Shown here in pieces: positions 1 to 64,000 of a DNA stretch of 64,000 bases (positions are counted from its first letter, which is position 1; the number at the start of each line of letters is the position of its first letter). The notes beneath the pieces are model-generated. The model did no database searches. It saw nothing but the letters and a program-made list of their open reading frames with translations, and was not told the origin of the DNA. The stretch is from the NCBI GenBank assembly GCA_965205015.1, contig OZ242029.1:4000001-4064000 (forward strand), given 5' to 3'. A program made the position numbers and the translations under genes. The stretch is from Candidatus Poribacteria bacterium (GTDB taxonomy: Bacteria > Poribacteria > WGA-4E > WGA-3G).

Positions 1-2
1 GC

Positions 3-209
3 ACCTACGCACTCCTGCTTGCGAATCCCGAAAATACCGCTGCTGAACGGGGGATAGCGTTTCTGCTCAAACACCAGCGGGAAGACGGTTCATGGCTCGA
101 AAAATGCGTCGGCATCTATTGGGAGATCATCGGTGGCTACGCCGATCCGATTTACGCCTCCGTTTTCCCGATACTTGCCCTCAACCAGATGGCAATCAGC
201 AGTCAGTAG
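3..209 (+). CDS. C-terminal fragment of a squalene-hopene cyclase/prenyltransferase-like protein (5' end outside window)
   Basis: Manual translation of frame 3 gives ...AAERGIAFLLKHQREDGSWLEKCVGIYW...YASVFPILALNQ...*; QW motif (QxxDGSW) plus the terminal Y..FP..AL pattern of terpene cyclases. Confidence 0.7.
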   Translation, partial: TYALLLANPENTAAERGIAFLLKHQREDGSWLEKCVGIYWEIIGGYADPIYASVFPILALNQMAISSQ

Positions 210-310
210 TCAGCCATCAGTCTTTGGATAGAAGATGGAAAGTGTTGGGATGGAAGACTGGGAGGTTCGGGTCCCCATCCTTCCCTTCTTCCAGCCTTCC
301 AGTCTTTTCT
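190..310. repeat. Composite intergenic repeat: heptamer run (CAGCAGT/CAGTAGT/CAGCCAT) followed by an imperfect GGAAGACT/TTCCAGCC octamer palindrome
   Basis: 287-306 TCTTCCAGCCTTCCAGTCTT is the exact reverse complement of 12074-12093; the heptamer run resembles 8172-8205 and supplies the stop codon of the upstream CDS. Confidence 0.7.
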
Positions 311-347
311 TGCCCTCTTCTACTCCAGCAACCGCTTAAGCTCAGAC

Positions 348-1052
348 ATGGCGAAATCTCGAAAAATATCGATTATTATCCCGATCCTGAACGAAGCAAA
401 GATTCTGGACCAAACATTGTCTCGGCTTCAGCCTGAATTGGGACACCATGAACTTATCATCGTAGATGGTGGGAGCAGTGATAGCTCCATCCGTATCGCG
501 GAGAAATATGGCGAGGTACGAACATCGGCGCGTGGGCGGGCAAAACAACTAAACGCCGGTGCAACGGCGGCGACAGGCGACATCCTGCTTTTCCTACATG
601 CAGATATCTGGCTTGAACCCGGAGCATTGGCGGCAGTAGAATCAGCACTGTCGTCAGGTTACATCGGTGGCGGATTCCGTCAGAAGATAGACTGTGAGTT
701 ATGTGATTATGGCAGGCGTATTCTTTATCGTGTGATTGAAATCGCAGGGGACATCCGCGGCACATATCTGAAGGTATTTTATGGGGATAGTGGCATTTTT
801 TTAGCACGTGCCGACTTCGAGAAAATCGGTGGTTTTCCAGAGGTCCCGATTCTGGAAGAGATGGAATTTTCAAAAGGGTTACGGAAACTTGGCAAAACAA
901 CCCTCGTTACCCCTTGTATCCATATCTCCGCGCGACGCTGGGAAACAAGAGGTATCGTCCGAACGACGTTAATCAATTGGCTTATTACCTTACTATATTT
1001 CCTCGGAATCTCTCCAAAGAAACTCGCGAGGTTCTATAGTCACATCCGGTAA
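348..1052 (+). CDS. Family 2 glycosyltransferase, TIGR04283-like
   Basis: ISIIIPILNE, VDGGSSD, GRAKQLNAGA, LLFLHAD, YGDxG, FPEVPILEE and SARRW motifs. Confidence 0.85.
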   Translation: MAKSRKISIIIPILNEAKILDQTLSRLQPELGHHELIIVDGGSSDSSIRIAEKYGEVRTSARGRAKQLNAGATAATGDILLFLHADIWLEPGALAAVESALSSGYIGGGFRQKIDCELCDYGRRILYRVIEIAGDIRGTYLKVFYGDSGIFLARADFEKIGGFPEVPILEEMEFSKGLRKLGKTTLVTPCIHISARRWETRGIVRTTLINWLITLLYFLGISPKKLARFYSHIR

Positions 1053-1083
1053 CAGTAACCGGACGTTAGGGAGTGCTGGCATT

Positions 1084-2064
1084 CTATTTGCGCTTTAGTT
1101 CGCCCCACACCGTTGTCAACGTGAGGGGTGTAGGTTCAACGGGCAATCTTGGATTATTAATCCAATCGGCGAAATAGTTCTCTCCGCTATGGGTGAGTTG
1201 TTGAGGTTTCCTGCGTTTCAAATCAACCTTAAAGAGTTGTTTGTGATGCCCAATACTCCTTTCATAGAGAATCTCACTACCATTTGGAGACCAAGTTGGG
1301 TGGCTAATAACAGGCTCTTTAACAACGTGCTTCACCCACATTCCATCTCTGTCCAAGATGTAGAGTGTTGTTTTATCGGTCACTATCAGGGCACCGACGT
1401 GATTCTTAGGGCGCTTGACACCCGCAAAAGCGATTTTATTGTCGGTGGGTGACCATGCCGGATGCCACATAAAGAATCCCCTTCTTGGAAGAAGGGTCGT
1501 TATGACATCGGTATTCAGATTAATAGTGCGAATGCTACCGCTGCTTAACCACCCGTAGGCTATTTCTGTCCCATCGGGGGACCAGGTAGGATGCCCGTAA
1601 TGTCCGTCTATCTGTGTCAAATGTTTCTCGGAACCTCCAGTTATTGCTGCGATTTTTATGGATTTCTCTTCAGGGACGGCGTAAGCAATTCGTTTTCCAT
1701 CCGGTGACCACGTAGGTTGTTCTCTACGGGCATTTTCGCGGAAAACACGTTGGACGTTTTTGCCATCTGGATTCATTAGGTAGAGATCGTAGAAACCATC
1801 GCGGTTAGAAACAAACAGTATTTGTTCTCCATCCGGTGACCAGGTGGGATTGAAATCCTTATCGGCGTGTTGCGTTAAATTGATTTGTCCACTGCCATCG
1901 GGATTCATGACGTAGATTTCGGGGTTGCCGTCGCGGGTTGATGTAAAGACAATTTCGCCCGTCCCGGCAGCTTTTGCCGAAATTGGGTAAAGATTCTGAC
2001 ATAATAGCATGAAGACGATAGCGAAAAAGAGTTTTAAGAAGTATCCCATCAGCAGTTCCTCCAA
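1084..2064 (-). CDS. Secreted TolB-like PD40 beta-propeller protein with C-terminal VEP..LTTVWGELK motif
   Basis: Signal peptide; repeated PTWSPDG blades; FTSTRDGNPEIY. Confidence 0.85.
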   Translation of the reverse strand: MEELLMGYFLKLFFAIVFMLLCQNLYPISAKAAGTGEIVFTSTRDGNPEIYVMNPDGSGQINLTQHADKDFNPTWSPDGEQILFVSNRDGFYDLYLMNPDGKNVQRVFRENARREQPTWSPDGKRIAYAVPEEKSIKIAAITGGSEKHLTQIDGHYGHPTWSPDGTEIAYGWLSSGSIRTINLNTDVITTLLPRRGFFMWHPAWSPTDNKIAFAGVKRPKNHVGALIVTDKTTLYILDRDGMWVKHVVKEPVISHPTWSPNGSEILYERSIGHHKQLFKVDLKRRKPQQLTHSGENYFADWINNPRLPVEPTPLTLTTVWGELKRK

Positions 2065-2108
2065 GGCATTAAAAAAAATGAAGCACGGTTATCCGATATC
2101 CTTAATTT

Positions 2109-5100
2109 CTATTCTTCTGAAGTTTCCGTTTCCATTTGGGTGCTCCCATTGTTCTGCCAATTGTCCGCTTTCTCCTTGAGTTTCTCGAGGTCCTCAGGGT
2201 TTTTGATGTCTACAATGTGTGGCGTAATGATGATAACAATCTCAGCGTCTTCAACAGCGTTCTCAGTGTTTTTGAAGAGTCTGCCGATGAGTGGGATGTC
2301 TCCCAAAATCGGAAGTTTGTTCTCCACCTGCTTCTGTTTCTTACGGATGATGCCACCGACGACAATCTGCTGCCCGTCCTCGACATCAATGTAGACACTG
2401 ATAGCGTTGTCATCGGTGATGGGTGCGTTGAAATCAGTAAACTCAATAAAGTTGCTGGCACTGATATTCTCAATATCCAATCCGATAGTCCGCTTGCCAT
2501 CCTCGCCTACTTGTGACTTAGCGATATAAGGCGTGAGCGAGATATTGATACCTACAGGCGGATCAATGAAATCATAGTTGAAAAGCGGTTGTGAGACGGT
2601 CTCCCCAAGGATACTCGTCGTATCAACGCTTTGGAGATACGGTATACGGCGACCGCTACTCCATGTGGCGTTCCAACTATCACGCGTCAAAAGTGATGGC
2701 GTTGAAAGGGTTTGCACCTTGTTCTCACGCATCAGCGTGTGGAGGAGTGCCATATACTCCTTGGTTGCCAAACCGAGGTTAAACCCTGAGATTTCCTGTT
2801 CAAGACCGAATTGTGTGTCGAGTTCCCCAATCAGTGGATTTCCGGGTCTCGGAGAGACACCAAAGATTTTGTTCTCTTTCGCAGTAAGTTCAATGCCGAG
2901 TTTCGTCGTTTCATCGAGTGTCACTTCGAGAATCTGGATATCGATCCAGACCTGACCTCGGACGAAGTCTAACTTCTGAATGAGTGCTTTGACCTGCGCG
3001 AAGTATCGTTGCTGCGTCGTGATAATCAGGGAATTCGTATCGGCATCCGCAAAGACGGTGACTTTTCCACGTAAGGAATTGATGTCTTGCTGTTCCTGTC
3101 TACCCCCGGAAGCAAAGAAACGGCTGAAACTAAAACCCCCGCTACCTTCCTCTCCCTCCCAGACCTGTTGAAGGACTTCTTGGAGATGATCTGCGCTCCC
3201 ATATTCAAGGCGAATGGCTTCCGTAATCTCCTTTTGCCCTGCCGGTGTCGGAACGTCCATGGAATTAATAAACTCCGTGATGAGATCAAAGTTGCGTTGT
3301 GTAGCGGTTGAGACGATGACAGCGTTGAGTGTCGGATATGGCTCGGCAGTGACGTTGCCAGCGAGTGAACCTTGGGTCTGATTGCGGTTCCGTTCCGCGA
3401 GGAAAAAGAAAAAGTTTCCCGTATTTTGTGAGCTACCTTGATAGACGTTATTGATGACAGCGGCGACGTTCTCTGCGTCGGCATATTCGAGTTTATACAT
3501 GCGAGTGCCCCACTCTTGGTCGGGCATATTGACATCGAGTCTTTTGATGAGCGCATCAATGGTTTCAAAGTTCTGTGCACTCGTCGATATAAGGATGGCA
3601 TTGAGCCGTAAATCGGCGACGAGGTGTACCTCGCCTTGGACGCCGAAACCAGTAGTGCTTTCAGTCGGTTCCCGGTCCCTGCGTCGCCACCACGGGAGGC
3701 CTCTGTCTGCGCCGGCACTTCCCCCTTCAAAGAGGTCTTGCAGACTCGGGACAAGGGTTTCCGCATCCGCGAACTTCAGAAAATAGAGTCTAATTTCTTC
3801 TTGCGTTTGTTCTTGGTCAAGTTCATTGATGACCTTCTCGATAATAGAGAAGTTGCGAGGGTCCGATGAAACGACAACGACATTGATTCGGTCGTTATGG
3901 GAAACATTGACAGTGCCGACAATGCCTTGTGCTGTATCGATACCCTGCTCGCGTTGATAGGTTCTCAATTTCGCACGATCCCAAGCGTTCATTCTGCGGC
4001 GATTATCCGGAACATCACCGGTAAGTACTTCTTGTAGGGTTTGGGCGACATCTGCAGCGGTTGCGTATTTCAGTCGGAAAGTGCGTATCTCGGTTGTGAC
4101 GTTCGGAGCAATGTCGAGTTCTTTGATAATTTCTTGGAGGAAAACAAGGTTCGCCTCGGACGCTTTGAGCACGAGTGAATTTGAGTTGACATCGGCGATA
4201 ATCTTGATTCTGCCTTGAAGCACTTCATAGCCGGTGCCATCGGCTTTCATTTCCGCTGCTGCGGCTTTTGCTTGTTCCGCATCGCCCCCGAGTCGACCGC
4301 GTTGTCCTTTGCCCTCTTCGTTTTCGCCCTCCTCTTGAAAAACGTTTGTGAGCGTTTGTGCCAACGGTTCCGCTTCAGCGTAAGTGAGCGGCACAATGAG
4401 AATCTTTAAAGGGAAGCGTTCGCCTTCATCTGCAATCTGGAGAATGGAAACAATACGGTGTATATTAGAAGCGACATCAGTAATGACGAGTGCGTTCGTA
4501 GCGGAATCTGCGAAAATATTTGCTTGTTTATTGAGAAGCGGCTTGAGTCGATCTACCTGCTCGGATGCGACAACGGTATCTAATTGGATGATGTAGGTTT
4601 GGATCTCGTCGGTCATGTCAACCCGTTCGGGGTTTGGTGGGATGCTTTTAACAATGCCTTTCGTTGCTATCGCGCGTGCGAAGGTTGTGACCAAGAGGGT
4701 GCTATCGGTTTGAATAAGCGTAAGATCATATTGCGTGAGGACGGTTTTGATTTTTTCAATGACTTCTTCAATCGTTACATTGTTGAGGTTAATCAGTGAG
4801 AATTTTTTATCCTTAATGTCTTCTTCACTCGCGATGATAGTGAGGTCGGCCTCTCGCGACAGCCATTCAAAGAGGCCTTTGAGTTCTTGGCTTGTAAAGT
4901 TAAAGTCGAACCGGATTGCGCGCCCTTGTTCGTCAGTTTCGGCGACACGCATTGTTGGTTGCTGTTCTTGCGCGTAAAGTTCAGCACACCCAACAATCAG
5001 CAATCCCAAACAAAATAGTGAAATAAGCGAAAACCGACCAGGATTATTGTGATTTATGTGATTTACCATGATGAAGAAACCTCTTATGACTGACAACTGA

Positions 5101-5120
5101 TGATTATACTGATGACTCAT
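2109..5120 (-). CDS. gspD: Type II secretion secretin GspD with extended N-domain array (alternative start 5069)
   Basis: N0 domain, six NolW-like repeats (e.g. LKYATAADVA, LKFADAE, LEYADAE), C-terminal secretin motif VVGGII...LPILGDIPLIGRLFK...IIITPHIV. Confidence 0.92.
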   Translation of the reverse strand: MSHQYNHQLSVIRGFFIMVNHINHNNPGRFSLISLFCLGLLIVGCAELYAQEQQPTMRVAETDEQGRAIRFDFNFTSQELKGLFEWLSREADLTIIASEEDIKDKKFSLINLNNVTIEEVIEKIKTVLTQYDLTLIQTDSTLLVTTFARAIATKGIVKSIPPNPERVDMTDEIQTYIIQLDTVVASEQVDRLKPLLNKQANIFADSATNALVITDVASNIHRIVSILQIADEGERFPLKILIVPLTYAEAEPLAQTLTNVFQEEGENEEGKGQRGRLGGDAEQAKAAAAEMKADGTGYEVLQGRIKIIADVNSNSLVLKASEANLVFLQEIIKELDIAPNVTTEIRTFRLKYATAADVAQTLQEVLTGDVPDNRRRMNAWDRAKLRTYQREQGIDTAQGIVGTVNVSHNDRINVVVVSSDPRNFSIIEKVINELDQEQTQEEIRLYFLKFADAETLVPSLQDLFEGGSAGADRGLPWWRRRDREPTESTTGFGVQGEVHLVADLRLNAILISTSAQNFETIDALIKRLDVNMPDQEWGTRMYKLEYADAENVAAVINNVYQGSSQNTGNFFFFLAERNRNQTQGSLAGNVTAEPYPTLNAVIVSTATQRNFDLITEFINSMDVPTPAGQKEITEAIRLEYGSADHLQEVLQQVWEGEEGSGGFSFSRFFASGGRQEQQDINSLRGKVTVFADADTNSLIITTQQRYFAQVKALIQKLDFVRGQVWIDIQILEVTLDETTKLGIELTAKENKIFGVSPRPGNPLIGELDTQFGLEQEISGFNLGLATKEYMALLHTLMRENKVQTLSTPSLLTRDSWNATWSSGRRIPYLQSVDTTSILGETVSQPLFNYDFIDPPVGINISLTPYIAKSQVGEDGKRTIGLDIENISASNFIEFTDFNAPITDDNAISVYIDVEDGQQIVVGGIIRKKQKQVENKLPILGDIPLIGRLFKNTENAVEDAEIVIIITPHIVDIKNPEDLEKLKEKADNWQNNGSTQMETETSEE

Positions 5121-6424
5121 TAAAATATTCGAGCGATGAGAAGCATGTCCACATTCAAATTTGTCCCATCTTCAGAATTGCGACCCCGTGCACCTGGACG
5201 CGCGCTTGTTTGCTTGTCGGCGGAGATCCGCAAATCTCGCACCGTGAGCCATTTGGCGCCAGTTTCGATGAGATGGTTCAAGTTAACAAGTTTCTCAAGA
5301 TTCGTTTTGAATTTCATTTCAACTGTGTAGTGTTCTATTTGATATGTCAGTGGTGCCAGCGCGAGGTGCCCTAAAAGTGTTGCGCGCTGTTCCTGAATCT
5401 CCTCAATGTATTTAGCAAGCGCATGTTGGCGTTCCCCTATATCTACGGGATCTTCTGATTGCGCGAGAATATCCAAAAAGACACTATTCCGCTGCAATTG
5501 GATGTCAACGGTAGCCGGCTTTGCACCGATACCGAAAATACCTGGCGTAGCGGCGGTTTTGACGCTGTGGAGTTGTGTCTCAAAGAAATCCTGCCTCGAA
5601 TCCGTCGCCCCTCGAAGCTGCTGTATTATCATGTTTTTGATAAATGCTGCAAGTTCGACTCGGACAGGGACGGGGATTGCCTCTGGCAGTGAAGAAAATC
5701 TCCACTGCGCCGCGGCATCCATTGAATGAGGCGGCTTTGCCTTATCCGTGCGTTCTGTTTCCTGTGTTGTTGATTCTGTTTCAGACATTTTACCGTCTAT
5801 TTCGCTGGGGGCAGGCACAGGCTCCGCCCCGACTTTATCTGTTTCGGATTCCGTTCCCGATAACCACGCATCCATTAGTATGTTGAAGGTATCCTCTTCT
5901 GCTTGCTGCTCCGCTACCTCAGCCAGCTCCATTTCTTCCGTCTCTATATGTTTAAGATAGAGATAGAGAACAAGGTTGCCTCGGTTCTGTACTGTCAGTT
6001 TCTGTGTTTGTTTAGCGGTTCCGGGTTTCGTGAGGAGCTGATAATTCTGTTGAATACCGGCGCGTCTCACGAGTCCATCAATTCGAGATCTAATAACGGT
6101 TTCGGGCAGCTCAGTATCAAAAATTGTAGGGGCGGGTTTTGTGCCTGCCCGTGCACGTTGCGAGTTCGTAGAGACTTGCGGATTCTCAGTGAGTGCCAAG
6201 CCAGTCTCTTTGTACATCTCGGCTTCAATGGGCTTAAGTATTTCTGCGGCATGTACCAAATTTTGGGTCTGCAACAACTGTTCTCGTTTCGCTTTTGTGT
6301 CTTGATTCACAAACAAACGATAAAAGACGGGACCTACCTGCATGGCGAGCAAAATTAAAAGCAGTCCACCCAAGATACCAAGTAAGATTCGGCTTCGCGG
6401 TGTTAATTGGAGATCCAGTTCCAT
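5120..6424 (-). CDS. Bitopic inner-membrane platform protein, GspM/PilO-like, with large insertion
   Basis: N-terminal LTPRSRILL plus TM helix; C-terminal ferredoxin-like pattern (VEMKF...LTVRDLRI); position between the PilM-like gene and the secretin. Confidence 0.55.
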   Translation of the reverse strand: MELDLQLTPRSRILLGILGGLLLILLAMQVGPVFYRLFVNQDTKAKREQLLQTQNLVHAAEILKPIEAEMYKETGLALTENPQVSTNSQRARAGTKPAPTIFDTELPETVIRSRIDGLVRRAGIQQNYQLLTKPGTAKQTQKLTVQNRGNLVLYLYLKHIETEEMELAEVAEQQAEEDTFNILMDAWLSGTESETDKVGAEPVPAPSEIDGKMSETESTTQETERTDKAKPPHSMDAAAQWRFSSLPEAIPVPVRVELAAFIKNMIIQQLRGATDSRQDFFETQLHSVKTAATPGIFGIGAKPATVDIQLQRNSVFLDILAQSEDPVDIGERQHALAKYIEEIQEQRATLLGHLALAPLTYQIEHYTVEMKFKTNLEKLVNLNHLIETGAKWLTVRDLRISADKQTSARPGARGRNSEDGTNLNVDMLLIARIF

Positions 6425-6431
6425 TTTTTAA

Positions 6432-8165
6432 TTATTCCTTATAAGGTTCCATATTTTCTGCTTCATCAATTGGCGGTGCGGGCAATGGAAAGCGTTTTTT
6501 GGCGAATGCCTTCACAGCGGATGCCGTTAGATTACACCTGACCTGTACTTGGAAAATCTGTTTTCTATCTTGAGAAATCGTTGTCACCTCACCCGGACGG
6601 ACATTGGTAAACACGCCAGAACGATCAAGGGCGCGTAAGAGCGTATTGATGGCGTTATGAGAGGCACTTTCCAAATTGAACGTAATACGCGCTGTTGTTG
6701 GTTCATGAAGGTTCGTAATATTAAAATTAGTCCATGCCACCTGTGTCCTATCGCCAAACATGTCACTAAGGGCATGCAAAATATCAAGCGGCGAGGTATG
6801 ATGCGCTAACATATCGGTGAGTGCTAACTCTTTCCCAAGTTGTACTTTCGCTGCAGACATGGGGTGTGCGTAATACGCGAGTTGCGCTTCTACGGCTTCG
6901 TTTCTATAGTGTTGCGAGCGTTGAAGCATGTAGCCCCCAAAAAGAATCCCACCGATCATCAAAACGCCTAACCCAGCGGCAGCAAAAAGTTGACGCTGCC
7001 GTGTGGTTTGCGTAAGGGTCTCAACCGCTTCCTTTGGCAACAGAGATATCGAGGTTGTTGACTTCAACGCATTGAGACCTACACCTAAAGGGACAGCAAA
7101 GGTATCGCCCCACGCATCAAGTGTCGCTTCTACTTCAGGAGACGAAGGGCGGATGTCAATACCAGCGTGTTGCTGAACGGCATGAATCGGATGCCACAGT
7201 TGTGTTGAAATGTCGAGTTCTGTTTCACAAGTGGATGCGAGGTCGGGGACACGCGCACCGCCACCACATAACCAGAGTTCAGTTTCTGTCTCTGACAGGA
7301 CGATATCCTGATAACCGTCGGTATTTACTTCCGCGGTGGCAGCAGTGATAGAACGTCGGAGTTCACCGATAAATTGAGTCGTCCAAGTATATGTAGGCAT
7401 TTCGCCTGCTGCGATATGCCGCTTTTCCTCCGCTGCCGTTTCAATATCTATATTCAAGGTACGACACAGATGTTCAGAGAGATGGTTACCGCCGAGACGG
7501 AAACTCCGTGAAAACCTGAGTTTCCCATCCTGCATGAAACAGAAGTCTGTGTGTTCGGCACCGATGTCAACAATAAACGTAGGTTTTGTGCATCCGCTGC
7601 CTGCTGCGGCCTCCGCTATGGCTATCATTGAGGGTGTAACTGCCGAGACGGAAACGCCGATCTGCTCGAGGAGATCCAAGTAGTTTGAAACTGACGTTCG
7701 CCGTGTGGATATCAATTCTACAGAAGAGGTCTCAGATGTCTGTTGTACATCGTGATACGTAAAGATAGCTTCCTCAACTCGAAAAGGGAGTTCGGCTTCC
7801 GCAGCGATTGCGACGATACTTGCGAGTTGTTCATCCGTTGCAGCCGGTAAATTGGATAAGCGTTTGGTATTCACTAAGGATCGGGGAAGGGCGAGAGCGA
7901 CTTCGGTCTTATTTCGGTTGAACATTGTCCTGAAAGCCTCTATAGGAGACCTGCGCCAGCGGATACCACCCTCCACCGGTAGATGCCCTGAAGCGTCCCA
8001 GAGATGTTTCAGCGATTCAGATACCTGCAGCCGGTCATCCTTGTCTGGATACGTCACGACGCTGGCATCGGTAAGATGCACCGTTGTAGAAAAAGACTGT
8101 TCAAGTTGAACGATTTTCGCTGTGTTTGTGCCGAGGTCTATCGCTACGACTCGATGTGTTGCCAT
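6432..8165 (-). CDS. pilM: PilM (actin-like) / PilN fusion, functional equivalent of GspL
   Basis: AIDLG...KIVQL, VDIGAEHT, LGGNHLS and LCGGGAR actin-fold motifs, then ISLLP (INLLP-like), a TM helix and a PilN-like periplasmic domain; ATG at 8165 preferred over 8186. Confidence 0.8.
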   Translation of the reverse strand: MATHRVVAIDLGTNTAKIVQLEQSFSTTVHLTDASVVTYPDKDDRLQVSESLKHLWDASGHLPVEGGIRWRRSPIEAFRTMFNRNKTEVALALPRSLVNTKRLSNLPAATDEQLASIVAIAAEAELPFRVEEAIFTYHDVQQTSETSSVELISTRRTSVSNYLDLLEQIGVSVSAVTPSMIAIAEAAAGSGCTKPTFIVDIGAEHTDFCFMQDGKLRFSRSFRLGGNHLSEHLCRTLNIDIETAAEEKRHIAAGEMPTYTWTTQFIGELRRSITAATAEVNTDGYQDIVLSETETELWLCGGGARVPDLASTCETELDISTQLWHPIHAVQQHAGIDIRPSSPEVEATLDAWGDTFAVPLGVGLNALKSTTSISLLPKEAVETLTQTTRQRQLFAAAGLGVLMIGGILFGGYMLQRSQHYRNEAVEAQLAYYAHPMSAAKVQLGKELALTDMLAHHTSPLDILHALSDMFGDRTQVAWTNFNITNLHEPTTARITFNLESASHNAINTLLRALDRSGVFTNVRPGEVTTISQDRKQIFQVQVRCNLTASAVKAFAKKRFPLPAPPIDEAENMEPYKE

Positions 8166-8171
8166 TCTTTT

Positions 8172-8305
8172 ATCAGCAGTCAGCAATCAGCGGTCGGCAA
8201 TCAGTAGGAAACATCTAAGCAAAACACTCTATTTTGTCAGAAACCTCTTTACTAAAGGTTTCCGATGGTCTCCGATGGTTCCGATAGCCATTCTTGCTGA
8301 AAGCC
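8172..8305. repeat. Intergenic heptamer/decamer repeat element (CAGCAGT-CAGCAAT... AGAAACCTCTTTACT ...TCCGATGG)
   Basis: Tandem 7-mers and (T)CCGATGGT units; homologous segments in inverted orientation at 8897-8995 and 10805-10864. Confidence 0.75.
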
Positions 8306-8311
8306 ACTCCT

Positions 8312-9871
8312 TCAGTCCTGTTGCCAATATTGTACAATTATTTGGTTGCCTGTCCGATCAATGATGCCGATACAGGTCGAAACAACCTTTCCAGCAACAT
8401 CAACACCCTTTGCTTCAATACGATACCCGTGCGAACGGTAGGTAATCCCATCAACAACTTCGCGAAACGTTCCAAAATCAATCCCCTCTACTTGGGACAC
8501 TTGTGAGATATTCGTGAATGGATTTCCTTTGATCTCATCTTCAGTAAGACCCTGTACCTGCGGGGCATCGGATACATCCTCTTCACGGCGTTCGACGATC
8601 GCTTGTGCCTTTTGTGGGTCCATCCCCGGTAGCAGGGCTAATATCTCAGGCGGTGCTGTGTTTATATTAATGAGTCCTTGGCGCGTCTCTCCATCTTTTA
8701 GGGTTATTTTATCAACAATGCTGATGAATTCCTGCTGCGTCAACATCTTTACCTCTTTGATTGCATCGATGTTCTGGAAAAGGCCTTGTCCCTCACGATG
8801 GCTGATAATGCGTTCGGCAATACCTTGGTCAATCCCGTCTAAGGACTCCAAAGTTTCGACATCGGCGGTATTGATATTAACTTTCCCACCCTCATCGCTG
8901 GCTGCCGGCTGTTGATTGCCGGTTTCCGTCAGTAAAGGGGTTTCTGATGAAGTTTCACCCTGTTCCTGATTGCTGGTCGCTGACTGCTGATTGCTATCTT
9001 CAGTCGTCAATTGGTCTCGGATATTGTTGAAAAGGTCATCGGAAACCGCTTGGACATCCAATAGTGCGGCAAATTTGTCAAAATCACGTTGCTGGATGAG
9101 CGATTCCGCCTCAGCTTGCGTGAACACAGGTTGATTTTGCTGTGCAGTAACTTTCGTCAACGCCTCTGCATCCGCTGTATTGACGTTGACGAGCGGTTCT
9201 CCACCCGGATCGGTGCTGGCGTCAACGGAATAAATGGTAGTTAAACCAACAAGTCCGGGAATAGCCGTCAGTTCCTGTTGCTGAAGATTATTCGTTTGCG
9301 AGAATGTTCCTGTGTTCGTGATACTTGATGATGACTGATCGCCGTAAAGAAGTTCGGAGGTCATGCCTTCAACCCGAGCGAGATCTCTAACGGTGCGATA
9401 CGGGCGTCCTTCCACAATTTCGTTAGCAAGAACTTCGGTGCTTGCATCATCTGGGGGAGCGCCTGCCTGTGCGAGCAAGTTGCTGACAAGTCCTACGTCG
9501 GCGGTGTTAATATTAACTTTAGATGCCTCATCTACAACTGTCACTTGATAGTTTAAGAAATTGCCAACCTGAATGCCATCCGCAACCTGCCCTTGGATCG
9601 GTTCAGCCCAAGTTTCGCCGAGTGAGTCAAAAGGGGTTTGGTCACCACGCATAACGGCGAGGGTCCACTCGAAGCCTGCTCTTGCAGCGTAGTGAAACTT
9701 CGATCTGTCCAAGAAATTCCGTTGGGTTCGCTGCTCTATGTGGATTGAATAGAGCAACTGCGCCGCAAGAATGGACAGAATCGTTAGTATCCAGAGCGTT
9801 GAGACGAGAGATAGACCGCTCTGTTCCTTGTAGAATGCGCAGGCGTTCGGTTTTGTGAACCGCATCATCAA
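8312..9871 (-). CDS. gspK: Minor pseudopilin GspK with four helix-hairpin-helix/SAM-like modules
   Basis: Class III leader QSG|LSLVSTLWIL (no E+5, typical of GspK), DEASKVNIN motif, four N(I/V)NTA repeats. Confidence 0.85.
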   Translation of the reverse strand: MMMRFTKPNACAFYKEQSGLSLVSTLWILTILSILAAQLLYSIHIEQRTQRNFLDRSKFHYAARAGFEWTLAVMRGDQTPFDSLGETWAEPIQGQVADGIQVGNFLNYQVTVVDEASKVNINTADVGLVSNLLAQAGAPPDDASTEVLANEIVEGRPYRTVRDLARVEGMTSELLYGDQSSSSITNTGTFSQTNNLQQQELTAIPGLVGLTTIYSVDASTDPGGEPLVNVNTADAEALTKVTAQQNQPVFTQAEAESLIQQRDFDKFAALLDVQAVSDDLFNNIRDQLTTEDSNQQSATSNQEQGETSSETPLLTETGNQQPAASDEGGKVNINTADVETLESLDGIDQGIAERIISHREGQGLFQNIDAIKEVKMLTQQEFISIVDKITLKDGETRQGLININTAPPEILALLPGMDPQKAQAIVERREEDVSDAPQVQGLTEDEIKGNPFTNISQVSQVEGIDFGTFREVVDGITYRSHGYRIEAKGVDVAGKVVSTCIGIIDRTGNQIIVQYWQQD

Positions 9872-9880
9872 TAAAATCTC

Positions 9881-10930
9881 CTAAGGTCCACCTGCAGTGA
9901 CACTCGCAGGAAGATACACCATCGTCGCTTGCGTCATACCCCTTGATTGGACTGTCGGTGGACTCTGCGTTGTGGCTTGCGCTACATCAATATTCACAGG
10001 TACCCGCGTTTCGCCTTGAACGGTTATGCGAATTTGTACAGCACTTGGAACACTTTCAGCATCGTTCCATGAGGTGCGCCATGCTTCCGCTTCTCCATCG
10101 AAATACTGGAGATCAAAGCTGGCAAGCCCGGCAACAAGTGTTGCGATATTGACATAAATTGGCTCACCATTTTCATCTGTCTCTGGAACCTCACCCGTCT
10201 GTAAGAGCGCACGGATAACAACTTCAGGGTCGAGTGCTGTCGTTGTAACCCGAAAGAGAGCGAACTCACCGCTCTGGGCATCTTCAACAGGGTCTGAACC
10301 CTGTAGGGGTGATATCTCTGTAGCGGATTCGCCGGGTAATGGTTCGGATCCAACAAAATAAGCCACACGCTGCACATCACTTAAAAGTGGCACAGGCGTT
10401 TGCGAGGCGTTCTGAGATTGGAAACTTGCAAGTTGCGCCAAGAACGGATCTGGATCCGTCTTAACGAGCGTGACAAAGCTGAGCATGTCCCTATCGCCTA
10501 ATTGGCTGGGACCATCTTGCGTATAGAAAGCGAGTACTGGATCCTCCAGTGAAATTTGCATGTTGCTGAGGTCCGTCACAATCCGATCCATCGCGACCCG
10601 ACATCTCTGGGCAGCCAATATTTTCCCCTCTGTCCGATGGTAAGCGTCAACGGCTGTTTTGAAAGCAAAATACGCCGAACCGCCGATGATAACGAGGATA
10701 CTGACTGCCATGAGCATCTCAACGAGTGTCAGTCCACTTTCGGTGTATTGACTCAAACCCGCCACTCGTGCTTTGCAGTCTTGTATCGGAGTCGAGTTGG
10801 GGGTTCGGGAAACCGTCGGAAACCGTTGGAACCCCTCAGCAAAGAGATTCTCTGGCTGACTGCTATTAACGCAGGTTTCTTGGGTTTTCATGATTTCTGA
10901 TGCCTTCGTAGAAATATTATCAACCGCCAC
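9881..10930 (-). CDS. gspJ: Minor pseudopilin GspJ-like, long leader (start could be 10891)
   Basis: SG|LTLVEMLMA N-methylation motif; C-terminal FDLQYFDG..W...W....VPSAVQI pattern. Confidence 0.8.
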   Translation of the reverse strand: MAVDNISTKASEIMKTQETCVNSSQPENLFAEGFQRFPTVSRTPNSTPIQDCKARVAGLSQYTESGLTLVEMLMAVSILVIIGGSAYFAFKTAVDAYHRTEGKILAAQRCRVAMDRIVTDLSNMQISLEDPVLAFYTQDGPSQLGDRDMLSFVTLVKTDPDPFLAQLASFQSQNASQTPVPLLSDVQRVAYFVGSEPLPGESATEISPLQGSDPVEDAQSGEFALFRVTTTALDPEVVIRALLQTGEVPETDENGEPIYVNIATLVAGLASFDLQYFDGEAEAWRTSWNDAESVPSAVQIRITVQGETRVPVNIDVAQATTQSPPTVQSRGMTQATMVYLPASVTAGGP

Positions 10931-11369
10931 CCTGCTGCGCTTGTTGTGGCATTTGCCGATCAGCGATATAGGTGCTCATAGACAGTGAACGTTCTCTGTT
11001 TCTATGTATCCATGTGACGGTTACTTGAACCCGACGAATGTTTTCAACCTCTTCAGAATCTACGTCCTCAACGACGGAACGCCAACGATAGCGTGTATTT
11101 TCACCGAACTCGTCAGATTCTTCACCAACATCTGGATACCCCTCCATCTCAATCTCCGCCATCCGATATTTGAGCAGATAGAGTGCGGTCGTACTGTTGT
11201 CTGAAAGTCCTTGGTTCCGCGCAGCGATAGCAAACGCTTGTAACAAGGCTGGCAGGACAGCCGCCAAAATCGCCAACGTCACAAGAACCTCAACGAGGGT
11301 AAAACCGTCTTTTTCTTCTGGTGCTGGGCGCGTTTTTTTTGTGATTCGCAAGGCGTTAAATCCCGTCAT
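10920..11369 (-). CDS. gspI: Minor pseudopilin GspI-like
   Basis: DG|FTLVEVLVTLAIL; YRWR and RRVQVTVTW motifs; small size. Confidence 0.85.
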   Translation of the reverse strand: MTGFNALRITKKTRPAPEEKDGFTLVEVLVTLAILAAVLPALLQAFAIAARNQGLSDNSTTALYLLKYRMAEIEMEGYPDVGEESDEFGENTRYRWRSVVEDVDSEEVENIRRVQVTVTWIHRNRERSLSMSTYIADRQMPQQAQQGGG

Positions 11370-11386
11370 AACTCTGAAAGGTAAAA

Positions 11387-12169
11387 TTAAAAGGAGTCGG
11401 CGGTTTCAAAGCCCAACATCTCGATCTCCTGAGATGTGAGTTGTCGCACACGGACCCGTCCGCTCGCCGCCTCAACAGTGACAGACATTATCTGGTTCCG
11501 CGTGTTCCTGAGATATACGAAAGCATCCTCGGAGGTAGAAGTCGGCGAGAAATAGATGTACGCCACGCCAGAATCAACCTGAACAGTCCTACCGTTGTGG
11601 TTGGTTACCATCGTGGCTAATGTTACATGCTGTTCCATGGAATAGGGTACTCCCAAGATACCGCTGGATCGTGCCAAAGGTACCTGTGAAGCGGAGGTTC
11701 CCGCCGTCGGAAGGGTTTGTAACCCCGAATTCCTGTTTATATTATTCTGTGCAGCCGCTACAGCCGTAGAATTTTGAGCCGTCAGTGTTGACGTAAGCGG
11801 ATTACTTGGGTCAAACGTTTCGCTGGAGGCAAGCCAGTATCGATTGTTGTCAAAATCAAAAACAACGAGATGTGTCGTTTGATCCGTGACTGCCATATCT
11901 CGGGCAAACGTGAGAAGACTGCGGAGTGTATAAGCAGAAGCTTTTAAACGGCGCGTTGTCACGAACCCTTTCAGTGCCGGCATAGAGATTGCTGACAGTA
12001 TACCGATGAGGGTCAAGACGATGAGCAACTCCGTAACTGTGAATGCCGAAGTCCCCGTAGCGACTGGTGGTGGAAGACTGGAAGGCTGGAAGATTGAGCG
12101 GGAGACATTTCTTTCCGCCTTCCCGCCTTCCCGCCTTCCCGCCTTCCCTCTTTCGGTCGGGCGTAACAT
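11387..12169 (-). CDS. gspH: Minor pseudopilin GspH/FimT-like with 42-aa repeat-containing leader
   Basis: SA|FTVTELLIVLTLIGIL; ARDMAV; C-terminal SGRVRV; ATG at 12169 lies just after the gspG stop with GGAG upstream. Confidence 0.8.
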   Translation of the reverse strand: MLRPTERGKAGRREGGKAERNVSRSIFQPSSLPPPVATGTSAFTVTELLIVLTLIGILSAISMPALKGFVTTRRLKASAYTLRSLLTFARDMAVTDQTTHLVVFDFDNNRYWLASSETFDPSNPLTSTLTAQNSTAVAAAQNNINRNSGLQTLPTAGTSASQVPLARSSGILGVPYSMEQHVTLATMVTNHNGRTVQVDSGVAYIYFSPTSTSEDAFVYLRNTRNQIMSVTVEAASGRVRVRQLTSQEIEMLGFETADSF

Positions 12170-12173
12170 CGTT

Positions 12174-12644
12174 TTAGTAGGCTCCGGTGGTTTCATCAAC
12201 CCAATTGGTAATGTCTGTGTCCAGGTCAGTGCCGCCTACCTTCCCATCCTTACCCATCGAATAGAGGTCGTAGTCGTATCCGTAGTGGGTACTGGGCTGG
12301 CGATAGACGTATGGGTTATTCCATGGATCCACGAAATTGGGACTGTCAATATAGGGACCATCCCAATTGGCGGGGGCAGGGCTCGGTACCCGCCATAAGG
12401 CGCTTAACCCTTGTTCGGTTGTAGGGTATTCACCCGTTGCGATCGCATACTGTTCCAACGCCGTTTTTATGCCGTTAATTTCTGTTTGTGCCTTCGCGAC
12501 TTTTGCTTGCTGCGGGGCGTTGATAACGCGCGGCGCGATGAAGGCAGCCAAAATCCCTAAAATGACGATCACAATCGTCAATTCAATGAGTGTTAAACCC
12601 GACTGATCAGATTTCAGTTGCGCGTACATTTTATTTTTCTCCAT
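12174..12644 (-). CDS. gspG: Major pseudopilin GspG
   Basis: SG|LTLIELTIVIVILGILA; YPTTEQGL, NWDGPY, DPWNNPYVY, LYSMGKDG, DITNW. Confidence 0.96.
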   Translation of the reverse strand: MEKNKMYAQLKSDQSGLTLIELTIVIVILGILAAFIAPRVINAPQQAKVAKAQTEINGIKTALEQYAIATGEYPTTEQGLSALWRVPSPAPANWDGPYIDSPNFVDPWNNPYVYRQPSTHYGYDYDLYSMGKDGKVGGTDLDTDITNWVDETTGAY

Positions 12645-12650
12645 TTTAGA

Positions 12651-12839
12651 GTTGTCTGTTGTCAGTTTTCAGTGAAGAGGGTTTCTCGTAACAATCTCCC
12701 AAAGTGTTCTAAAGTTATAGAGTCTGTACAGTTGTAAGAGTCATTCGGACGTTCCAAACATCTCTTTCAACTTCCGAACTTCCCAACTTTAGCACACTCT
12801 CAAACTTTTTGCCCTCTTGTAACTGATAACTAAGAACTG
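12651..12839. repeat. Nested imperfect palindromes between gspF and gspG
   Basis: Outer arms 12651-12681 and 12812-12839; inner arms AGTGTTCTAAAGTT 12703-12716 and AACTTTAGCACACT 12785-12798; innermost arms about 12731-12740 and 12762-12771. Confidence 0.75.
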
Positions 12840-14072
12840 TTAACCGCTTAATAATTGGTTTGCCTCAAAGATCGGGAGGATCATCGCAACAGCGATAAAC
12901 CCGATAACAAGTCCCATGAGTAAAATGACAAGCGGACCGATGGAACTTGTTAGACGTTCAAGGCTCTTTTTTATTTCTAAATCGTAATATTCAGAGAGTT
13001 TGCTCAGCATGTGGACAGGTTCACCAGATTCCTCGCCAACCGCTACCATGTGGGTGACGAATTCAGGAAAATCCTTGCTTCTACTCAGCTCACGTGCGAG
13101 CGAGGACCCCTGCTCAACTTCCGTTTCTGCTGCGGCGACGACATTACTGTATACCTTATTCCCGATAGTGTCCTTGACGACTTGGAGAGCCGGCAGCATA
13201 CGCACACCATTTTCTAAAAGTGTTGCCATCGTTCGAGTGAAGCGAACAATGGCAAAGGTGCTAAATATGGGGCCGATAAGAGGTAATTTGAGTTTTAGGC
13301 GGTCAAACCAAACTTGACCGGTTTCATGACGGAGATATTGGTTCAAACCTGCTACGCCGACAATGACCGCGAGAAGCCCGAGCCACCAATAGGTTTGAAA
13401 GGCATCGGTCGTCCCAATGAGAATTCGCGTCGGCAGCGGCAATTCGACACCGAGATCGTTGAACATCGCGGTAAATTTCGGTATGACAAGAATCATGAGT
13501 ACTGCAACAGCGGAGACACTCAGTGTTAACAGGATAACTGGATAGAAGAGTGCTGAGATGACATCGTTTTTGAGGAGTCTCTGCCGTTCTGCGAATTCCG
13601 CGAGCCGTTCTAAGACTATGCCAAGGACACCACCACTCTCGCCGGCTCTTACCATGTTGACATAAAGATCAGAAAACACCTTCGGGTGCTGCGTGAGAGC
13701 GTCGTGGAAAGTCGCGCCGTGTTCCACATCGTACTTGACTTGGGAAACAATACGATGAAGTGCAGGATTTTGGATTTGACCGAGTGTAACCTCCAGTGCG
13801 CGTGGCAGCGGGACATGCGCGTTCACCAACGTTGCTAATTGGTACGTAAAGAACTCAACATCCGCTGCCTTGACTCCACGCCCACCGATCTTAAACCAAC
13901 GACGGACATCCGCCGGTGCTGCCTCCTCCGTTTCTTCAACAATGTCTGTGGGCCAATAGCCCATCTGCCGTAAACGAGAAATAAGCTCGGCTTTGGAGTC
14001 AGCTTCTATTGTATTCGTAACGGTACCACCGCCATGGGTGAGTGCTTCATATCGGAATACTGGCACAATCAA
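12840..14072 (-). CDS. gspF: Type II secretion inner-membrane platform protein GspF
   Basis: F..QLATLV, HPKVFSDLYVNMVRAGESGG, ALFYP, LPLPT, AVGEESG, AMILPI. Confidence 0.95.
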   Translation of the reverse strand: MIVPVFRYEALTHGGGTVTNTIEADSKAELISRLRQMGYWPTDIVEETEEAAPADVRRWFKIGGRGVKAADVEFFTYQLATLVNAHVPLPRALEVTLGQIQNPALHRIVSQVKYDVEHGATFHDALTQHPKVFSDLYVNMVRAGESGGVLGIVLERLAEFAERQRLLKNDVISALFYPVILLTLSVSAVAVLMILVIPKFTAMFNDLGVELPLPTRILIGTTDAFQTYWWLGLLAVIVGVAGLNQYLRHETGQVWFDRLKLKLPLIGPIFSTFAIVRFTRTMATLLENGVRMLPALQVVKDTIGNKVYSNVVAAAETEVEQGSSLARELSRSKDFPEFVTHMVAVGEESGEPVHMLSKLSEYYDLEIKKSLERLTSSIGPLVILLMGLVIGFIAVAMILPIFEANQLLSG

Positions 14073-14106
14073 CCTCTCCGTCAGAATTCAGGGATACGGG
14101 GATATA

Positions 14107-14898
14107 TTAATACCCTTTCAGACTACCCCACATCGTCGCGAGTTTCGCCTTGGGGGCCACCGATAACCCTCCACTGTTCGGAATACTGTCGCCGGTAATC
14201 ACAACGTTGTCGAATCGCGCTGTTTGATTCGAGAGTCCCAAACCCGCCGCTCCTGTCAGGAAATCTTGGAACCCATTTAATTGCCATGCTTGAAACCGTT
14301 CAGGTTGTCCTTCTTCTTCCGCATGTTGTTTCCTGATAGCGTTAATACGTTCAAAAGTCCGACGGTTTGGAAGTTGGATAGGCCCAATAACCTGATTACC
14401 GTTAATCCAAAAATTTAGGATATTTTCTTTAACATCTAACTTTAACTTCGACCACTTGTTTAATTTTAAAGATCGATGAAATTTAAAATGTGAAAATACG
14501 AATGTTTGTGGGTCCTGAAAATTGCCAGCAGCAAACCCAGTCCTGGAGACGTTATCGCCAAGTAGCGTATCGCCGATGAAACACCATGCAACCCAACTCC
14601 CTTTGACCCGAGCGGCAATAGCGATATAGCCGGGACCTGGCTTTTCAAGCGGTTTGACATCAAATTCGATGGTGTAATCGCGCCACGTCTCATCACCGAC
14701 CGTGAGTAAACGAATCCAGCCGTCAGGGCTAACCGCATGAAGTTCACGACCAACGATTTTCCAAGAACCGGGCAGGGCATCACGAACGAGAATCTCTTTC
14801 CATGCGCCGAAGTTATTATCAAAATCTTCCAAAAATGTTCCTGCTCTTGCCGAAAAGGCGGCGAGGAAAATAAGACTTACAATCACTACCAACTTCAT
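14107..14898 (-). CDS. Secreted concanavalin/DUF1080-like beta-sandwich protein with C-terminal VAPKAKLATMWGSLK motif
   Basis: Signal peptide ARA|GTFLEDF; GDETWRDYTIEFDVK; ARFDNVVITG. Confidence 0.7.
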   Translation of the reverse strand: MKLVVIVSLIFLAAFSARAGTFLEDFDNNFGAWKEILVRDALPGSWKIVGRELHAVSPDGWIRLLTVGDETWRDYTIEFDVKPLEKPGPGYIAIAARVKGSWVAWCFIGDTLLGDNVSRTGFAAGNFQDPQTFVFSHFKFHRSLKLNKWSKLKLDVKENILNFWINGNQVIGPIQLPNRRTFERINAIRKQHAEEEGQPERFQAWQLNGFQDFLTGAAGLGLSNQTARFDNVVITGDSIPNSGGLSVAPKAKLATMWGSLKGY

Positions 14899-14918
14899 AT
14901 TGACCCCTTTTACGACGT

Positions 14919-14943
14919 GTAGGAGCGAGCACCAGTTCGCGAT
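14919..14943 (+). repeat. GTAG-type REP-like short palindrome
   Basis: GTAGGAGCGAGCACCAGTTCGCGAT; related to 27644-27667 and 49932-49956. Confidence 0.55.
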
Positions 14944-14946
14944 CCC

Positions 14947-16722
14947 TTACACAACTTCCACGAAATCAAATTCGTCTTCCTGCGTTAGTCGAATCACCTC
15001 GTCAACCGTTGTCAATCCAGCAGCGACCTTGCGCCAACCGTCTTCACGTAAGCCTTTCATACCCATTTGAACAGCGAGTCTACGAATCTCACTCGTCGAT
15101 GCCTGCTTGAGTGCCATTGCGCGAATTTCATCCGTCATAAGTAAAACTTCAAAGATGCCGATTCTACCTTTGTAACCCCTCCCCCGGCACTCCTTACATC
15201 CAACTGCCCGCGGAATTTTCAAATCGTAAGAAATAGCCGTACTGTTGCCAGGGCTGTTACCGTTACCCATCAGGCCCGCCAATTCGTGCATGTCGGGAGA
15301 ATACATCTCACAACACGCCTTGCACACACGGCGAGCAAGTCTTTGGGCGATGACCCCCTCTACCGTGGAGGCAACGAGATAGGGTTCAACGTTCATATCG
15401 ATAAGTCGCGTGATTGCACCAGGGGCATCGTTGGTGTGAAGCGTGCTAAAGACGAGGTGTCCTGTGAGGGAGGTATGAATCGCCATCTCGGCAGTTTCAT
15501 AATCCCGAATCTCACCGACCAATACCTTGTCGGGATCCTGCCGTAGGATATGTCGGAGCCCCTGCGCGAAGGTAAAACCTATATCGGGATTGACCTGGAT
15601 CTGGTTAATCCCCTCTAATTCGTACTCTACGGGGTCTTCAAGCGTTATGATTTTGACATCGGGTGAGTTAATCTCTTTCAAACACGCATATAGCGATGTC
15701 GTTTTTCCGCTACCGGTGGGTCCCGTTGCAAGGATGATACCGTACGGTTTACGGATCATACGTTGAAAGAGCTGGAGGTTTTCCTCGGTTAACCCGAGTT
15801 CTTCAAGCCCGAATTCTATAGATTGACGATCGAGGATACGGAGGACAACGCTTTCACCGTGCAGTGTGGCGACTGTTGGCACCGTAGAGACGCGAAGGTC
15901 TATTTGCCGGTTACCGACGCTCCCAATCTGCCGACTGATTTTTCCATCTTGTGGACGTCTCCGTTCTGCGACATCCATCCCCGCCATGATTTTGATACGC
16001 GAAGTGATGGCAGATTGGAGATAGGCGGGGGGTTGCGGCTGATCCTCCAGCACGCCATCGACACGGAAACGGATTTTCAGTTGCGTCGGGTAGGGCTCAA
16101 TGTGGATATCGCTGGCTCCCATTCGGACGGCATCGATAATCATCTGGTCAACGGCGTGTATAACTGTCGGATCTTGGCTGAGGTCTTTCTCATCAATGCC
16201 GAAATCGTCAATCGTCTCGCGTTCAAGCGTGGCAGTTGCACCCACGGGTCCCTTGATACCCGCACTGAGGAGGCTTTCAGCGGTGCGTCCATAGAGACGA
16301 ACGATTGCCTCGTCAATATCCGTTTCATCCGCAAGGATAGGTGTAATTTGGCAATTTGTGATGAGTTCAATCTCGTCAATGAGAACGACATCCAAAACAT
16401 CCACCATCACAACCGTGAGTTGATCTCCGATCAACTCTATAGGGACGATTTTATTTCGGTACGCGAACCCGGGTGACACCTTTTCAAGCACGGCAGATTC
16501 AGGAGAAATCCCTTCTAATTGAATGAAAGATGTGCCGCATTCGACACTTTTTGTGGCGAGTGCAAGGATATTGGAGGGTACGCCATGCTTAGAAAGCACA
16601 GCGGCTTCGGATACGCCGGTCTGTTTTATTTCTGCAACGATCTCTGTGTAGTCTTGTTCAGAAATGAGAGATGCCTGTCGCATCACCTCAACAAGCGAAT
16701 CCGTATTCAGCGTCTGTTGCAT
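14947..16722 (-). CDS. gspE: Type II secretion / pilus assembly ATPase GspE
   Basis: ASDIHIEP, ERRRPQDG, Walker A GPTGSGKT, TLEDPVE, LRQDPD, Walker B VLVGEIRD, TGHLVFSTLH, tetracysteine CxxC...CxxC. Confidence 0.96.
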   Translation of the reverse strand: MQQTLNTDSLVEVMRQASLISEQDYTEIVAEIKQTGVSEAAVLSKHGVPSNILALATKSVECGTSFIQLEGISPESAVLEKVSPGFAYRNKIVPIELIGDQLTVVMVDVLDVVLIDEIELITNCQITPILADETDIDEAIVRLYGRTAESLLSAGIKGPVGATATLERETIDDFGIDEKDLSQDPTVIHAVDQMIIDAVRMGASDIHIEPYPTQLKIRFRVDGVLEDQPQPPAYLQSAITSRIKIMAGMDVAERRRPQDGKISRQIGSVGNRQIDLRVSTVPTVATLHGESVVLRILDRQSIEFGLEELGLTEENLQLFQRMIRKPYGIILATGPTGSGKTTSLYACLKEINSPDVKIITLEDPVEYELEGINQIQVNPDIGFTFAQGLRHILRQDPDKVLVGEIRDYETAEMAIHTSLTGHLVFSTLHTNDAPGAITRLIDMNVEPYLVASTVEGVIAQRLARRVCKACCEMYSPDMHELAGLMGNGNSPGNSTAISYDLKIPRAVGCKECRGRGYKGRIGIFEVLLMTDEIRAMALKQASTSEIRRLAVQMGMKGLREDGWRKVAAGLTTVDEVIRLTQEDEFDFVEVV

Positions 16723-16827
16723 AGTGTAAAAGCTCTACTTTTCGTTGGGATCCGGGACCTCACGCGAGAAGTAGCCTCTATGTTGTTTTTTCTATGAATC
16801 TATCGTATAGTCTCTGTTGTTGCTAAT

Positions 16828-16854
16828 TAAGACGCAGGAGATAGAGATAAGTTT
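16828..16854 (-). promoter_or_regulatory. Putative ECF (sigmaE-type) promoter upstream of gspE
   Basis: Minus strand AAACTT-N16-TCTTA, same geometry as GAACTT-N16-TCTAA at 45407-45433. Confidence 0.5.
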
Positions 16855-16864
16855 AACAAGCAAC

Positions 16865-18049
16865 CTATTCCTCAATCCGTCGGATCGCTTTTTTCGCTGC
16901 GTCGCGAACGGCTTTAGCACTATCATTGAGGGCGTGTGTCAAAGCAGTCCGCACGTCAGGAGATGTTGCACGCATTTCGCCTAATTCATCAGCGGCATTG
17001 CGTCGGACATCCTCGTCAGTATCGCGTAGGGCTTCAAGGAGCGGTTTCACGACCACCTCTCCAGAATTACCGTCGTCTACGAGTGCCTCACCGATTGCCC
17101 CAAGCACATCAACGATGTGTCCACGCGTTACGGCTGACGGACTCTTCGTAAGCGCATCCGTCAACATCGGTGTGATCGTCGCAGCGGTGCTTTCGCCTAA
17201 TTCAATTAAGGCATCTTCGGCATTCGCTCGCACGGATTTAGAACCGTCAGACAGCGCGCCTATCAACGCAGTAAACGTTTGGGTAGAGGCGGCTCGTATA
17301 TCAGACAACTCCTCAATCGCATTCGTTCGGACTTTTGTCGACTTATCATTGAGACTGGCAATTAAAGCATCTCGGATCGTATCGGTGGGCTGCCCATTTT
17401 TGGCGAGGATTTCGCCGATCCGTCCTAAAACATCGAGGACATCGCTGCGTGCGCTCGATGAACCTCTCGTCCGTACCGCTGTGAGTGCTGGTACGACGAC
17501 AGCAACCGATTCCGCGGATGTCGGACGCACATCGTCCAATTCCTGAACTGCCTCACGAAAAACATCATCCGAAGCGTCTTGAAGTGCCATCGCTAAACCG
17601 ATCGCAGCGGTATCATAATTATTGCCTGCTTTTCTCTCTCGTTCACCGATTTCACCTAATGCTTCAACAGCCTCTTCGCGGACGCGCCTATCCGGATCTT
17701 GAAGCATCGCGACGAGGGCAGGTGTGCCGGGACTCCCAATCTCTTCAAGGAAGTCCACATACTCACGTCTTACATCATCAGATTCATCCGCCAAAGTTGG
17801 GGCGATCTGTGCAAGCAATTCAGATTGCCATTTCGCTTCTATCATTCTATGCTTCGCTTTGATCGCATCGAGTTCAGCGGCGAGTTCCGATAGCGGACTC
17901 TCCTGTGATTCTGCTGTCGCCTCGTGGAGCTGGACTATTTGACGAATCCCTAAACCGATGAAGATACCAATAACAGCTATCATCACCCAAGACCATTGTC
18001 TCACAGGTGCTGTAGTGTTCACATTCGGTGTAAATCTTTTCTGAATCAT
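16865..18049 (-). CDS. Membrane-anchored HEAT/PBS-lyase repeat protein
   Basis: N-terminal TM helix; repeated L.D....VR..A...LG.I units. Confidence 0.85.
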   Translation of the reverse strand: MIQKRFTPNVNTTAPVRQWSWVMIAVIGIFIGLGIRQIVQLHEATAESQESPLSELAAELDAIKAKHRMIEAKWQSELLAQIAPTLADESDDVRREYVDFLEEIGSPGTPALVAMLQDPDRRVREEAVEALGEIGERERKAGNNYDTAAIGLAMALQDASDDVFREAVQELDDVRPTSAESVAVVVPALTAVRTRGSSSARSDVLDVLGRIGEILAKNGQPTDTIRDALIASLNDKSTKVRTNAIEELSDIRAASTQTFTALIGALSDGSKSVRANAEDALIELGESTAATITPMLTDALTKSPSAVTRGHIVDVLGAIGEALVDDGNSGEVVVKPLLEALRDTDEDVRRNAADELGEMRATSPDVRTALTHALNDSAKAVRDAAKKAIRRIEE

Positions 18050-18073
18050 TGTTGACTCCTTAATTCGTTGTGT

Positions 18074-19798
18074 CTACTGAGACGACTCCCATTGAACATC
18101 CATGTTCCAAAGTAAAAACGGCACCAGTTTTGCGATCATCTCAATGGCGGTTTCTTCCTCCGACAACGTTACTTCCAGCAAAGCCGTATCATCCTTGATT
18201 GAAAGCCAAGTGAGCAACAGTGGTATCTCTTTAGCATCGACGAGCAGTTTGTCAGAAGGTGGTGCGCCTTTTTCCATCTCCAGAACCCGCGCTAAATTGA
18301 GTTGTGCAAACATTGTAGGTGTTTTTGGCACCAGTTTTAAGTAGGAAGGTTTCTTTTTCTGTTTAATTCCATCAATAAGTTTATAGATTTGTTTCTCTGA
18401 GAATCCCACAAGAAACAGTCCATCTATATCACTGTAATAGATATTCGAGGCGAACCCTGATACTGTAGTGCCTTTGTACTCTGTTTGGGAAACAGAAGTA
18501 CTTTGTAGATTAGAAAGGGAATTGCCGATCAGATTCCATTTCATCCTGTTGCTGGGACTAAAAATAATGCCACCATTCGTTTCCACATCACTCGCATCAA
18601 TCGCAAGGGCACCATCTACGTCAACCCGAATCCCGCTTAACGCTTCCGGATCGAAGTGTGTGAGGTCAGGGACCGACAAAGCGACTTCACCCGTCAATCC
18701 AGCCATAATGTCCTCGTCCAAATCAAGATTTAGGAGTCCTTCCAAAAAAGAGATTGCCGTCGGGTCTTTATCCATCCCGGTGCGAGCCAACTCCCATGAA
18801 CCTTCCAAGACATCGGGCGTTACAGCAACAAACAGGTCATCTTCACCGGATACTGCATTTAAGGTTTCAAGCCCTTGTCCCTCCTTTAGAAACGGACCTA
18901 TCTCGTTTTCTGGTGGATTCGGCGTCAATTGCGCCGCAATTTGAAGGAAGGGATCTGTTTCCAGAAAATTGAGCCGTCCAAACGCAGATTGAAAAATCGC
19001 GAGGTTCCTGCGTTCCCGCCTCCCTAAACCTACCCCTAAATCCACCTCAGGCAACATAGGCAGAACCTTCGCAAATACGATCACTTCTCCTGACCCAATT
19101 TTCTCTAACGCTCCGGCAAATTCCGTGTTCTGCTGAATAGAAGGCATGTCCGTTCGGTAGGTATCTATCAATTTTTCAAAACTTCCGTCCCCTGCCCCGA
19201 TCACAAGAAAATCGTCTACAAACCCATATTTCACGATAGCGTTGAACCTCTCCAACGCGTTGTAACGGACTCGCTGGTAGACACCTGCTTCTATACGCAA
19301 GGTATTTGCACTATCCATCCCTATAAGTCCCTCTACAATCTTAGTCACCTGCTGGAGTTTATCGAGATTTCCGCCCGAATGTATTACGACACCGACCTGA
19401 TGATCGCGAGGTTCATCTGGCCACATTGCTAATGCCGTTTGGTAACCCACCGTCTCAATTATGTCCAAGGGGTTAGTCCCAAGTACGCCTTGTAACATAG
19501 CGAGTCCCTGCTGCATCTCCTGCCAATCCGATAGTTCCGGTAAGAGTGCAAGGGCTTTCTCCCAATTTTCTGAAATCTCAATCTCACCGTAGACTTCATC
19601 CAAATCCTGGAGTTTCACATAGAGGATACTCTCTTTGGGCATAAAATCTTCTACCTTCGCGGCATGGGCAAAAGGTAGCATCAACACGACCGGAACGACA
19701 CAGCATGTTTTGAGAACCGCTCGCAAACTATCCTCAAAAAGCGTCGCTACGCCTTGAGGAAAAAATTGATGCCATTTCCATAAAAATTTTGCAGTCAT
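18074..19798 (-). CDS. Hypothetical exported protein, DUF3352-like
   Basis: 574-aa ORF with signal-like segment (AHA|AKV); DFMPKESILYV and YGFVDDFLVIG patterns. Confidence 0.55.
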   Translation of the reverse strand: MTAKFLWKWHQFFPQGVATLFEDSLRAVLKTCCVVPVVLMLPFAHAAKVEDFMPKESILYVKLQDLDEVYGEIEISENWEKALALLPELSDWQEMQQGLAMLQGVLGTNPLDIIETVGYQTALAMWPDEPRDHQVGVVIHSGGNLDKLQQVTKIVEGLIGMDSANTLRIEAGVYQRVRYNALERFNAIVKYGFVDDFLVIGAGDGSFEKLIDTYRTDMPSIQQNTEFAGALEKIGSGEVIVFAKVLPMLPEVDLGVGLGRRERRNLAIFQSAFGRLNFLETDPFLQIAAQLTPNPPENEIGPFLKEGQGLETLNAVSGEDDLFVAVTPDVLEGSWELARTGMDKDPTAISFLEGLLNLDLDEDIMAGLTGEVALSVPDLTHFDPEALSGIRVDVDGALAIDASDVETNGGIIFSPSNRMKWNLIGNSLSNLQSTSVSQTEYKGTTVSGFASNIYYSDIDGLFLVGFSEKQIYKLIDGIKQKKKPSYLKLVPKTPTMFAQLNLARVLEMEKGAPPSDKLLVDAKEIPLLLTWLSIKDDTALLEVTLSEEETAIEMIAKLVPFLLWNMDVQWESSQ

Positions 19799-19873
19799 TG
19801 CAAACCTCTTTTTAATTTTACCTTGCGGTTAAACAACCTGATATTCGACTTTTGACGCTTCTTCCTTATATCT

Positions 19874-19941
19874 GAAGAAACACCCAAGCAATACGCAGAA
19901 ATACCCTATCAAAAACACCCCTCCATTTCATTACGGACTAC
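19874..19941. repeat. Short copy of the AGAAATACGC/CACCCAAGCA modular repeat plus a GTAG half-element on the minus strand
   Basis: GAAGAAACACCCAAGCAATACGCAGAAATACCCTATCAAAAACAC shares all its modules with 49764-49910. Confidence 0.7.
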
Positions 19942-19999
19942 GCGCTTTGGTGGATGTTTTTAAGAAAGTTTTGTCGAAGGAACACGACATCTCCTATTT

Positions 20000-21697
20000 T
20001 TAGGGAACCCGGATGTCATCAACGAGTGCTTGAACTTCACTCGGTGGTGGTGGTGTCAGAGCAGCTACGGAAATAGAGACAATGAAGTTTAGCACCATGC
20101 CGAGGGTCCCGATCCCTTCGGGTGAAATGCCCCATAACCAATGCTCTGGTGTGTTTAATTCTGGACTAATAAACTTAAAATAAATGATATACGCCGCTGT
20201 AAAGGTGATACCGACGATCATGCCACTGACTGCCCCGGCTTTGTTCATGCGTTTCGAGAAGATACCCATCACAATCGCGGGGAAAAATGAACTCGCCGCG
20301 AGACCAAAGGCGAACGCGACGACCTGCGCTACGAATCCGGGTGGGTTTATGCCGAAATATCCAGCGATACAGACTGCGACGCCTGCGGCAATACGTGCAG
20401 CCGTCAATTCCTGTTTTTCCTGTAGCGTCGGCATCATCGTCCCTTTCAGAAGATCATGCGCAACAGCGGTGGAAATGACCAGTAGCAAACCCGCGGCGGT
20501 CGAGAGCGCTGCCGCTAAACCGCCAGCAGCCACTAAACCGACAATCCAGTTCGGGAGTTTCGCGATCTCAGGATTTGCCAGCACCATGATGTCTCGATCA
20601 ATTGTCAACTCATTCTGAACATCCGAGTTTGGACCGCGGTACTGGATCGTACCGTCGCCGTTCAGATCGTCGAACTGAATGAGACCTGTTGCCTCCCAAT
20701 TTTTAAACCAATCCGGGGCATCCTCATATTTCACATCCGTCAACTGACCGTTTTGTTCATAACTGACAGTGTTGAGCAGGTTTGTGCGTGCAAATATAGC
20801 CACTGCGGGTGCTGTTGTATAGAGAAGCGCGATGAACAGCAGTGCCCATCCCGCAGAAATCCGGGCTTCAGATGCCTTTCGCACGGTATAGAATCGGATA
20901 ATCACGTGCGGCAGCCCCGCGGTTCCCAACATCAACGCCGCCGTAATAAAAAAGACATCAATCGTGGCTTTATTGCCATCTGTATAGCGGTTAAACCCCA
21001 ATTGCTCGTTCAGACCGTTGAGTCTGTCAAGGAGATAAAGCCCTGAACCATCCGTCACTTTCCCCATCAGCCCCATCTGCGGGATAGCGTTGCCTGTAAT
21101 GAGGATAGAGATAAAAATAGCAGGCACGAGATAGGCGAAAATCAGCACGCAGTACTGTGCTACCTGCGTATAGGTAATACCTTTCATCCCGCCAAGGACG
21201 GCATAGAAGAACACGATCCCCATGCCGATAAGTACCCCTGTTTCAACATTGACACTCAGGAACCGAGAGAAGACAATGCCGACACCGCGCATCTGTCCTG
21301 CGACGTAAGTAAAGGAGACAAAAATCGCACACACCACTGCAACAATCCGAGCCAATTGCGAGTAATATCGGTCGCCCACGAAATCGGGCACGGTATACTT
21401 CCCGAATTTACGGAGATAGGGTGCCAATAGCAAGGCGAGTAGGACGTAGCCGCCTGTCCATCCTAGTAGATAGACGGATCCATCGCGTCCCATGAACGAG
21501 ATCATTCCTGCCATTGCGATAAAGGACGCTGCGCTCATCCAATCCGCCGCCGTTGCCATACCGTTCACAACGGGATGCACGTTGCTCCCAGCGACATAGA
21601 AATCGCCAGTCGAGCGTGCCTTAGACCAGAGTGCCACGCCAATATACAACGCGAAGGAGAGTGCCACCATTACGAAAGTCCATGCTTCTACGTTCAT
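20000..21697 (-). CDS. Sodium:solute symporter, ActP-like (cation/acetate) family
   Basis: NGMATAADWMSAASF, APYLRKFGKYTVPDF, GGMKGITYTQVAQY, GTAGLPHVIIRFYTV. Confidence 0.93.
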   Translation of the reverse strand: MNVEAWTFVMVALSFALYIGVALWSKARSTGDFYVAGSNVHPVVNGMATAADWMSAASFIAMAGMISFMGRDGSVYLLGWTGGYVLLALLLAPYLRKFGKYTVPDFVGDRYYSQLARIVAVVCAIFVSFTYVAGQMRGVGIVFSRFLSVNVETGVLIGMGIVFFYAVLGGMKGITYTQVAQYCVLIFAYLVPAIFISILITGNAIPQMGLMGKVTDGSGLYLLDRLNGLNEQLGFNRYTDGNKATIDVFFITAALMLGTAGLPHVIIRFYTVRKASEARISAGWALLFIALLYTTAPAVAIFARTNLLNTVSYEQNGQLTDVKYEDAPDWFKNWEATGLIQFDDLNGDGTIQYRGPNSDVQNELTIDRDIMVLANPEIAKLPNWIVGLVAAGGLAAALSTAAGLLLVISTAVAHDLLKGTMMPTLQEKQELTAARIAAGVAVCIAGYFGINPPGFVAQVVAFAFGLAASSFFPAIVMGIFSKRMNKAGAVSGMIVGITFTAAYIIYFKFISPELNTPEHWLWGISPEGIGTLGMVLNFIVSISVAALTPPPPSEVQALVDDIRVP

Positions 21698-21699
21698 AT

Positions 21700-21975
21700 T
21701 TAGTCTGTGTCCTCCTCGGCTTCGCGCTGGCTATATTTCCGCTCTAAACGGTTCATCAACCACGCGTAAACAAAGATAAGTTCAACGAAAATCCAGATGG
21801 ATGCCTGTTGTGCAAAATAGAAACCGAGCGGACAGCCTCCAATACGGATTTTGTCCAGCTGCTCTACGAACACAACTGAGCAGAGATATGAGGTAATAAA
21901 CCAAATGCCTAATAAAATAGCGAGATATTGGAGGTTCTTTCGCCAATATGCCTTATTTTTCGATGATGACTCCAT
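21700..21975 (-). CDS. DUF4212 small membrane partner of the symporter
   Basis: YW..NL, GGCPLGFYFAQQ, two TM helices, immediately upstream of the symporter. Confidence 0.88.
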   Translation of the reverse strand: MESSSKNKAYWRKNLQYLAILLGIWFITSYLCSVVFVEQLDKIRIGGCPLGFYFAQQASIWIFVELIFVYAWLMNRLERKYSQREAEEDTD

Positions 21976-22169
21976 AAATTGTCCTCCTCATGCGACGGCG
22001 AGATCACAGATTACTGCCAAAAGGTGTTTCGTCTCTGCAGCATATCAAATTGTTAGGGTTCAGGTCAAATTAATTTGGATGTGAACAGTTTGCTGCGTTG
22101 TGTTCACACTGATTTCGGCGCCTGCAACCAAAGGAGAAAAACAAACATAAATCCGAGATCCATCTGTTT

Positions 22170-22192
22170 GTAGTGATGCGATTTATCGCATC
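22170..22192 (+). repeat. GTAG-type REP-like palindrome
   Basis: GTAGT followed by GATGCGAT-TT-ATCGCATC perfect hairpin. Confidence 0.55.
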
Positions 22193-22212
22193 CATGCGTA
22201 ACGCCTGACCTA

Positions 22213-22800
22213 TCAGTAATTCTGCGGAAACATTAACCGTTCAACCTGTTCAATCAGAATGTGAAGGACTTTAATATGGATTTCCTGAATGCGATCCGCG
22301 GTGTCGCCTGGCGCAATGAGATAACTATCGCAATGTTGTTTGAGGTATCCACCCTCTCTCCCTAACAACCCAAACACTTGCATCCCACGAGATTTCGCTG
22401 CCACCGCCGCACGCACAACGTTTTCAGAATTTCCGCTGGTTGACAGCACCACAAGCAGGTCCCCGGGATGTCCAAGTGCCAGCAATGGACGTGCGAAGAC
22501 TTCTACGAATCCGAAATCGTTCGCCGTGCAAGTGATATGTCCCGCGTCACCGAGTGCAATCGCTGGAAGTGGTTTCCGATCGCTCCGAAACTTACCCGTG
22601 CATTCCTCAGCAAAATGGATCGCATCGCACAAACTCCCACCATTTCCACAGGTAAAGACACGACCTTCCCGTTCAAATACATCTCGGATTAATGCTGCGG
22701 TTTCCGCGAGGGTCGCAATATTTTCAGGATTTCGGATAAATCGATCAAGCACATCTCGTGCTTCCAACAACGCATCGCGGATACTATGCAAAATGTCCAC
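22213..22800 (-). CDS. gmhA: D-sedoheptulose-7-phosphate isomerase
   Basis: CGNGGSLCDAIHFAEE, ANDFG, STSGNS, DRIQEIHIKVLH. Confidence 0.93.
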   Translation of the reverse strand: MDILHSIRDALLEARDVLDRFIRNPENIATLAETAALIRDVFEREGRVFTCGNGGSLCDAIHFAEECTGKFRSDRKPLPAIALGDAGHITCTANDFGFVEVFARPLLALGHPGDLLVVLSTSGNSENVVRAAVAAKSRGMQVFGLLGREGGYLKQHCDSYLIAPGDTADRIQEIHIKVLHILIEQVERLMFPQNY

Positions 22801-22864
22801 TGTATTCCCTCTGTTTTCTTATGGATGATTTCTATAATATGCTGTTTCCGGTTGCACCAAGTAG

Positions 22865-22896
22865 AAAAAAGGCAGGGTAACCCGCGGCCCCTGCCT
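22865..22896 (-). terminator. Rho-independent terminator
   Basis: Minus strand AGGCAGGG-loop-CCCTGCCT followed by a T-tract. Confidence 0.55.
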
Positions 22897-22948
22897 ATAT
22901 TTCAATATTGTGTCTCGAAAATCATTACTTATAACGGCATAAACGCCA

Positions 22949-23263
22949 TCAGGCTTGGTTGTCACGTTTGGCTGACGGTGGCGATATATATTTCCAACCT
23001 TCCGCTTTGTTCTTTATATTTTCTGCCTTCAAATAATCGACAAGTTCCTCCATGGTTTTGAACCGGGCGTTGAATTCTGCTTTCATCCGATAGCATTCTT
23101 CAAGAACGGGATCCATGGGTGGGTGTTGTTCCTCTTTCATTTGTATCTCCTCGATTAACTCTGCGGGAGTGCAAAGGATTATAGGTTGGTATCCAGCGGC
23201 TTGACAAACTTGATCAATATGCTGTCGCTTCGTCTCGCTTACAATATGTTTATAGTTCCAATT
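22949..23263 (-). pseudogene. 5'-truncated PIN-domain gene remnant in frame with a 63-aa ORF (22949-23140)
   Basis: Frame reads WNYKHIVSETKRQHIDQVCQAAGYQPIILCTPAEL (PIN C-terminus pattern WNxKH...CTPxEL) into MKEEQHPPMDPVLEEC; in-frame stops directly upstream. Confidence 0.6.
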
Positions 23264-23334
23264 TTATCATAAGGTGTTACTTAATTTCAAATCGTTTTTC
23301 CATTAGATATGCGGCATTGTTCTGTCAACTATTC

Positions 23335-25134
23335 CTAAATCCGGAAAATTTCTCCCAACTTCCCACCGAGCACACGACCTGCCCCAAGTAAACATGCAAT
23401 CAGGATAAGCATACCTACTACACCCAATGCGCTCGCTGTATAGGGACCGTGGTCTGGACGCTGGGAGAGTGACCAAATCGCTTTCGTAATGGGATAGTAC
23501 TTATCCTGCATTGCCAAGATTAAACTATCACTAACCTCTAACATCGAAAATGAGAACACGAGAATCGCACCCGCAAGGATATTCGCGATGACCAAGGGCA
23601 AAGTAATTTTATACAAGGTCCGAACAGGCGTTGCTCCCACGTTTTGGGATGCTTCTTCGTAACTCACACTCGTCTGCTGAAGTCCGGCGTAGATGGAACG
23701 CAGCATATATGGCAAGCGCCGCACCGCATAACTGATGATCAGAAGGAACGTCGGGTTCTGTCTCGGATCTATAACAGATACCAACCCATCCGGGAAATAC
23801 CGCAGGAGAAGCGTCGTATCGGCGAAACTGCCCATGTATCCGAATGCTATTGCAACCCCCGGCAACGCTAAGGGTAACATGGCGACTGCATCTAACAGAT
23901 TCTGGAACGGGAGACGTCTGCGGGTCAAGAGATAGGATACCACGATGCCTACAAGGAGTGCCAGCAAAGTGCTAAAAACGCTGTATTTTAGGCTGTTGAG
24001 AATACTCGGCAACGTATCGGAATGCGTGAAGGTCTCAACATAATGGGCAAAAGTCCATGATTGCGGTAACACACTTAATCGCCACTGGCTTGCATCCGGG
24101 GTCAAGGAGACAAGAATGACACTGATGTGTGGCAGCAACGCCGTAAACGTCAATCCACCGATGAAGAGATAGATGACACCCCGCATGCCCCAGTTTACAT
24201 CCGTTTCCCGGGACGTCACGTGTCCCCTACCGAGCATTTCGTAGTGTTTACTCCCTGTCCATCGTTTAGAAACATAAAAGGCGAGTGCTGTTAGCACAAT
24301 AATTAGCACAACAAGGGCGTACCCCATCGGATTCGTGTTCGCCTCCGTCACTTGGTTGAAGATGCGCACCGAAACGACGTTACGATACTCAAAAATTAGG
24401 GGTGTCCCGAGGTCGGTAAACGCCCAGATAAAGACAAGGATTGCACCAGCGAAGTAACCCGGCATCATCAACGGTAATGTTATCTGACGGAAGACCTGAA
24501 AGCGCGACGCTCCCATATTCTCGGCGGCTTCCTCTAAACTCGGATCGACATTCGCGAGTGCGGCGACGATGTTCAGATACATGATCGGATACAGGTGCAA
24601 TGTTGATAACATCACCACACCCCAGAACCCGCCGCCGAACCAGTCAATAGGCTCCGTCAGATCCATCAAGTTGAGTTTCCCGAGAAGCATGTTGACGCTC
24701 CCGTATAACCCGAAAAACTGTTTCATGCCGATCGCACCGACGAAGGGTGGCATAATCATCGGAATCAGAATGACAGCACGGAGCATATCGCGCCCCGGAT
24801 ACCGGTATCGCGTCAAAAAATACGCCAGTGGAAGGCTGATGATGCTCGTCACCAGCGTCACCATTACACCGATTTTGAAACTATTGATAACGAGTTCCCG
24901 GATATTCGGGTCGGTGCCTATCAATTTGAAATATGTGAGATTGAATTTGTTTTCGATCCAGAAGGCTTCTTTGAAAACATAGAGGAGTGGATAGATGAGG
25001 AAGACAACAAAGAAGAGGACCGTCAGCCCGAAAATCAGCGTGATGGATGGCGTGAAATCGTAGCGTCGTCTAATTCTGTCCATTAAAGACGGACTTCTTT
25101 GTGTGTTCTGTTCTGCCTCTGGACGGTCCAGCAT
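23335..25134 (-). CDS. Iron(III)/thiamine-type ABC transporter permease (FbpB-like, two permease domains)
   Basis: Two EAA motifs (SLEEAAENMGA, SYEEASQNVGA), PPFVGA, FTDLGTP. Confidence 0.9.
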   Translation of the reverse strand: MLDRPEAEQNTQRSPSLMDRIRRRYDFTPSITLIFGLTVLFFVVFLIYPLLYVFKEAFWIENKFNLTYFKLIGTDPNIRELVINSFKIGVMVTLVTSIISLPLAYFLTRYRYPGRDMLRAVILIPMIMPPFVGAIGMKQFFGLYGSVNMLLGKLNLMDLTEPIDWFGGGFWGVVMLSTLHLYPIMYLNIVAALANVDPSLEEAAENMGASRFQVFRQITLPLMMPGYFAGAILVFIWAFTDLGTPLIFEYRNVVSVRIFNQVTEANTNPMGYALVVLIIVLTALAFYVSKRWTGSKHYEMLGRGHVTSRETDVNWGMRGVIYLFIGGLTFTALLPHISVILVSLTPDASQWRLSVLPQSWTFAHYVETFTHSDTLPSILNSLKYSVFSTLLALLVGIVVSYLLTRRRLPFQNLLDAVAMLPLALPGVAIAFGYMGSFADTTLLLRYFPDGLVSVIDPRQNPTFLLIISYAVRRLPYMLRSIYAGLQQTSVSYEEASQNVGATPVRTLYKITLPLVIANILAGAILVFSFSMLEVSDSLILAMQDKYYPITKAIWSLSQRPDHGPYTASALGVVGMLILIACLLGAGRVLGGKLGEIFRI

Positions 25135-25382
25135 CCTTTTCTCCAGCTTATAGGTGTATTTTTTGGATCGCGATCGGAAAAACGGGCAAGCTACACTTTA
25201 ATTATACCCGATACGCTGCCGAATCGCACCTATTTTTTTCGCCCACTGTGCCTTTAGGGCGGTTCAGAAAAGGGGGACAGTTTGACATCGGGGCAACAAA
25301 CGCCTTCGCACGGAAAAAATTGGCAACACGTATCCCCTTAAAATGTTACACGTGTGGAACATTTTTGGAAGGGTAAAGTCTG

Positions 25383-26375
25383 TTAGGGGGTTACAGTTAC
25401 AGACCTCACACAACGAAAACCGATGACGAGGAACGCACTCTTTGGCTTGGAGTCCCTGCGAGCGGCGACACGTGGGAGTCGATCCATATCGAACCAGTTA
25501 CCACCGCGCCGGACGCGGGAAACACCAACATTAACATCTGTGAAGTTATCCAATAGCCACTGAATCGTGTTCGCACCCGCCAATGGATTGCGCGCAACAC
25601 CCTCCTGTGGAAATGTAGAATAGAATCCACGATGGTATGCATCTAAACACCATTCGCTCACGTTACCCGCCATATCATACAATCCATACCCGTTCTCAGG
25701 ATACCTACCTACGGCGGTGGTATCTTTAATGTTGTTGCCGTAGTTCGCATCCCGCGGCGTTAGCGTGTTCCCATGCGGATACTTCTGATCGACTAAGCCC
25801 CCGCGCGCGGCGCGTTCCCATTCCGCCTCTGTCGGCAGACGCTTTCCTGCCCACTTCGAGTATGCCATCGCCGCATACCAACTCACACTATCAACCGGAT
25901 GTTTGCCTTTACCTTTTGGGTAGTTATTCCCGTCCCAGTCCCAGAGATAACGCCCATTGTGAAATCTTCCGTTAATCCGCCACTTCTGCCAACGCGGGTT
26001 TTCAAGCACAAATTCTTTGAATTGCGCGTTTGTCACTTCTGTTTCGTCCATATAGAACGCATCTACATAGACGGTGCGCACCGGCTGCTCATCGCCATCT
26101 GCCTCTGCATCGTCGCTGCCTATCCGAAACTCACCCTCGGGAATAAGCACCATGCCTTTAGGGAGCGGAGTTTCTTTCTCAAGAGGTGGTGTCTTTCCGT
26201 CTGGGGGCGGTGTTTTTTCCTCTGGGGGCGATGTTGTTGTTTCCGCTGGAAGTGTTATGTCATCTCGTTCGCAACCGCTGATAGCAAGAGCGAGCCCCCC
26301 GACGAGCAGAATGACGCAATACCTTTCCAAAATACGCTTTAAGGACATTTTCAAGTCCCTATGGTGTTTTGTCAT
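25383..26375 (-). CDS. Lipoprotein with formylglycine-generating-enzyme (SUMF1/FGE-sulfatase) domain
   Basis: Lipobox AISG|C, Pro-rich linker, EVTNAQF, RLPTEAEWE, GLYDMAGNVSEW, RGG.W, GFRC; AGGAGG before ATG 26375. Confidence 0.9.
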   Translation of the reverse strand: MTKHHRDLKMSLKRILERYCVILLVGGLALAISGCERDDITLPAETTTSPPEEKTPPPDGKTPPLEKETPLPKGMVLIPEGEFRIGSDDAEADGDEQPVRTVYVDAFYMDETEVTNAQFKEFVLENPRWQKWRINGRFHNGRYLWDWDGNNYPKGKGKHPVDSVSWYAAMAYSKWAGKRLPTEAEWERAARGGLVDQKYPHGNTLTPRDANYGNNIKDTTAVGRYPENGYGLYDMAGNVSEWCLDAYHRGFYSTFPQEGVARNPLAGANTIQWLLDNFTDVNVGVSRVRRGGNWFDMDRLPRVAARRDSKPKSAFLVIGFRCVRSVTVTP

Positions 26376-26452
26376 GAGGGAATACCTCCTTTGGCAGTAT
26401 GATAACACAAATCACAATATTACCGCATTATTTTTTGATCGGAGAATTCTTG

Positions 26453-26482
26453 TTGACCCCTGAGCACTATTTGTGCTATACT
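26453..26482 (+). promoter_or_regulatory. Sigma70-type promoter
   Basis: TTGACC-N18-TATACT with extended -10 TG. Confidence 0.5.
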
Positions 26483-26519
26483 TTAGCAATATCCACAACA
26501 CAGAATCGTAGACTTACCT

Positions 26520-27647
26520 ATGGCAACAGTCCGACTTGAAAACATTACAAAACGGTTTGGTGATCTTATCGCACTTGACGACATCAACCTCGATATCCAA
26601 GACGAAGAATTCTTTGTGCTGCTCGGTCAGACCGGTGCGGGCAAAACGACGACACTTCGGTGTATCGCTGGATTGGACACACCCGAAGAAGGCACAATCT
26701 ATCTCGACGACGTGAGCGTCAACGACAAAACCCCCGCGGAACGCGATGTCGCATTTGTCTTCCAGTCGCATATCCTCTATCCACACCTCAGCGTTTACGA
26801 GAACATGGCGTTCCCGCTGCATCCGAGAAAACTCTCTGCAGAAGAGATTGACCGGCGGGTCAGGGATATTGCGCAAATGCTGCATATCGAGCATCTACTC
26901 CTGCGGACCCCAAATCAGTTGAGCGGTGGGGAGACGCAGCGCGTCGGACTCGGACGCGCAATGGTCCGTCGTCCTCAAGTCTTCCTTATGGACGAACCGA
27001 TCTCCAATCTCGATGCGAAACTCCGCACCGAGATGCGAGCGGAAATCCGTTGGCGGCAACGTGAACTCGGTACAACGACCTTCTATGTGACGCATGACCA
27101 AATCGAAGCGATGTCAATGGCAGACAGGATCGCTGTTCTCGAAGCCGGCAGAATCCAGCAATTGGGAACACCGGCTGACATCTATAATCATCCGACTAAC
27201 CTATTTGTCGCTGGCTTCATCGGGAATCCGAGCATGAATTGCATCCCTTGCGACATCTCCAACACGAATGGCGAACTCCTTATGACGTTAGCGAGCCATC
27301 TCGATGGTGGTAATGTAGTCGCCATTCAGGACCCCAAGATCGCTAAAGTTGTAAACGACAACGCGCCAGACCGAGACCTTATCTTCGGCACGCATGCTGA
27401 AGATGTCATCGTGAGTCATCAGCCAATTCCCAATGCTTTTCAGGCGGAAGTCTATAGCAGTGAACCCCTCGGTGCAGAAACAATCGTCGAATTGACGCTC
27501 GGAACGGATACATCCGGCGCGCACACGATTCTGAAAGCATCCACAGCACCGAACTTTGAAGCGGAAATCGGACAGCACCTCTACGTCGCATTTGTTCCAG
27601 AACGGATGCATTTTTTCGATAAAAATAGTGGCGACGCGCTTCTGTAG
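26520..27647 (+). CDS. Sugar-type ABC transporter ATP-binding protein (MalK family)
   Basis: GQTGAGKT, LSGGETQR, FLMDEP, YVTHDQ, C-terminal TOBE region. Confidence 0.93.
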   Translation: MATVRLENITKRFGDLIALDDINLDIQDEEFFVLLGQTGAGKTTTLRCIAGLDTPEEGTIYLDDVSVNDKTPAERDVAFVFQSHILYPHLSVYENMAFPLHPRKLSAEEIDRRVRDIAQMLHIEHLLLRTPNQLSGGETQRVGLGRAMVRRPQVFLMDEPISNLDAKLRTEMRAEIRWRQRELGTTTFYVTHDQIEAMSMADRIAVLEAGRIQQLGTPADIYNHPTNLFVAGFIGNPSMNCIPCDISNTNGELLMTLASHLDGGNVVAIQDPKIAKVVNDNAPDRDLIFGTHAEDVIVSHQPIPNAFQAEVYSSEPLGAETIVELTLGTDTSGAHTILKASTAPNFEAEIGQHLYVAFVPERMHFFDKNSGDALL

Positions 27648-27803
27648 GAGAGATTTGTAATCCCGATGAACTGGCGACTTAAACTCTTTAATCTTATCCC
27701 AAAGTTTCTAAAGCGTGTCGGCTGCCACCTCTTACGCCGACTCGGATACGACCCCGATGCGTGGTTAGAAAACTTCCTCAGAGAACACAAAGGAGACTCA
27801 TAA

Positions 27804-29438
27804 GTGAAAGGCGGAGATATCATCATTGAGTGTTTGAAAGCACAAGGTGTTTCAGCGGTTTTCGGAATGCCCGGCACCCAAAACATCCAAATCTACGATG
27901 CACTATTGCGACGCGGCGAAGGCACAATCGATCACTACCTCGTCCGACATGAATATGCGGCGACACAGATGGCAGACGGGTTTGCGCGCGCAACAGGTGA
28001 ACCCGGTGTCGCTATCACTGTACCGGGACCGGGTGCCAGTAATGCATCCACAGGGATTTTAGAGGCGTTTACTGACTGTGCGCCTGTCCTGCTGATTACG
28101 GGGCAGAGCGATTCCAGCCTCTACAGCAAACATCCGAGCAAGATGTTCCACGGTTTGGATCAGATGCGGTTTTTCGAGTCGATTACCAAATACTGTGCTA
28201 TCGCACACACCGTCGCTGAGATTCCTGTCGTCATTGAAAACGCCTTTAAAGCGATGCGCAGTGGGAGACCGGGACCCACCATGCTGGAATTCCCGATGGA
28301 TGTCGTCACTGGCGAAGGAGATGTCCGAATTCCGCCGCGGGTCGAGCGTGCTGAATTATCGCCTCCTGACGACGCCTCTCTGAGTACCGCAGTCGAAACC
28401 ATCCGCAACGCTAAGATGCCCCTGATTTTCGCCGGTTCCGCTGTCTTTCATTCAAACGCCCGAAACGAGTTACGGCTCCTCGCCGAAAAACTGAACGCAC
28501 CCGTCATTGTCACCCGTAATGCAAAAGGCGTTTTGTCGGAGGACCATCCGTTGGCACTCCAAATTTGTTACGGTTACCTCGGACGTGAGGCACTCCAACG
28601 TACGGATTGTTTAATCGGGATCGGACCTCGTTTTACCTCCATCGATACCCGAAATTGGAGTCTGGAACTCCCGCAACCCTTCATCCAAATAGACGAAGAC
28701 GCCGATGAGATTGGGCTTGAATACCCGTGCGATATAGGTGTGGTGGGTGATCTGAAACTGACGTTGCAGGCACTCATTGAGGACGTTGTTCCCGGTGAAA
28801 ACGCGTGGGATGAGATACTCGCACAACTCCGACCGGCATTCGACGCACAGCCGCCGTTGCCGGTCATTCATGAACTACAGGACGTGCTACCACGAGATAC
28901 CATCTACGCCATTGATGTCCATGCGCTCGGTTACGCCTCTTTCGCCGAGTTTCCAATCTACGATCCGAGGACCTTCCTCTACCCGAATATCGGTGTCGCA
29001 TTAGGACATGCGTATCCTGCGGCTATCGGCGCGAAGGTCGCGCATCCCGATCGACCTGTCATCTGTTTCAGTGGTGACGGCGGGTTCCTGATGGGAGCCG
29101 TGGAAATGGCGACCGCCATGAAATACGGTATCAACGTCGTTGCGATTGTGGTGAACGATGGGGCTTTGTCAGCGATCAAGGGGTCTCAACAGAAAGGGTG
29201 TGAAGGACGCACGATCGACACGGATCTGCTGAATCCGAATTTTGTCGAATTCGCACAATCCTTCGGGGCGTATGCCAAGCGGGTCGAGAATTTGGGAGAT
29301 TTCAAAGACACTTTACGGGACGCGCTCGCTGCCGAAAAACCGGCACTCATTGAAGTGATGCTACAGGAACGGCAGGACGACATTGTCAACGTCATCGGAT
29401 GGTTGATGTCCGAACCGCTCCGAACATCTGCTTTTTAA
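27804..29438 (+). CDS. Thiamine-pyrophosphate-binding enzyme, acetolactate synthase large-subunit family
   Basis: VFGMPG, RHE, GPGASN, GDGGFLM...N ThDP motif. Confidence 0.9.
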   Translation: MKGGDIIIECLKAQGVSAVFGMPGTQNIQIYDALLRRGEGTIDHYLVRHEYAATQMADGFARATGEPGVAITVPGPGASNASTGILEAFTDCAPVLLITGQSDSSLYSKHPSKMFHGLDQMRFFESITKYCAIAHTVAEIPVVIENAFKAMRSGRPGPTMLEFPMDVVTGEGDVRIPPRVERAELSPPDDASLSTAVETIRNAKMPLIFAGSAVFHSNARNELRLLAEKLNAPVIVTRNAKGVLSEDHPLALQICYGYLGREALQRTDCLIGIGPRFTSIDTRNWSLELPQPFIQIDEDADEIGLEYPCDIGVVGDLKLTLQALIEDVVPGENAWDEILAQLRPAFDAQPPLPVIHELQDVLPRDTIYAIDVHALGYASFAEFPIYDPRTFLYPNIGVALGHAYPAAIGAKVAHPDRPVICFSGDGGFLMGAVEMATAMKYGINVVAIVVNDGALSAIKGSQQKGCEGRTIDTDLLNPNFVEFAQSFGAYAKRVENLGDFKDTLRDALAAEKPALIEVMLQERQDDIVNVIGWLMSEPLRTSAF

Positions 29439-29468
29439 CGCGATGCTTGGCAATACACCGGTGTGTTT

Positions 29469-30305
29469 TTAATACTCGCCGCGTGCGTTCCAACCGGGAT
29501 ACTGTTCTTCCAACGCCTGAAGCGTCTGCGGTGTGTAGTATGGATGTCCTGCGGGTGGGAACCGAAAGACTTCACGCTCTGCGGCTGTCAGCGTGCCGAT
29601 GAATTTCGAGAATATCGGATTCCGACCTTTGTCTGTGTAGTGTCGAAAGCCTTCCCAATAGTGGTCTGCCCGTCCTAAACCGAATCCCCACGTGAAGCGT
29701 TGTCCATCTTCCCGTAGATAATCGCTTGCTGAATGCAGTGTATAGTTGTTAAAGATACAGACGGTTCCGCCTTTACAAACAAGGGGTTCGTATTGAGAGG
29801 TATCCCGTCCGTGTTCCTTCGCAAGGAGTCTCAGCGGTGCTTGGTCTGCGTCAACATCCTCAAGGTGTACCCAAAAACCGATTTGCCCGAATTCACGAGC
29901 ACTCTCGGACTGGGGTAGCAGTGAGTTATTGCCGTTATCGATGTGTAAATTACTTGGATCGCTATCGACACCGGGACCTTTAAATCCGGGATAGCGTGCA
30001 ATCATACAGCCAGCACGGTAGTGAATCTGCTCCGTTTTCAGGAATTTACGTGCGAATTCCCATGCGTCGTGGTCCACGATCGCACGTAATAACGCCATTT
30101 CAGCGGGCGGGAATTCGGTCAAAGTTGCTCGACCGGGGGGTGGGTCCCCCTTAACTTCTTCCCATGTCGGGAGTACCCGGCGTTGGGCAGCTTGCATCTC
30201 GGCAAGTTGTTCACCTGAATAGTAATCGGGGACAATTAAGTAACCTTTCGCTAAGAGTTCGTCCAGTTGGGCATCGGTAAATTTCTTAGGCATATCAACC
30301 TCCAT
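29469..30305 (-). CDS. Phytanoyl-CoA dioxygenase (PhyH) family Fe(II)/2-oxoglutarate oxygenase
   Basis: GYLIVPD start, HxD (HID) and distal H (LHSA). Confidence 0.75.
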   Translation of the reverse strand: MEVDMPKKFTDAQLDELLAKGYLIVPDYYSGEQLAEMQAAQRRVLPTWEEVKGDPPPGRATLTEFPPAEMALLRAIVDHDAWEFARKFLKTEQIHYRAGCMIARYPGFKGPGVDSDPSNLHIDNGNNSLLPQSESAREFGQIGFWVHLEDVDADQAPLRLLAKEHGRDTSQYEPLVCKGGTVCIFNNYTLHSASDYLREDGQRFTWGFGLGRADHYWEGFRHYTDKGRNPIFSKFIGTLTAAEREVFRFPPAGHPYYTPQTLQALEEQYPGWNARGEY

Positions 30306-30405
30306 TGGAGAAGTAGCGTAAGTTTGGACAGGAGCGGATTAAAAATTTTTGCTGACGAACCTTACAACCAAAATGAGTGGCAAAGCCCGTCAGCAAAATT
30401 GAGAG

Positions 30406-30478
30406 CTCCCCCAGACGGACTCGAACCGCCGACACGATGGTTAACAGCCATCTGCTCTACCGACTGAGCTATGGGGGA
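30406..30478 (-). tRNA. tRNA-Asn (GTT), CCA not encoded
   Basis: Cloverleaf TCCCCCA/TGGGGGA acceptor, GCTC/GAGC D-arm, GATGG-CTGTTAA-CCATC anticodon arm, GGTTCGAGTCC T-arm. Confidence 0.97.
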
Positions 30479-30489
30479 TTATTAATGTA

Positions 30490-30616
30490 ATTATACACTA
30501 TTTCACCCGGGATTGCAAATTAAATTCAAATTTTTACCGGTTTTCTTGGAAAGAGTATTTTTGCTACAAATGAAATAGACTGATTTAATTATACGTCGTC
30601 TCATCCGAGATTGCAA
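30490..30616 (-). promoter_or_regulatory. Two tandem sigma70 promoters upstream of tRNA-Asn
   Basis: TTGCAA-N17-TATAAT at 30518-30490 and again at 30616-30588. Confidence 0.7.
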
Positions 30617-30636
30617 ATTGAATATTACGACGGCAT

Positions 30637-31026
30637 TTAACATCCACACACGATTTCCGTTCCTGAAACCCCTTGCGTGCCTTCCGTTTCATAGCCATCA
30701 CGTTTCCACCAATCTAAACCGCCCATCAATTCCTTAACCTGAAACCCCAATTTCGCCATATTTAGCGCACCTTTGGTAGAGGCATTGCAACCGATACCAT
30801 CGCAGTAGGTCACATACACCTTAGATGTATCGAGTTCATGTGTCGTCGCCTCAGACATGGTGCGATGCGGGATATTTATCGCTGTCGGAATGTGTTCACG
30901 CGCATACGCCTCTGGCGACCGCGCATCTATGACGACGATGGGGTCACCGTTATTGAGTGCTTCATAGAGATCCCAAGAATCCGTTTCGTAATTCAGTTTT
31001 GCTTGATAAAATTCAATGTGTCCCAT
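30637..31026 (-). CDS. Rhodanese-like domain protein
   Basis: VIDARS...HIPTAINIP, YCDGIGCNAS, ELMGGLDWW. Confidence 0.9.
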   Translation of the reverse strand: MGHIEFYQAKLNYETDSWDLYEALNNGDPIVVIDARSPEAYAREHIPTAINIPHRTMSEATTHELDTSKVYVTYCDGIGCNASTKGALNMAKLGFQVKELMGGLDWWKRDGYETEGTQGVSGTEIVCGC

Positions 31027-31032
31027 AACTGT

Positions 31033-31371
31033 TTAAACATGTCTCCTTTTTAGCAATCTTCGCAAATCCAACCGCCCTTGCAAAAAACCCCACAGAATAC
31101 CGACAACGAACCATACCCAGAAACCTATTAATCCAATTTGCAAAGCAGAACCGTAAACCTCCGCTGCCCTACCGCTGTAGCGTCCTTCTCTGGGCGGTCC
31201 CGAGTCGTAGAAATGATCGAGCATGTCACGCGGAATTCGCACATCCATGATGATATGAAAAAGATATGCTACAACGAAAGACCATACATAACCTACAACG
31301 TAACCCAGCAGAACTCTCAACAACAAAATTCCGACAAACCGAAGGCTGGCTTTGAACTTCTGTATAAACAT
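31033..31371 (-). CDS. Hypothetical two-TM membrane protein
   Basis: Two hydrophobic helices; contains the RBS of the rhodanese gene. Confidence 0.55.
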   Translation of the reverse strand: MFIQKFKASLRFVGILLLRVLLGYVVGYVWSFVVAYLFHIIMDVRIPRDMLDHFYDSGPPREGRYSGRAAEVYGSALQIGLIGFWVWFVVGILWGFLQGRLDLRRLLKRRHV

Positions 31372-31458
31372 AGTTTCTGCTTCCTTGGGAGTTGAAAAAG
31401 AATCATGTCTGGCATTAGGTATAGATTTTAATTTCTTCAGGTACGCGGCAAACCTTAA

Positions 31459-33432
31459 TTATTCCACAGAAAACACCGCAATTTCACCGGTGTTGATCCA
31501 CCTCGCAGCCACGCTTTTGCCCGGAATCACGACAGCTTTGTAGGCAAACGGCTCCGTCCCGAAATTTGCAAATATTTCGACTGCATCCCCAAACTCAGTG
31601 CGTTGGACCCGCCTGTTATCGCTCAGCCACTCAAAATCGGTCATCGTCTGACCGCCGATGTGTCGATGCAGCGGTGAAAAGAATGCATAGTGCCGTTGTA
31701 TCCACGCTTTATGCTTTGAAAACTCTGCCATATTCAGATGATATAACGGTGGAACATTGTAGAGCAACTCCAACAGTGCTAACGTCTCGATTGCATTCTC
31801 AAATTTGAGACTTCCAGAGAGCCAATGGTGGGTCGTCACCACCGAATCGTGGAACACAATCTGGTAAAGCGGGAGTCGGAAGTGCGGGGCAAAATAGCGA
31901 TACAGATAGTTCGGTTTGAGCGACACCTGTTTTATGTGAATCGCTGGAGCCTCGGGGGGCCAGTATCCGCCGATGTAGTAAGGCGAGGTCTTTTCCTTCA
32001 TATCTGGATCACCCCACCCGAGAACTGGGACCGTCATCCCGTGTGCGAAATGGAGCGTCGCCGCAGCATAGGCGGCACCACCTTCCGAACCGACAACCAT
32101 CTTATGCGTATCCCGAATCCATGCGATACGCGCAAGTCGCGCATTCATATCATCCAACTGCGTCGCGGGATGGGACGGAGAATAGTCGTCAAAGAGTTCG
32201 CCATATGCATCGCAATCGATGAACCACGAGTTGAAATCCGTTGGCATCTGTGCGACAATGCCGTTGACGCGATCTTCGACATAAGGTCGCGCCACAAGAG
32301 GACTTAAATGATACCCTTTCTTTTTAAACCCTTTATTTTTCGTGCCATCTGCGTTAACAATCGCCCCGGTTTCATAAAGCGACAGATCAAATTGTGCGGT
32401 CTCCCATGTATCCTTTTCGTTAGGATGATGGATACTATGATAGGAATCGTAGGGTCCGATCAGATACCCGAGTTCTCGCGCCTTCGCGACAGCCGTCGGA
32501 TGCCGAAACCCGTCCTGCCATGAATCGACACCGAGCCAGAGTCTGTCCAATCCGCTTTCAGCAAACCGCTCCAGGAGTTTCACAGACAGACCGTCGCCCC
32601 AGAGGTAGATATGTGCAGCACCGAGCAATTTTTCTGCCGCTGGAGTCTTTTCGATCTTTTCCGCAAATGAAACGAAATCACCGTTCCTGATTAGCCACTG
32701 CCGATATTGCTTCGCAGGTTCAACCGGCGATGCTGAACCGAGTGAAATACGCATACCATACGTTTTCCGTTCCCAATTCGGCGTGAAAGCGTGTGATACC
32801 CGCATGCCTAAGTCAGACGTTTCCGTCTCACGGAATAGTATTTGATTGTTGAACGGATTTGTGAGAATATAGGTAAGTGTTCTCTCACCGAGGTCGAGTC
32901 CCCAAAACGGCATAGAGAGACCCGCCGTTGTGTTTATGGGTCCCTGGTCGCACAAAAAGTCTCGCCATGTGATGTCATCTTTCGGTACATAACTCCCCTC
33001 AAAAAAAGGGAAAATATAGCCGTGGATGGATTCGGTGTTTTCAATGATGGGCCACGTAAAACGCTGCGTGTCGTTTGCCGGGTCATCTTGAATGAATTCA
33101 ATCGTTAGCGAGTTCTTGCTCGGTTCAACGTGAACGGTAAGAGAGTGTTCCGGCAGTTTCCAACTCACACCGGTGCCTTCATGAGAAAAATCCGTCACGA
33201 CACCCAATCCCGTCTGACCCAATGAAGCCCGAACCGTTATATCCGTATCTGCAGGATAGACGTTCATGGCAAGCGACTGCGGAAAGATTTCAACGTCCCA
33301 CACGGCGTTGCTGAAACGAATGCTGTCCCACACATCGTCGCTGAAACGAGTGCTTTTAGGTGTGTCACTCATACCGATAGAAGTCAGCAGAAACATCCCT
33401 ATGGATAGGAGGTAAAATTGCAATCTAAGCAA
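31459..33432 (-). CDS. Secreted glycoside hydrolase, GH129-like
   Basis: LLGAAHIYLWG, GYLIGPYDSYH, FIDCD, GSEGG, RLPLYQIVFHDSVVTTHHW. Confidence 0.7.
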   Translation of the reverse strand: MLRLQFYLLSIGMFLLTSIGMSDTPKSTRFSDDVWDSIRFSNAVWDVEIFPQSLAMNVYPADTDITVRASLGQTGLGVVTDFSHEGTGVSWKLPEHSLTVHVEPSKNSLTIEFIQDDPANDTQRFTWPIIENTESIHGYIFPFFEGSYVPKDDITWRDFLCDQGPINTTAGLSMPFWGLDLGERTLTYILTNPFNNQILFRETETSDLGMRVSHAFTPNWERKTYGMRISLGSASPVEPAKQYRQWLIRNGDFVSFAEKIEKTPAAEKLLGAAHIYLWGDGLSVKLLERFAESGLDRLWLGVDSWQDGFRHPTAVAKARELGYLIGPYDSYHSIHHPNEKDTWETAQFDLSLYETGAIVNADGTKNKGFKKKGYHLSPLVARPYVEDRVNGIVAQMPTDFNSWFIDCDAYGELFDDYSPSHPATQLDDMNARLARIAWIRDTHKMVVGSEGGAAYAAATLHFAHGMTVPVLGWGDPDMKEKTSPYYIGGYWPPEAPAIHIKQVSLKPNYLYRYFAPHFRLPLYQIVFHDSVVTTHHWLSGSLKFENAIETLALLELLYNVPPLYHLNMAEFSKHKAWIQRHYAFFSPLHRHIGGQTMTDFEWLSDNRRVQRTEFGDAVEIFANFGTEPFAYKAVVIPGKSVAARWINTGEIAVFSVE

Positions 33433-33438
33433 TGGCGT

Positions 33439-34197
33439 TTACCTTGACAATTCTTCCCACAACGCCCGATAGAAATTCATCACGCGCAAGGGATCGGAAC
33501 TTCCTGCGATCTCTGCCAAACAGTAACCTGAATAACCTGATTCCTTCAGCAACGTAAAGAGCTCTCGCCACGGATACTCGCGCCGGTGGAGTTCCGTGAT
33601 ATGCACCAATCCGATTCTGCCTCTCGCATAGTTGAAATTGTTCAGTATAGAGCCGTCTTCCACCTCTCCAAAGTTAGAATTCCAGCAGACATAGACATTC
33701 TCGTGGTCGGCAACATCAAGAATCGTGCGGATATGAGGGAGTTCAGAGGTGCCACCCCCGTGGACTTCTAACCGAATTTGCACACCAAGATTCGCGGCAA
33801 ATTCACCACACTCGCGTAGTGCCAACCCGATCTGTTCCAATGTCTTTTCGACGGGAACTTCGTTGGGAAGTCCATTCGGACGCACCTTCACGCCGGGGGC
33901 TCCGACATCCGCGGCAAGTTGAGAATACGCCTTTGTCCCCGCGATATTCCGACGAACCACGGCTTGATCGGTCGCATGATAGTCATACGCGGAACCCAAA
34001 CCGGCAATCTCGATTGGGGAGTCATCGAATTGTTGCTTTACCGCTGCCCGTTCGCTTGCGGAGAGGTCCACCTCAACCCCGTGGGCGTGCGTTGTCCGCA
34101 ATTCCACGCCTGAGAACCCTGTCTCTACGCAGTTTTCGATGATTGTTGGGACATCCCAATCTTTTGCCATATTATATGTAACTAAGCCAAGCTTCAT
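33439..34197 (-). CDS. Sugar phosphate isomerase/epimerase (xylose isomerase-like TIM barrel)
   Basis: GFSGVELR, RLEVH, VHI, LAE metal-ligand pattern. Confidence 0.85.
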   Translation of the reverse strand: MKLGLVTYNMAKDWDVPTIIENCVETGFSGVELRTTHAHGVEVDLSASERAAVKQQFDDSPIEIAGLGSAYDYHATDQAVVRRNIAGTKAYSQLAADVGAPGVKVRPNGLPNEVPVEKTLEQIGLALRECGEFAANLGVQIRLEVHGGGTSELPHIRTILDVADHENVYVCWNSNFGEVEDGSILNNFNYARGRIGLVHITELHRREYPWRELFTLLKESGYSGYCLAEIAGSSDPLRVMNFYRALWEELSR

Positions 34198-34206
34198 AAA
34201 ATCTCC

Positions 34207-34786
34207 TTATTCAAAAAGTTGTGCGACTTGACATGAAAAACCTTCAACGACACCTTCGCTAGTGAGTGTGTTGTTGCGTGTGAGCAATTTGATGTCTGTT
34301 TTAGAACGGTAGATCGTCACCGTTCTGGATAACGGCTCGATTACCCAGACAAGACGGGTTCCCGCGTCCAGATAGGCGAAAACCTTCTCAGAAACGTTAT
34401 ACTGCAAATCCATCGGTGCAATTATCTCAACCGCAAGATCAGGCGAGTGCGGAAATACATTACTCAGGTCATCTGGTATCTGGGCTAAGAAAACAAAAGC
34501 AATATCTGGTATTAGCACACAGCCACCGATCTTGAAACCTGTATAGGGCACATAGATGCGTCCCAATTGATTTGCCCGTACATGCTGAATGCTGACCTAA
34601 AGACAAACTGAGATTCATACTAATATTGCCGTGTTCCACTGGCGTAGGTGGTATTGGTACGAGTTTTCCTTCCATATATTCATATATTTCCAACTCGCTC
34701 TCGAGGAAATCGTCCATCGTCATATCAGTTTCCAACGGCGCGAGGGATATTGCCGCTTGTTCGGAACCGTTTTTCGGAATGTCCAT
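34207..34786 (-). pseudogene. Uma2-family (DUF820) endonuclease, frameshifted
   Basis: YEY.EGKL..P....HG in one frame and PDIAF...PDLAVEI...Y...G..LVWVI in another; 7-bp tandem duplication ATGCTGA at 34582-34595. Confidence 0.85.
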
Positions 34787-34885
34787 CAGAATGCCTCCTG
34801 TTTGGATGCCTACCATTTTCAATTGTATTATACCGAATTTTTTGCTACAATGTTCCTTAAATCAATACGTATGGAGAACACCACT

Positions 34886-35713
34886 ATGGCTTATGCACTT
34901 GAAGACGAATTCGGGGACATCATCGGCAAAGCCCGACGCGGGCAAGACTTGTCTCAAAGCCAAGTTGCCACTGCAACGGATATCACAGAGACAGAACTTT
35001 CTCGTATGGAACAGTATACCTTAAAACCGACAGAAACGCAAGTCCTTCGGCTCGCAGAAGTCCTAAATTTAGACGGCACGAAGTTGCTCGATATTGCGAC
35101 GGAACAGTGGGAGCCCGAACCGCCACAACAGATGAGCGATTCAGACCTTGAGGTTATCACAATCAGCGCACCGGTGGGAGGATGGCCCGTCAATGCCTAT
35201 CTCCTCATCTGCCAAGCGACCCATGCCGCTGCGATTATCGACACCGCCGCACATCCAGACCTCATCTTGGAAGGGTTAGATGCCCACAACGTGAATCCCA
35301 CAGCGATTCTTTTGACACATGCCCACAGCGACCACACCGATGGATTACCGAAGATCCAGACCGCTACAGGATGCGCAACTTATATCCATACGGACGAACC
35401 GAAACCGCGGAGCGAGACGAGATTACGCGAGGTGGCACACGGAGACACCCTCACCGTCGGTAAACTCACGGTAACCGTCGTCAATACACCCGGACATACC
35501 CCCGGCGGATGTAGTTTCATCGCAGAGAACGTGGCGTTTGTTGGTGATGCTATTTTCGCTGGCTCGGTCGGGGGTCCTAACATCTCACTTCAGGATGAAA
35601 TCGACAGCGTTCGAGATAATCTATTGTCCCTTCCAGACGCGGTTAGGCTCTTTCCAGGACACGGTCCCTCCACCACCGTGGGTGAAGAGAAATTACACAA
35701 CCCATTTTTCTAA
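34886..35713 (+). CDS. XRE-type HTH fused to glyoxalase-II-like metallo-beta-lactamase fold hydrolase
   Basis: N-terminal IGKARRGQDLSQSQVA...LSRME; THAHSDH, TPGHTPG, GD, PGHG; GGAG before ATG 34886. Confidence 0.85.
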   Translation: MAYALEDEFGDIIGKARRGQDLSQSQVATATDITETELSRMEQYTLKPTETQVLRLAEVLNLDGTKLLDIATEQWEPEPPQQMSDSDLEVITISAPVGGWPVNAYLLICQATHAAAIIDTAAHPDLILEGLDAHNVNPTAILLTHAHSDHTDGLPKIQTATGCATYIHTDEPKPRSETRLREVAHGDTLTVGKLTVTVVNTPGHTPGGCSFIAENVAFVGDAIFAGSVGGPNISLQDEIDSVRDNLLSLPDAVRLFPGHGPSTTVGEEKLHNPFF

Positions 35714-35738
35714 TTTTTGACTACGGCGGGTTCAACTC

Positions 35739-36761
35739 TTGCTCTCCTATCTCCTTCAACGCTTTCTTTCGATCGGTTTATCCCTGTTGGCGGTATCGCT
35801 CCTTGTGTTCCTGATGGTGCACCTCATCCCTGGCGATGCCGCTGTCGCTATTTTGGGGGAACGCGCGACCGAAAGGGCACTCACCGAACTCCGAGAACAG
35901 ATGGGACTTGATAAGCCTCTGTACCACCAATACGCCAAATTTCTCTGGGATGTCGCACACCTCGACTTCGGACGCTCCTTCAAAACAAAGCAACCCGTCA
36001 TCGAAGAAATCAAACGCTATTTCCCCGCAACGGCTGAATTGACCCTCGCCGCAATGGCATTTTCGATCCTGTTCGGCATCGCGGCAGGTATTATTGCGGC
36101 GATCTCGCGTGGAACGTTTTTAGACTATTTCTCCATGTCAATATCCCTCGCTGGCATCTCCATGCCAATCTTCTGGTTGGGATTGATGCTCATCTTGCTT
36201 TTCTCATATTTTCTACCTATCCTACCGAGCACAGGACGCCTGGATGTCGTCTTAGATTTAGATATCCAGTCGCGCACCGGTTTTTATCTCATTGACACCC
36301 TTCTTGCTGGAAACTTTGCCGCCTTTCGGAACGCCGTGGCACACCTCATTCTCCCGGCGATAACGTTAGGCACGATCCCATTAGCGATTATCGCTCGGAT
36401 GACCCGATCCAGCCTCCTCGAAGTGCTAAATCAACCCTACATTACGACCGCTTATGCGAAAGGTTTACCGCGCTGGAAAGTTATCAGTAAACACGCAATG
36501 AAAAACAGCATGGTGCCGGTTCTAACAATTATAGGTTTAGAATTCGGTTATCTATTAGGGGGCGCGATCTTAACCGAGCACATTTTTTCCTGGCCCGGAC
36601 TGGGTTCATGGTTACGTGCTGCCGTCGAGGCTCGCGACGTTCGCGCAGTGCAAGGCGGTGTGCTTTTCGTCGCTACGGTCTTTATGCTCGTCAATCTTAT
36701 CGTGGACCTGCTGTATGCATACTTTGACCCACGCATTCGCGTAGGAAACGAAGCCACATGA
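35739..36761 (+). CDS. dppB: Dipeptide/oligopeptide ABC permease
   Basis: IPGD, GLDKPL..QY, FPATAEL, SMPIFWLG, ARMTRSS, TAYAKGL, TEHIFSWPGLG. Confidence 0.9.
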   Translation: MLSYLLQRFLSIGLSLLAVSLLVFLMVHLIPGDAAVAILGERATERALTELREQMGLDKPLYHQYAKFLWDVAHLDFGRSFKTKQPVIEEIKRYFPATAELTLAAMAFSILFGIAAGIIAAISRGTFLDYFSMSISLAGISMPIFWLGLMLILLFSYFLPILPSTGRLDVVLDLDIQSRTGFYLIDTLLAGNFAAFRNAVAHLILPAITLGTIPLAIIARMTRSSLLEVLNQPYITTAYAKGLPRWKVISKHAMKNSMVPVLTIIGLEFGYLLGGAILTEHIFSWPGLGSWLRAAVEARDVRAVQGGVLFVATVFMLVNLIVDLLYAYFDPRIRVGNEAT

Positions 36762-37612
36762 ACAATCCAACAACCCCCACCAGTCAACAGTACGTCCTTC
36801 GGAAACTCTTAAGACACCGTTCCGCCACTATTGGGGCATCTATTATACTGTTCTTCATGATCCTCGCCATTTTCGCACCACTTATTGCAACACACGATCC
36901 GAGGCATGCCAACGTCGTTGAGCGTCTCAAAGGCTGGTCTGGCACACATTATCTCGGCACTGATGGCGTTGGACGTGACATCTTTAGTAGGGTTGTCTAT
37001 GGAACGCGTATATCTCTGAAGGTCGGACTGATCGCGATGTCATTTTCCATCGGGTTTGGGACCCTCTTTGGAGCAATCGCCGGATATTACGGTGGACGGC
37101 TCGACAATCTAATTATGCGCGTGATGGATATGATGCTTGCGATGCCGAGCATCCTTCTGGCGATGGTCATTGTCACTATTTTGGGACAGAGTCTCACAAA
37201 TGCTATTATAGCCGTCTCCATTGTCTATATTCCGCAATATGCCCGCATTTTGCGTGCCGCTGTCCTGAAAGTCCGAGAGTTAGATTATGTCGTCGCCGCG
37301 AAGGTAATCGGTGCCAGCAACGGGCGCATTCTTCTGACCACCGTTCTCCCGAACTGTATCGCACCGTTGATCGTCCAAGCGACTTTAGGGATCGGTGCCG
37401 CCATTTTAGATGCCGCAGGACTGAGTTTCCTCGGACTCGGTGCTGAGATTGGCGAGCCCGAGTGGGGAGCGATGCTCAATGAGAACCGCAAGTTTATCCG
37501 CCGTGCCCCCTTGGCTGTCACCGCTCCTGGCATTGCTATCTTCCTCATTGTCTTAGGGTTCAACCTTCTCGGGGACGCGCTCCGAGATGCCCTCGATCCT
37601 CAAATTGATTGA
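36758..37612 (+). CDS. dppC: Dipeptide/oligopeptide ABC permease
   Basis: LGTD..GRD.FSR..YG.R.SL, LSFLGLG, PEWG, FNLLGDALRDALDP. Confidence 0.9.
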   Translation: MNNPTTPTSQQYVLRKLLRHRSATIGASIILFFMILAIFAPLIATHDPRHANVVERLKGWSGTHYLGTDGVGRDIFSRVVYGTRISLKVGLIAMSFSIGFGTLFGAIAGYYGGRLDNLIMRVMDMMLAMPSILLAMVIVTILGQSLTNAIIAVSIVYIPQYARILRAAVLKVRELDYVVAAKVIGASNGRILLTTVLPNCIAPLIVQATLGIGAAILDAAGLSFLGLGAEIGEPEWGAMLNENRKFIRRAPLAVTAPGIAIFLIVLGFNLLGDALRDALDPQID

Positions 37613-37662
37613 GGTTGAACGATGTGGGCATGGGTGGACAAGCAGCAATCGTAAGATTTTTT

Positions 37663-37691
37663 TTGACACATCCTGCTTTTTGTGATATAAT
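37663..37691 (+). promoter_or_regulatory. Consensus sigma70 promoter upstream of the multicopper oxidase
   Basis: TTGACA-N17-TATAAT with extended -10 TG. Confidence 0.75.
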
Positions 37692-37729
37692 TCAATGCAA
37701 ATTTAACCCTGTGAGGTTTTTAGTATCTG

Positions 37730-38887
37730 ATGGCGTCTGCTTTAAAAGGTCACTTTTTGAAAATGAGTCTCAATATCATGAGTCTAAACTTAACATGGAA
37801 TACCCGCCAATTACGTTCCCTACTCAATCCGGGAAACTTACAAACCACATCTTATACATTTCTGACACTCCTGAGTGTCTTACTTTACCTCTGCCTTGGT
37901 TCCGCTGAAGCCGCAACACGGGAATACTGGATCTCGGCTGAGAAAGTCGAATGGAACTATGCACCGAGTGGACAAAACCTCATCAGACCCGCGATGGGAT
38001 TGGACGTTTGGGGTAAAGCGCTCGTGTATGAAAAATATCGCTACATCCAATACACCGATGATACCTACACAACACAAGTTGAACAACCCGTGTGGATGGG
38101 TATTCTTGGACCGCAACTGCACGCCGTTGAAGGCGACAGCGTCCGCGTGCATTTTCTCAATCGCGCCGATAAACCGCTCAGTATTCACGTACACGGATTA
38201 CAATACGATGAAGCAAACGAAGGCGCGGATATGAAAGGGACTGGGGCTGCCGTACCGCCCGGTGAAAAGTTCACCTATCACTGGGAAGCAGATAGTGATG
38301 CCGCGCCGGGTCCAAACGATCCTTCGTCTATTGTTTGGCTTTACCACTCGCACGTTGATGCGGTTACGGAGGTTTACGACGGTTTGATTGGAACCGTTGT
38401 CGTTACGAAAAAAGGGATGGAACGCTCGGCGGACGATCCACGTCCGAAAGATATCGACAAAGCGTTCACTACACTGTTTCTGGTCTTCAATGAAAATGAT
38501 CGCACGATCGTCAAAGGTGGACAAAGTGCGGAATATGACTCTCCCGAGGAAGCCGAAGAGGGGAATCTCAAACATGCTATCAACGGCTATATCTTCGGCA
38601 ATCTACAAGGGTTGGAAGTTGAACAGCACGATCAGGTGCGTTGGTATCTTATTGGGTTAGGCACTGAAGTGGATATGCACACCGCGCACTGGCATGGTCA
38701 GACGGTCCTAAACGCTGGAAAACGCACTGATGTGGTAGATCTACTTCCGGGCTCTATGGTTACGGTAGATATGACAGCGAAAACCCCCGGCAACTGGCTC
38801 TATCATTGCCATGTCGCTGATCACATTACGGCGGGTATGAACACCCGTTGGCGAGTGGTGCCAAAACCTCAAGAAAAAGTACGTTAA
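37730..38887 (+). CDS. Two-domain multicopper oxidase, ceruloplasmin/hephaestin-like (true start may be 37763 or 37778)
   Basis: HVH, WLYHSH (domain 1); HTAHWH, WLYHCHVADHITAGM (domain 2, T1 site); AEA|A signal cleavage. Confidence 0.9.
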   Translation: MASALKGHFLKMSLNIMSLNLTWNTRQLRSLLNPGNLQTTSYTFLTLLSVLLYLCLGSAEAATREYWISAEKVEWNYAPSGQNLIRPAMGLDVWGKALVYEKYRYIQYTDDTYTTQVEQPVWMGILGPQLHAVEGDSVRVHFLNRADKPLSIHVHGLQYDEANEGADMKGTGAAVPPGEKFTYHWEADSDAAPGPNDPSSIVWLYHSHVDAVTEVYDGLIGTVVVTKKGMERSADDPRPKDIDKAFTTLFLVFNENDRTIVKGGQSAEYDSPEEAEEGNLKHAINGYIFGNLQGLEVEQHDQVRWYLIGLGTEVDMHTAHWHGQTVLNAGKRTDVVDLLPGSMVTVDMTAKTPGNWLYHCHVADHITAGMNTRWRVVPKPQEKVR

Positions 38888-38906
38888 GCGTCTATTTAAA
38901 AACTTT

Positions 38907-38933
38907 GAACTTTTCGCAATTAAATCTGACTAA
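38907..38933 (+). promoter_or_regulatory. Putative ECF promoter upstream of the iron-binding protein
   Basis: GAACTT-N16-ACTAA. Confidence 0.45.
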
Positions 38934-38987
38934 ATTTATACCAGATTTGATTCGGATGACAGTCTATTAATTGTATAAGGAGACATC

Positions 38988-39998
38988 ATGTTTAACAACC
39001 GATCCAGTTTATTTAGTTACTGTTCGCTTATTTTGCCCTTATTCACCCTCATCGGGGTAGTTCACGCTGAAACGTTGACTATCTATTCCGGACGAAGTAA
39101 GAGCCTCGTTGAACCGATTATTAAGCAATTTGAAGAAAAGAGTGGCATCCAAGTGGAAGTGAGTTATGGTGGGACGACACAACTCGCCGCTGCGCTCCTC
39201 ACAGAAGGCGATAAAAGTCCTGCCGCCCTCTTTTGGGCACAGGACGCTGGTGCTCTTGGTGCCGTTAGCAAAAAAGCGATGTTTGAAAAATTGCCGGAAT
39301 CCATCCTTACACAGGTCCCTTCAGATTTTCGTGATGCCGAAGGTTTCTGGGTAGCAACAAGCGGTAGAGCGCGTGTACTCGCATACGCTCCAGAACGCGT
39401 TAAAATGCAAGAACTCCCAGAGAGCATCTTCGATTTAACACAACCGATGTGGAAAGGCAGAGTCGGGTGGGCACCAACAAATGCGTCCTTTCAGGCGTTT
39501 GTGACGTCCCTGCGTGTGCAGGTAGGTGAAGAAAAAACAGCGGAATGGCTCAAAGGCATGAAAGCAAATGGTGTGAAAAAATATGCGAAGAACACGCCCA
39601 TCATAGAAGCACTCGCCGCTGGAGAAATCGATGTCGGCTTGCCGAATCACTACTACCTCCTTCGCTTCAAAAGCAAAGATGCCGATTTTCCTGTAGAACA
39701 AACCTTCTTTAAGTCGAGTGATCCGGGCAACCTCGTCAATATTGCTGGTGTTGGATTATTAAAAAGCAGCGAAAACAAAGACACCGCACTGAAATTTGTG
39801 GAATTTCTGCTATCTTCTAAAGCACAGCAATACTTCACCAGTGATGTGTTTGAATATCCTGCCATTGAGGGCGTAACGCCGCACGCGAGCTTACTGCCTC
39901 TTTCTGAACTGCTGCAATTGGCACCGACATTCAATCTCAATGATATGGACGATCTTGACGGTACGGTTAAACTGTTGAGAGACGTTGAGATTCTATAG
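38988..39998 (+). CDS. Fe3+ ABC transporter substrate-binding protein (FutA/FbpA-like)
   Basis: LTIYSGR, EG..SPA, SGRARV, NHYY tyrosine ligands, FEYP. Confidence 0.9.
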   Translation: MFNNRSSLFSYCSLILPLFTLIGVVHAETLTIYSGRSKSLVEPIIKQFEEKSGIQVEVSYGGTTQLAAALLTEGDKSPAALFWAQDAGALGAVSKKAMFEKLPESILTQVPSDFRDAEGFWVATSGRARVLAYAPERVKMQELPESIFDLTQPMWKGRVGWAPTNASFQAFVTSLRVQVGEEKTAEWLKGMKANGVKKYAKNTPIIEALAAGEIDVGLPNHYYLLRFKSKDADFPVEQTFFKSSDPGNLVNIAGVGLLKSSENKDTALKFVEFLLSSKAQQYFTSDVFEYPAIEGVTPHASLLPLSELLQLAPTFNLNDMDDLDGTVKLLRDVEIL

Positions 39999-40038
39999 GC
40001 ACAACAACCGAGTCGGTAGTTGAGGTAACTGGAATTGA

Positions 40039-41610
40039 ATGTCAAAGCCAAAAACAGTAAACGTAAACCACTATCTCCTCATACCGGCAGTTGTAGTAGG
40101 GGTTGGCGGGCTGATCCCGTTGGTTTACCTGCTTGTCAAAGCGTTCTCTGCGGAAGGCACTGCGCTTGTGCAGATTGTCTTCCGCTGGCGAAACGCAAGA
40201 CTTTTCTTTAACACACTCCTACTGACCGTCGGTGTTCTCGCGTTAGATGTGCTTTTAGCAACCCCCGCTGCATGGTTAACGACCCGAGTGAATCTAAAAG
40301 GGAGACGTTTCTTTACGGTGCTGTGCGCCTTACCGCTCGCTATTCCGGGCTATGTGATGGCTTATGCACTGCTGGCGCTCGGCGGGAACACGGGTATCGT
40401 CGCCCAATTTTTCGGCAAAAGCATTCCGCGTCTCGGCGGTTACTGGGGGGCACTCCTTGCACTCAGCGCGTACACGAGTCCCTATCTCTTTTTGAATCTG
40501 CGTACCGCCCTGTTAGGTCTCGACCCAAGCCTTGAGGAGTCCGCCCGAAGTCTCGGCTACCGATATCGCGAAACTTTTTTCCATATTATCCTTCCGCAGT
40601 TACGTCCTGCCCTGTATGCCAGCGGTTTACTCATTAGCCTACATGTCCTCGGAGACTTCGGTGTTGTATCATTGATGCGTTATGAGACCTTCAGTTATGC
40701 CCTTTACATAGAGTATACGCTCTCTTTCGAGCACATCTATGCTGCGTGGCTTGCGCTCATGCTCCTTGTATTTACCGGAGGGCTCCTCTATCTTGAGGCA
40801 AAATTGTTAAATCGGGTGGTGCTCCATCGAGCAGGGAGTGGAGTTTCCCGTCAACTGTCGCAGATCCCGCTCGGTACGTGGCGAGTCCCCTCTTACCTGT
40901 ACCTCAGTATGCTCTCATTTACAACTGTGGTTGTCCCCGCCGGTGCCGTAATCCTCTGGATGTTTAGAGGGTTTGATACTGCCGCGTTGGAGGGACTTAC
41001 GAATGCTCTCATCGGTTCACTGTCGATTGCAATACCTGCGGGGATTTTGTGTGCCTTTCTGGCGGTTCCGTTCGCTTATGTAGGTGTTCGACATCCATCA
41101 CGCCTGTCAAACATATTAGGGCGTGTTGCCTATATCGTTTACGCCATACCGCCACTCGCTTTTGCCCTGTCCCTGATCTTTTTTGTCTTAAACACAGTCT
41201 CTTTTATCTATAAAACGTTACCAGTATTAGTCTATGCATGTACCCTACATTTCCTCGCTGAAGCCATCGGACCGGTGCGGAGTTCGCTCTACCAAGCCTC
41301 GCCCAATTTAGAAGAAGCCGCTCGCTCACTTGGGTATTCACGGGTACAAGCATTTTTCAGGGCACTTCTCCCAGTTCTCATGCGTGGTATGCTGACTGCC
41401 GCGGCACTCGTTTTTCTGGCGACAATGAAAGAATTACCGCTTACCTTTCTTTTATCGCCAGCGGGATATGAAACGCTCGCGCTTAACGTCTGGAGTTACA
41501 CATCAGAAGCAATGTTCGCCGAAGCGGCACCTTACGCGCTTGCAATTCTGGCTTTTTCAGGAATATTCGTTGGGGTCCTAATTCGCCATGAAGAACAAGC
41601 ACAAGAATAG
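40039..41610 (+). CDS. Fe3+ ABC transporter permease (FutB/FbpB-like)
   Basis: LPLAIPGYV, LEESARSLG, DFG, LEEAARSLG, MKELP. Confidence 0.92.
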   Translation: MSKPKTVNVNHYLLIPAVVVGVGGLIPLVYLLVKAFSAEGTALVQIVFRWRNARLFFNTLLLTVGVLALDVLLATPAAWLTTRVNLKGRRFFTVLCALPLAIPGYVMAYALLALGGNTGIVAQFFGKSIPRLGGYWGALLALSAYTSPYLFLNLRTALLGLDPSLEESARSLGYRYRETFFHIILPQLRPALYASGLLISLHVLGDFGVVSLMRYETFSYALYIEYTLSFEHIYAAWLALMLLVFTGGLLYLEAKLLNRVVLHRAGSGVSRQLSQIPLGTWRVPSYLYLSMLSFTTVVVPAGAVILWMFRGFDTAALEGLTNALIGSLSIAIPAGILCAFLAVPFAYVGVRHPSRLSNILGRVAYIVYAIPPLAFALSLIFFVLNTVSFIYKTLPVLVYACTLHFLAEAIGPVRSSLYQASPNLEEAARSLGYSRVQAFFRALLPVLMRGMLTAAALVFLATMKELPLTFLLSPAGYETLALNVWSYTSEAMFAEAAPYALAILAFSGIFVGVLIRHEEQAQE

Positions 41611-41646
41611 GAACAACCTTATTAAAAACAATAGGAGAAACCAGTT

Positions 41647-42078
41647 ATGACACACCTCAAAAATTCCGGCTATAGCACTTTCGCACTTGTTCTACTCCCA
41701 TTTGTAATGCTCGGTTGTCTTTCGATGGCAGCACAAAACACAGTTCGTGTTGATAGCGGCATGACGGAGACATTTGAAATGTCCGAGAGCGGCACGGGGG
41801 CAATTCAGAAGTGGATACTTCCCGAAAGACGCTCTATCAGTCGGATCGAAATTCACTTTGATCCAATTGACCCACTGAAGAATATGACCGTCTACGCTCG
41901 GATGGGTGAAGACAATTGGCGAGTCGTCAAGGCAGTCAAAACGCCGATCCGGACATCGCCCTATATCATTCGGGCACCGCTCTCCACAGATGCCATCCGC
42001 GTTGTGTTGACATCGTCAATAGGGACGATCGACCGGATAGTTCTCTACGGGGCAGAATCGAAGCCATCAACTGAATAG
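41647..42078 (+). CDS. Hypothetical exported beta-sandwich protein
   Basis: AGGAG RBS, hydrophobic N-terminus with possible lipobox MLG|C. Confidence 0.6.
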   Translation: MTHLKNSGYSTFALVLLPFVMLGCLSMAAQNTVRVDSGMTETFEMSESGTGAIQKWILPERRSISRIEIHFDPIDPLKNMTVYARMGEDNWRVVKAVKTPIRTSPYIIRAPLSTDAIRVVLTSSIGTIDRIVLYGAESKPSTE

Positions 42079-42156
42079 ATCGTCCGAAATTTTCTCACGC
42101 ACAAACGGGAGGAACCGCGGTAAATTGTTTTAATTTGCCTTTTTGACACAATTTTT

Positions 42157-42183
42157 CAACATTTTCTACATATGTCTGTCTAA
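42157..42183 (+). promoter_or_regulatory. Putative ECF promoter upstream of the DUF4956 gene
   Basis: CAACAT-N16-TCTAA. Confidence 0.4.
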
Positions 42184-42234
42184 TTGTGGTAGACTATAGA
42201 ATACAATTTTCTACTTTCTAATTGGCAAACCGGG

Positions 42235-42894
42235 ATGGATATATTATTTAATTTTTTAACGCTACCTCCACTTGTAACACTTGGTGCTGATGCTCTGAGA
42301 GTGTTACTCTCATTTGCGCTCGGCGTTTTCATTGTTAACATCTATGTGTGGACCCACGCCAAAGTCCCACAAAAATCGTTTACCGACACACTCATCATCT
42401 TGTGTATGTTGATTTCTGTGGTGATGGTGGTTATCGGGGACAGCATTGCACGGGCGTTTAGCCTTGTAGGTGCCCTGTCTATTATCCGATTCCGGACTGC
42501 TATTCAAGACCCACGCGATATCGGTTTCGTTTTTTACGCATTAGCGGTTGGAATGGCAGTCGGTGCGGGAAATCCATCTGTTGCAATCCTGGCGACCTTT
42601 CTCATCGGTACCATTATCCTCTGTATGTACCACTGGCATCAACGTTTTGGCAACGATAATGAATTTAGCTTAGAATTCTGCCTGCCACCAGATCAGACTT
42701 CTGAAACCATCTATAGTCCAGTTTTCAATAAGTACTTGATTTACGATCGTCTCCTCGAACAGCGAATCAAAAAAACACAGCAGGTTGAACTCACATTCCG
42801 GGTTAGATTGGCAAATCCACAGGAATGGCTCACTTTCTTTAACGAACTCTCACGGATTGAAAACGTCACAGAAGTAAAAATGGATAAAGAGTAA
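42235..42894 (+). CDS. DUF4956 domain membrane protein
   Basis: AFSLVGALSIIRFRT...D..F...AVGMA.G signature. Confidence 0.88.
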   Translation: MDILFNFLTLPPLVTLGADALRVLLSFALGVFIVNIYVWTHAKVPQKSFTDTLIILCMLISVVMVVIGDSIARAFSLVGALSIIRFRTAIQDPRDIGFVFYALAVGMAVGAGNPSVAILATFLIGTIILCMYHWHQRFGNDNEFSLEFCLPPDQTSETIYSPVFNKYLIYDRLLEQRIKKTQQVELTFRVRLANPQEWLTFFNELSRIENVTEVKMDKE

Positions 42895-42944
42895 AGATCA
42901 CCCTGCCAAAGCGTGGGTGCTTTTACATAAAAAAGGAGAATATC

Positions 42945-45398
42945 ATGAAACAACTTAAATCAATAACACTCATTGCGCTCATAATTATGGGGTGGGCAAT
43001 ACACGCCAACGCTCAAGACAATCAGGAACCTCCAAAACTCTCAGACGACCAGAAACGATTTGATCTCAATAGAGATGGCAAACTGAGCAATGAAGAGGGC
43101 GATCTCATGCTCCGGGTTACGAGCATGGAAGCACTCACAGGCAATAAACTAACGCCTGAAGAAATCAAGCGAATGCAGGATGACCAAGGTCCTGACAGGG
43201 GTTTCGGAGGTCCCCCGGGTGGGATGCCCGGTTTTGGAGGGGGACGAGGGGGACGTCGCGGACCGCAACCGCCAGAAAAACTGCGAGATCAATTCGATGA
43301 AAATAAGGACGGGAAACTCACCGGCACCGAGCGGCAAGCGGCACTGGACATGCGCGATGGTGGAACTTTGTCTCTCATGAGTGAAGACAGCTTACGCGAA
43401 GGTGTGCAGAACGATGTGCAGGCAAGCCTTACGACTGCACCAGACGGTTCACCTTCACTCTATAACGCACAAACGCTCCGTACGCTTTATCTCCGATTCC
43501 ATCATGAAGATTGGTACGAGCAGATGACCGCGTTTTATCGCACAGATATTGAAGTTCCGGCAGAACTGATCGTCGATGGAAAGGTTTACCCGAAAGTCGG
43601 TGTCCATTTTCGAGGCACTTCCTCCTACTTTACAGTCGGATCGGAGAAGAAATCCTTCAATATTGCTGTTGACTACAGTGAAGATGGACAACGTCTGTAT
43701 GGTTACAAAACATTGAACCTACTCAACGGACACGTTGATGCATCCTTCCTGCGCGAGGTCCTCTACAATCGAATCTCTCGTGACTATATCCCCGCGATGA
43801 AAACCAACCTCGTAAAATTGGTGATCAACGGTGAAAATTGGGGGGTCTATATCAATCTCCAGCAATACAACAAGGATTTTCTTGCCGAATGGTTCGGCAC
43901 GAAGGGCGGTATCCGCTGGAAGATAGGTCCTGGTAGAGGCGGCGCACTGACTTATGCCGGAGACGACCCAGCATCATATCAAGAAACGTATCAACTCAAA
44001 ACCAACAACGTCGAAAATCCCTGGGACGGTCTTATTGCGCTCACGAAAATGCTTGACGATTCCACGCCTGACGCGGAACTTGTGGAAAATCTTCCATCCG
44101 TCCTGAATATCGACCAGGTCCTGTGGCAACTCGCCGTTTCGAACGTCTTTATGGACGATGATGGTTACATCCACAAAGGCGGTGATTACACGCTCTATCA
44201 AGATGTCAATGGTAGATTCCACCTCGTACCGCACGATAACAACGAAAGTTTCAAATTTGTTCGAAGGAGTCGAGGCGGTCCTGGGGGTGGCTGGTCTTGG
44301 GGCGACTTAGAAAATGGAATGCTATCTCCTATTACGCATGAAGACAATGCGGCACGTCCGCTTATTAAGCGACTGCTCTCAAATCCGCAGTGGCGCGCAC
44401 GGTATCTCGCGCACGTCCGAACCGTCATGGAGGAATGGCTCGATTGGGAAGTGTTGAAACCGATTATCAAGGAATATCAAGCCCTAATTGATGCAGAGGT
44501 TCAGAAAGACGATAAGAAACTGTATGGATATGAGGAATTTGCAACCGGTGTTCCTGCGGAGCTTGAGCGGTTTGTGAACCAACGCCGAGAGTATCTGAGA
44601 AATCATCTTGAACTCAGCAAGCCGGTCCCGGAGATTGTTTCGGTTGAGATTGGATCTGGAACGCCGCCTGTCGCGAATCAATCTGTCTCAGTTAAAGCGA
44701 TACTTGACAAATTAATTGCCGTTGATTCAGTTTTGTTGTACTATAGTACTGATCGGTATGTCGTTTTCAATCAGGTGGCAATGACAAAAGAAGGGGATAC
44801 TTATGTTGGACACATCCCCGGTTTGCCAGCAAACACCACAGTCTACTATTACGTAGAAGCGAATGCGGTCGAGACTTACGGAACGACTGCCTTTTCACCC
44901 GCAAGATCAGAGCAAGGCGCGGCGCAGTACCGAATTGGTGTTCCCGTTGCAAAAGAAACGCCAATCGTTATTAACGAACTCATGGCATCTAACACAAAAA
45001 GTCTGACCGACCCCCAAGGGCAATACGAAGACTGGCTTGAGCTGCACAACCTCACCAGTGACGTAGTGAATCTTACCGGGATGTATCTAACGGATAAGGT
45101 GGACAATCTCAAGAAATGGGCATTTCCTGAGAATACGACGATTCCAGGGCGGGGTTATCTTCTTGTGTGGTTAGATGAAGACGGCAAAGCCGATGTGGGA
45201 CTCCATGCGAACTTCAAGTTGTCCCGTAACGGTGAAACTGTGATGCTCATTGATACCGATATGCATGGTAACCAAGTGCTTGATACAGTGACGTTTGATA
45301 AACAGGAGAAGGATGTTGCCCTCGGCAGATGGCCGAATGGGAGTGGCAAACTCAAACAGGTCCAAACCACGCCGGGTAAAGAAAACGTGCTGAAATAA
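42945..45398 (+). CDS. Secreted CotH-kinase family protein with EF-hand-like motifs and C-terminal lamin-tail domain
   Basis: DLNRDGKLS and DENKDGKLT EF-like loops; VHFRGTSS, KKSF, LRE, INGE.WGVY, D...D; INELMASN...DWLELHN...TPG..N. Confidence 0.85.
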   Translation: MKQLKSITLIALIIMGWAIHANAQDNQEPPKLSDDQKRFDLNRDGKLSNEEGDLMLRVTSMEALTGNKLTPEEIKRMQDDQGPDRGFGGPPGGMPGFGGGRGGRRGPQPPEKLRDQFDENKDGKLTGTERQAALDMRDGGTLSLMSEDSLREGVQNDVQASLTTAPDGSPSLYNAQTLRTLYLRFHHEDWYEQMTAFYRTDIEVPAELIVDGKVYPKVGVHFRGTSSYFTVGSEKKSFNIAVDYSEDGQRLYGYKTLNLLNGHVDASFLREVLYNRISRDYIPAMKTNLVKLVINGENWGVYINLQQYNKDFLAEWFGTKGGIRWKIGPGRGGALTYAGDDPASYQETYQLKTNNVENPWDGLIALTKMLDDSTPDAELVENLPSVLNIDQVLWQLAVSNVFMDDDGYIHKGGDYTLYQDVNGRFHLVPHDNNESFKFVRRSRGGPGGGWSWGDLENGMLSPITHEDNAARPLIKRLLSNPQWRARYLAHVRTVMEEWLDWEVLKPIIKEYQALIDAEVQKDDKKLYGYEEFATGVPAELERFVNQRREYLRNHLELSKPVPEIVSVEIGSGTPPVANQSVSVKAILDKLIAVDSVLLYYSTDRYVVFNQVAMTKEGDTYVGHIPGLPANTTVYYYVEANAVETYGTTAFSPARSEQGAAQYRIGVPVAKETPIVINELMASNTKSLTDPQGQYEDWLELHNLTSDVVNLTGMYLTDKVDNLKKWAFPENTTIPGRGYLLVWLDEDGKADVGLHANFKLSRNGETVMLIDTDMHGNQVLDTVTFDKQEKDVALGRWPNGSGKLKQVQTTPGKENVLK

Positions 45399-45406
45399 AA
45401 CAAAAC

Positions 45407-45433
45407 GAACTTTTTGTTTTATGACATGTCTAA
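45407..45433 (+). promoter_or_regulatory. SigmaE/AlgU-type promoter of the ECF sigma operon
   Basis: GAACTT-N16-TCTAA, matching the established sigmaE/AlgU consensus. Confidence 0.65.
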
Positions 45434-45586
45434 TAGAACAAATAAGCCCGTTAGTTTCCGCTATATTCACGCTTTTGATTCATCTAAGCGAAATTCGAGA
45501 TGTGAAAGTGCAGGAATATAGGGGAATTGAGCGGTTCTGAAGTGAATAAAAGCATGTTCTTTATTCTGGCAGTTTGGAGAAGAAGT

Positions 45587-46207
45587 ATGTCCGTTGCAAC
45601 CCTTACAGCTACTATGGAAACCTATTCGGAGATAAGCAAGACAGAAGAATTGGATCTCGCACAGGAACGTGAGATTGTTTTGCGCTGTCAAAAAGGTGAT
45701 GCCGATGCAATGGGAACCCTTGTGATTCAATATCAACACTGGGTTTACAATATCGCTTACGGTATGCTCGGTCATCACCAAGACGCTGAAGATGTCGCGC
45801 AAGATGCCTTCCTCTCCGCATGGGAAAATATTGAGAAATTCCAATTCCGTTCCCGATTTTCCACATGGCTCTACCGTATCGTCAAGAATAAGTGTCTCAA
45901 TCATATTGATCAGTATCAACGCCGAAAAACCGACCCGACAGAGATTGACGATTCACAGCCGTGGGTCCCGCTTGATACAGTGACCCCTGAAGAGGAGGCA
46001 CTCCGCACCGAACAGAAAGAAATCGTTCACGCAGCCCTCGCAAAACTCAAGGACAGTCATAGAGAGATCTTGGTGCTGAGAGAACTACGAGATCTACCTT
46101 ACGAAGAAATATCTGAAATTCTGGGATGCACACTGGGACGCGTTAAATCCCGGTTACATGAAGCCCGAAAGGCACTCAAAAAAGAACTGGAGCGAGTTGA
46201 GTGGTAA
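45587..46207 (+). CDS. ECF RNA polymerase sigma factor (RpoE-like)
   Basis: DAEDVAQDAF, FSTWLYRI, YEEISEILG...G.VKSRL..AR; GGAG before ATG 45587. Confidence 0.93.
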   Translation: MSVATLTATMETYSEISKTEELDLAQEREIVLRCQKGDADAMGTLVIQYQHWVYNIAYGMLGHHQDAEDVAQDAFLSAWENIEKFQFRSRFSTWLYRIVKNKCLNHIDQYQRRKTDPTEIDDSQPWVPLDTVTPEEEALRTEQKEIVHAALAKLKDSHREILVLRELRDLPYEEISEILGCTLGRVKSRLHEARKALKKELERVEW

Positions 46208-46237
46208 CACCTTTTACCGCTATCCTCGATTGGAGAT

Positions 46238-47011
46238 ATGAACCATCGACGAATCCAAGAGGAATTGTCAGCCTACTTAGATAACGAATTAAGCCCGAAC
46301 AGGCATAAGCAGATTGAAGCACATTTACGTACCTGCGACGAGTGTTCCGAGATGCTACTAACGTTCAAAAAGAACCGTCAGAGAGTCGCAAACATCGCGC
46401 ACCCGGTACCATCGACACTCAAGGACGGCGTGATGGCAAAAATACACACGCAGTTTCAAGATGAACTATCCGCTTATTTAGATGGCGAATTAGAACCGAC
46501 GATGCGCGATCGGATGGAAGCGCATCTCCACGCCTGCGACGAGTGTTCCGAGATGCTGGCGGCGTTCCGTCAAAATCGCGATCGGATCAAAGCACTTGAA
46601 CATCCTGCGCCGCCATCCATTGAAAACGCAGTGATGGCGAAAATATGCCAGCAAGCCTCCCAGGCACGCAAAGAGAAACCTACTCGGACCGGATGGATAC
46701 CTGATATAGGGCGATGGATACCTGACCTTGGACGCTGGTTTTTCCGGCCCCTTACGGCAGGCGCGACCGGTATTCTAACACTCGTCCTGATTTTCGGTGC
46801 CCTCTACTTTTACAATCCCACTGGATCGCAATACGAGGAGACACTCGATTTCTACTTCGGGCTCCACACCGAACAATTAGTCGATAACACATTTGATTTG
46901 AACACTGGGATCTCCTTTAGTACAACATCTTCGGAAGAGGCTCTCTCCACAGAAACTACCGATGACGCTGAACTGTTTCTCAACCTCTATCTGGAGGATG
47001 TAGGGAATTAA
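46238..47011 (+). CDS. Anti-sigma factor with two tandem zf-HC2 (ZAS) domains and one TM helix
   Basis: LSAYLD.EL...EAHL..CDEC occurs twice; TM at about aa 170-190. Confidence 0.9.
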   Translation: MNHRRIQEELSAYLDNELSPNRHKQIEAHLRTCDECSEMLLTFKKNRQRVANIAHPVPSTLKDGVMAKIHTQFQDELSAYLDGELEPTMRDRMEAHLHACDECSEMLAAFRQNRDRIKALEHPAPPSIENAVMAKICQQASQARKEKPTRTGWIPDIGRWIPDLGRWFFRPLTAGATGILTLVLIFGALYFYNPTGSQYEETLDFYFGLHTEQLVDNTFDLNTGISFSTTSSEEALSTETTDDAELFLNLYLEDVGN

Positions 47012-47042
47012 ATTACGCAATAGGAACTAAACCGGTGCATCT

Positions 47043-48152
47043 ATGCGAATATATTCATATTTTATCCTTCGCAGGGGCTTGAAACCTAAATACTATCTCT
47101 CTTGTATTCCAATTTTAGCTTTTCTGCTCTGGTCACCTCAACCCCTTTTAGCTGATGCCAGTACGCTTGAACACATTGCAGCAGCCGAGCATGAAGTTAA
47201 CTACGTCGGCGTTCGTTTGAAGACGTTCATTTCATCAAGAGGCACCCGCACCTTCGAAGAACTCGTCATCCATAAAGCCCCAGATATTTTCTACGGGAAG
47301 GAACTCTCTGTGGTAGGTGAACGAAAATCATTCGGAGGTCCGCACGATGACGAACGTCGGGATGAAAGTCGCAGAGACAATCGCAGAAGAGACCGGGATG
47401 ACAGCCGCAGAAATGGGCGAGACAGGGATCACGCACATCACAAATGGCATCAGGTGAGACGTCTATTTTCCGAAGAAGAGGTCGAACTGATTGCCCGAAA
47501 CTACAACTTGGAAAAATCGCCGTCTACAGAAGAAATCGCGAATTACGAAACGGATCTGCTAACAATTACCCCCAAATTCGCTGGCAGACCCACACATCGG
47601 ATTTTCTTTGCGCGTAAAAACGGGGTTATCCTGCGGATAGAAACCCTCGACGCCGAAGGTGTACTTCGGGCAATGTCCGTCTATACCCGCATTAGTTTTG
47701 ATCCTGAAATCATAGAACGCAAATGGGAAGTCTTTGAAAAAGAGATAGCACCTGAACCACAACGGAGTCATTCAATTTCGCTTCCGGAAGCAGAAAAGAT
47801 CCTCAAAACCAAACCCATCCAGCCTGAATACTTGCCACCGGGATTCCAGCTGCAGGATATTCATGGTATAAAAGACAAAAAGAACACCATTCATCTGATT
47901 TATACGGATGGCTTGCTACGTTTCTCCATATTTGAAACAACGGACAAACGGGCGCGTCGTGGCAGTGACAGACGCAGAGGATCAGATGTCATTGAAATTA
48001 ATGGCACGCGTGTCCATAAATACCAGCGCGGACCGACATACGCCTTCAGTTGGTCGAGCGCGGATATACACTGTTTCTTGTTCGGCGCAATGCCGCCTAC
48101 CGAAATGCAGAAAGTCGTAGAATCCATCATTCACAAAACAAAGAAAGAATAA
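47043..48152 (+). CDS. MucB/RseB-like periplasmic regulator
   Basis: Signal peptide, LolA-like N-domain, P.YLPPGF, HLIYTDGL..FSIFE. Confidence 0.8.
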   Translation: MRIYSYFILRRGLKPKYYLSCIPILAFLLWSPQPLLADASTLEHIAAAEHEVNYVGVRLKTFISSRGTRTFEELVIHKAPDIFYGKELSVVGERKSFGGPHDDERRDESRRDNRRRDRDDSRRNGRDRDHAHHKWHQVRRLFSEEEVELIARNYNLEKSPSTEEIANYETDLLTITPKFAGRPTHRIFFARKNGVILRIETLDAEGVLRAMSVYTRISFDPEIIERKWEVFEKEIAPEPQRSHSISLPEAEKILKTKPIQPEYLPPGFQLQDIHGIKDKKNTIHLIYTDGLLRFSIFETTDKRARRGSDRRRGSDVIEINGTRVHKYQRGPTYAFSWSSADIHCFLFGAMPPTEMQKVVESIIHKTKKE

Positions 48153-48162
48153 GGAATAAACG

Positions 48163-48972
48163 ATGCAGATACACCATGTTTTTATGTTAGTCCTCTTTTT
48201 TACCAGTCTATTGTTTCTTGGAAACGCAGCGGCTGATAGTATAAAAACGCAACTCGAAGCATCACCGCGTCACGGCGAATGGGTGAAAGTGCCAACGGCT
48301 GATGCACGGACTGTCAACACATTTGTTGTTTACCCAGAGGTGAAAGAACCCGCAACGGCTATTATCGTCATCCACGAAATCTTTGGGCTTACGGATTGGA
48401 TCCGTCTTGTCGCAGACAAGCTCGCCGCTGAAGGGTTTGTTGCAATTTGTCCCGACCTTCTTTCCGGTATGGGTCCCGACGGTGGCGGCACAGAGAGTTT
48501 CGCCTCCGGTGATGACGTCCGACGGACCATCCGTGAACTCTCTTCTTCCCAAGTTACATCCGATCTGGATGCCATCCAAAAATATGCCCGCGACCTACCT
48601 TCAACCAATGAAAAAGTGGCTGTCTCCGGATTCTGCTGGGGAGGCGGACAAACGTTCAGTTACGCCGTTCATTCCGATACAATCGCCGCTGGTTTCGTAT
48701 TCTACGGTCGCGCCGCACCAACAGAAGATGTCCCTAAAATATCAGTACCGGTTTACGGCTTTTACGGCGAGAGCGACAACCGTATCAATGCCACGATTGA
48801 TGCCACTAAAGCCGCAGCGGATGCCGCGAACGTCACCTACGAACCCGTTATCTATGAAGGTGTCGGTCACGCCTTCCTAAGGCGCGGTATGGCAGAGGAC
48901 GCAAATGACGCGCAGAAAACTGCCACCAAAGCCGCCTGGGAGCGGTGGGTATCCCTTCTGCGAGGACTCTAA
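48163..48972 (+). CDS. Dienelactone hydrolase family protein, exported
   Basis: IHEIFGL, GFCWGG, D.RI, GHAF catalytic motifs. Confidence 0.92.
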   Translation: MQIHHVFMLVLFFTSLLFLGNAAADSIKTQLEASPRHGEWVKVPTADARTVNTFVVYPEVKEPATAIIVIHEIFGLTDWIRLVADKLAAEGFVAICPDLLSGMGPDGGGTESFASGDDVRRTIRELSSSQVTSDLDAIQKYARDLPSTNEKVAVSGFCWGGGQTFSYAVHSDTIAAGFVFYGRAAPTEDVPKISVPVYGFYGESDNRINATIDATKAAADAANVTYEPVIYEGVGHAFLRRGMAEDANDAQKTATKAAWERWVSLLRGL

Positions 48973-48982
48973 AGGAACACGC

Positions 48983-49747
48983 ATGGCAAACCGACTTAAA
49001 GATAAGATCGCCGTTATCACCGGTGCAGCCCGAGGCATCGGTGCGAAAAGCGCAGAACTCTTTGCGAGTGAAGGTGCCGCTGTGGCTATCTGGGATCTGA
49101 ATGCCGAGCGCGGCGAAGAAACCGTGCAGCAGATCCGATCTTCTGGTGGAACTGCTCTTTTCTCCGAGTGCGACGTAACTGATGCTACACAGATTGAACG
49201 TGCCGTTGCCTATGTCACCTCCGAACTTGGCACGCCGAATGTATTGTTCAACAACGCCGGTATAGCTGTCGTAGGCGAATTAGAAGAGATTTCCGAAGCA
49301 GACTGGGATCACCAATACGCCGTCAATGTAAAGAGTATCTATCTCGTTTCTCGTGCGATAATCCCATTGATGCGCGAAGCCGGGGGCGGTTCGATTATCA
49401 ACATGGCGAGTGAATCGGCGTATGTCGGGTTCCCGATGCACCCCGCCTATACCTCCTCCAAAGCCGCCGTCGTGCATCTCACACGAAGCATGGCAGTCCG
49501 ATATGCTGAGGACAACATCCGTGTTAACAGTCTCTGCCCCGGCACGATTAACACCGAACTCTATCAAGAATTCCTATTGAAGCAACCCGATCCAGAAGCG
49601 ATCAACACAGAGATCAAAGAGATGCATCCCTTAGGCATCGGCGAACCGGAAGACATCGCTTGGGCGGCGGTCTATTTAGCCTCCGATGAATCCAGATACA
49701 TGACGGGTGCCCCGATGCTCGTCGAGGGTGGCATATTGTCCCTTTAG
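48983..49747 (+). CDS. Short-chain dehydrogenase/reductase
   Basis: TGAARGIG, NNAG, YTSSK, IRVN...PG. Confidence 0.93.
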   Translation: MANRLKDKIAVITGAARGIGAKSAELFASEGAAVAIWDLNAERGEETVQQIRSSGGTALFSECDVTDATQIERAVAYVTSELGTPNVLFNNAGIAVVGELEEISEADWDHQYAVNVKSIYLVSRAIIPLMREAGGGSIINMASESAYVGFPMHPAYTSSKAAVVHLTRSMAVRYAEDNIRVNSLCPGTINTELYQEFLLKQPDPEAINTEIKEMHPLGIGEPEDIAWAAVYLASDESRYMTGAPMLVEGGILSL

Positions 49748-49763
49748 GGTTCCTGTAGGAGGG

Positions 49764-49910
49764 GAAGAAATCCGCAGAAATACGCAGAAATACGCAGAAA
49801 TACGCAGAAATACGCAGAAACACCCAAGCAAAGACACCAAGCAAAGACACCAAGCAAAGACACCAAGCAAATACCCCTATCAATACGCAGAAATACCCAA
49901 GCAAAAACAC
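49764..49910. repeat. Compound tandem repeat
   Basis: T(A/C)CGCAGAAA x5 (49771-49820), then CACC(C)AAGCAAA(G/T)A x4 (49821-49873), then mixed modules. Confidence 0.92.
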
Positions 49911-49931
49911 TCCGATTCCCGACCCATCTTT

Positions 49932-49956
49932 GTAGGAGCGATCTCCCGGTCACGAC
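49932..49956 (+). repeat. GTAG-type REP-like short palindrome
   Basis: GTAGGAGCGATCTCCCGGTCACGAC. Confidence 0.5.
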
Positions 49957-50251
49957 TTACCCTTCATTACATTTTCCACAATTTTTACAGAATTAGGCAA
50001 CCGTTTTGCCCTTAACTCGCGTCATTGTATATTACAAAATGGTCCATCTGGTGTTGATACATAGAAGGTACCAGCGTCGAAGGTATTGCACAAATTTGTG
50101 CATTCGCGAAGGGACTTCAAAAAACTCGGATTCCTTTCTTTTTCACATTTTGAACCTTTTTTATTCCAAGATTTCGTCTTAAAATAATAGAGGGTGCAAA
50201 TCGTATGCCCTGCTTAGTTTTGCGAGATTTTGCATTTGATTAGGAGGCACC

Positions 50252-52408
50252 ATGAAAAGGGAAGACGATGTTCAATTGATTTACAGAATATTATCGGGCG
50301 ATGCAGCAGCGTTTCGCGTTTTAGTCGAAAAGCACCAAAAGGGTGTTCACGCGCTTGTGTGGCGAAAGATCGGGGACTTTCACTATGCTGAAGAGATCAC
50401 ACAAGACACCTTCCTACGAGCCTACAAGAAGCTCTCAACGCTCAAAGATCCGAATCAGTTTACTGGATGGCTTTATGTCATCGCAAATCGACTCTGTATT
50501 GATTGGCTCCGAAAGCAAAAGTTTACAATGCAATCGTTGGAGGATACACCTGTGGAGGAAATTGACAAGGCCGCTTATGCCCGTCATATAGCCGAGCAAC
50601 GACAGACGGAGACCGCCGAGAATCACCGCGAAATAGTGAAAAAACTCTTGGCAAAGCTGCCAGAGAGTGAACGCACAGTTGTGACGCTCTACTATCTCGG
50701 CGAGATGACGACTAAAGAGATTAGTAAATTCTTGGGGGTGTCCGTGGATACGATTAAGACTCGGCTCCGACGCGGACGAAAACGCTTACAGGAACAACAG
50801 GTAGAACCTTTAGTTTCTGAAACACTCGGAACTATTCAATTCCCCGCACACATAACCGAGCGGATCATGCAGCAGGTCGCCGACATGGGTCCGATACAAC
50901 CGCCGGTTGGTAAACCGTTGCTACCGTGGATAGTTTTCGGCACAGTTGTCGTTGTGGTTATGTCAATGCTCGGTGTGAGTAACCAGTATCTTGCTCGGTT
51001 TCAGAAACCGTATAGTTTTGAGGCGGAAGCTGAGCCGACTATCGAAATCATTGATGCGTTTATCGTTCTTGATATTGCGGCAAAACCATCTGTGCGCAAT
51101 CAAGCTGGACGGGCTGATACCGCCCAAGAAAGCAGAGGTATCGGCACCCAAACCTCCCACACGACCGCAGCATCTCTGACATCAGGGGATACCGTCGCGT
51201 TTGCCCGAACAGCAGAACTCAAAATCGAGCGGACGCTGACCCAAGCGGATGGCTTAGCATCCGACACGGTTCTTACTGTTTTTGAAGATAGCCACGGCAC
51301 GGTGTGGTTTGGAACGACTGACGGACTCACCCGTTATGACGGCAAGAATTTTCAAACTTTCACAACGGAAGATGGATTGGCAAAAAACACGATAGGGCTT
51401 ATCTTTGAAGATCAGCGAGGCATGCTTTGGTGTGCTGATGGTGTACTCTCAAGTTTTCTGGAGAGAGGAAAGCCTATAGACATGTCATGGATGGAAACGC
51501 CATTGAGTGAACTCGATATCGCACTGCGTAACGAAACGCCCGAAGGAATGACAAGACGTATTCCATCAAAAGGCGTGAGTCGCTACGACGGCGAAAAGTT
51601 CAGGGTTTTTACAACCGCCGACGGGCTCGCTGGTGATACCGTTAAGGATATCTTTGAAGACGAAACTGGTACGCTTTGGTTCGCGACATCATTTGGTGTG
51701 AGCCACTATGATGGAGAAACTTTCAAAACTATCACTGTGGACGGACCGATGGGCATGGACGTATTACCTGACTGGTGGAGTCAAATCACGGCAGTTGCCC
51801 AGGATGCAGCAGGCAATTTTTGGTTCGGCAGCACTGCTGGAATTACCTACTATAGTACCGAAACGTCCCAATTCCGTCATTTTGCTATTGACCCGGATTT
51901 CGCCGCTTTCCAAGAGATGGGGCAAGTACGAAGCGCACACATAACCGACCTGCAGTTCGATGCGAACGACAACCTTTGGATGAGTCAAAGTCGTGGAGGT
52001 GATAAGAATAGCGGCATTCGTCAGTTCAATGGCAAAAAACTGGCGATTTTTCCGCAAAGTGAGCAACTTCCGATGAATAGCGTTGACAACATTATGCAGG
52101 ATAGGAACGGTAATCTTTGGTTTACGGGTGTTAAGAATGATGTGAATCAGCCGCCAATGGTACACGAAACCGAAGATAGTGTTAGCATGGTTTTTCCTGA
52201 AACTGAATCCAGCATAAGTGTATACGATGGCAAAACCTTCAAAAACTTTAACACCGCCGACGGTCTGCCGAGTAACCGCGTCTGGTCGGTATTTGAAGCC
52301 AGCGACGGCAAACTTTGGTTCGCTACCGATAAAGGTGTTGGCGTAGGCGTTTATACGCCTGCCCCAGCACACAAAAAAAATAACTTGATACCTTTGTTGA
52401 ATAATTAG
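50252..52408 (+). CDS. ECF sigma factor fused via a TM helix to a two-component-regulator (Reg_prop) beta-propeller
   Basis: Sigma2/sigma4 motifs (AEEITQDTF, F.GWLYVIA, EISKFLGVS..TIKTRL); hydrophobic WIVFGTVVVVVMSMLG; repeated FED..G.LWF.T..G..RYDG. Confidence 0.9.
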   Translation: MKREDDVQLIYRILSGDAAAFRVLVEKHQKGVHALVWRKIGDFHYAEEITQDTFLRAYKKLSTLKDPNQFTGWLYVIANRLCIDWLRKQKFTMQSLEDTPVEEIDKAAYARHIAEQRQTETAENHREIVKKLLAKLPESERTVVTLYYLGEMTTKEISKFLGVSVDTIKTRLRRGRKRLQEQQVEPLVSETLGTIQFPAHITERIMQQVADMGPIQPPVGKPLLPWIVFGTVVVVVMSMLGVSNQYLARFQKPYSFEAEAEPTIEIIDAFIVLDIAAKPSVRNQAGRADTAQESRGIGTQTSHTTAASLTSGDTVAFARTAELKIERTLTQADGLASDTVLTVFEDSHGTVWFGTTDGLTRYDGKNFQTFTTEDGLAKNTIGLIFEDQRGMLWCADGVLSSFLERGKPIDMSWMETPLSELDIALRNETPEGMTRRIPSKGVSRYDGEKFRVFTTADGLAGDTVKDIFEDETGTLWFATSFGVSHYDGETFKTITVDGPMGMDVLPDWWSQITAVAQDAAGNFWFGSTAGITYYSTETSQFRHFAIDPDFAAFQEMGQVRSAHITDLQFDANDNLWMSQSRGGDKNSGIRQFNGKKLAIFPQSEQLPMNSVDNIMQDRNGNLWFTGVKNDVNQPPMVHETEDSVSMVFPETESSISVYDGKTFKNFNTADGLPSNRVWSVFEASDGKLWFATDKGVGVGVYTPAPAHKKNNLIPLLNN

Positions 52409-52518
52409 GGAACCCTTATAACACTTACGCAATAATGTTGACATAGACATCCAAAAATACTAATGAAGATATCTCAACAATTAGATGGCTTCATATTTCT
52501 GATAGAAGGAGTTTTCCA

Positions 52519-53742
52519 ATGCGAAAACGATTACATACCATATGGCTGGCTGTATTTCTGCTATTATTGCATTGGACGGTATCCATTGCCCACGCAGCAG
52601 AACTCAAAATCGAAAAGACCCTAAACGAAACGGATGGGTTGGCATCTAACACAGTGCTTACCATTTTTGAAGATAGTCGCGGTAATATGTGGTTCGGAAC
52701 AACTGATGGACTCACTCGTTATGACGGAGAAAATTTTCGGACCTTCACAACAGAAGATGGATTATCACGTAACACAACGGGACTTATCTTTGAAGACCGA
52801 CATGGAATGCTCTGGTTTGCGAATGGTGTAGTCTTAAGTACCTTGGAAAGAGGGAAGCCAATAGACATGTCGTACATGGCAATGCCTTTGAGTGAACTTG
52901 CAAAAGAATTAGAAAACGAAATTCCAACAGAAACACTGACCCCTACTCCACCAAGAGGTGTCAGTCGTTATGATGGAGATATGTTCAGAATCTTTACGCC
53001 TGCCGATGGTCTCCTCCGAGATAACGTCAAGGACATACTTGGGGACAAAACAGGAATGCTTTGGTTCGCGACATCGTCTGGGGTGAATCGCTACGAGGCC
53101 GAAAGTTTTACCGGTATGGCCTTCAATGGTCCCATGGGGATGGATATATTACCCGACTGGTGGAATCAAGTTACGACAATTACACAGGATACAGCAGGAA
53201 ACTTCTGGTTTGGGAGTACTGCCGGCATCACCTACTACGATGTCCAAACGTCTGATTTCCGATACTTTGATGTAAATTTCATGCCTTTCCAAGAGATGGG
53301 GAAGGCGCAAATCGGACATGTGACAGATCTGCAGTTTGATGTAAAGGATAATCTCTGGATTAGCCGAGAAGGAATGGGTGATGAAAGGAGTGGTATTCGT
53401 CGCTACGATGGCGAAGTATTAGTTTCCTTTCCACAAAGTGAAGCACTTCCGATGAATAGTGTTCACAATATTCTATTAGATACCAGCGGCAACCTGTGGT
53501 TTGCGGGTACCAAAAAGCTACCGCCGACGCTGCATGACACCGAGGATAGTCTTAGCATGACTTATGCTGAAGCCGGCGTTGGTGTAAGTGTCTATAACGG
53601 TGAGACCTTTCAAAACTTTAACACAGATGACGGTCTACCGGGCAACAAGGTCTGGTCTGTCTTTGAGGATAGCAGGGGCAAACTCTGGTTCGCCACGGAT
53701 GCTGGTGCCGCAGTTGGCGTTTATCTACCCTCTGAAAAATAG
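52519..53742 (+). CDS. Secreted Reg_prop beta-propeller protein (paralog 2)
   Basis: Signal peptide AHA|AELKI; DGL....V..IFED..G.MWF repeats. Confidence 0.9.
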   Translation: MRKRLHTIWLAVFLLLLHWTVSIAHAAELKIEKTLNETDGLASNTVLTIFEDSRGNMWFGTTDGLTRYDGENFRTFTTEDGLSRNTTGLIFEDRHGMLWFANGVVLSTLERGKPIDMSYMAMPLSELAKELENEIPTETLTPTPPRGVSRYDGDMFRIFTPADGLLRDNVKDILGDKTGMLWFATSSGVNRYEAESFTGMAFNGPMGMDILPDWWNQVTTITQDTAGNFWFGSTAGITYYDVQTSDFRYFDVNFMPFQEMGKAQIGHVTDLQFDVKDNLWISREGMGDERSGIRRYDGEVLVSFPQSEALPMNSVHNILLDTSGNLWFAGTKKLPPTLHDTEDSLSMTYAEAGVGVSVYNGETFQNFNTDDGLPGNKVWSVFEDSRGKLWFATDAGAAVGVYLPSEK

Positions 53743-53833
53743 CTGTCGGCCGTCAACTGTCGCTGTTTGTAAAAAAGAAACAATTCTGAGACGCTTGCGT
53801 CTTTGCGGGTTGCTACTAAAGGAGACAAAACAG

Positions 53834-56800
53834 ATGAAAAAGATTTTTCAAAACATCACTTGTTTTTGGATGGCGATTCTCTTTGGAATCCCTTTCCTGT
53901 TGATCGGTTGTGTTAAAAAGGAGATTACTCGCCAAGCGGATTGGGAAACCCATTTTATGGACCTCCACTTTGCGGATGCCAAAAACGGATGGATCGTCGG
54001 GCATGGAGGCTGGATTCTCCATACCGTTGATGGCGGGGAAAGTTGGGAGAAACAGACAGTCAATACGACCGAAGATTTCAAATCGGTTTATTTCACAAAC
54101 CTCCGTAACGGTTGGGCAGTTGGAGACAAGGGGGTAATTGCGATTACAGACGATGGCGGCCGGCATTGGACAGTCCAAAAAACTGAGGTTTCTATGCTGC
54201 TTTTGGATGTCTTTTTCCTCAACGCAAAGATCGGTTGGATTGCTGGACAGGATGGGATGCTCTACACAGAAAACGGTGGAAAAACATGGCATCATCAAGA
54301 TGTAAGTGACTTTCAAATTAAGGGAGTTTTCTTTGTAAATAAAGATCGCGGGTGGACAGTCGGGGACTATGACCGAATCTTTGTTACCACTGACAGCAGT
54401 GATACGTGGCGGAGACAGGATAACCTCGTTAAAACGGATACCACGTCGACGGTTTGTAACCTTCACACCGTATTTTTTGTCAATCCTTACAAGGGATGGT
54501 GCGGGGGCACAGATGGCACGATTTTTCATACCACCAATGGTGGCGCAGAATGGAGCACCCAGGTGAGTAAACTGCCGCCGATTTATGGACATGTAGGTCC
54601 GATTGTGAACAACTTCCATTTTCTCAGCGAGGATTACGGTCTCGTCGTCGCACAGGGTGGATTTATTAATCGAACGGAGGACGGCGGAAACGACTGGCAA
54701 TTGGTAGAGAGTCCCACAAAAAACGATTTGATGGGGGTTCAGTTTATAAGCCATCAACAGGCGTGGGCTGTCGGTATGAACGGAACACTCTTGCACTCAG
54801 AAGATGGCGGTGTAACCTGGGACATGAAAAGCGGCACGACAGCCGATGCCCTACAGAGCGTCGCCTTTGCGGATGCAAACCGTGCGGTTGCCGTTGGAGA
54901 GAAGGGCACAATCACAACAAGCGATGACAGTGGTAAGACCTGGACGGATATAGAGATGGACACGTGGCACCGCATCCGGAACTTATCTTTTGTCACCGAC
55001 AAGGAAGGCTGGGCGGTTGGCGATGGTGGACTCATTCTCCACACGACCGATGCAGGTCAAACATGGGAACGGCAAACCAGCGGGTGGTGGTATACGCTGA
55101 ATGCCCTCCATTTCATTAACCCTCAGAAAGGGTGGATCGTTGGCGATTTGGGGACTGTGCTGCATACTGCGGACGGCGGTGAAACGTGGGTCCAACAAGT
55201 ACCGCGCTACTTCCACGAAATGATAAAGGGCATCTTTTTCCTCGATGAGAAAGAAGGCTGGGTGGTCGGATGGCCCGGTATTATTTTTCACACTATAGAC
55301 GGCGGTCGAACTTGGAAACGGCAGAACAGCAAGAGTTACAATGAACTCTACGCCGCTTACTTCATTGACAGACATACCGGCTGGGTGGTCGGACAACTCG
55401 GTGAGATTCTATACACACTCGACGGTGGAAAAACCTGGAAATTTCAACGGAGTGGGACGCAGGCGAATCTGAACAAAGTCTACTTTGCCGATGCAAATCA
55501 CGGGTTAATTGTTGGAGATGAAGGTGTTATTTTGACCACTGTCAATGGTGGGGTGACCTGGGAATCACAGAGGAGTGGTACATCTAACGACCTCTACAGT
55601 TTTTCGCTTTCTCCGGATGGTATTCTTGCTGTCGGTGAAGATGGTATCGCAATGCGATATTCTGTGGATACGGAGAAGTTTATCGTCGAGTTACCGCCTG
55701 CCGCGCAGGAGATAGAAGCAGCGGCACAACTCGAAGAAGCCGTTGAATATCATTGGGAGATTATCCGATCAGGAGCCTCGCAGACGTATTTTACCGATAC
55801 TTATTTCCTGTCGGCTATGCGCGGATGGACGGTCGGCCACGGGGGTGTTATTTTAAATACAATAGATGGCGGCAAAACCTGGTATCCACAACAAAGTGGT
55901 GTAACGGAGGATTTGCAGCGTATCGTCTTCATTGATGAGAAACACGGCTGGATCGGGGGCGATAGGATCGTGCTGCGGACCGAAAATGGCGGTGAGACAT
56001 GGCAGATAATCCGTGAAGGTTTGGAATCTATCTCCTATATCAGTGCGATGCACTTTATTAATCCGCAAGTGGGTTGGCTCGGTGCGAATGATGCACAAAC
56101 GCTTCACACAAGCGATGGCGGCAAAACCTTCCGATTGCAGAAAACAGGGCTTGGGAGCATGCCTATTAGCGACTTACACTTTATCAATACCGAAGAGGGG
56201 TGGGCAGTAATATCACGCATGATGAGAGAAGGTAGCTACATTCTGCATACCGTGGACGGTGGTGATAACTGGCAGGTCCAAACCAGAACACATAAATATG
56301 GTGTCGGTATTCATTTTATGAATGAAACTGCTGGTTGGGTGGTCCTGGCGAATGGGGCATCACTTCTCACAACAGATGGCGGCGCGACATGGAAACAGAC
56401 ACTGCCCCAAATGTCCGATGGCACTCGACTCCACGCCGTGAAATTTCGTAATCACACGGAAGCTTGGGGTATAGCGAATGACAAGAGACTTCTCATTACG
56501 CACAACCAAGGCAAGCGTTGGGAGATACTAAATGACTCGCTTGTTAACCCACGTTCAACCGTTGGCGATGAAAGCTGGGTTCACCAAATGGCAAAGGAAC
56601 AATTTCTCCCCGCCTTCAACGTGACGAACGCGCACATCCTTGAGGATGGACACGGTTGGATAGTCGGTGTGATTGTGGCATCACCTCGCACTACCACTGA
56701 ACCGGGTATTGATATTGACGATCAAGCGCAAGATACGATAGGCCAGATTTATGGCACAACAGATTTCGGAAAAAACTGGGACCACCGACTCGGCAAACAG

Positions 56801-57655
56801 CGGAATACCCTCCGTGATGTGTTGTTTATTGATGGGCAACACGGTTGGATTGCCGGGGATAACGGGGCCTTATTTTCGACTGAAGATGGCGGAGAGACTT
56901 GGCAATCTTTAGAGAGTGATACCATCCAACGTATTGTCGATGTCCACTTCACCAGTCTTGAACCGAAATGGGGATGGCTGATGCTCCGGGACGCAACATT
57001 ACTTTACACGCAGGATGGATCGCAATGGTCAGCACAAAACAAGCAAGAACGATTCTCACACCAGAACTCGTTCGCCATAAATGAGGTCGCATTCGGTAAC
57101 TTTTCTGAAGGATGGGCTGTCGGAGAGGGGGGTGATATTATACACAATCCAGACGGCGGCACAATTTGGGCACCGCAACGCACCTCAACCAGTAAGAACC
57201 TCACGAGCATTGATATGAAATTCGCACCCCTCGGTTGGGCAGTTGGGAGCAATGGTGTAACCCAGCGAACCGTCAATGGCGGCGAATATTGGAAGTTCCA
57301 TGAAACCGATACCGGTTCCGATCTGAACGCAGTGTCATTCATAACAAAACGCAAGGGGTGGGCAGTTGGACGGGGTGGAATTATCCTATCTACCACTGAT
57401 GGGGGGTTCACGTGGACATCAGAAGCAAGCGGCGTTAACCACACCCTTTACGATATTCTACCACTCTCTGAACAGGAAATCTACGCTGTCGGTGCCTCTG
57501 GAACTATCATTCGCTCGACAGATGGCGGAAAAACGTGGGAACCCGAGCATACCAGGACCAGTAAAAACTTGTATGCAATCACGCAGGTCAAAGATGGGGG
57601 GTCCCTCTGGGTGGTTGGGCAATTAGGTGTTGTGATGCGGCACTCCATGCAATAA
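53834..57655 (+). CDS. Large YCF48/BNR-repeat beta-propeller lipoprotein (copy 1)
   Basis: AAGGAG RBS, lipobox LIG|C, more than 20 GW.VG..G.ILHT.DGG.TW repeats. Confidence 0.9.
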   Translation: MKKIFQNITCFWMAILFGIPFLLIGCVKKEITRQADWETHFMDLHFADAKNGWIVGHGGWILHTVDGGESWEKQTVNTTEDFKSVYFTNLRNGWAVGDKGVIAITDDGGRHWTVQKTEVSMLLLDVFFLNAKIGWIAGQDGMLYTENGGKTWHHQDVSDFQIKGVFFVNKDRGWTVGDYDRIFVTTDSSDTWRRQDNLVKTDTTSTVCNLHTVFFVNPYKGWCGGTDGTIFHTTNGGAEWSTQVSKLPPIYGHVGPIVNNFHFLSEDYGLVVAQGGFINRTEDGGNDWQLVESPTKNDLMGVQFISHQQAWAVGMNGTLLHSEDGGVTWDMKSGTTADALQSVAFADANRAVAVGEKGTITTSDDSGKTWTDIEMDTWHRIRNLSFVTDKEGWAVGDGGLILHTTDAGQTWERQTSGWWYTLNALHFINPQKGWIVGDLGTVLHTADGGETWVQQVPRYFHEMIKGIFFLDEKEGWVVGWPGIIFHTIDGGRTWKRQNSKSYNELYAAYFIDRHTGWVVGQLGEILYTLDGGKTWKFQRSGTQANLNKVYFADANHGLIVGDEGVILTTVNGGVTWESQRSGTSNDLYSFSLSPDGILAVGEDGIAMRYSVDTEKFIVELPPAAQEIEAAAQLEEAVEYHWEIIRSGASQTYFTDTYFLSAMRGWTVGHGGVILNTIDGGKTWYPQQSGVTEDLQRIVFIDEKHGWIGGDRIVLRTENGGETWQIIREGLESISYISAMHFINPQVGWLGANDAQTLHTSDGGKTFRLQKTGLGSMPISDLHFINTEEGWAVISRMMREGSYILHTVDGGDNWQVQTRTHKYGVGIHFMNETAGWVVLANGASLLTTDGGATWKQTLPQMSDGTRLHAVKFRNHTEAWGIANDKRLLITHNQGKRWEILNDSLVNPRSTVGDESWVHQMAKEQFLPAFNVTNAHILEDGHGWIVGVIVASPRTTTEPGIDIDDQAQDTIGQIYGTTDFGKNWDHRLGKQRNTLRDVLFIDGQHGWIAGDNGALFSTEDGGETWQSLESDTIQRIVDVHFTSLEPKWGWLMLRDATLLYTQDGSQWSAQNKQERFSHQNSFAINEVAFGNFSEGWAVGEGGDIIHNPDGGTIWAPQRTSTSKNLTSIDMKFAPLGWAVGSNGVTQRTVNGGEYWKFHETDTGSDLNAVSFITKRKGWAVGRGGIILSTTDGGFTWTSEASGVNHTLYDILPLSEQEIYAVGASGTIIRSTDGGKTWEPEHTRTSKNLYAITQVKDGGSLWVVGQLGVVMRHSMQ

Positions 57656-57784
57656 TGAAGTTTAGAACGCAGACAATATACACAGAGCGTATCTCACATT
57701 GATGCGCGCTGAAGTCTAACACAGGCGATTATAGTAAAGCCCACAATTTGCGCGTTTAACGCTAATATTCTAATCATAACGCTA

Positions 57785-59038
57785 ATGAAAGGGGTTATCT
57801 CAGTGAAAAAACACTCGTGTTTAACAACCTTCGTTTTACTACTATTGTTAAACTGGATAGTATCCGTTGCTCACGCAGCAGAACTTAAAATCGAAAAGAC
57901 GCTCACCGAAAGTGACGGTTTGGCATCTAACACAGTGCTCACCGTTTTCGAGGACAGCCACGGTAATATATGGTTCGGAACAACTGATGGACTCACCCGT
58001 TATGACGGAAACAATTTCCAAACCTTCACGACGGAAGATGGATTGGTGCAGAACACGATAGGTCTTATCTTTGAAGACCAGCGAGGAATCCTCTGGTTCG
58101 CTGGTGGTGTGCTTTCAAGTGTTCCGGAAAGAGGAAAACCGATGGACATGTCTTGGATGGAAACGCCATTAAGCGAACTCGATATCACGCCGCATGACGA
58201 ACCACCCGAAGGAATGACGAGGCGTATTCCATTAAAAGGCGTGAGCCGCTACGACGGACACGAATTCAGAATCTTTACGACTGCCGACGGCCTCGCCGGT
58301 GATACCGTTAAGGATATCTTTGAAGACGAAGCCGGTACGCTTTGGTTCGCAACAGGGTTCGGCGTGAGTCGCTACGACGGTGAAAATTTCGACACGCTCA
58401 TGGCGGACGGACCTATAGGGATGTTTACATTACCTGAGGCATGGAACGCGGTTGAGGCAATCGCACAAGATACCGCTGGAAATTTTTGGTTCGGAAGCCA
58501 AGCGGGTATCAGTTACTACAATATCCAAAGGTCTCATTTCCGTTATTTTGCTGTTGATCCGGATTTCACACCTTTCCAAGAGATGGGGCAAGCACGGAAC
58601 GCTCATATAACCGATCTGCAGTTCGATGCGGAGGAAAACCTCTGGATGAGCCAAGATGATACAGACGAGGAATATGTCGGCATTCGTCAATACAACGGCA
58701 AAAAACTGACGATTTTTCCACAAAGTGAAGCACTTCCGATGAATAGCGTTAACAACATCATGCAGGATAGTAAAGGTAACCTCTGGTTTACGGGTGTTAA
58801 GAAACTACCTCCCAAGATGCATGAAACCGAAGACAGTGTTAGCATGATTTTTCCTGCAGTTGAATCCGGTGTAAGTGTATACAATGGCAAAACGTTCCAA
58901 AATTTTAACAAAGACGACGGTCTGCCGAGCGATCGTGTTTGGTCGGTATTTGAGGACAGCCGCGGCAAACTCTGGTTCGCCACGGATGCCGGTGCCGCAG
59001 TTGGGGTTTATCTTCCATCTCAAAACTCGGACAACTAA
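57785..59038 (+). CDS. Secreted Reg_prop beta-propeller protein (paralog 3; start may be GTG 57803)
   Basis: Signal peptide AHA|AELKI; colinear with 52519-53742. Confidence 0.9.
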   Translation: MKGVISVKKHSCLTTFVLLLLLNWIVSVAHAAELKIEKTLTESDGLASNTVLTVFEDSHGNIWFGTTDGLTRYDGNNFQTFTTEDGLVQNTIGLIFEDQRGILWFAGGVLSSVPERGKPMDMSWMETPLSELDITPHDEPPEGMTRRIPLKGVSRYDGHEFRIFTTADGLAGDTVKDIFEDEAGTLWFATGFGVSRYDGENFDTLMADGPIGMFTLPEAWNAVEAIAQDTAGNFWFGSQAGISYYNIQRSHFRYFAVDPDFTPFQEMGQARNAHITDLQFDAEENLWMSQDDTDEEYVGIRQYNGKKLTIFPQSEALPMNSVNNIMQDSKGNLWFTGVKKLPPKMHETEDSVSMIFPAVESGVSVYNGKTFQNFNKDDGLPSDRVWSVFEDSRGKLWFATDAGAAVGVYLPSQNSDN

Positions 59039-59096
59039 TCAATACTACAAAAATCCTTTATAGTAAAACCCGTAATTACTTATACACTAACACAAG

Positions 59097-59117
59097 GGCG
59101 AGGATACAATCCTCGCC
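59097..59117. repeat. Perfect short palindrome (REP-like)
   Basis: GGCGAGGAT-ACA-ATCCTCGCC. Confidence 0.5.
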
Positions 59118-59218
59118 AGCGGTGGTGGGGTGTTTGTTCCCTGACGAACTGTAAACATATTTTTGGATTTTACTATAATATTCCTAAGGCAATGGCAATA
59201 ACGAAGGGGGCAAAACAG

Positions 59219-62200
59219 ATGAAAAAGATTCTTCAAAACATCACTTGTTTTTGGATGGCGATTCTCTTTGGAATCCCTTTCCTGTTGATCGGTTGTGTTA
59301 AAAAAGAGATTACCCGCAAAGCCGATTGGGAGACCCATTTCCAAGGCATCCATTTTGTGGATGCCAAGCACGGATGGATCGTCGGGCATCAAGGCTGGAT
59401 TCTCCATACCGCTGACGGGGGCGTGAATTGGGAAAAACAGACGGTGAACACAAATGAGGATTTCAAAGCCGTTTATTTCACAAACGTGCGCAACGGCTGG
59501 GCAGTTGGGGACAAGGGGTTAATCGCCACGACTGACGATGGTGGACGGCATTGGACGCTACAGAACAGCGGAAGCCATGCTTTGCTTTTGGATGTTTTTT
59601 TCGTCAATTCGAAGCTGGGGTGGGTTGTCGGACGCGATGGCGCCCTTTACACAAAAAATGGTGGAAAAACGTGGCATCATCAGGCGATAAGCGAGTTTGG
59701 ACTTGGGGGCACCTGGTTCGTGAGCAAATATCGCGGCTGGACGGTTGGCGACTATAACCGGAGTTTTTTGACAAATGATGGAGGACAGACTTGGCACAGA
59801 CAGGGGAGTTTGGTGAGAGAAGACCAAATGCTTTTCAACGTCCAGACAGTCCATTTTATCGGTGATTCTAAGGGATGGTGCGGTGGCACAGATGGAACCA
59901 TCTTTCACACCACCACAGGCGGCACACAATGGCAACAACAGGTGAGTCGATTTCCGCTGGTGATGGGGCATATCGCTCCAACTGTTAATGACATTGATTT
60001 CATGAACGATGACCAGGGTGTAATGGTCGCTCAGGGTGGATTTATCAATCGAACAGAGGATGGTGGAGACAATTGGCAATTGGTGGAAAGTCCGACCAAG
60101 AATGACTTAACCGGTGTTCAATTCATAAGTCCAAAAGAGATATGGGGGGTCGGTTTAAATGGTACGCTGCTGCACTCGATTGATGGGGGGACGACGTGGG
60201 ACATGAAAAGCGGCACGACAGCAAACGACCTGAACAGTGTTGCGTTTGCAGACGCAGACCGCGCGGTTGCTGTTGGTGAACATGGTGCTATCACGATGAG
60301 CCAAGACGGTGGTAAAACTTGGACCGACCTGGATATGGATGTTTGGCATCGGATTCGGAACCTATCTTTTGCCACTGACAGGGAAGGTTGGGCAGTTGGA
60401 GATGGCGGACTCATCCTCCACACCACCGATGCAGGTCAAACGTGGGAACGGCAAACCAGCGGTTGGTGGTATACCCTCAATGCCCTTCATTTCATCAATT
60501 CAAAAAAGGGCTGGGTCGTCGGAGATTTAGGCACAGTGCTTCATACAGTGGATGGTGGAGAAACGTGGATTCAACAAGCACCCCGCTACTTTCATGAGAT
60601 GATTAAAGGGATCTTTTTCCTTAACGAGGAAGAGGGCTGGGTGGTCGGATGGCCCGGTATTATTTTTCAGACACAGGATGGTGGGATCACCTGGAAACGA
60701 CAGAATAGCAACAGTTACAACGAGCTCTATGCCGCCTACTTTGTTGACAGACACACCGGCTGGGTTGTTGGACAATTCGGCGAAATTTTACATACCTTAG
60801 ATGGCGGCAAAACGTGGAAGTTTCAACGGAGCCGAACACAAGCACATCTCAACAAAGTCTATTTTGCGGATGCAAATCACGGGTTAATCGTCGGCGATGA
60901 AGGCGTGATTTTAACCACCACCAATGGAGGCGTGACGTGGGAGTTGCAGAAAAGCGGCACGTCTAACGATCTTTATAGTTTCTCGCTTTCCCCCGATGGT
61001 ATCCTTGCTGTCGGTGAAGGCGGGATTGCGATGCGATACTCTGTGGATACGGAGCAGTTCACTGTCGAGTTGCCGCCTGCTGCGCAAGAGATGGAAGCGG
61101 CGTCCGAATCGGTGGAACCGGTTGAATATTATTGGGAGGTTGTTCGTCAGGGAAACTGGCGCTCCCATTTCACTGATATCTATTTCCTGTCGGCACAGCA
61201 GGGGTGGGCAGTCGGGGGTGGCGGCATCATTTTACATACTGTAAATGGCGGCAAAACGTGGCAACCCCAACAAAGTAGTGTCACAAAGGATTTGCAGCGG
61301 ATTCTCTTTATTGATAAAAACTACGGTTGGGTTACCGGTCAGGGTGTGTTACTACGAACGGAAAACGGGGGTGAGACATGGCAAGCGATTCATGAGGGGC
61401 TACAAAACTTCCGAAGTATCCGGGCGATCTACTTCGTCAACCCCAAGGAGGGTTGGATCGGGGTCGATAAGGGGCAAATCTTGCGCACCAGCGACGGCGG
61501 CAAAACCTTCCGCTTGCAGAAAACCGGGACAACGAATCAGCCAATCGCGGACCTACATTTTATTGATAGCAAAGAGGGGTGGGCGGTTACCCCCCAACGG
61601 CGAGAGGGTGGATTGATTCTGCACACCCTTGATGGGGGGGATTATTGGCAAATTCAGGCACGGACACATCAACGGGGCGTCGGTGTCCATTTTTCAAATG
61701 CCCAATCGGGTTGGGTGGTTATGAAAGATGGGAGTTCCCTGCTCACGACAGATGGCGGGGAGACATGGGAACAAACCTCGAGAATAGATTTCGGAATCCG
61801 TCTCCATACCGTGAAATTCCGCAATCACACTGAGGCGTGGGGATTTATTGAGGGGGAAGCAATTTTCACGACGCAAAATCGAGGCAAAAGCTGGGAAACA
61901 GTCCGTTTTTCGCTTGGAACTGAAGCTGCTGACACCGAGGCACAAAGTTGGATAGAACAGATGATAGAGGAACGTCCCTTCAATTTGATGCCCCAAATTA
62001 CCAACGCACATTTCTTGGCGGATGGCAGAGGTTGGGCAGTCGGCGGCGTGCTGGTTCAAGAGGGGGCTCCCGATGGGAAGGATTTTGACAGTCTTAATAA
62101 GACACAAGCGTCTGGCGGTCAGATTTATTATACGACAGATGGTGGGAAGACTTGGGCGCATCAATTTGGTGAATCGCTTGATGACTTACGCGATGTCCTG

Positions 62201-63058
62201 TTTCTTGATGAACAGCGAGGGTGGGTTGTCGGAGATAATGGAGCCTTATTTTCAACAGCAGATGGCGGAGAAAGTTGGAGGCGTTTGAGGAGTGGTACCA
62301 CCCAACGCATTGTCGATGTCCACTTTGTGAGTCGTAATCCGGAGTGGGGGTGGGCGATGACCCGCAATGGGTCCTTGCTTTACACTGTTGACGGTGAGGA
62401 TTGGTCAACAAACTTGCCAGATGGGCTTGCAAGCGACATTCTGGATAAGCGGGAACTCCGTCCGGGTGCTGCGACTTCCATAAACGATGCTGCCTTTGGC
62501 AAGTTTTCTGAGGGATGGGCTGTCGGTCAGAGTGGAGAGATTTTCCACAATCAGGATGGCGGTTTAATTTGGACACTTCAACGCACTTCAACCGGAAAAG
62601 AGCTCATGGGTATCGATATGAAATTCGCACCGCTCGGCTGGGCGGTTGGAGCCAACGGTGTCATCCAGCGAACTGTCAACGGCGGTGACTATTGGAAATT
62701 TCACGAGACCGACACGGGCTATGATCTCTATGCGGTATCCTTCATCAGTAAACGGAAAGGGTGGGCAGCTGGGCGGGGTGGGATTCTTTTGTACACTTCT
62801 GACGGTGGATTTACTTGGACACCACAGTTGAGTCGTCTACCAGAATCCCTGTACGATATTTTGGCACTCTCTGAACAGGAACTTTACGCTGTCGGCGCCT
62901 CTGGAACCATTATTCATTCCGCAGACGGTGGGGAAACGTGGGAGCGGGAGCATACCGAAATTGACAATGATCTGTACGCAATCACGCAGGTCAAAGAGGG
63001 TAATACACTGTGGGTCGTTGGGCAAGGCGGCGTTGTGCTGCGGCGTCCTAAACGCTGA
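59219..63058 (+). CDS. Large YCF48/BNR-repeat beta-propeller lipoprotein (copy 2)
   Basis: Lipobox LIG|C; colinear paralog of 53834-57655. Confidence 0.9.
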   Translation: MKKILQNITCFWMAILFGIPFLLIGCVKKEITRKADWETHFQGIHFVDAKHGWIVGHQGWILHTADGGVNWEKQTVNTNEDFKAVYFTNVRNGWAVGDKGLIATTDDGGRHWTLQNSGSHALLLDVFFVNSKLGWVVGRDGALYTKNGGKTWHHQAISEFGLGGTWFVSKYRGWTVGDYNRSFLTNDGGQTWHRQGSLVREDQMLFNVQTVHFIGDSKGWCGGTDGTIFHTTTGGTQWQQQVSRFPLVMGHIAPTVNDIDFMNDDQGVMVAQGGFINRTEDGGDNWQLVESPTKNDLTGVQFISPKEIWGVGLNGTLLHSIDGGTTWDMKSGTTANDLNSVAFADADRAVAVGEHGAITMSQDGGKTWTDLDMDVWHRIRNLSFATDREGWAVGDGGLILHTTDAGQTWERQTSGWWYTLNALHFINSKKGWVVGDLGTVLHTVDGGETWIQQAPRYFHEMIKGIFFLNEEEGWVVGWPGIIFQTQDGGITWKRQNSNSYNELYAAYFVDRHTGWVVGQFGEILHTLDGGKTWKFQRSRTQAHLNKVYFADANHGLIVGDEGVILTTTNGGVTWELQKSGTSNDLYSFSLSPDGILAVGEGGIAMRYSVDTEQFTVELPPAAQEMEAASESVEPVEYYWEVVRQGNWRSHFTDIYFLSAQQGWAVGGGGIILHTVNGGKTWQPQQSSVTKDLQRILFIDKNYGWVTGQGVLLRTENGGETWQAIHEGLQNFRSIRAIYFVNPKEGWIGVDKGQILRTSDGGKTFRLQKTGTTNQPIADLHFIDSKEGWAVTPQRREGGLILHTLDGGDYWQIQARTHQRGVGVHFSNAQSGWVVMKDGSSLLTTDGGETWEQTSRIDFGIRLHTVKFRNHTEAWGFIEGEAIFTTQNRGKSWETVRFSLGTEAADTEAQSWIEQMIEERPFNLMPQITNAHFLADGRGWAVGGVLVQEGAPDGKDFDSLNKTQASGGQIYYTTDGGKTWAHQFGESLDDLRDVLFLDEQRGWVVGDNGALFSTADGGESWRRLRSGTTQRIVDVHFVSRNPEWGWAMTRNGSLLYTVDGEDWSTNLPDGLASDILDKRELRPGAATSINDAAFGKFSEGWAVGQSGEIFHNQDGGLIWTLQRTSTGKELMGIDMKFAPLGWAVGANGVIQRTVNGGDYWKFHETDTGYDLYAVSFISKRKGWAAGRGGILLYTSDGGFTWTPQLSRLPESLYDILALSEQELYAVGASGTIIHSADGGETWEREHTEIDNDLYAITQVKEGNTLWVVGQGGVVLRRPKR

Positions 63059-63087
63059 TAGGCGTTAACCTATCTCATAAACGTTTG

Positions 63088-63141
63088 AATATCGTGCGGA
63101 AACACGCGAAATACACAGCCGTCTCTGCACGATATTTTTTT
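63088..63141 (+). terminator. Possible terminator hairpin
   Basis: AATATCGTGC(GGA)...(TCT)GCACGATATT followed by a T-tract; loop is long. Confidence 0.4.
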
Positions 63142-63427
63142 GTTTATTACATTTTCCCAATTTCCTCAAAATCACACAACAACATCCCCTTCCTAAATGG
63201 CGTTTACGTCAGTCCTGACTTTAACAATTTCAGATACTTTTAATTCCTCAGATAAAAATCCAGATTTTTCGCTTTATGCACCCTTTCCATTCTTAAACCG
63301 TATCATTAATTATAAAAGCGTGCCACATACCCTTCACGAAAGTTGGTTGTGCAAAACCTGATTCTCTGAACAATAAATGAAAGAGCATCCGTATCGTAAT
63401 ATAGAATAGAATTAAAGGAAGTCCAAT

Positions 63428-64000
63428 ATGTTAATGACCATGATTCAAAAAGAGATTATGCATCACATTCTGAGCGTCCGTTTTGTCGCCCTCCTTTTGA
63501 TGTGTCTCCTCCTCGTCCCGCTGACCCTTTCTACCAATTACCGAAATTATCGCCAGAACTTAGTGGATTATCAAGAAGCCGTTAAACTCGCCAACATTGA
63601 AGAGACCACCGTAAATCCGAAGCTACCGCCGCAACCGGAAGTTGAAGTTTCCAAACTTTTTTTCAAACCGACACCGTTGAGTGTCTTCGCAAATGGATTG
63701 GAGGACTCACTCCCGAGTTACCTCGGCATGACGCGTAATGGAATCACACAGGGACCGCCATCTACGTTTTCAGCACCTCTTACCCAACTTTTAGGACATC
63801 TCGATTTTCTATTTGTGGTAGGTACTGTCTTCAGTCTCCTGGCACTACTGTTCACATTTGATGCCGTTGCTGGAGAAAGAGAAGCGGGCACATTGCGGAT
63901 CACTTTAGCGAATTCCTTGCCGCGCGATCTATTTTTATGGAGCAAATTGATTGGCGGATACTTGGTATTCGTTGTTCCATTTTTGGTTTCTCTTCTATTC
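63428..64000 (+). CDS. ABC-2 type transporter permease (3' end outside window)
   Basis: AAGGA RBS; MLMTMIQKEI...; LD...V...SLLALLFTFDAVAGEREAGTLR...N.L.R. Confidence 0.85.
   Translation, partial: MLMTMIQKEIMHHILSVRFVALLLMCLLLVPLTLSTNYRNYRQNLVDYQEAVKLANIEETTVNPKLPPQPEVEVSKLFFKPTPLSVFANGLEDSLPSYLGMTRNGITQGPPSTFSAPLTQLLGHLDFLFVVGTVFSLLALLFTFDAVAGEREAGTLRITLANSLPRDLFLWSKLIGGYLVFVVPFLVSLLF

Follow-up and report, generated by a model that had tools for sequence, protein, structure and literature searches.

Dispersed palindromic repeats in the long leaders of two minor pseudopilins of Candidatus Poribacteria

Class III leaders are short by textbook. Why, then, do two minor pseudopilins of a type II secretion system begin with leaders of 42 and 53 aa? 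The question arises from a stretch of 64,000 nucleotides (the window) of the sponge symbiont Candidatus Poribacteria, which holds a type II secretion operon with every gene on the minus strand. It comprises gspE (14947-16722), gspF (12840-14072), the major pseudopilin gene gspG (12174-12644; T2SSG domain, E = 3.5e-36; TIGR01710, E = 1.7e-42), a gspH-like minor pseudopilin gene (11387-12169; 260 aa from the ATG at 12169), gspI (10920-11369), gspJ (9881-10891/10930), gspK (8312-9871), a PilM/GspL-like gene (6432-8165/8186), a GspM-like gene (5120-6424) and gspD (2109-5120). Both minor pseudopilins match their equivalog models, GspH and GspJ, under the cut-offs (for gspH, TIGR01708, E = 9e-9, under the curated cut-off). 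In profile searches they scored 17.2 (gspH) and 18.5 bits (gspJ) against the prepilin N-terminal domain TIGR02532, the cut-off of which is 16.3. Homologues of gspH numbered 447, and the named ones come from Candidatus Poribacteria.

The gspH leader is encoded by 126 nt (12044-12169, minus strand). It reads MLRPTERGKAGRREGGKAERNVSRSIFQPSSLPPPVATGTSA from the ATG at 12169, ends with Ala at position -1, and is followed by FTVTELL. The TAA stop of gspG lies 4 nt ahead of this ATG. A 42-aa leader without a later ATG had been predicted, and this was borne out; GTG and TTG are likewise absent from the frame after codon 1, and one ATC is the sole further cognate or near-cognate codon. A start downstream of the repeats, which would make them non-coding, is thus excluded for gspH as far as canonical codons are concerned. 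The prepilin motif FTVTELLIVLTL carries the marks of a class III signal peptide, a hydrophobic helix after the cleavage site and Glu at +5, as does the gspJ motif LTLVEMLMAV. The gspH leader is hydrophilic and basic, but both leaders are longer than the 6-26 aa that a review gives for class III leaders overall (about 15-30 aa for type IVb pilins; PMC4471445). The prepilin peptidase, Peptidase_A24, was found in all three genomes searched, which are relatives of the window's own genome.

Most of the gspH leader is formed by a hairpin built of octamers (12071-12150), in agreement with the original prediction. Its 5' arm (12111-12154, minus strand; family D1) consists of about five octamers, GGAAGGCG on the transcribed strand, and Tandem Repeats Finder reported CTTCCCGC in 4.8 copies with 96% matches at 12111-12148. 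The 3' arm (12071-12093, minus strand) is made of CTTCCAGC/CTTCCAGT units, reported as TGGAAGAC in 2.9 copies. The minus-strand RNA of 12040-12185 folds at -60.4 kcal/mol (z = -3.35). Positions 12074-12093 were also confirmed as the exact reverse complement of the 20 nt at 287-306. With up to 3 mismatches allowed, this 20-nt sequence had two matches versus 0.01 expected, and none of 100 shuffles reached two. The partner lies in an intergenic composite element (187-310, plus strand) upstream of a glycosyltransferase gene (348-1052), in which a heptamer array (192-214) is followed by a second octamer-built hairpin (~230-310).

In the window, the gspH leader has no stop in any of the three frames, so its open frame alone is no proof of translation and holds no frame signal. 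Poribacteria loci provide this signal. Between the gspG stop and the gspH cleavage site, the gspH frame is stop-free in 65 of 74 loci, versus 15 and 20 for the other frames, and contains 17 stops in total versus 115 and 90. An in-frame ATG, GTG or TTG occurs -2 to +12 nt from the gspG stop in 62 of the 74 loci (5 and 8 in the other frames), and 60 loci have both the start near the gspG stop and a frame open to the cleavage site. The start is kept 3-8 nt past the gspG stop, and many loci have no other. Leader lengths, which were to be compared across orthologs, range from 14 to 55 aa, with 21 aa as the commonest (31 loci), and leaders of 21, 27, 31, 34 and 42 aa share the N-terminal motif MLRTT. 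Among the 21 cluster representatives of the octamer clade, the leader has 42 aa in ten (and in one more called from an internal ATG) and 34 aa in eight (and in two more called from an upstream ATG). The gap of 8 aa, or 24 nt, corresponds to three octamers. Together, the frame and start statistics and the range of leader lengths over the 74 loci indicate that the inserts are likely translated from the conserved upstream start.

The protein sets used here are gene-caller output, in which frameshifted variants would show up as short-leader calls; there were three such calls for gspH (P0022, P0039, P0102). One locus, L057, does not serve as a frame test. It had been taken as four copies of a 65-nt unit, and its translation shows a 20-aa (60-nt) period, so that its copy number is frame-neutral and no evidence of frame constraint. 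A metagenome scan for close relatives returned two loci only. Four sequencing runs contain at least half of the sampled words, and for two RNA runs the value was 6%.

The gspJ leader (10733-10891, minus strand) has 53 aa from the conserved ATG, or 66 aa from a GTG, and runs from MKTQETC to QYTESG, with Gly at -1 and LTLVEM thereafter. Frame 0 contains no stop, frames 1 and 2 contain two and three. An alignment (MAFFT) with the 15-aa leaders of L009 and L011 showed that the start of these leaders, MKTQE, and their end, TESG, are both kept, with an in-frame insertion of ~114 nt between them (10746-10859, minus strand, boundaries approximate). This insertion includes a decamer array (10808-10831, Tandem Repeats Finder). 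The proposed kinship with the gspK-pilM spacer was also found: about 50 nt of the leader match ~8237-8285 in inverted orientation, with ~78% identity and 3 gap positions. Besides this inverted copy, the spacer (8187-8311, minus strand) has a decamer array at 8260-8285 and heptamers at 8172-8204. Insertions of 36-120 nt leave the conserved N-terminal motifs of gspJ, MKTQE and MNQSFLRE, in the reading frame of the mature protein, and a second gspJ lineage keeps MNQSFLRE...ESG at lengths of 12, 24, 40, 45 and 52 aa.

Further repeats are present in the operon. The gspF-gspG spacer (12650-12789, minus strand) contains a heptamer array (12650-12673) and an octamer array of CAACTTCC (12768-12789). 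At the 5' end of gspD, an element of ~36 nt (5038-5072, minus strand) includes an ATG (MVNHINHNNPG) and is identical at 31 of 36 positions to the gspH leader start in L007. The heptamers expected at 5080-5110 of gspD did not appear as a tandem-repeat row; the row found was a 9-mer in two copies at 5048-5065. For pilM, the suggested overlap of the 5' end with heptamers holds for the TTG-extended frame only, since the ATG at 8165 (MATHRVVAIDLG) lies downstream of 8172-8204.

The repeats belong to dispersed families, as indicated by counts in genomes related to the window's own (G001-G008). The pattern GGAAG(N3)GGAAG(N3)GGAAG had 55, 31 and 18 matches in three of these genomes, versus 8, 4 and 2 for the reversed control, and many matches form convergent pairs ~35 nt apart. 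The gspJ-type motif occurred 3-8 times per genome (control 0), and GGCGAG(N4-12)CTCGCC 55-178 times (control 1-18). The latter family, which the hairpin of the 21-aa gspH leaders resembles, bears a GTAGG head on some copies only. Octamer elements are also located in intergenic DNA, in the 5' regions of other genes and inside enzymes. Their location is not simply extragenic: in G001, a long open reading frame runs through 28 of the 42 elements and none through 14. Pfam domains span or flank the element in at least four G001 cases. A single Hydantoinase_B match (residues 14-559, profile positions 1-518 of 519) crosses an element at residues 124-147. Others are likewise in frame: one separates the CN_hydrolase domain of NadE from NAD_synthase, one falls inside an MFS match, and one is flanked by TPR and FG-GAP domains. 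Y1_Tnp genes were present in all five related genomes searched. In the literature on Poribacteria repeats and long prepilin leaders, we found no description of such elements or leaders.

The explanation that we favour, and consider fairly probable, is that copies of dispersed repeats at the pseudopilin junctions are translated within the disposable, cleavable leaders of gspH and gspJ. The unusual length of these leaders would come from palindromic-repeat copies placed in frame after the start codon and ahead of the cleavage site. What the sequences show are the repeats, the families to which they belong, a conserved start and frame, and leaders of varying length, and the explanation builds on these. 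The repeats at the junctions come from dispersed, hairpin-forming families: palindromes of GGAAG octamers, an element of TTCCGAYGG decamers, and arrays of heptamers. The conserved spacing of 4 nt between the gspG stop and the gspH start looks like translational coupling, and with the start hard by the stop, insertions into the junction would land downstream of the start. Such an insertion would survive only if it were a multiple of three bases and free of stop codons. The octamer element suits both needs, having no stops in any frame and adding 24 nt, or 8 aa, with every three units. The product would be a leader of 42 aa, hydrophilic and positively charged, which remains cytoplasmic. Prepilin peptidase presumably removes this long leader, so that the mature pseudopilin would be unchanged. 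The 114-nt in-frame insert of gspJ may have been gained in like manner. We infer that the inserts are tolerated because the leader is disposable. The earlier claim that leaders tolerate dispersed repeats is supported by the family copies within them and by the conserved start and frame. An effect of the hairpin on minor pseudopilin expression is possible; the earlier ideas that the elements are selfish and that the hairpins tune pilin stoichiometry are conjectures.

Several findings count against this explanation. Residue -1 in gspH is Ala in the window and not the canonical Gly, which a review terms critical in class III leaders (PMC4471445); among 119 GspH homologues, 94 have Gly and 25 Ala. 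The closest GGAG lies 12 nt upstream of the gspH ATG, a long spacing. In nine of the 74 loci (e.g. L007, L010, L030), stops follow the gspG stop in the gspH frame and the start has moved. The idea of leaders as landing sites needs a qualification. The leaders do host copies of dispersed repeats but are no special target: three junctions, spacers and enzymes host them as well. Expanded junctions were found in 23 of 74 loci at G|H, 25 of 67 at H|I and 21 of 67 at I|J, and in many species the insertion before gspI or gspJ falls within non-coding spacer, and the 15-aa leader behind it is unchanged.

A possible, though less likely, explanation is that the hairpin is a selected regulatory RNA at the boundary between major and minor pseudopilins, with the leader peptide as a translated by-product. 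It could serve as an attenuator, as an mRNA-stability element or as a brake on translation, holding GspH-K at low levels compared with GspG. In 33 aligned junctions of 66-73 nt, a 12-bp stem has a constant place, with 88.4% of stem cells paired versus 34-49% with slid partners. The covariation score of 0.329 (0.190 when shuffled) was reached in none of 500 shuffles, and five stem pairs show changes on both sides. Leaders fold with z < -2 in 39% of the 74 loci, versus 11% for same-length controls inside gspH. Furthermore, different lineages have unrelated hairpins at one shared position, and the dispersed GGCGAG...CTCGCC relatives lie after genes, often with T-runs, and are terminator-like. A precedent is also known. 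Upstream of the pil1 pilus genes of Streptococcus gallolyticus, tandem repeats alter the length of a translated leader peptide before a stem-loop, and the ribosomes reading this leader destabilise the terminator (PMC3894217). That leader is a separate small open reading frame and the pili are sortase-dependent, whereas the Poribacteria repeat and hairpin lie within the pseudopilin's own class III signal peptide.

The window hairpin itself argues against a regulatory RNA of the terminator type. The terminator scan of 12040-12170 detected no terminator-like site, the hairpin has no T-run, and the tail after its stem is CCACCACC, not the U-run that follows the GC-rich stem of an intrinsic terminator. 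Where relatives have a 21-aa leader, TATTTCTC comes after the stem and is U-rich only in part. A combined terminator and promoter scan found nothing at the gspG|gspH junction, with counts no higher than in shuffles. No Rfam family matched at threshold; one chance sub-threshold miRNA-like hairpin had 27.3 bits versus a gathering score of 97. The sense strand folds no better than the antisense strand (27 versus 40 loci, p = 0.10), a result that does not favour a strand-specific RNA structure. Classes of 46, 49 and 85 nt, as well as L026 and L043, lack a significant hairpin. Other octamer-type leaders (L001, L002, L004-L006) have weak dinucleotide-shuffle z values of -0.8 to +0.4, probably because the shuffles keep the GGAAG/CTTCC composition. 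In addition, the same families occupy many unrelated junctions and the inside of enzymes, and expansions at H|I and I|J are as common as at G|H.

A joint reading, which we regard as rather speculative and unlikely in its entirety, combines mobile palindromes of 8-nt units that are "coding-compatible" with a translated G|H hairpin as a control device. According to it, the elements would settle in translated sequence at places where additional peptide does no harm, for example in cytoplasmic pseudopilin leaders, in the N-terminal part of signal peptides and in interdomain linkers. The hairpin at gspG|gspH would be a ribosome-dependent attenuator or a slippage-driven switch, and would set the amount of minor pseudopilin and thus the number of secretion pseudopili per cell.

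That the repeats are non-coding, with translation of gspH and/or gspJ beginning downstream and the leaders being short, is improbable. It may hold for gspJ, which could start at an in-frame GTG (-11) or TTG (-8), codons that count against a long gspJ leader. In one related genome, an in-frame start follows within 12 codons of 10 of the 17 elements at the 5' ends of open reading frames, so these look like 5'-UTR elements. Since no frame of the octamer element contains a stop, an open reading frame could also extend through it by chance. In gspH, however, the single ATC is all that follows codon 1, and across the 74 loci the start is conserved beside the gspG stop and the frame signal persists. 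In gspJ, the insertion continues the frame of MKTQE for 38 codons with no stop among them, unlike the other two frames with their stops, and gspJ of L001, L002 and L008 has no downstream start at all.

Least probable of all is that the octamer array serves for phase variation as a contingency locus, in which slippage by one or two units frameshifts gspH and turns secretion off in part of the population: a unit of 8 nt, not a multiple of three, does lie in the 5' coding region in 4.8 copies at 96% identity, the 34- and 42-aa states recur in close relatives (e.g. P0012, P0027), and three cluster representatives have short, differently started leaders, but only two states, both in frame, occur among the 21 representatives, and the array is short and imperfect. 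In phase-variable surface proteins, repeat tracts lie in the coding regions of cleaved signal peptides, for example CTCTT in Neisseria opa. As in opa, the gspH repeat unit is not a multiple of three and is placed in the 5' coding region of a cleaved N-terminal peptide. Unlike in opa, only in-frame length states were seen, and the short arrays pair with an inverted arm into a hairpin.

Translated repeats within the pseudopilin leaders, the explanation we prefer, have close parallels in two families of palindromic elements. Rickettsia palindromic elements (RPEs) are dispersed, lie in frame in unrelated protein-coding genes and are read as extra peptide (PMC10969869). Likewise, HyuB, NadE, an MFS protein and further Poribacteria proteins carry octamer elements in frame and retain the host domain. 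These octamer elements differ from RPEs in phylum and sequence, in being built of 8-nt units that are stop-free in all frames, in their size of only ~50-100 nt, and, in the pseudopilins, in lying in the part that is cleaved off and not in the mature fold. REPs are short GC-rich palindromes with many copies between co-directional and convergent genes, some of them intragenic, and RAYT tyrosine transposases are their proposed movers (PMC3733652). The numerous GGCGAG...CTCGCC hairpins, some of which start with GTAGG, fit REPs, including GTAG-tagged and intragenic ones. The GTAG head is not on every copy, though, and in most species the Poribacteria copy lies inside a translated leader, unlike REPs, which are extragenic by name. 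With type IVb pilins, the minor pseudopilins share a class III signal peptide and a hydrophilic leader of more than 10 aa. Unlike these, they belong to a type II secretion system, their leaders, at 42 and 53 aa in the window, extend to as much as 55 aa among relatives, and the added length is repeat DNA, not conserved peptide. The elements are of a known kind, intragenic and REP/RPE-like; new is their Poribacteria variant in pseudopilin leaders.

On this explanation, translated repeat DNA would bring the leaders of Poribacteria to 42-55 aa. Palindromic repeats within reading frames are known from few cases, such as the RPEs of Rickettsia and intragenic REPs, to which these sponge symbionts add an uncultured phylum. 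The stop-free units, three of which keep the frame, offer a simple structural reason for in-frame repeats. For annotation, the elements are a warning that gene callers will set starts inconsistently around them; called gspH leaders span 5 to 72 aa within this one gene family. The hairpin is a testable candidate for the control of pseudopilin stoichiometry. More generally, the long leaders suggest that prepilin peptidase and membrane insertion can both cope with long extensions of the N-terminus, whatever their sequence.

Within its first 17 kb, the window carries a minus-strand type II secretion operon, in the order gspE, a 263-aa ORF, gspF, gspG (12174-12644), gspH (11387-12169), gspI (10920-11369), gspJ (9881-10891/10930), gspK (8312-9871), a PilM/GspL-like gene (pilM, 6432-8165/8186), a GspM-like gene and gspD (2109-5120). 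All source-named homologues of the gspH product come from Candidatus Poribacteria, and the genome loci fetched with it (80/80) derive from Poribacteria or uncultured sponge-associated MAGs. The ORF between gspE and gspF (14107-14898) has a signal-peptide-like N-terminal start, MKLVVIVSLIFLAAFSARA. The GspK-like protein (519 aa) combines a T2SSK domain with three ComEA-type helix-hairpin-helix stretches (HHH_3, E = 3.6e-35; TIGR00426, E = 1.2e-25), unusual for a minor pseudopilin.

The gspH leader, the part before the prepilin cleavage site, spans 42 aa from the ATG at 12169 (MLRPTERGKAGRREGGKAERNVSRSIFQPSSLPPPVATGTSA, followed by FTVTELL). As originally predicted, no later in-frame ATG exists, and an octamer palindrome makes up most of the leader. 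Past the ATG, the frame contains one further cognate or near-cognate codon, an ATC. On the transcribed strand, about five GGAAGGCG octamers (12111-12154) form the 5' arm of a hairpin, and about three CTTCCAGY octamers (12071-12093) form the 3' arm after a short loop. The leader RNA folds with -60.4 kcal/mol (z = -3.35). The proposed 20-nt link also holds: the reverse complement of 287-306 recurs exactly at 12074-12093 (two matches vs 0.01 expected), and the DNA around 287-306 is a second octamer hairpin with a heptamer array ahead of it. Position -1 is Ala, as in 25/119 homologues; a review describes Gly at -1 as critical (PMC4471445). Since the leader has no stops in any of the three frames, its translation cannot be demonstrated from the window alone.

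We compared the gspG-gspH junction across the window and 80 further loci, each representing one species genome; 74 were analysed, after dropping five loci without a recognisable motif and two in which gspG was cut or short. Most loci have 67 nt between the gspG stop and the first mature gspH codon, others 46, 49, 85, 97, 106, 130, 169 nt and more. This stretch is free of stops in the gspH frame in 65/74 loci, against 15 and 20 in the other frames, with 17 summed stops against 115 and 90. In 62/74 loci an ATG, GTG or TTG in the gspH frame falls between -2 and +12 nt relative to the gspG stop (other frames: 5 and 8), and in 60 of the 74 the frame from this start is also open to the cleavage site. 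The start stays near the gspG stop, and the leader varies from 14 to 55 aa (21 aa in 31 loci). A start downstream of the repeats, which would make them non-coding, is excluded for the window's gspH as far as canonical codons go, none being in frame after codon 1.

Leader proteins point the same way, with lengths taken from gene-caller output. An MLRTT-type N-terminal motif is common to leaders of 21, 27, 31, 34 and 42 aa among the 120 listed homologues. The 21 cluster representatives of the octamer clade show two leader states, 42 and 34 aa, separated by three octamers (24 nt, 8 aa); comparing DNA from the 106-nt and 130-nt classes places this difference in the 5' arm. Counter-evidence comes from nine of the 74 loci, with stops in the gspH frame and a moved start, and from three cluster representatives with short leaders from different starts. 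The gene-caller origin of the protein sets and the Ala at position -1 also count against this reading. At one comparison locus (L057:2717-3000), the junction measures 283 nt; a 60-nt unit with a hairpin is present there four times (peptide period TVARGPVPRDRPLETKTAPD), and every copy is open in the gspH frame. Canonical in-frame starts there lie only within the gspG 3' end, and the leader would reach 111-114 aa if one of them is used. Another locus, L058, has a single copy of this unit.

The situation ahead of gspI and gspJ is more varied. In most species both leaders measure 15 aa, the gspJ version resembling MKIQKISTHGTSESG; the spacers range from 38 to 892 nt, and insertions are mostly non-coding DNA upstream of an unchanged start. 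In the window, the gspJ frame is open from ahead of the gspI stop, with in-frame starts 66 (GTG), 53 (ATG), 11 (GTG) and 8 (TTG) codons upstream of the cleavage site. Its leader begins and finishes like those of L009 and L011, which are 15 aa long (MKTQETC start, TESG finish), and the 114 extra nt between these ends make 38 stop-free codons, with two and three stops in the other frames. The downstream GTG and TTG, already pointed out in the original prediction, keep a short-leader reading of this gene alive. The predicted match between the gspJ leader and the gspK-pilM spacer extends over about 50 nt, in inverted orientation and at about 78% identity. A sister lineage keeps MNQSFLRE...ESG in gspJ leaders of 12 aa (L004, L007), 24 aa (L008), 40 aa (L001), 45 aa (L002, L012) and 52 aa (L005, L006); L001, L002 and L008 have no gspJ start 3' of the insertion. 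Across the 21 expanded gspI-gspJ junctions, a start for a 5-19-aa leader is present in 12 (L005, L006 and the window excluded) and absent in six.

Two further 5' ends had been thought to overlap heptamers. For pilM, this applies only to the TTG-extended ORF, the ATG at 8165 being downstream of the heptamers. At gspD, instead of a heptamer array at 5080-5110, we detected a 9-mer occurring twice at 5048-5065. The gspD start (5038-5072) also shares a 36-nt stretch including an ATG (31/36 identical) with the gspH leader of another species (L007:2934-2970). The peptides, MVNHINHNNPG and MLNHINHKNPG, belong to two genes in two species, and the sequences suggest a portable 5' module carrying its own start codon.

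Of 29 tandem arrays in the window, 10 are intergenic, although intergenic DNA makes up 12% of the sequence; another 10 fall within the opening 160 nt of longest-start ORFs (about 11%; such ORFs may over-extend), and the interior, which is the remaining 77%, holds nine. Two near-perfect arrays adjoin at 49766-49871, AGAAATACGC x5.5 (97% matches) and CCAAGCAAAGACA x3.7 (100% matches), in a gap of about 500 nt between ORFs 48905-49747 and 50252-52408, which also holds an 11-mer pair (49972-49994).

Genome-wide repeat counts were taken from related genomes, not the window's own. Three spaced GGAAG units gave 55, 31 and 18 matches in three genomes (reversed control: 8, 4 and 2); many form convergent pairs spaced by about 35 nt, hence hairpins. 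In one related genome (G001), all 42 distinct octamer elements were located: 14 have no long ORF through them, nine are flanked on both sides by 100 or more open codons, two are near ORF 3' ends, and 17 are at ORF 5' ends, often directly ahead of a hydrophobic signal-peptide core. Ten of these 17 are followed by an in-frame start within 12 codons and so probably sit in the 5' UTR; the other seven, gspH among them, are not. Pfam was run on 10 ORFs passing through an octamer element (mechanical calls, not curated genes). At four G001 loci (L122, L148, L133 and L145), the element is in frame inside a hydantoinase B/oxoprolinase domain, where a single Hydantoinase_B match spans it, in the NadE linker that joins CN_hydrolase to NAD_synthase, between TPR and FG-GAP domains, and inside an MFS match. 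In SppA it lies 3' of the S49 domain. In G001 and G003 (L084, L088), a heptamer array and octamer hairpin separate UvrA-like C-terminal and N-terminal parts with no stop between, reflecting either a duplicated UvrA or a pair of tandem uvrA-like genes read through as a fusion. The gspJ-type motif has 3-8 copies per genome against 0. Matches to Y1 (IS200/IS605/RAYT-type) transposases, candidates for moving the palindromic repeats, occur in 5/5 genomes (G001, G004, G006-G008; 5-12 each).

The hairpins could instead regulate expression. Their position is conserved, and the 21-aa-leader class shows compensatory changes: in an alignment of 33 of the 37 junctions of this length class (the four omitted are more distant), 88.4% of cells pair in a 12-bp stem, vs 34-49% with partners slid, and covariation scores 0.329, vs 0.190 in shuffles, with five pairs changed on both sides. 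The GGCGAG...CTCGCC core of this hairpin is itself dispersed (55-178 matches per genome against 1-18); seven inspected copies are positioned after genes, several with terminator-like T-runs. A precedent exists in the S. gallolyticus pil1 operon (PMC3894217). However, several lineages lack any significant hairpin, and z < -2 is reached in only 39% of the 74 leaders, vs 11% of controls. The antisense strand folds no worse than the sense strand, the window hairpin has no U-run, and expansion is about equally common at the gspH-gspI (25/67), gspI-gspJ (21/67) and gspG-gspH (23/74) junctions. Members of the hairpin families also occur in unrelated genes. We regard regulation as rather unlikely. Repeat tracts are known in signal-peptide regions of phase-variable genes; that the octamer array serves phase variation is very improbable.

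Intragenic palindromic elements are already known. The Poribacteria elements resemble Rickettsia RPEs inside genes (PMC10969869), REPs within genes (PMC3733652) and the repeat-bearing leader peptides of pilus regulation (PMC3894217), but differ in phylum, in their frame-neutral octamer build and in their place inside class III leaders. Repeats at this place lengthen the leaders to 42-55 aa, whereas the range given by a review is 6-26 aa (PMC4471445). An open-access literature search found no account of these elements or of such long leaders.

We consider it probable that the repeats are translated within a disposable gspH leader and kept when frame-preserving and stop-free. Repeat elements pile up at gene junctions of these genomes; between gspG and gspH, where the start codon is almost on the gspG stop, an insert would join the gspH reading frame and be kept only if it preserved the frame and added no stop. 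The octamer element suits this junction, its predicted peptide being hydrophilic and basic like a natural leader. Prepilin peptidase homologues were found in related genomes. As class III leaders are established to stay cytoplasmic and to be cleaved off (PMC4471445), the mature pseudopilin would be unaffected.

Follow-up and report, generated by a model that had tools for sequence, protein, structure and literature searches.

A transmembrane ECF σ factor with an outer Reg_prop propeller, encoded next to paralogous secreted propellers in Candidatus Poribacteria

A gene of Candidatus Poribacteria, a sponge-symbiont bacterium, encodes a protein of 718 aa (here P1; 50252..52408, + strand) in which Pfam, NCBIfam and AlphaFold2 delineate a transmembrane ECF σ factor with an extracytoplasmic Reg_prop propeller. 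The window, that is, the whole stretch of 64,000 nucleotides that was analysed and to which all coordinates refer, contains after it the genes of a secreted propeller (P2), a giant lipoprotein (YCF48-A), a further secreted propeller (P3), a further giant lipoprotein (YCF48-B) and an ABC-2 permease, so that six ORFs, all on the + strand like every other feature located below, stand in the order given in an earlier note on this DNA. On balance, we lean towards the view that P1 is a one-component transmembrane ECF σ factor that is set free by regulated proteolysis and controls its own operon.

The σ domain (res 8-182; 50273..50797) consists of regions 2 and 4 and scores 106.2 bits against the TIGR02937 sigma70-ECF model, whose cutoff is 42.9. 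Pfam places Sigma70_r2 at res 24-90 and Sigma70_r4_2 at res 127-179, also matches Sigma70_ECF, and scores Reg_prop at 94.9 bits. The presence of σ regions 2 and 4 only, without region 3 or 1.1, identifies P1 as an ECF (group 4) σ factor, and all NCBIfam equivalog and subfamily models remain under their cutoffs, the best being SigW (121 vs 209). In the AlphaFold2 N-terminal model the domain is mostly above pLDDT 90, and the closest solved folds are SigW/RsiW (5wur), AlgU and σE. It holds a single Cys, C82, while region 4 and res 183-320 are free of Cys.

Region 4 is separated from the membrane by only ~36 residues, an interval too short for a canonical four-helix anti-σ domain, and no match to zf-HC2, FecR, RskA or any other anti-σ Pfam family was obtained in P1 at E<=0.01. 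Within this interval lies a conserved cytoplasmic helix with the motif L-T-E-N-I-M (res 200-212; 50849..50887), modelled as such at pLDDT ~91. Its conservation, as that of the following elements, was counted over the 137 of 151 aligned representatives of a wider family, discussed below, which keep the σ domain, the transmembrane (TM) helix and the juxtamembrane motif: L201 is found in 107, T202 in 106, I205 in 115 and M206 in 100. The topology of P1 rests on hydropathy and the AlphaFold2 model, both of which reveal the one TM helix that the earlier note had presumed (res ~222-246; 50915..50989), as the one hydrophobic peak of the protein at res ~222-246 (Kyte-Doolittle 19-mer maximum 2.28) and as a helix modelled over res 226-246, respectively. 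This helix is entered through K-P-x-x-P-W (K221 in 120 representatives, P222 in 129, P225 in 133, W226 in 108) and left through G-x-[GS] (G241 in 129; G, S or A at position 243 in 123).

Outside the membrane, a conserved juxtamembrane motif follows (L-x-R-F-Q-x-P-Y-S-x-x-A-x-S-E-x-T-[VI]-E-I; res 247-285; 50990..51106), modelled at low confidence (pLDDT 50-59) and supported by Q251 in 127 representatives, P253 in 121, Y254 in 128 and A258 in 113; it is common to paralogs whose outer domains are unrelated. Its retention whatever the outer domain, as well as the small-x-small arrangement at the TM exit, would be compatible with processing. In Bacillus subtilis RsiV, site-1 cleavage is carried out by signal peptidase after ligand binding, a case which the small-x-small motif of the P1 family resembles. 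A variable linker (res 286-320; 51107..51211; pLDDT <50), of which a 14-residue stretch is missing from 5 of the 12 aligned fusions and the last 9 codons are a signal-peptide c-region remnant, leads to the propeller (res 321-705; 51212..52366; AlphaFold2, Foldseek). As we read the D-x-x-G-x-[LVF]-W strand groups alongside the DSSP string, there are seven blades, and pLDDT mostly exceeds 90 except at res ~414-438 and ~642-646, two loops modelled with low confidence.

The top Foldseek match of this propeller, 4a2m (E 3e-16), is the periplasmic part of BT4663, a hybrid two-component system (HTCS) that senses heparin, and the best fold and sequence matches of the propellers are the sensor domains of BT4663, BT3049 and BT4673. 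Bacteroides HTCSs use Reg_prop propellers as glycan sensors, and these sensors share with P1 the fold, the extracytoplasmic and membrane-tethered position and signalling by one protein. In contrast, an HTCS combines two propellers and Y_Y_Y with a histidine kinase, a receiver and AraC output, whereas P1 joins one propeller to σ output; P1 was rejected as an HTCS on the grounds of its one seven-bladed propeller and of the absence of any Pfam match to Y_Y_Y, HisKA, HATPase, Response_reg or HTH_18. The resemblance is confined to the propeller domain, at 16-19% identity to BT4663 in the fold alignment, and on this analogy of fold alone a glycan might be the cue of P1.

When considered against known σ factors, the σ-TM-sensor design is already known from IutY, ECF52 and ECF57, and P1 is a variant of it, not a new category. 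An extracytoplasmic C-terminal domain joined to an ECF σ factor by a TM helix has been described for IutY/ECF243 and ECF48/52/53 (PMC8999054), ECF57 members carry WD40-like propellers and ECF128 anti-σ factors carry BNR/YCF48 sensors (PMC7826278 supplement). The earlier note's “new signalling system” is thus too strong a term (PMC8999054, PMC7826278), whereas its one-component sensor stands as a conserved single-pass σ-TM-propeller fusion without a separate anti-σ factor: the Pfam and NCBIfam scan of 50252-64000 returned no anti-σ or histidine-kinase domain, as that note had stated.

IutY of Pseudomonas putida, an ECF243 σ/anti-σ hybrid, resembles P1 in being one chain with an N-terminal ECF σ, one TM and a periplasmic C-terminal part (PMC8999054), and its σ is freed by sequential proteolysis, by Prc and then RseP (PMC8999054, PMC5411451), as is expected of ECF48/52/53 too (PMC8999054). 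It possesses a FecR-type anti-σ domain and has a TonB-dependent outer-membrane receptor as its partner, whereas P1 has a propeller instead and no receptor gene nearby; with no FecR or other anti-σ match in an interval of that length, P1 was not accepted as an IutY/ECF243-type hybrid. ECF57 (Planctomycetes) and ECF48/52/53 (Actinobacteria) likewise join an ECF core, TM and an extracytoplasmic domain (PMC7826278, PMC8999054), which is a WD40-like propeller in 21% of ECF57s2 (PMC7826278 supplement) and a carbohydrate-binding domain in the ECF52 protein SCO4117 (PMC7826278 supplement, PMC8999054). According to the criteria in the PMC7826278 supplement, in the sections drawn on here, ECF57 is marked by ~2 TM helices and by two invariant Cys, one each in σ2 and σ4; P1, with one TM helix, C82 only and a host in Poribacteria rather than Planctomycetes, does not belong there. 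Neither does it belong to ECF48/52/53, which carry a zinc-finger anti-σ module, since P1 has no zf-HC2 (ZAS) after region 4 and lacks Cys in res 183-320. In the same sections of PMC7826278 and PMC8999054, neither Reg_prop nor the juxtamembrane motif is reported for ECF57 or ECF48/52/53, and the word “Poribacteria” occurs 0 times in those of PMC7826278, main text and supplement.

P2 (407 aa, signal segment res 1-26; 52519..53742) and P3 (417 aa, signal segment res 1-31; 57785..59038) were delimited by Pfam, alignment and hydropathy, and score 93 and 109 bits, respectively, against Reg_prop (Pfam); in a phmmer search of the PDB, P2 matches 4a2l at 3.7e-35. Both are predicted to be secreted, as their N-terminal hydrophobic segments (Kyte-Doolittle maximum 1.84 and 2.08) close with A-H-A and so present the small residues at -3/-1 of a Sec signal peptide. 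The outer propeller of P1, 62% identical to P2 and 72% to P3, is indeed a paralog of its secreted neighbours, and YCF48-A is 68% identical to YCF48-B across 1287 columns; judged from the sequences, neither similarity can be due to chance. The fusion joint had been placed exactly at the signal-peptidase site. It is found near AELKIE (51212), but the similarity starts ~27 nt earlier and reaches 9 codons into the signal-peptide c-region (TVAFARTA vs TVSIAHAA/IVSVAHAA), so that the joint lies inside the former signal peptide.

The giant proteins YCF48-A (1273 aa from an MKK start; 53834..57655; Pfam, lipobox) and YCF48-B (1279 aa; 59219..63058; Pfam, lipobox, phmmer) contain ~four YCF48/BNR-type propellers each, the Pfam PSII_BNR/YCF48 scores being 416 bits in 16 stretches and 412 bits in 13 stretches, respectively. 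Their starts are likely to be at 53834 and 59219 rather than at the longer ORF starts, and both are predicted lipoproteins with a lipobox of the form [LVI][ASTVI][GAS]C, reading IPFLLIG before C at res 19-26, after a hydrophobic segment (Kyte-Doolittle maximum 2.24). They share a propeller sequence family with Ycf48/HCF136, the Ycf48 structures 5ojp and 2xbg matching at ~1e-30 (YCF48-B to 5ojp at 7.9e-31, phmmer against the PDB), and NCBIfam PRK13684 exceeds its cutoff on them only when the repeats are summed. True Ycf48/HCF136 is a single 7-bladed propeller of ~330 aa in oxygenic phototrophs that acts on D1/PSII, and YCF48-related multi-propeller proteins are found in many phyla. An identification of YCF48-A/B as this PSII assembly factor was rejected in view of their length, their 13-16 stretches and the lack of any photosynthesis gene among the 42 window ORFs in the Pfam scan.

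Reg_prop propellers and giant YCF48-like lipoproteins are strictly coupled in genomes. A YCF48 gene stands one or two genes 3' of all 13 intact σ-propeller genes (12 loci and the window), and directly after the free propeller gene in 15/15 cases in the loci and 2/2 in the window, so that the two do co-occur elsewhere.

The fusion itself is not a one-off, as it is full-length, with an open reading frame, in at least 34 protein clusters among the 120 listed (59-100% identity), and intact in 12 of 63 related loci from species-representative genomes. Among seven intact window-type fusions, the σ domains are 92-96% and the TM-juxtamembrane parts 86-93% identical, and in the propeller tree the fused propellers group in a single clade with full support, the nearest being 90% identical to P1. 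Two of 14 loci, L005 and L060, retain the propeller and YCF48 genes but only a deletion remnant of the fusion gene, which indicates that the module can exist without a P1-type σ factor. A σ-Kelch paralog in L047 is frameshifted. These decayed genes, the signal-peptide remnant at the joint and the repeated swapping of modules seen between σ tree and propeller tree would all be expected if P1 were a neutral or decaying recombination of a σ-TM gene with an adjacent propeller gene, the propeller having no sensory role. Against this by-product reading, which is already disfavoured and which we regard as highly improbable, stand the conservation of all P1 parts, the single clade of fused propellers, the frame kept open in so many clusters, the conserved promoter described next and the recurrence of the design with at least nine outer-domain types across hundreds of clusters.

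An ECF-type promoter-like motif, TGAACC-N17-TCGTCTTAA (50151..50182), lies 70 nt 5' of the P1 start and is present without mismatch before the σ-propeller gene in 10/10 σ1-type loci (the window, L001-L006, L022, L025 and L060), the spacer sequence varying. Through this predicted promoter P1 may regulate its own gene. No P1-type promoter was found within the loci before P2, YCF48-A, P3, YCF48-B or the ABC-2 gene with up to three mismatches allowed, and control of the neighbours would therefore depend on operon read-through alone. Between P3 and YCF48-B there are a hairpin and a σ70-like promoter.

P1 is no special case: it belongs to a large, apparently undescribed family of transmembrane σ switches, comprising at least 1431 clusters, since the TM-juxtamembrane part alone is matched in 1431 of 1510 candidate clusters. 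The family is defined in the present analysis by the ECF core, the L-T-E-N-I-M helix, the K-P-x-x-P-W entry, the G-x-[GS] exit, the R-F-Q-x-P-Y-S juxtamembrane motif and a variable outer domain, and P1 carries all these elements of the poribacterial set. A recognisable outer domain was obtained in 46 of 62 scanned representatives, in 9 kinds that include BNR, WD40, Kelch and Reg_prop propellers, LRR, lectin and redoxin; the σ-TM-juxtamembrane scaffold thus carries interchangeable outer domains. In cellulolytic clostridia, SigI/RsgI constitute paralogous σ systems within a genome, with extracellular sensing modules related to the regulated proteins, and the P1 family resembles them in its many paralogs, each with a different outer sensing module. 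In the SigI/RsgI and RsiV systems a true anti-σ domain is present and the sensor is not part of the σ polypeptide, whereas P1 is one chain with no recognisable anti-σ domain.

A free paralog of its own outer domain occurs in the same locus for 24 of 66 σ fusions (E<1e-8, non-σ ORFs), compared with 273 of 4092 pairs when ORFs of other loci are considered. Such pairs cover seven outer-domain types (Reg_prop, Kelch, WD40, LRR/GHL15, lectin/CarboxypepD, a redoxin type and one without Pfam match), and 12 of 13 free paralogs inspected by eye have a signal-like N-terminus. These observations, together with the repeated exchange by which fused and free propellers stay alike, favour a switch in which free P2 or P3, instead of a small ligand, would bind the tethered propeller directly as a hetero-dimer, holding σ off or on. 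Such a switch would report the amount of unoccupied free propeller, a feedback by decoy or titration, and other pairs of a σ-TM-X fusion and a secreted X' would work alike. HTCS sensor domains do dimerise. Set against this, a free paralog is missing from the surrounding 10 kb for 42 of the 66 fusions, the BNR-type ones without exception; the 24 positive cases include many orthologous loci and amount to ~7 independent ones; and a simple tandem duplication with subsequent fusion would equally place paralogs side by side. Such sensing of a paralog seems to us rather unlikely.

In the favoured reading of release by proteolysis, the σ domain would be inactive while P1 stays tethered, and the outer propeller would receive the signal, perhaps a glycan or another ligand that secreted P2/P3 and/or the YCF48 lipoproteins may bind as well. 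With an outer domain copied from a neighbouring secreted protein, the regulator would read the very cue on which the regulated envelope module acts. The signal would lead to cleavage of P1 outside and then within the membrane (regulated intramembrane proteolysis, as in IutY and RsiV), after which the freed σ domain would transcribe from P1's own promoter, giving more P1, and read-through would raise the downstream P2-YCF48-P3-YCF48 genes.

No feature of P1 explains inactivity while tethered, and with its short interval and no anti-σ domain the σ might work at the membrane. P1 would then never be released but would recruit RNA polymerase there, like ToxR/CadC-type activators, modulated by the propeller through conformational change or oligomerisation. 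No site-1 or site-2 protease gene was seen in the P1 neighbourhood, which agrees with such a tethered σ, and HTCS Reg_prop sensors are said, from structural work on BT4663, to signal via dimer rearrangement and not proteolysis. Nevertheless, we know of no σ factor shown to work membrane-tethered, and a tether of 36 residues would leave little room for region 4 on the β-flap and, simultaneously, region 2 on the β′ coiled-coil. Moreover, TM-bearing σ fusions, characterised as well as predicted, are assigned to proteolytic activation (PMC8999054, in the sections drawn on here), and a permanently tethered, active P1 appears unlikely.

At 45527-48152, upstream of P1, there is a separate classical trio of σ factor, zf-HC2 anti-σ factor (46238-47011; 79 bits) and MucB-like protein. 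At the other end, the ABC-2 family permease gene (63428..64000; ABC2_membrane_2, 54 bits) continues beyond the window end, and its orthologs, at 81-97% identity, stand after the module in L008, L009, L011, L051 and L060. It is preceded by a second ECF-family promoter-like motif, TGCACCC-N-CCGTATC (63277..63304), which is matched as a regular expression in the window, L051 and L008 and, by eye, as a one-base variant in L009, and which resembles the promoters 5' of other σ factors of the family.

The earlier note had placed six genes in a row, and all six were found at those positions on the + strand: P1, a transmembrane (TM) ECF sigma factor with an outer Reg_prop propeller (50252-52408; Sigma70_r2, Sigma70_r4_2 and Reg_prop in Pfam); P2, a secreted propeller (52519-53742; Reg_prop); the giant lipoprotein YCF48-A, of about four YCF48/BNR-type propellers (likely start 53834, end 57655); a second secreted propeller, P3 (57785-59038; Reg_prop); a second giant, YCF48-B (59219-63058); and an ABC-2 permease (ABC2_membrane_2) that begins at 63428 and runs past the end of the window. 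The longest ORF of YCF48-A opens with a GTG at 53588, inside the end of P2, and the ATG at 53834 (MKK..., lipobox LLIGC) is taken as its start, since both the start of YCF48-B at the homologous place and the signal of a lipoprotein speak for it. Both giants carry a lipobox, are 68% identical to each other and score 412-416 bits with PSII_BNR/YCF48 of Pfam, in 13-16 stretches, besides matching Sortilin-Vps10 and BNR. NCBIfam assigns P1 to the sigma70-ECF superfamily (106 bits, cutoff 42.9), with every finer NCBIfam sigma model below its own cutoff. P2 and P3 are 62% and 72% identical to the C-terminal part of P1, and their N-terminal segments are signal-like by hydropathy and sequence and end in AHA. 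That the fusion joint coincides exactly with the signal-peptidase site did not hold, as the similarity of P1 to P2 and P3 reaches nine codons upstream of AELKIE (TVAFARTA in P1 against TVSIAHAA), in the DNA too; the joint therefore lies inside the former signal peptide.

The TM helix claimed for P1 is borne out by one hydrophobic segment (residues ~222-246, Kyte-Doolittle maximum 2.28), the topology being read from hydropathy and an AlphaFold2 model rather than from a dedicated TM or signal predictor. When modelled with an alignment of 98 sequences, the propeller occupies residues 321-705 with pLDDT mostly >90 and a low-confidence insert at 414-438, and repeated D-x-x-G-x-[LVF]-W strand groups lead us to read it as seven-bladed; residues 212-318 stay below pLDDT 50. 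A second AlphaFold2 model, of residues 1-330 with an alignment of 97 family members, gives the sigma core a pLDDT >90 and helix 200-212 one of ~91, and places the TM helix at 226-246, while the juxtamembrane motif, a conserved stretch just outside this helix (residues 247-285), is left unfolded even with these 97 sequences (pLDDT 50-59) and yields no structural hint of its role. Region 4 is separated from the membrane by only about 36 residues, and Pfam finds no anti-sigma domain in P1. The nearest folds to the sigma core are SigW, AlgU, sigmaE and SigK, and those to the propeller in the PDB (Foldseek) are the periplasmic sensor domains BT4663 (E 3e-16), BT3049 and BT4673 of Bacteroides hybrid two-component systems, of which BT4663 senses heparin/heparan sulphate; phmmer concurs (P2 against 4a2l, 3.7e-35).

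The concern that the sigma-propeller fusion might be a one-off can be set aside, since 34 full-length clusters and 12 loci with an intact gene were found. The 34 (59-100% identity, 98-100% coverage) stand among the best 120 clusters for full-length P1, the remainder being 5 partial and 81 propeller-only proteins of 405-479 aa; all organism-named clusters among these 120 are Candidatus Poribacteria. When species-representative genomes were searched with a 12-fusion alignment, 63 loci came up, 59 of them titled Poribacteria and 2 'uncultured bacterium'; the other two, from a deltaproteobacterial and a Latescibacterota MAG, are sigma-only at ~30% identity. Beyond these genomes, the range of the family is taken from protein clusters without genomic context. 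The intact gene is present in L001-L004, L006, L008, L009, L011, L013, L022, L025 and L051. Deletion remnants of it persist beside propeller and YCF48 genes in L005 (1915-3040; residues 1-267 joined out of frame to 623-705) and L060 (10001-10350; residues 1-44 joined to 662-705). The reading of L005 as an ancestral split form, with a sigma-TM ORF and a separate propeller, was dropped once tblastn identified the remnant. A sigma-Kelch paralog in L047 (9992-11904) is broken by a frameshift, and a YCF48 gene in L060 (11622-15502) lies in two ORFs; assembly error in the MAGs may alternatively account for the decayed genes of L005, L060 and L047.

Most of the 63 loci match P1 only over residues 1 to ~290/360, that is, sigma, TM helix and juxtamembrane motif, and then continue into other domains: in 30 scanned proteins these were Kelch, BNR/Sortilin/YCF48-type or WD40 propellers, LRR with or without GHL15, C-type lectin with CarboxypepD_reg, AhpC/TSA redoxin, methyltransferase, or a part without a recognisable domain. 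When residues 1-320 were searched exhaustively, 319 representatives (50% clusters) passed E<=1e-30, and in an alignment of 151 sequences (the best 150 of the 319 plus P1) the sigma domain, TM helix and juxtamembrane motif are kept in 137, with lengths from 276 to 1377 aa (median 881). Pfam, applied to 62 of the family representatives, assigned outer domains of BNR/Sortilin/DUF6242-type propellers to 19, WD40 to 15, LRR to 5, GHL15 to 2, and Kelch, Redoxin, Transglutaminase, lectin with CarboxypepD_reg and Big_5 to one each, with none detected in 16. The 137 share a helix before the membrane (L-T-E-N-I-M), a TM entry with K221 (120), P222 (129), P225 (133) and W226 (108), a TM exit with G241 (129) and G/S/A243 (123), and, in the juxtamembrane motif, Q251 (127), P253 (121) and Y254 (128). 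Residues 186-300 alone match 1431 of 1510 candidate clusters, the three organism-named ones all being Poribacteria, and two peptide patterns by themselves point to at least 3-4 paralogs per complete chromosome.

A free paralog next door is a trait of this family. When the outer parts of 66 sigma fusions were compared with all ORFs of their own locus (E<1e-8), 24 had a non-sigma ORF resembling their own outer domain, versus 273 of 4092 pairs with other loci; with the Reg_prop cases left out, the figures are 12/54 and 117/3348. These include all 12 Reg_prop fusions, Kelch (L007), WD40 (L015), LRR/GHL15 (L023), an unnamed domain (L014, L016, L017, L018, L020, L061), lectin/CarboxypepD (L017, L018) and one redoxin type (L044), and since many of the 24 loci are orthologous, the independent cases come to about seven domain types. 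Of the 13 free paralogs inspected by eye, 12 have an N-terminus that looks like a signal. No paralog ORF occurs in the loci of the BNR-type fusions or of most redoxin-type ones.

That propeller and YCF48 genes co-occur elsewhere was confirmed: a YCF48 gene directly follows 15 of 15 free propeller genes in the loci, a sample biased by the loci having been found through sigma, and both free propeller genes of the window likewise directly precede YCF48 genes. The order sigma-propeller, free propeller, YCF48 is seen in nine cases (eight loci and the window). L009, L011, L013 and L051 have free propeller, YCF48, sigma-propeller, YCF48, ABC-2, so that the fused propeller itself fills the propeller slot of a propeller-YCF48 pair. 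Each locus holds one to two pairs, two loci have two YCF48 genes behind one propeller, and in trees the partners mostly diverge together. ABC-2 permease genes (ABC2_membrane_2/DUF3526) recur downstream of the module, with no ATPase gene for them seen in the loci. A second recurrent sigma-plus-ABC-2 arrangement is found with the AhpC/TSA redoxin sigma fusions of about 620-650 aa (L029-L038, L040, L044, L057, L059), which are followed by two permease genes (512 and ~457 aa) in 12 of 14 listed loci; only the second permease was detected in L038, and in L037 the second has just 206 aa.

Quick tree searches with SH-aLRT as the only support indicate that the modules have been shuffled. Of the 30 propellers in one tree, those that are fused fall into three well-supported clades (kinds A, B and C) interspersed with free propellers, with at least three label changes needed, two of them forced by starred branches; among 72 sigma domains, those bearing Reg_prop fall into two separate clades (99* each), here sigma1- and sigma2-type, one of which is sister (98*) to BNR-bearing sigmas. 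Both trees combined give four pairings: sigma1 goes with A in the window and with C in L006, and sigma2 with C in L008 and with B in the L009 group. Protein cluster P0026 is a mosaic: its sigma is like that of the sigma2 group, its TM helix, juxtamembrane motif, linker and propeller are like those of the sigma1/short-propeller group, and it is direct evidence that paralogs have recombined.

P1 is preceded by an ECF-type promoter-like motif 70 nt upstream, TGAACC-N17-TCGTCTTAA (50151-50182, + strand), which occurs without mismatch and with a varying spacer in 10/10 sigma1-type loci (window, L001-L006, L022, L025, L060) and resembles the sigmaW-type consensus. A strict two-block scan found this single site and none upstream of P2, P3, the YCF48 genes or ABC-2, and the loose form GAACC-N14-20-CGTC gave 7 matches in the window versus 4.35 expected, which is not significant. 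Other sigma paralogs have GCACCC/GTACCC ... TGTGTCTTTAA upstream (30 matches versus 0-5 in shuffles). To the same family belongs TGCACCC-N-CCGTATC[AC]TTAATTATAAAAG upstream of ABC-2 (63277-63304, + strand), found at the same position in L008, L009 and L051; as it is identical whether the locus is sigma1- or sigma2-type, it is not tied to the sigma next to it. In the sigma2-type loci L009, L013, L051 (~9765-9886) and L008, the GCACCC/GTACCC-type promoter-like element ATTATGTACCCTTTC...AAAAATGTGTC[AT]TTAATATAAAG is tandemly duplicated, about 82 bp apart, upstream of the sigma-propeller gene. Scans of 49500-64000 for sigma70 promoters and terminators stayed at or near shuffle level, yielding only a hairpin and a TATAAT-type site between P3 and YCF48-B. 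Between an SDR gene and the P1 promoter lie perfect or near-perfect tandem arrays (49766-49871) of a 10-mer, AGAAATACGC x5.5, and a 13-mer, CCAAGCAAAGACA x3.7.

Starting from what is observed of P1 (its architecture, conservation, family, propeller-YCF48 coupling and promoter), we propose that its sigma domain would be freed by regulated proteolysis, because the juxtamembrane motif is kept no matter which outer domain follows, as would be expected of a shared site for processing or docking, and because the TM exit bears a small-x-small motif resembling signal-peptidase sites. RsiV provides an analogy for such a site. A further reason is that IutY is activated by such proteolysis, as ECF48/52/53 are expected to be (PMC8999054). 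Against proteolytic release stand the lack of a protease gene nearby, of the P1 promoter at neighbouring genes and of an anti-sigma domain to account for silencing. Among the rival explanations, a sigma active while still tethered is quite unlikely in our view, and a neutral fusion very improbable. As to the signal, it is possible, if doubtful, that the tethered propeller directly senses the free paralog. A broader reading, that of 'paralog-coupled transmembrane sigma factors', we likewise offer only tentatively: a shared chassis would recurrently capture, by recombination, the mature secreted part of a neighbour, and the tethered copy would sense the free paralog through homotypic binding or through rivalry for a common partner, here the giant YCF48 lipoprotein. 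If so, the cell would gauge how abundant or how occupied its own secreted proteins of the envelope or for host-matrix binding are, with one sigma per protein class, and P1, P2, P3 and the YCF48 proteins would be the clearest instance of this design.

Signalling in bacteria has ECF sigma factors as its third pillar, and to our knowledge nearly all of those studied need a separate anti-sigma factor. ECF57/ECF01-Gob was reportedly defined in a J Bacteriol paper of 2012. The design of ECF sigma, TM helix and extracytoplasmic domain is already known from IutY/ECF243 and ECF48/52/53 (PMC8999054) and from ECF57 (supplement of PMC7826278), and ECF128 is described as having separate anti-sigmas with BNR/YCF48 sensors (supplement of PMC7826278). 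When set against their described defining features, P1 differs from IutY/ECF243 in having no FecR domain, from ECF48/52/53 in having no zinc finger, and from ECF57, with its Cys pair and about two TM helices, in having no Cys pair and one TM helix. Titles and the beginnings of abstracts gave no earlier account of the Poribacteria sigma-TM-outer-domain family; as far as these searches go, what is new is the family together with the juxtamembrane motif, the Reg_prop output pairing, the free paralog that recurs beside the fusions, and the propeller-YCF48 module. The family is natural and highly expanded, with sensor and sigma in one chain, a freely exchangeable sensor and no recognisable anti-sigma domain. 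It could thus serve to test by what means a sigma is kept silent and set free when such a domain is lacking, and could show how new sensory specificities arise via capture of a neighbouring secreted protein. Since many outer domains are 'eukaryote-like' propellers, LRR and lectin modules, it could also reveal which cues of the host matrix are monitored by an uncultured sponge symbiont, and the compact chassis with matching promoters makes orthogonal single-gene transmembrane switches for synthetic biology conceivable.

The fold relation to BT4663, together with two genes of the window, one for a GH129 glycoside hydrolase (31459-33432, - strand) and one for a protein with an FGE-sulfatase (sulfatase-maturing) domain (25383-26408, - strand), suggests that a glycan may be the ligand of P1. 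These two genes and that of an 817-aa CotH-kinase protein with a lamin-tail domain (42945-45398, + strand) fit a host-glycan and host-matrix lifestyle and are not linked to the module. At 45527-48152 (+ strand) a classical separate ECF sigma of 226 aa heads a trio with an anti-sigma of 257 aa (two zf-HC2 zinc-finger repeats) and a MucB/RseB-like protein of 369 aa (highly charged R/D/E-rich insert); this sigma, 28-31% identical to that of P1, also lies ~5 kb upstream of the sigma-propeller gene in L001-L004, L006, L022, L025 and L060. Finally, a type II secretion/type IV pilus-like cluster (2109-16722, - strand) encodes a 1003-aa secretin with five Secretin_N repeats, a PilM-like protein, a T2SK-like protein with HHH_3, a GspG pseudopilin, GspF and a GspE ATPase.
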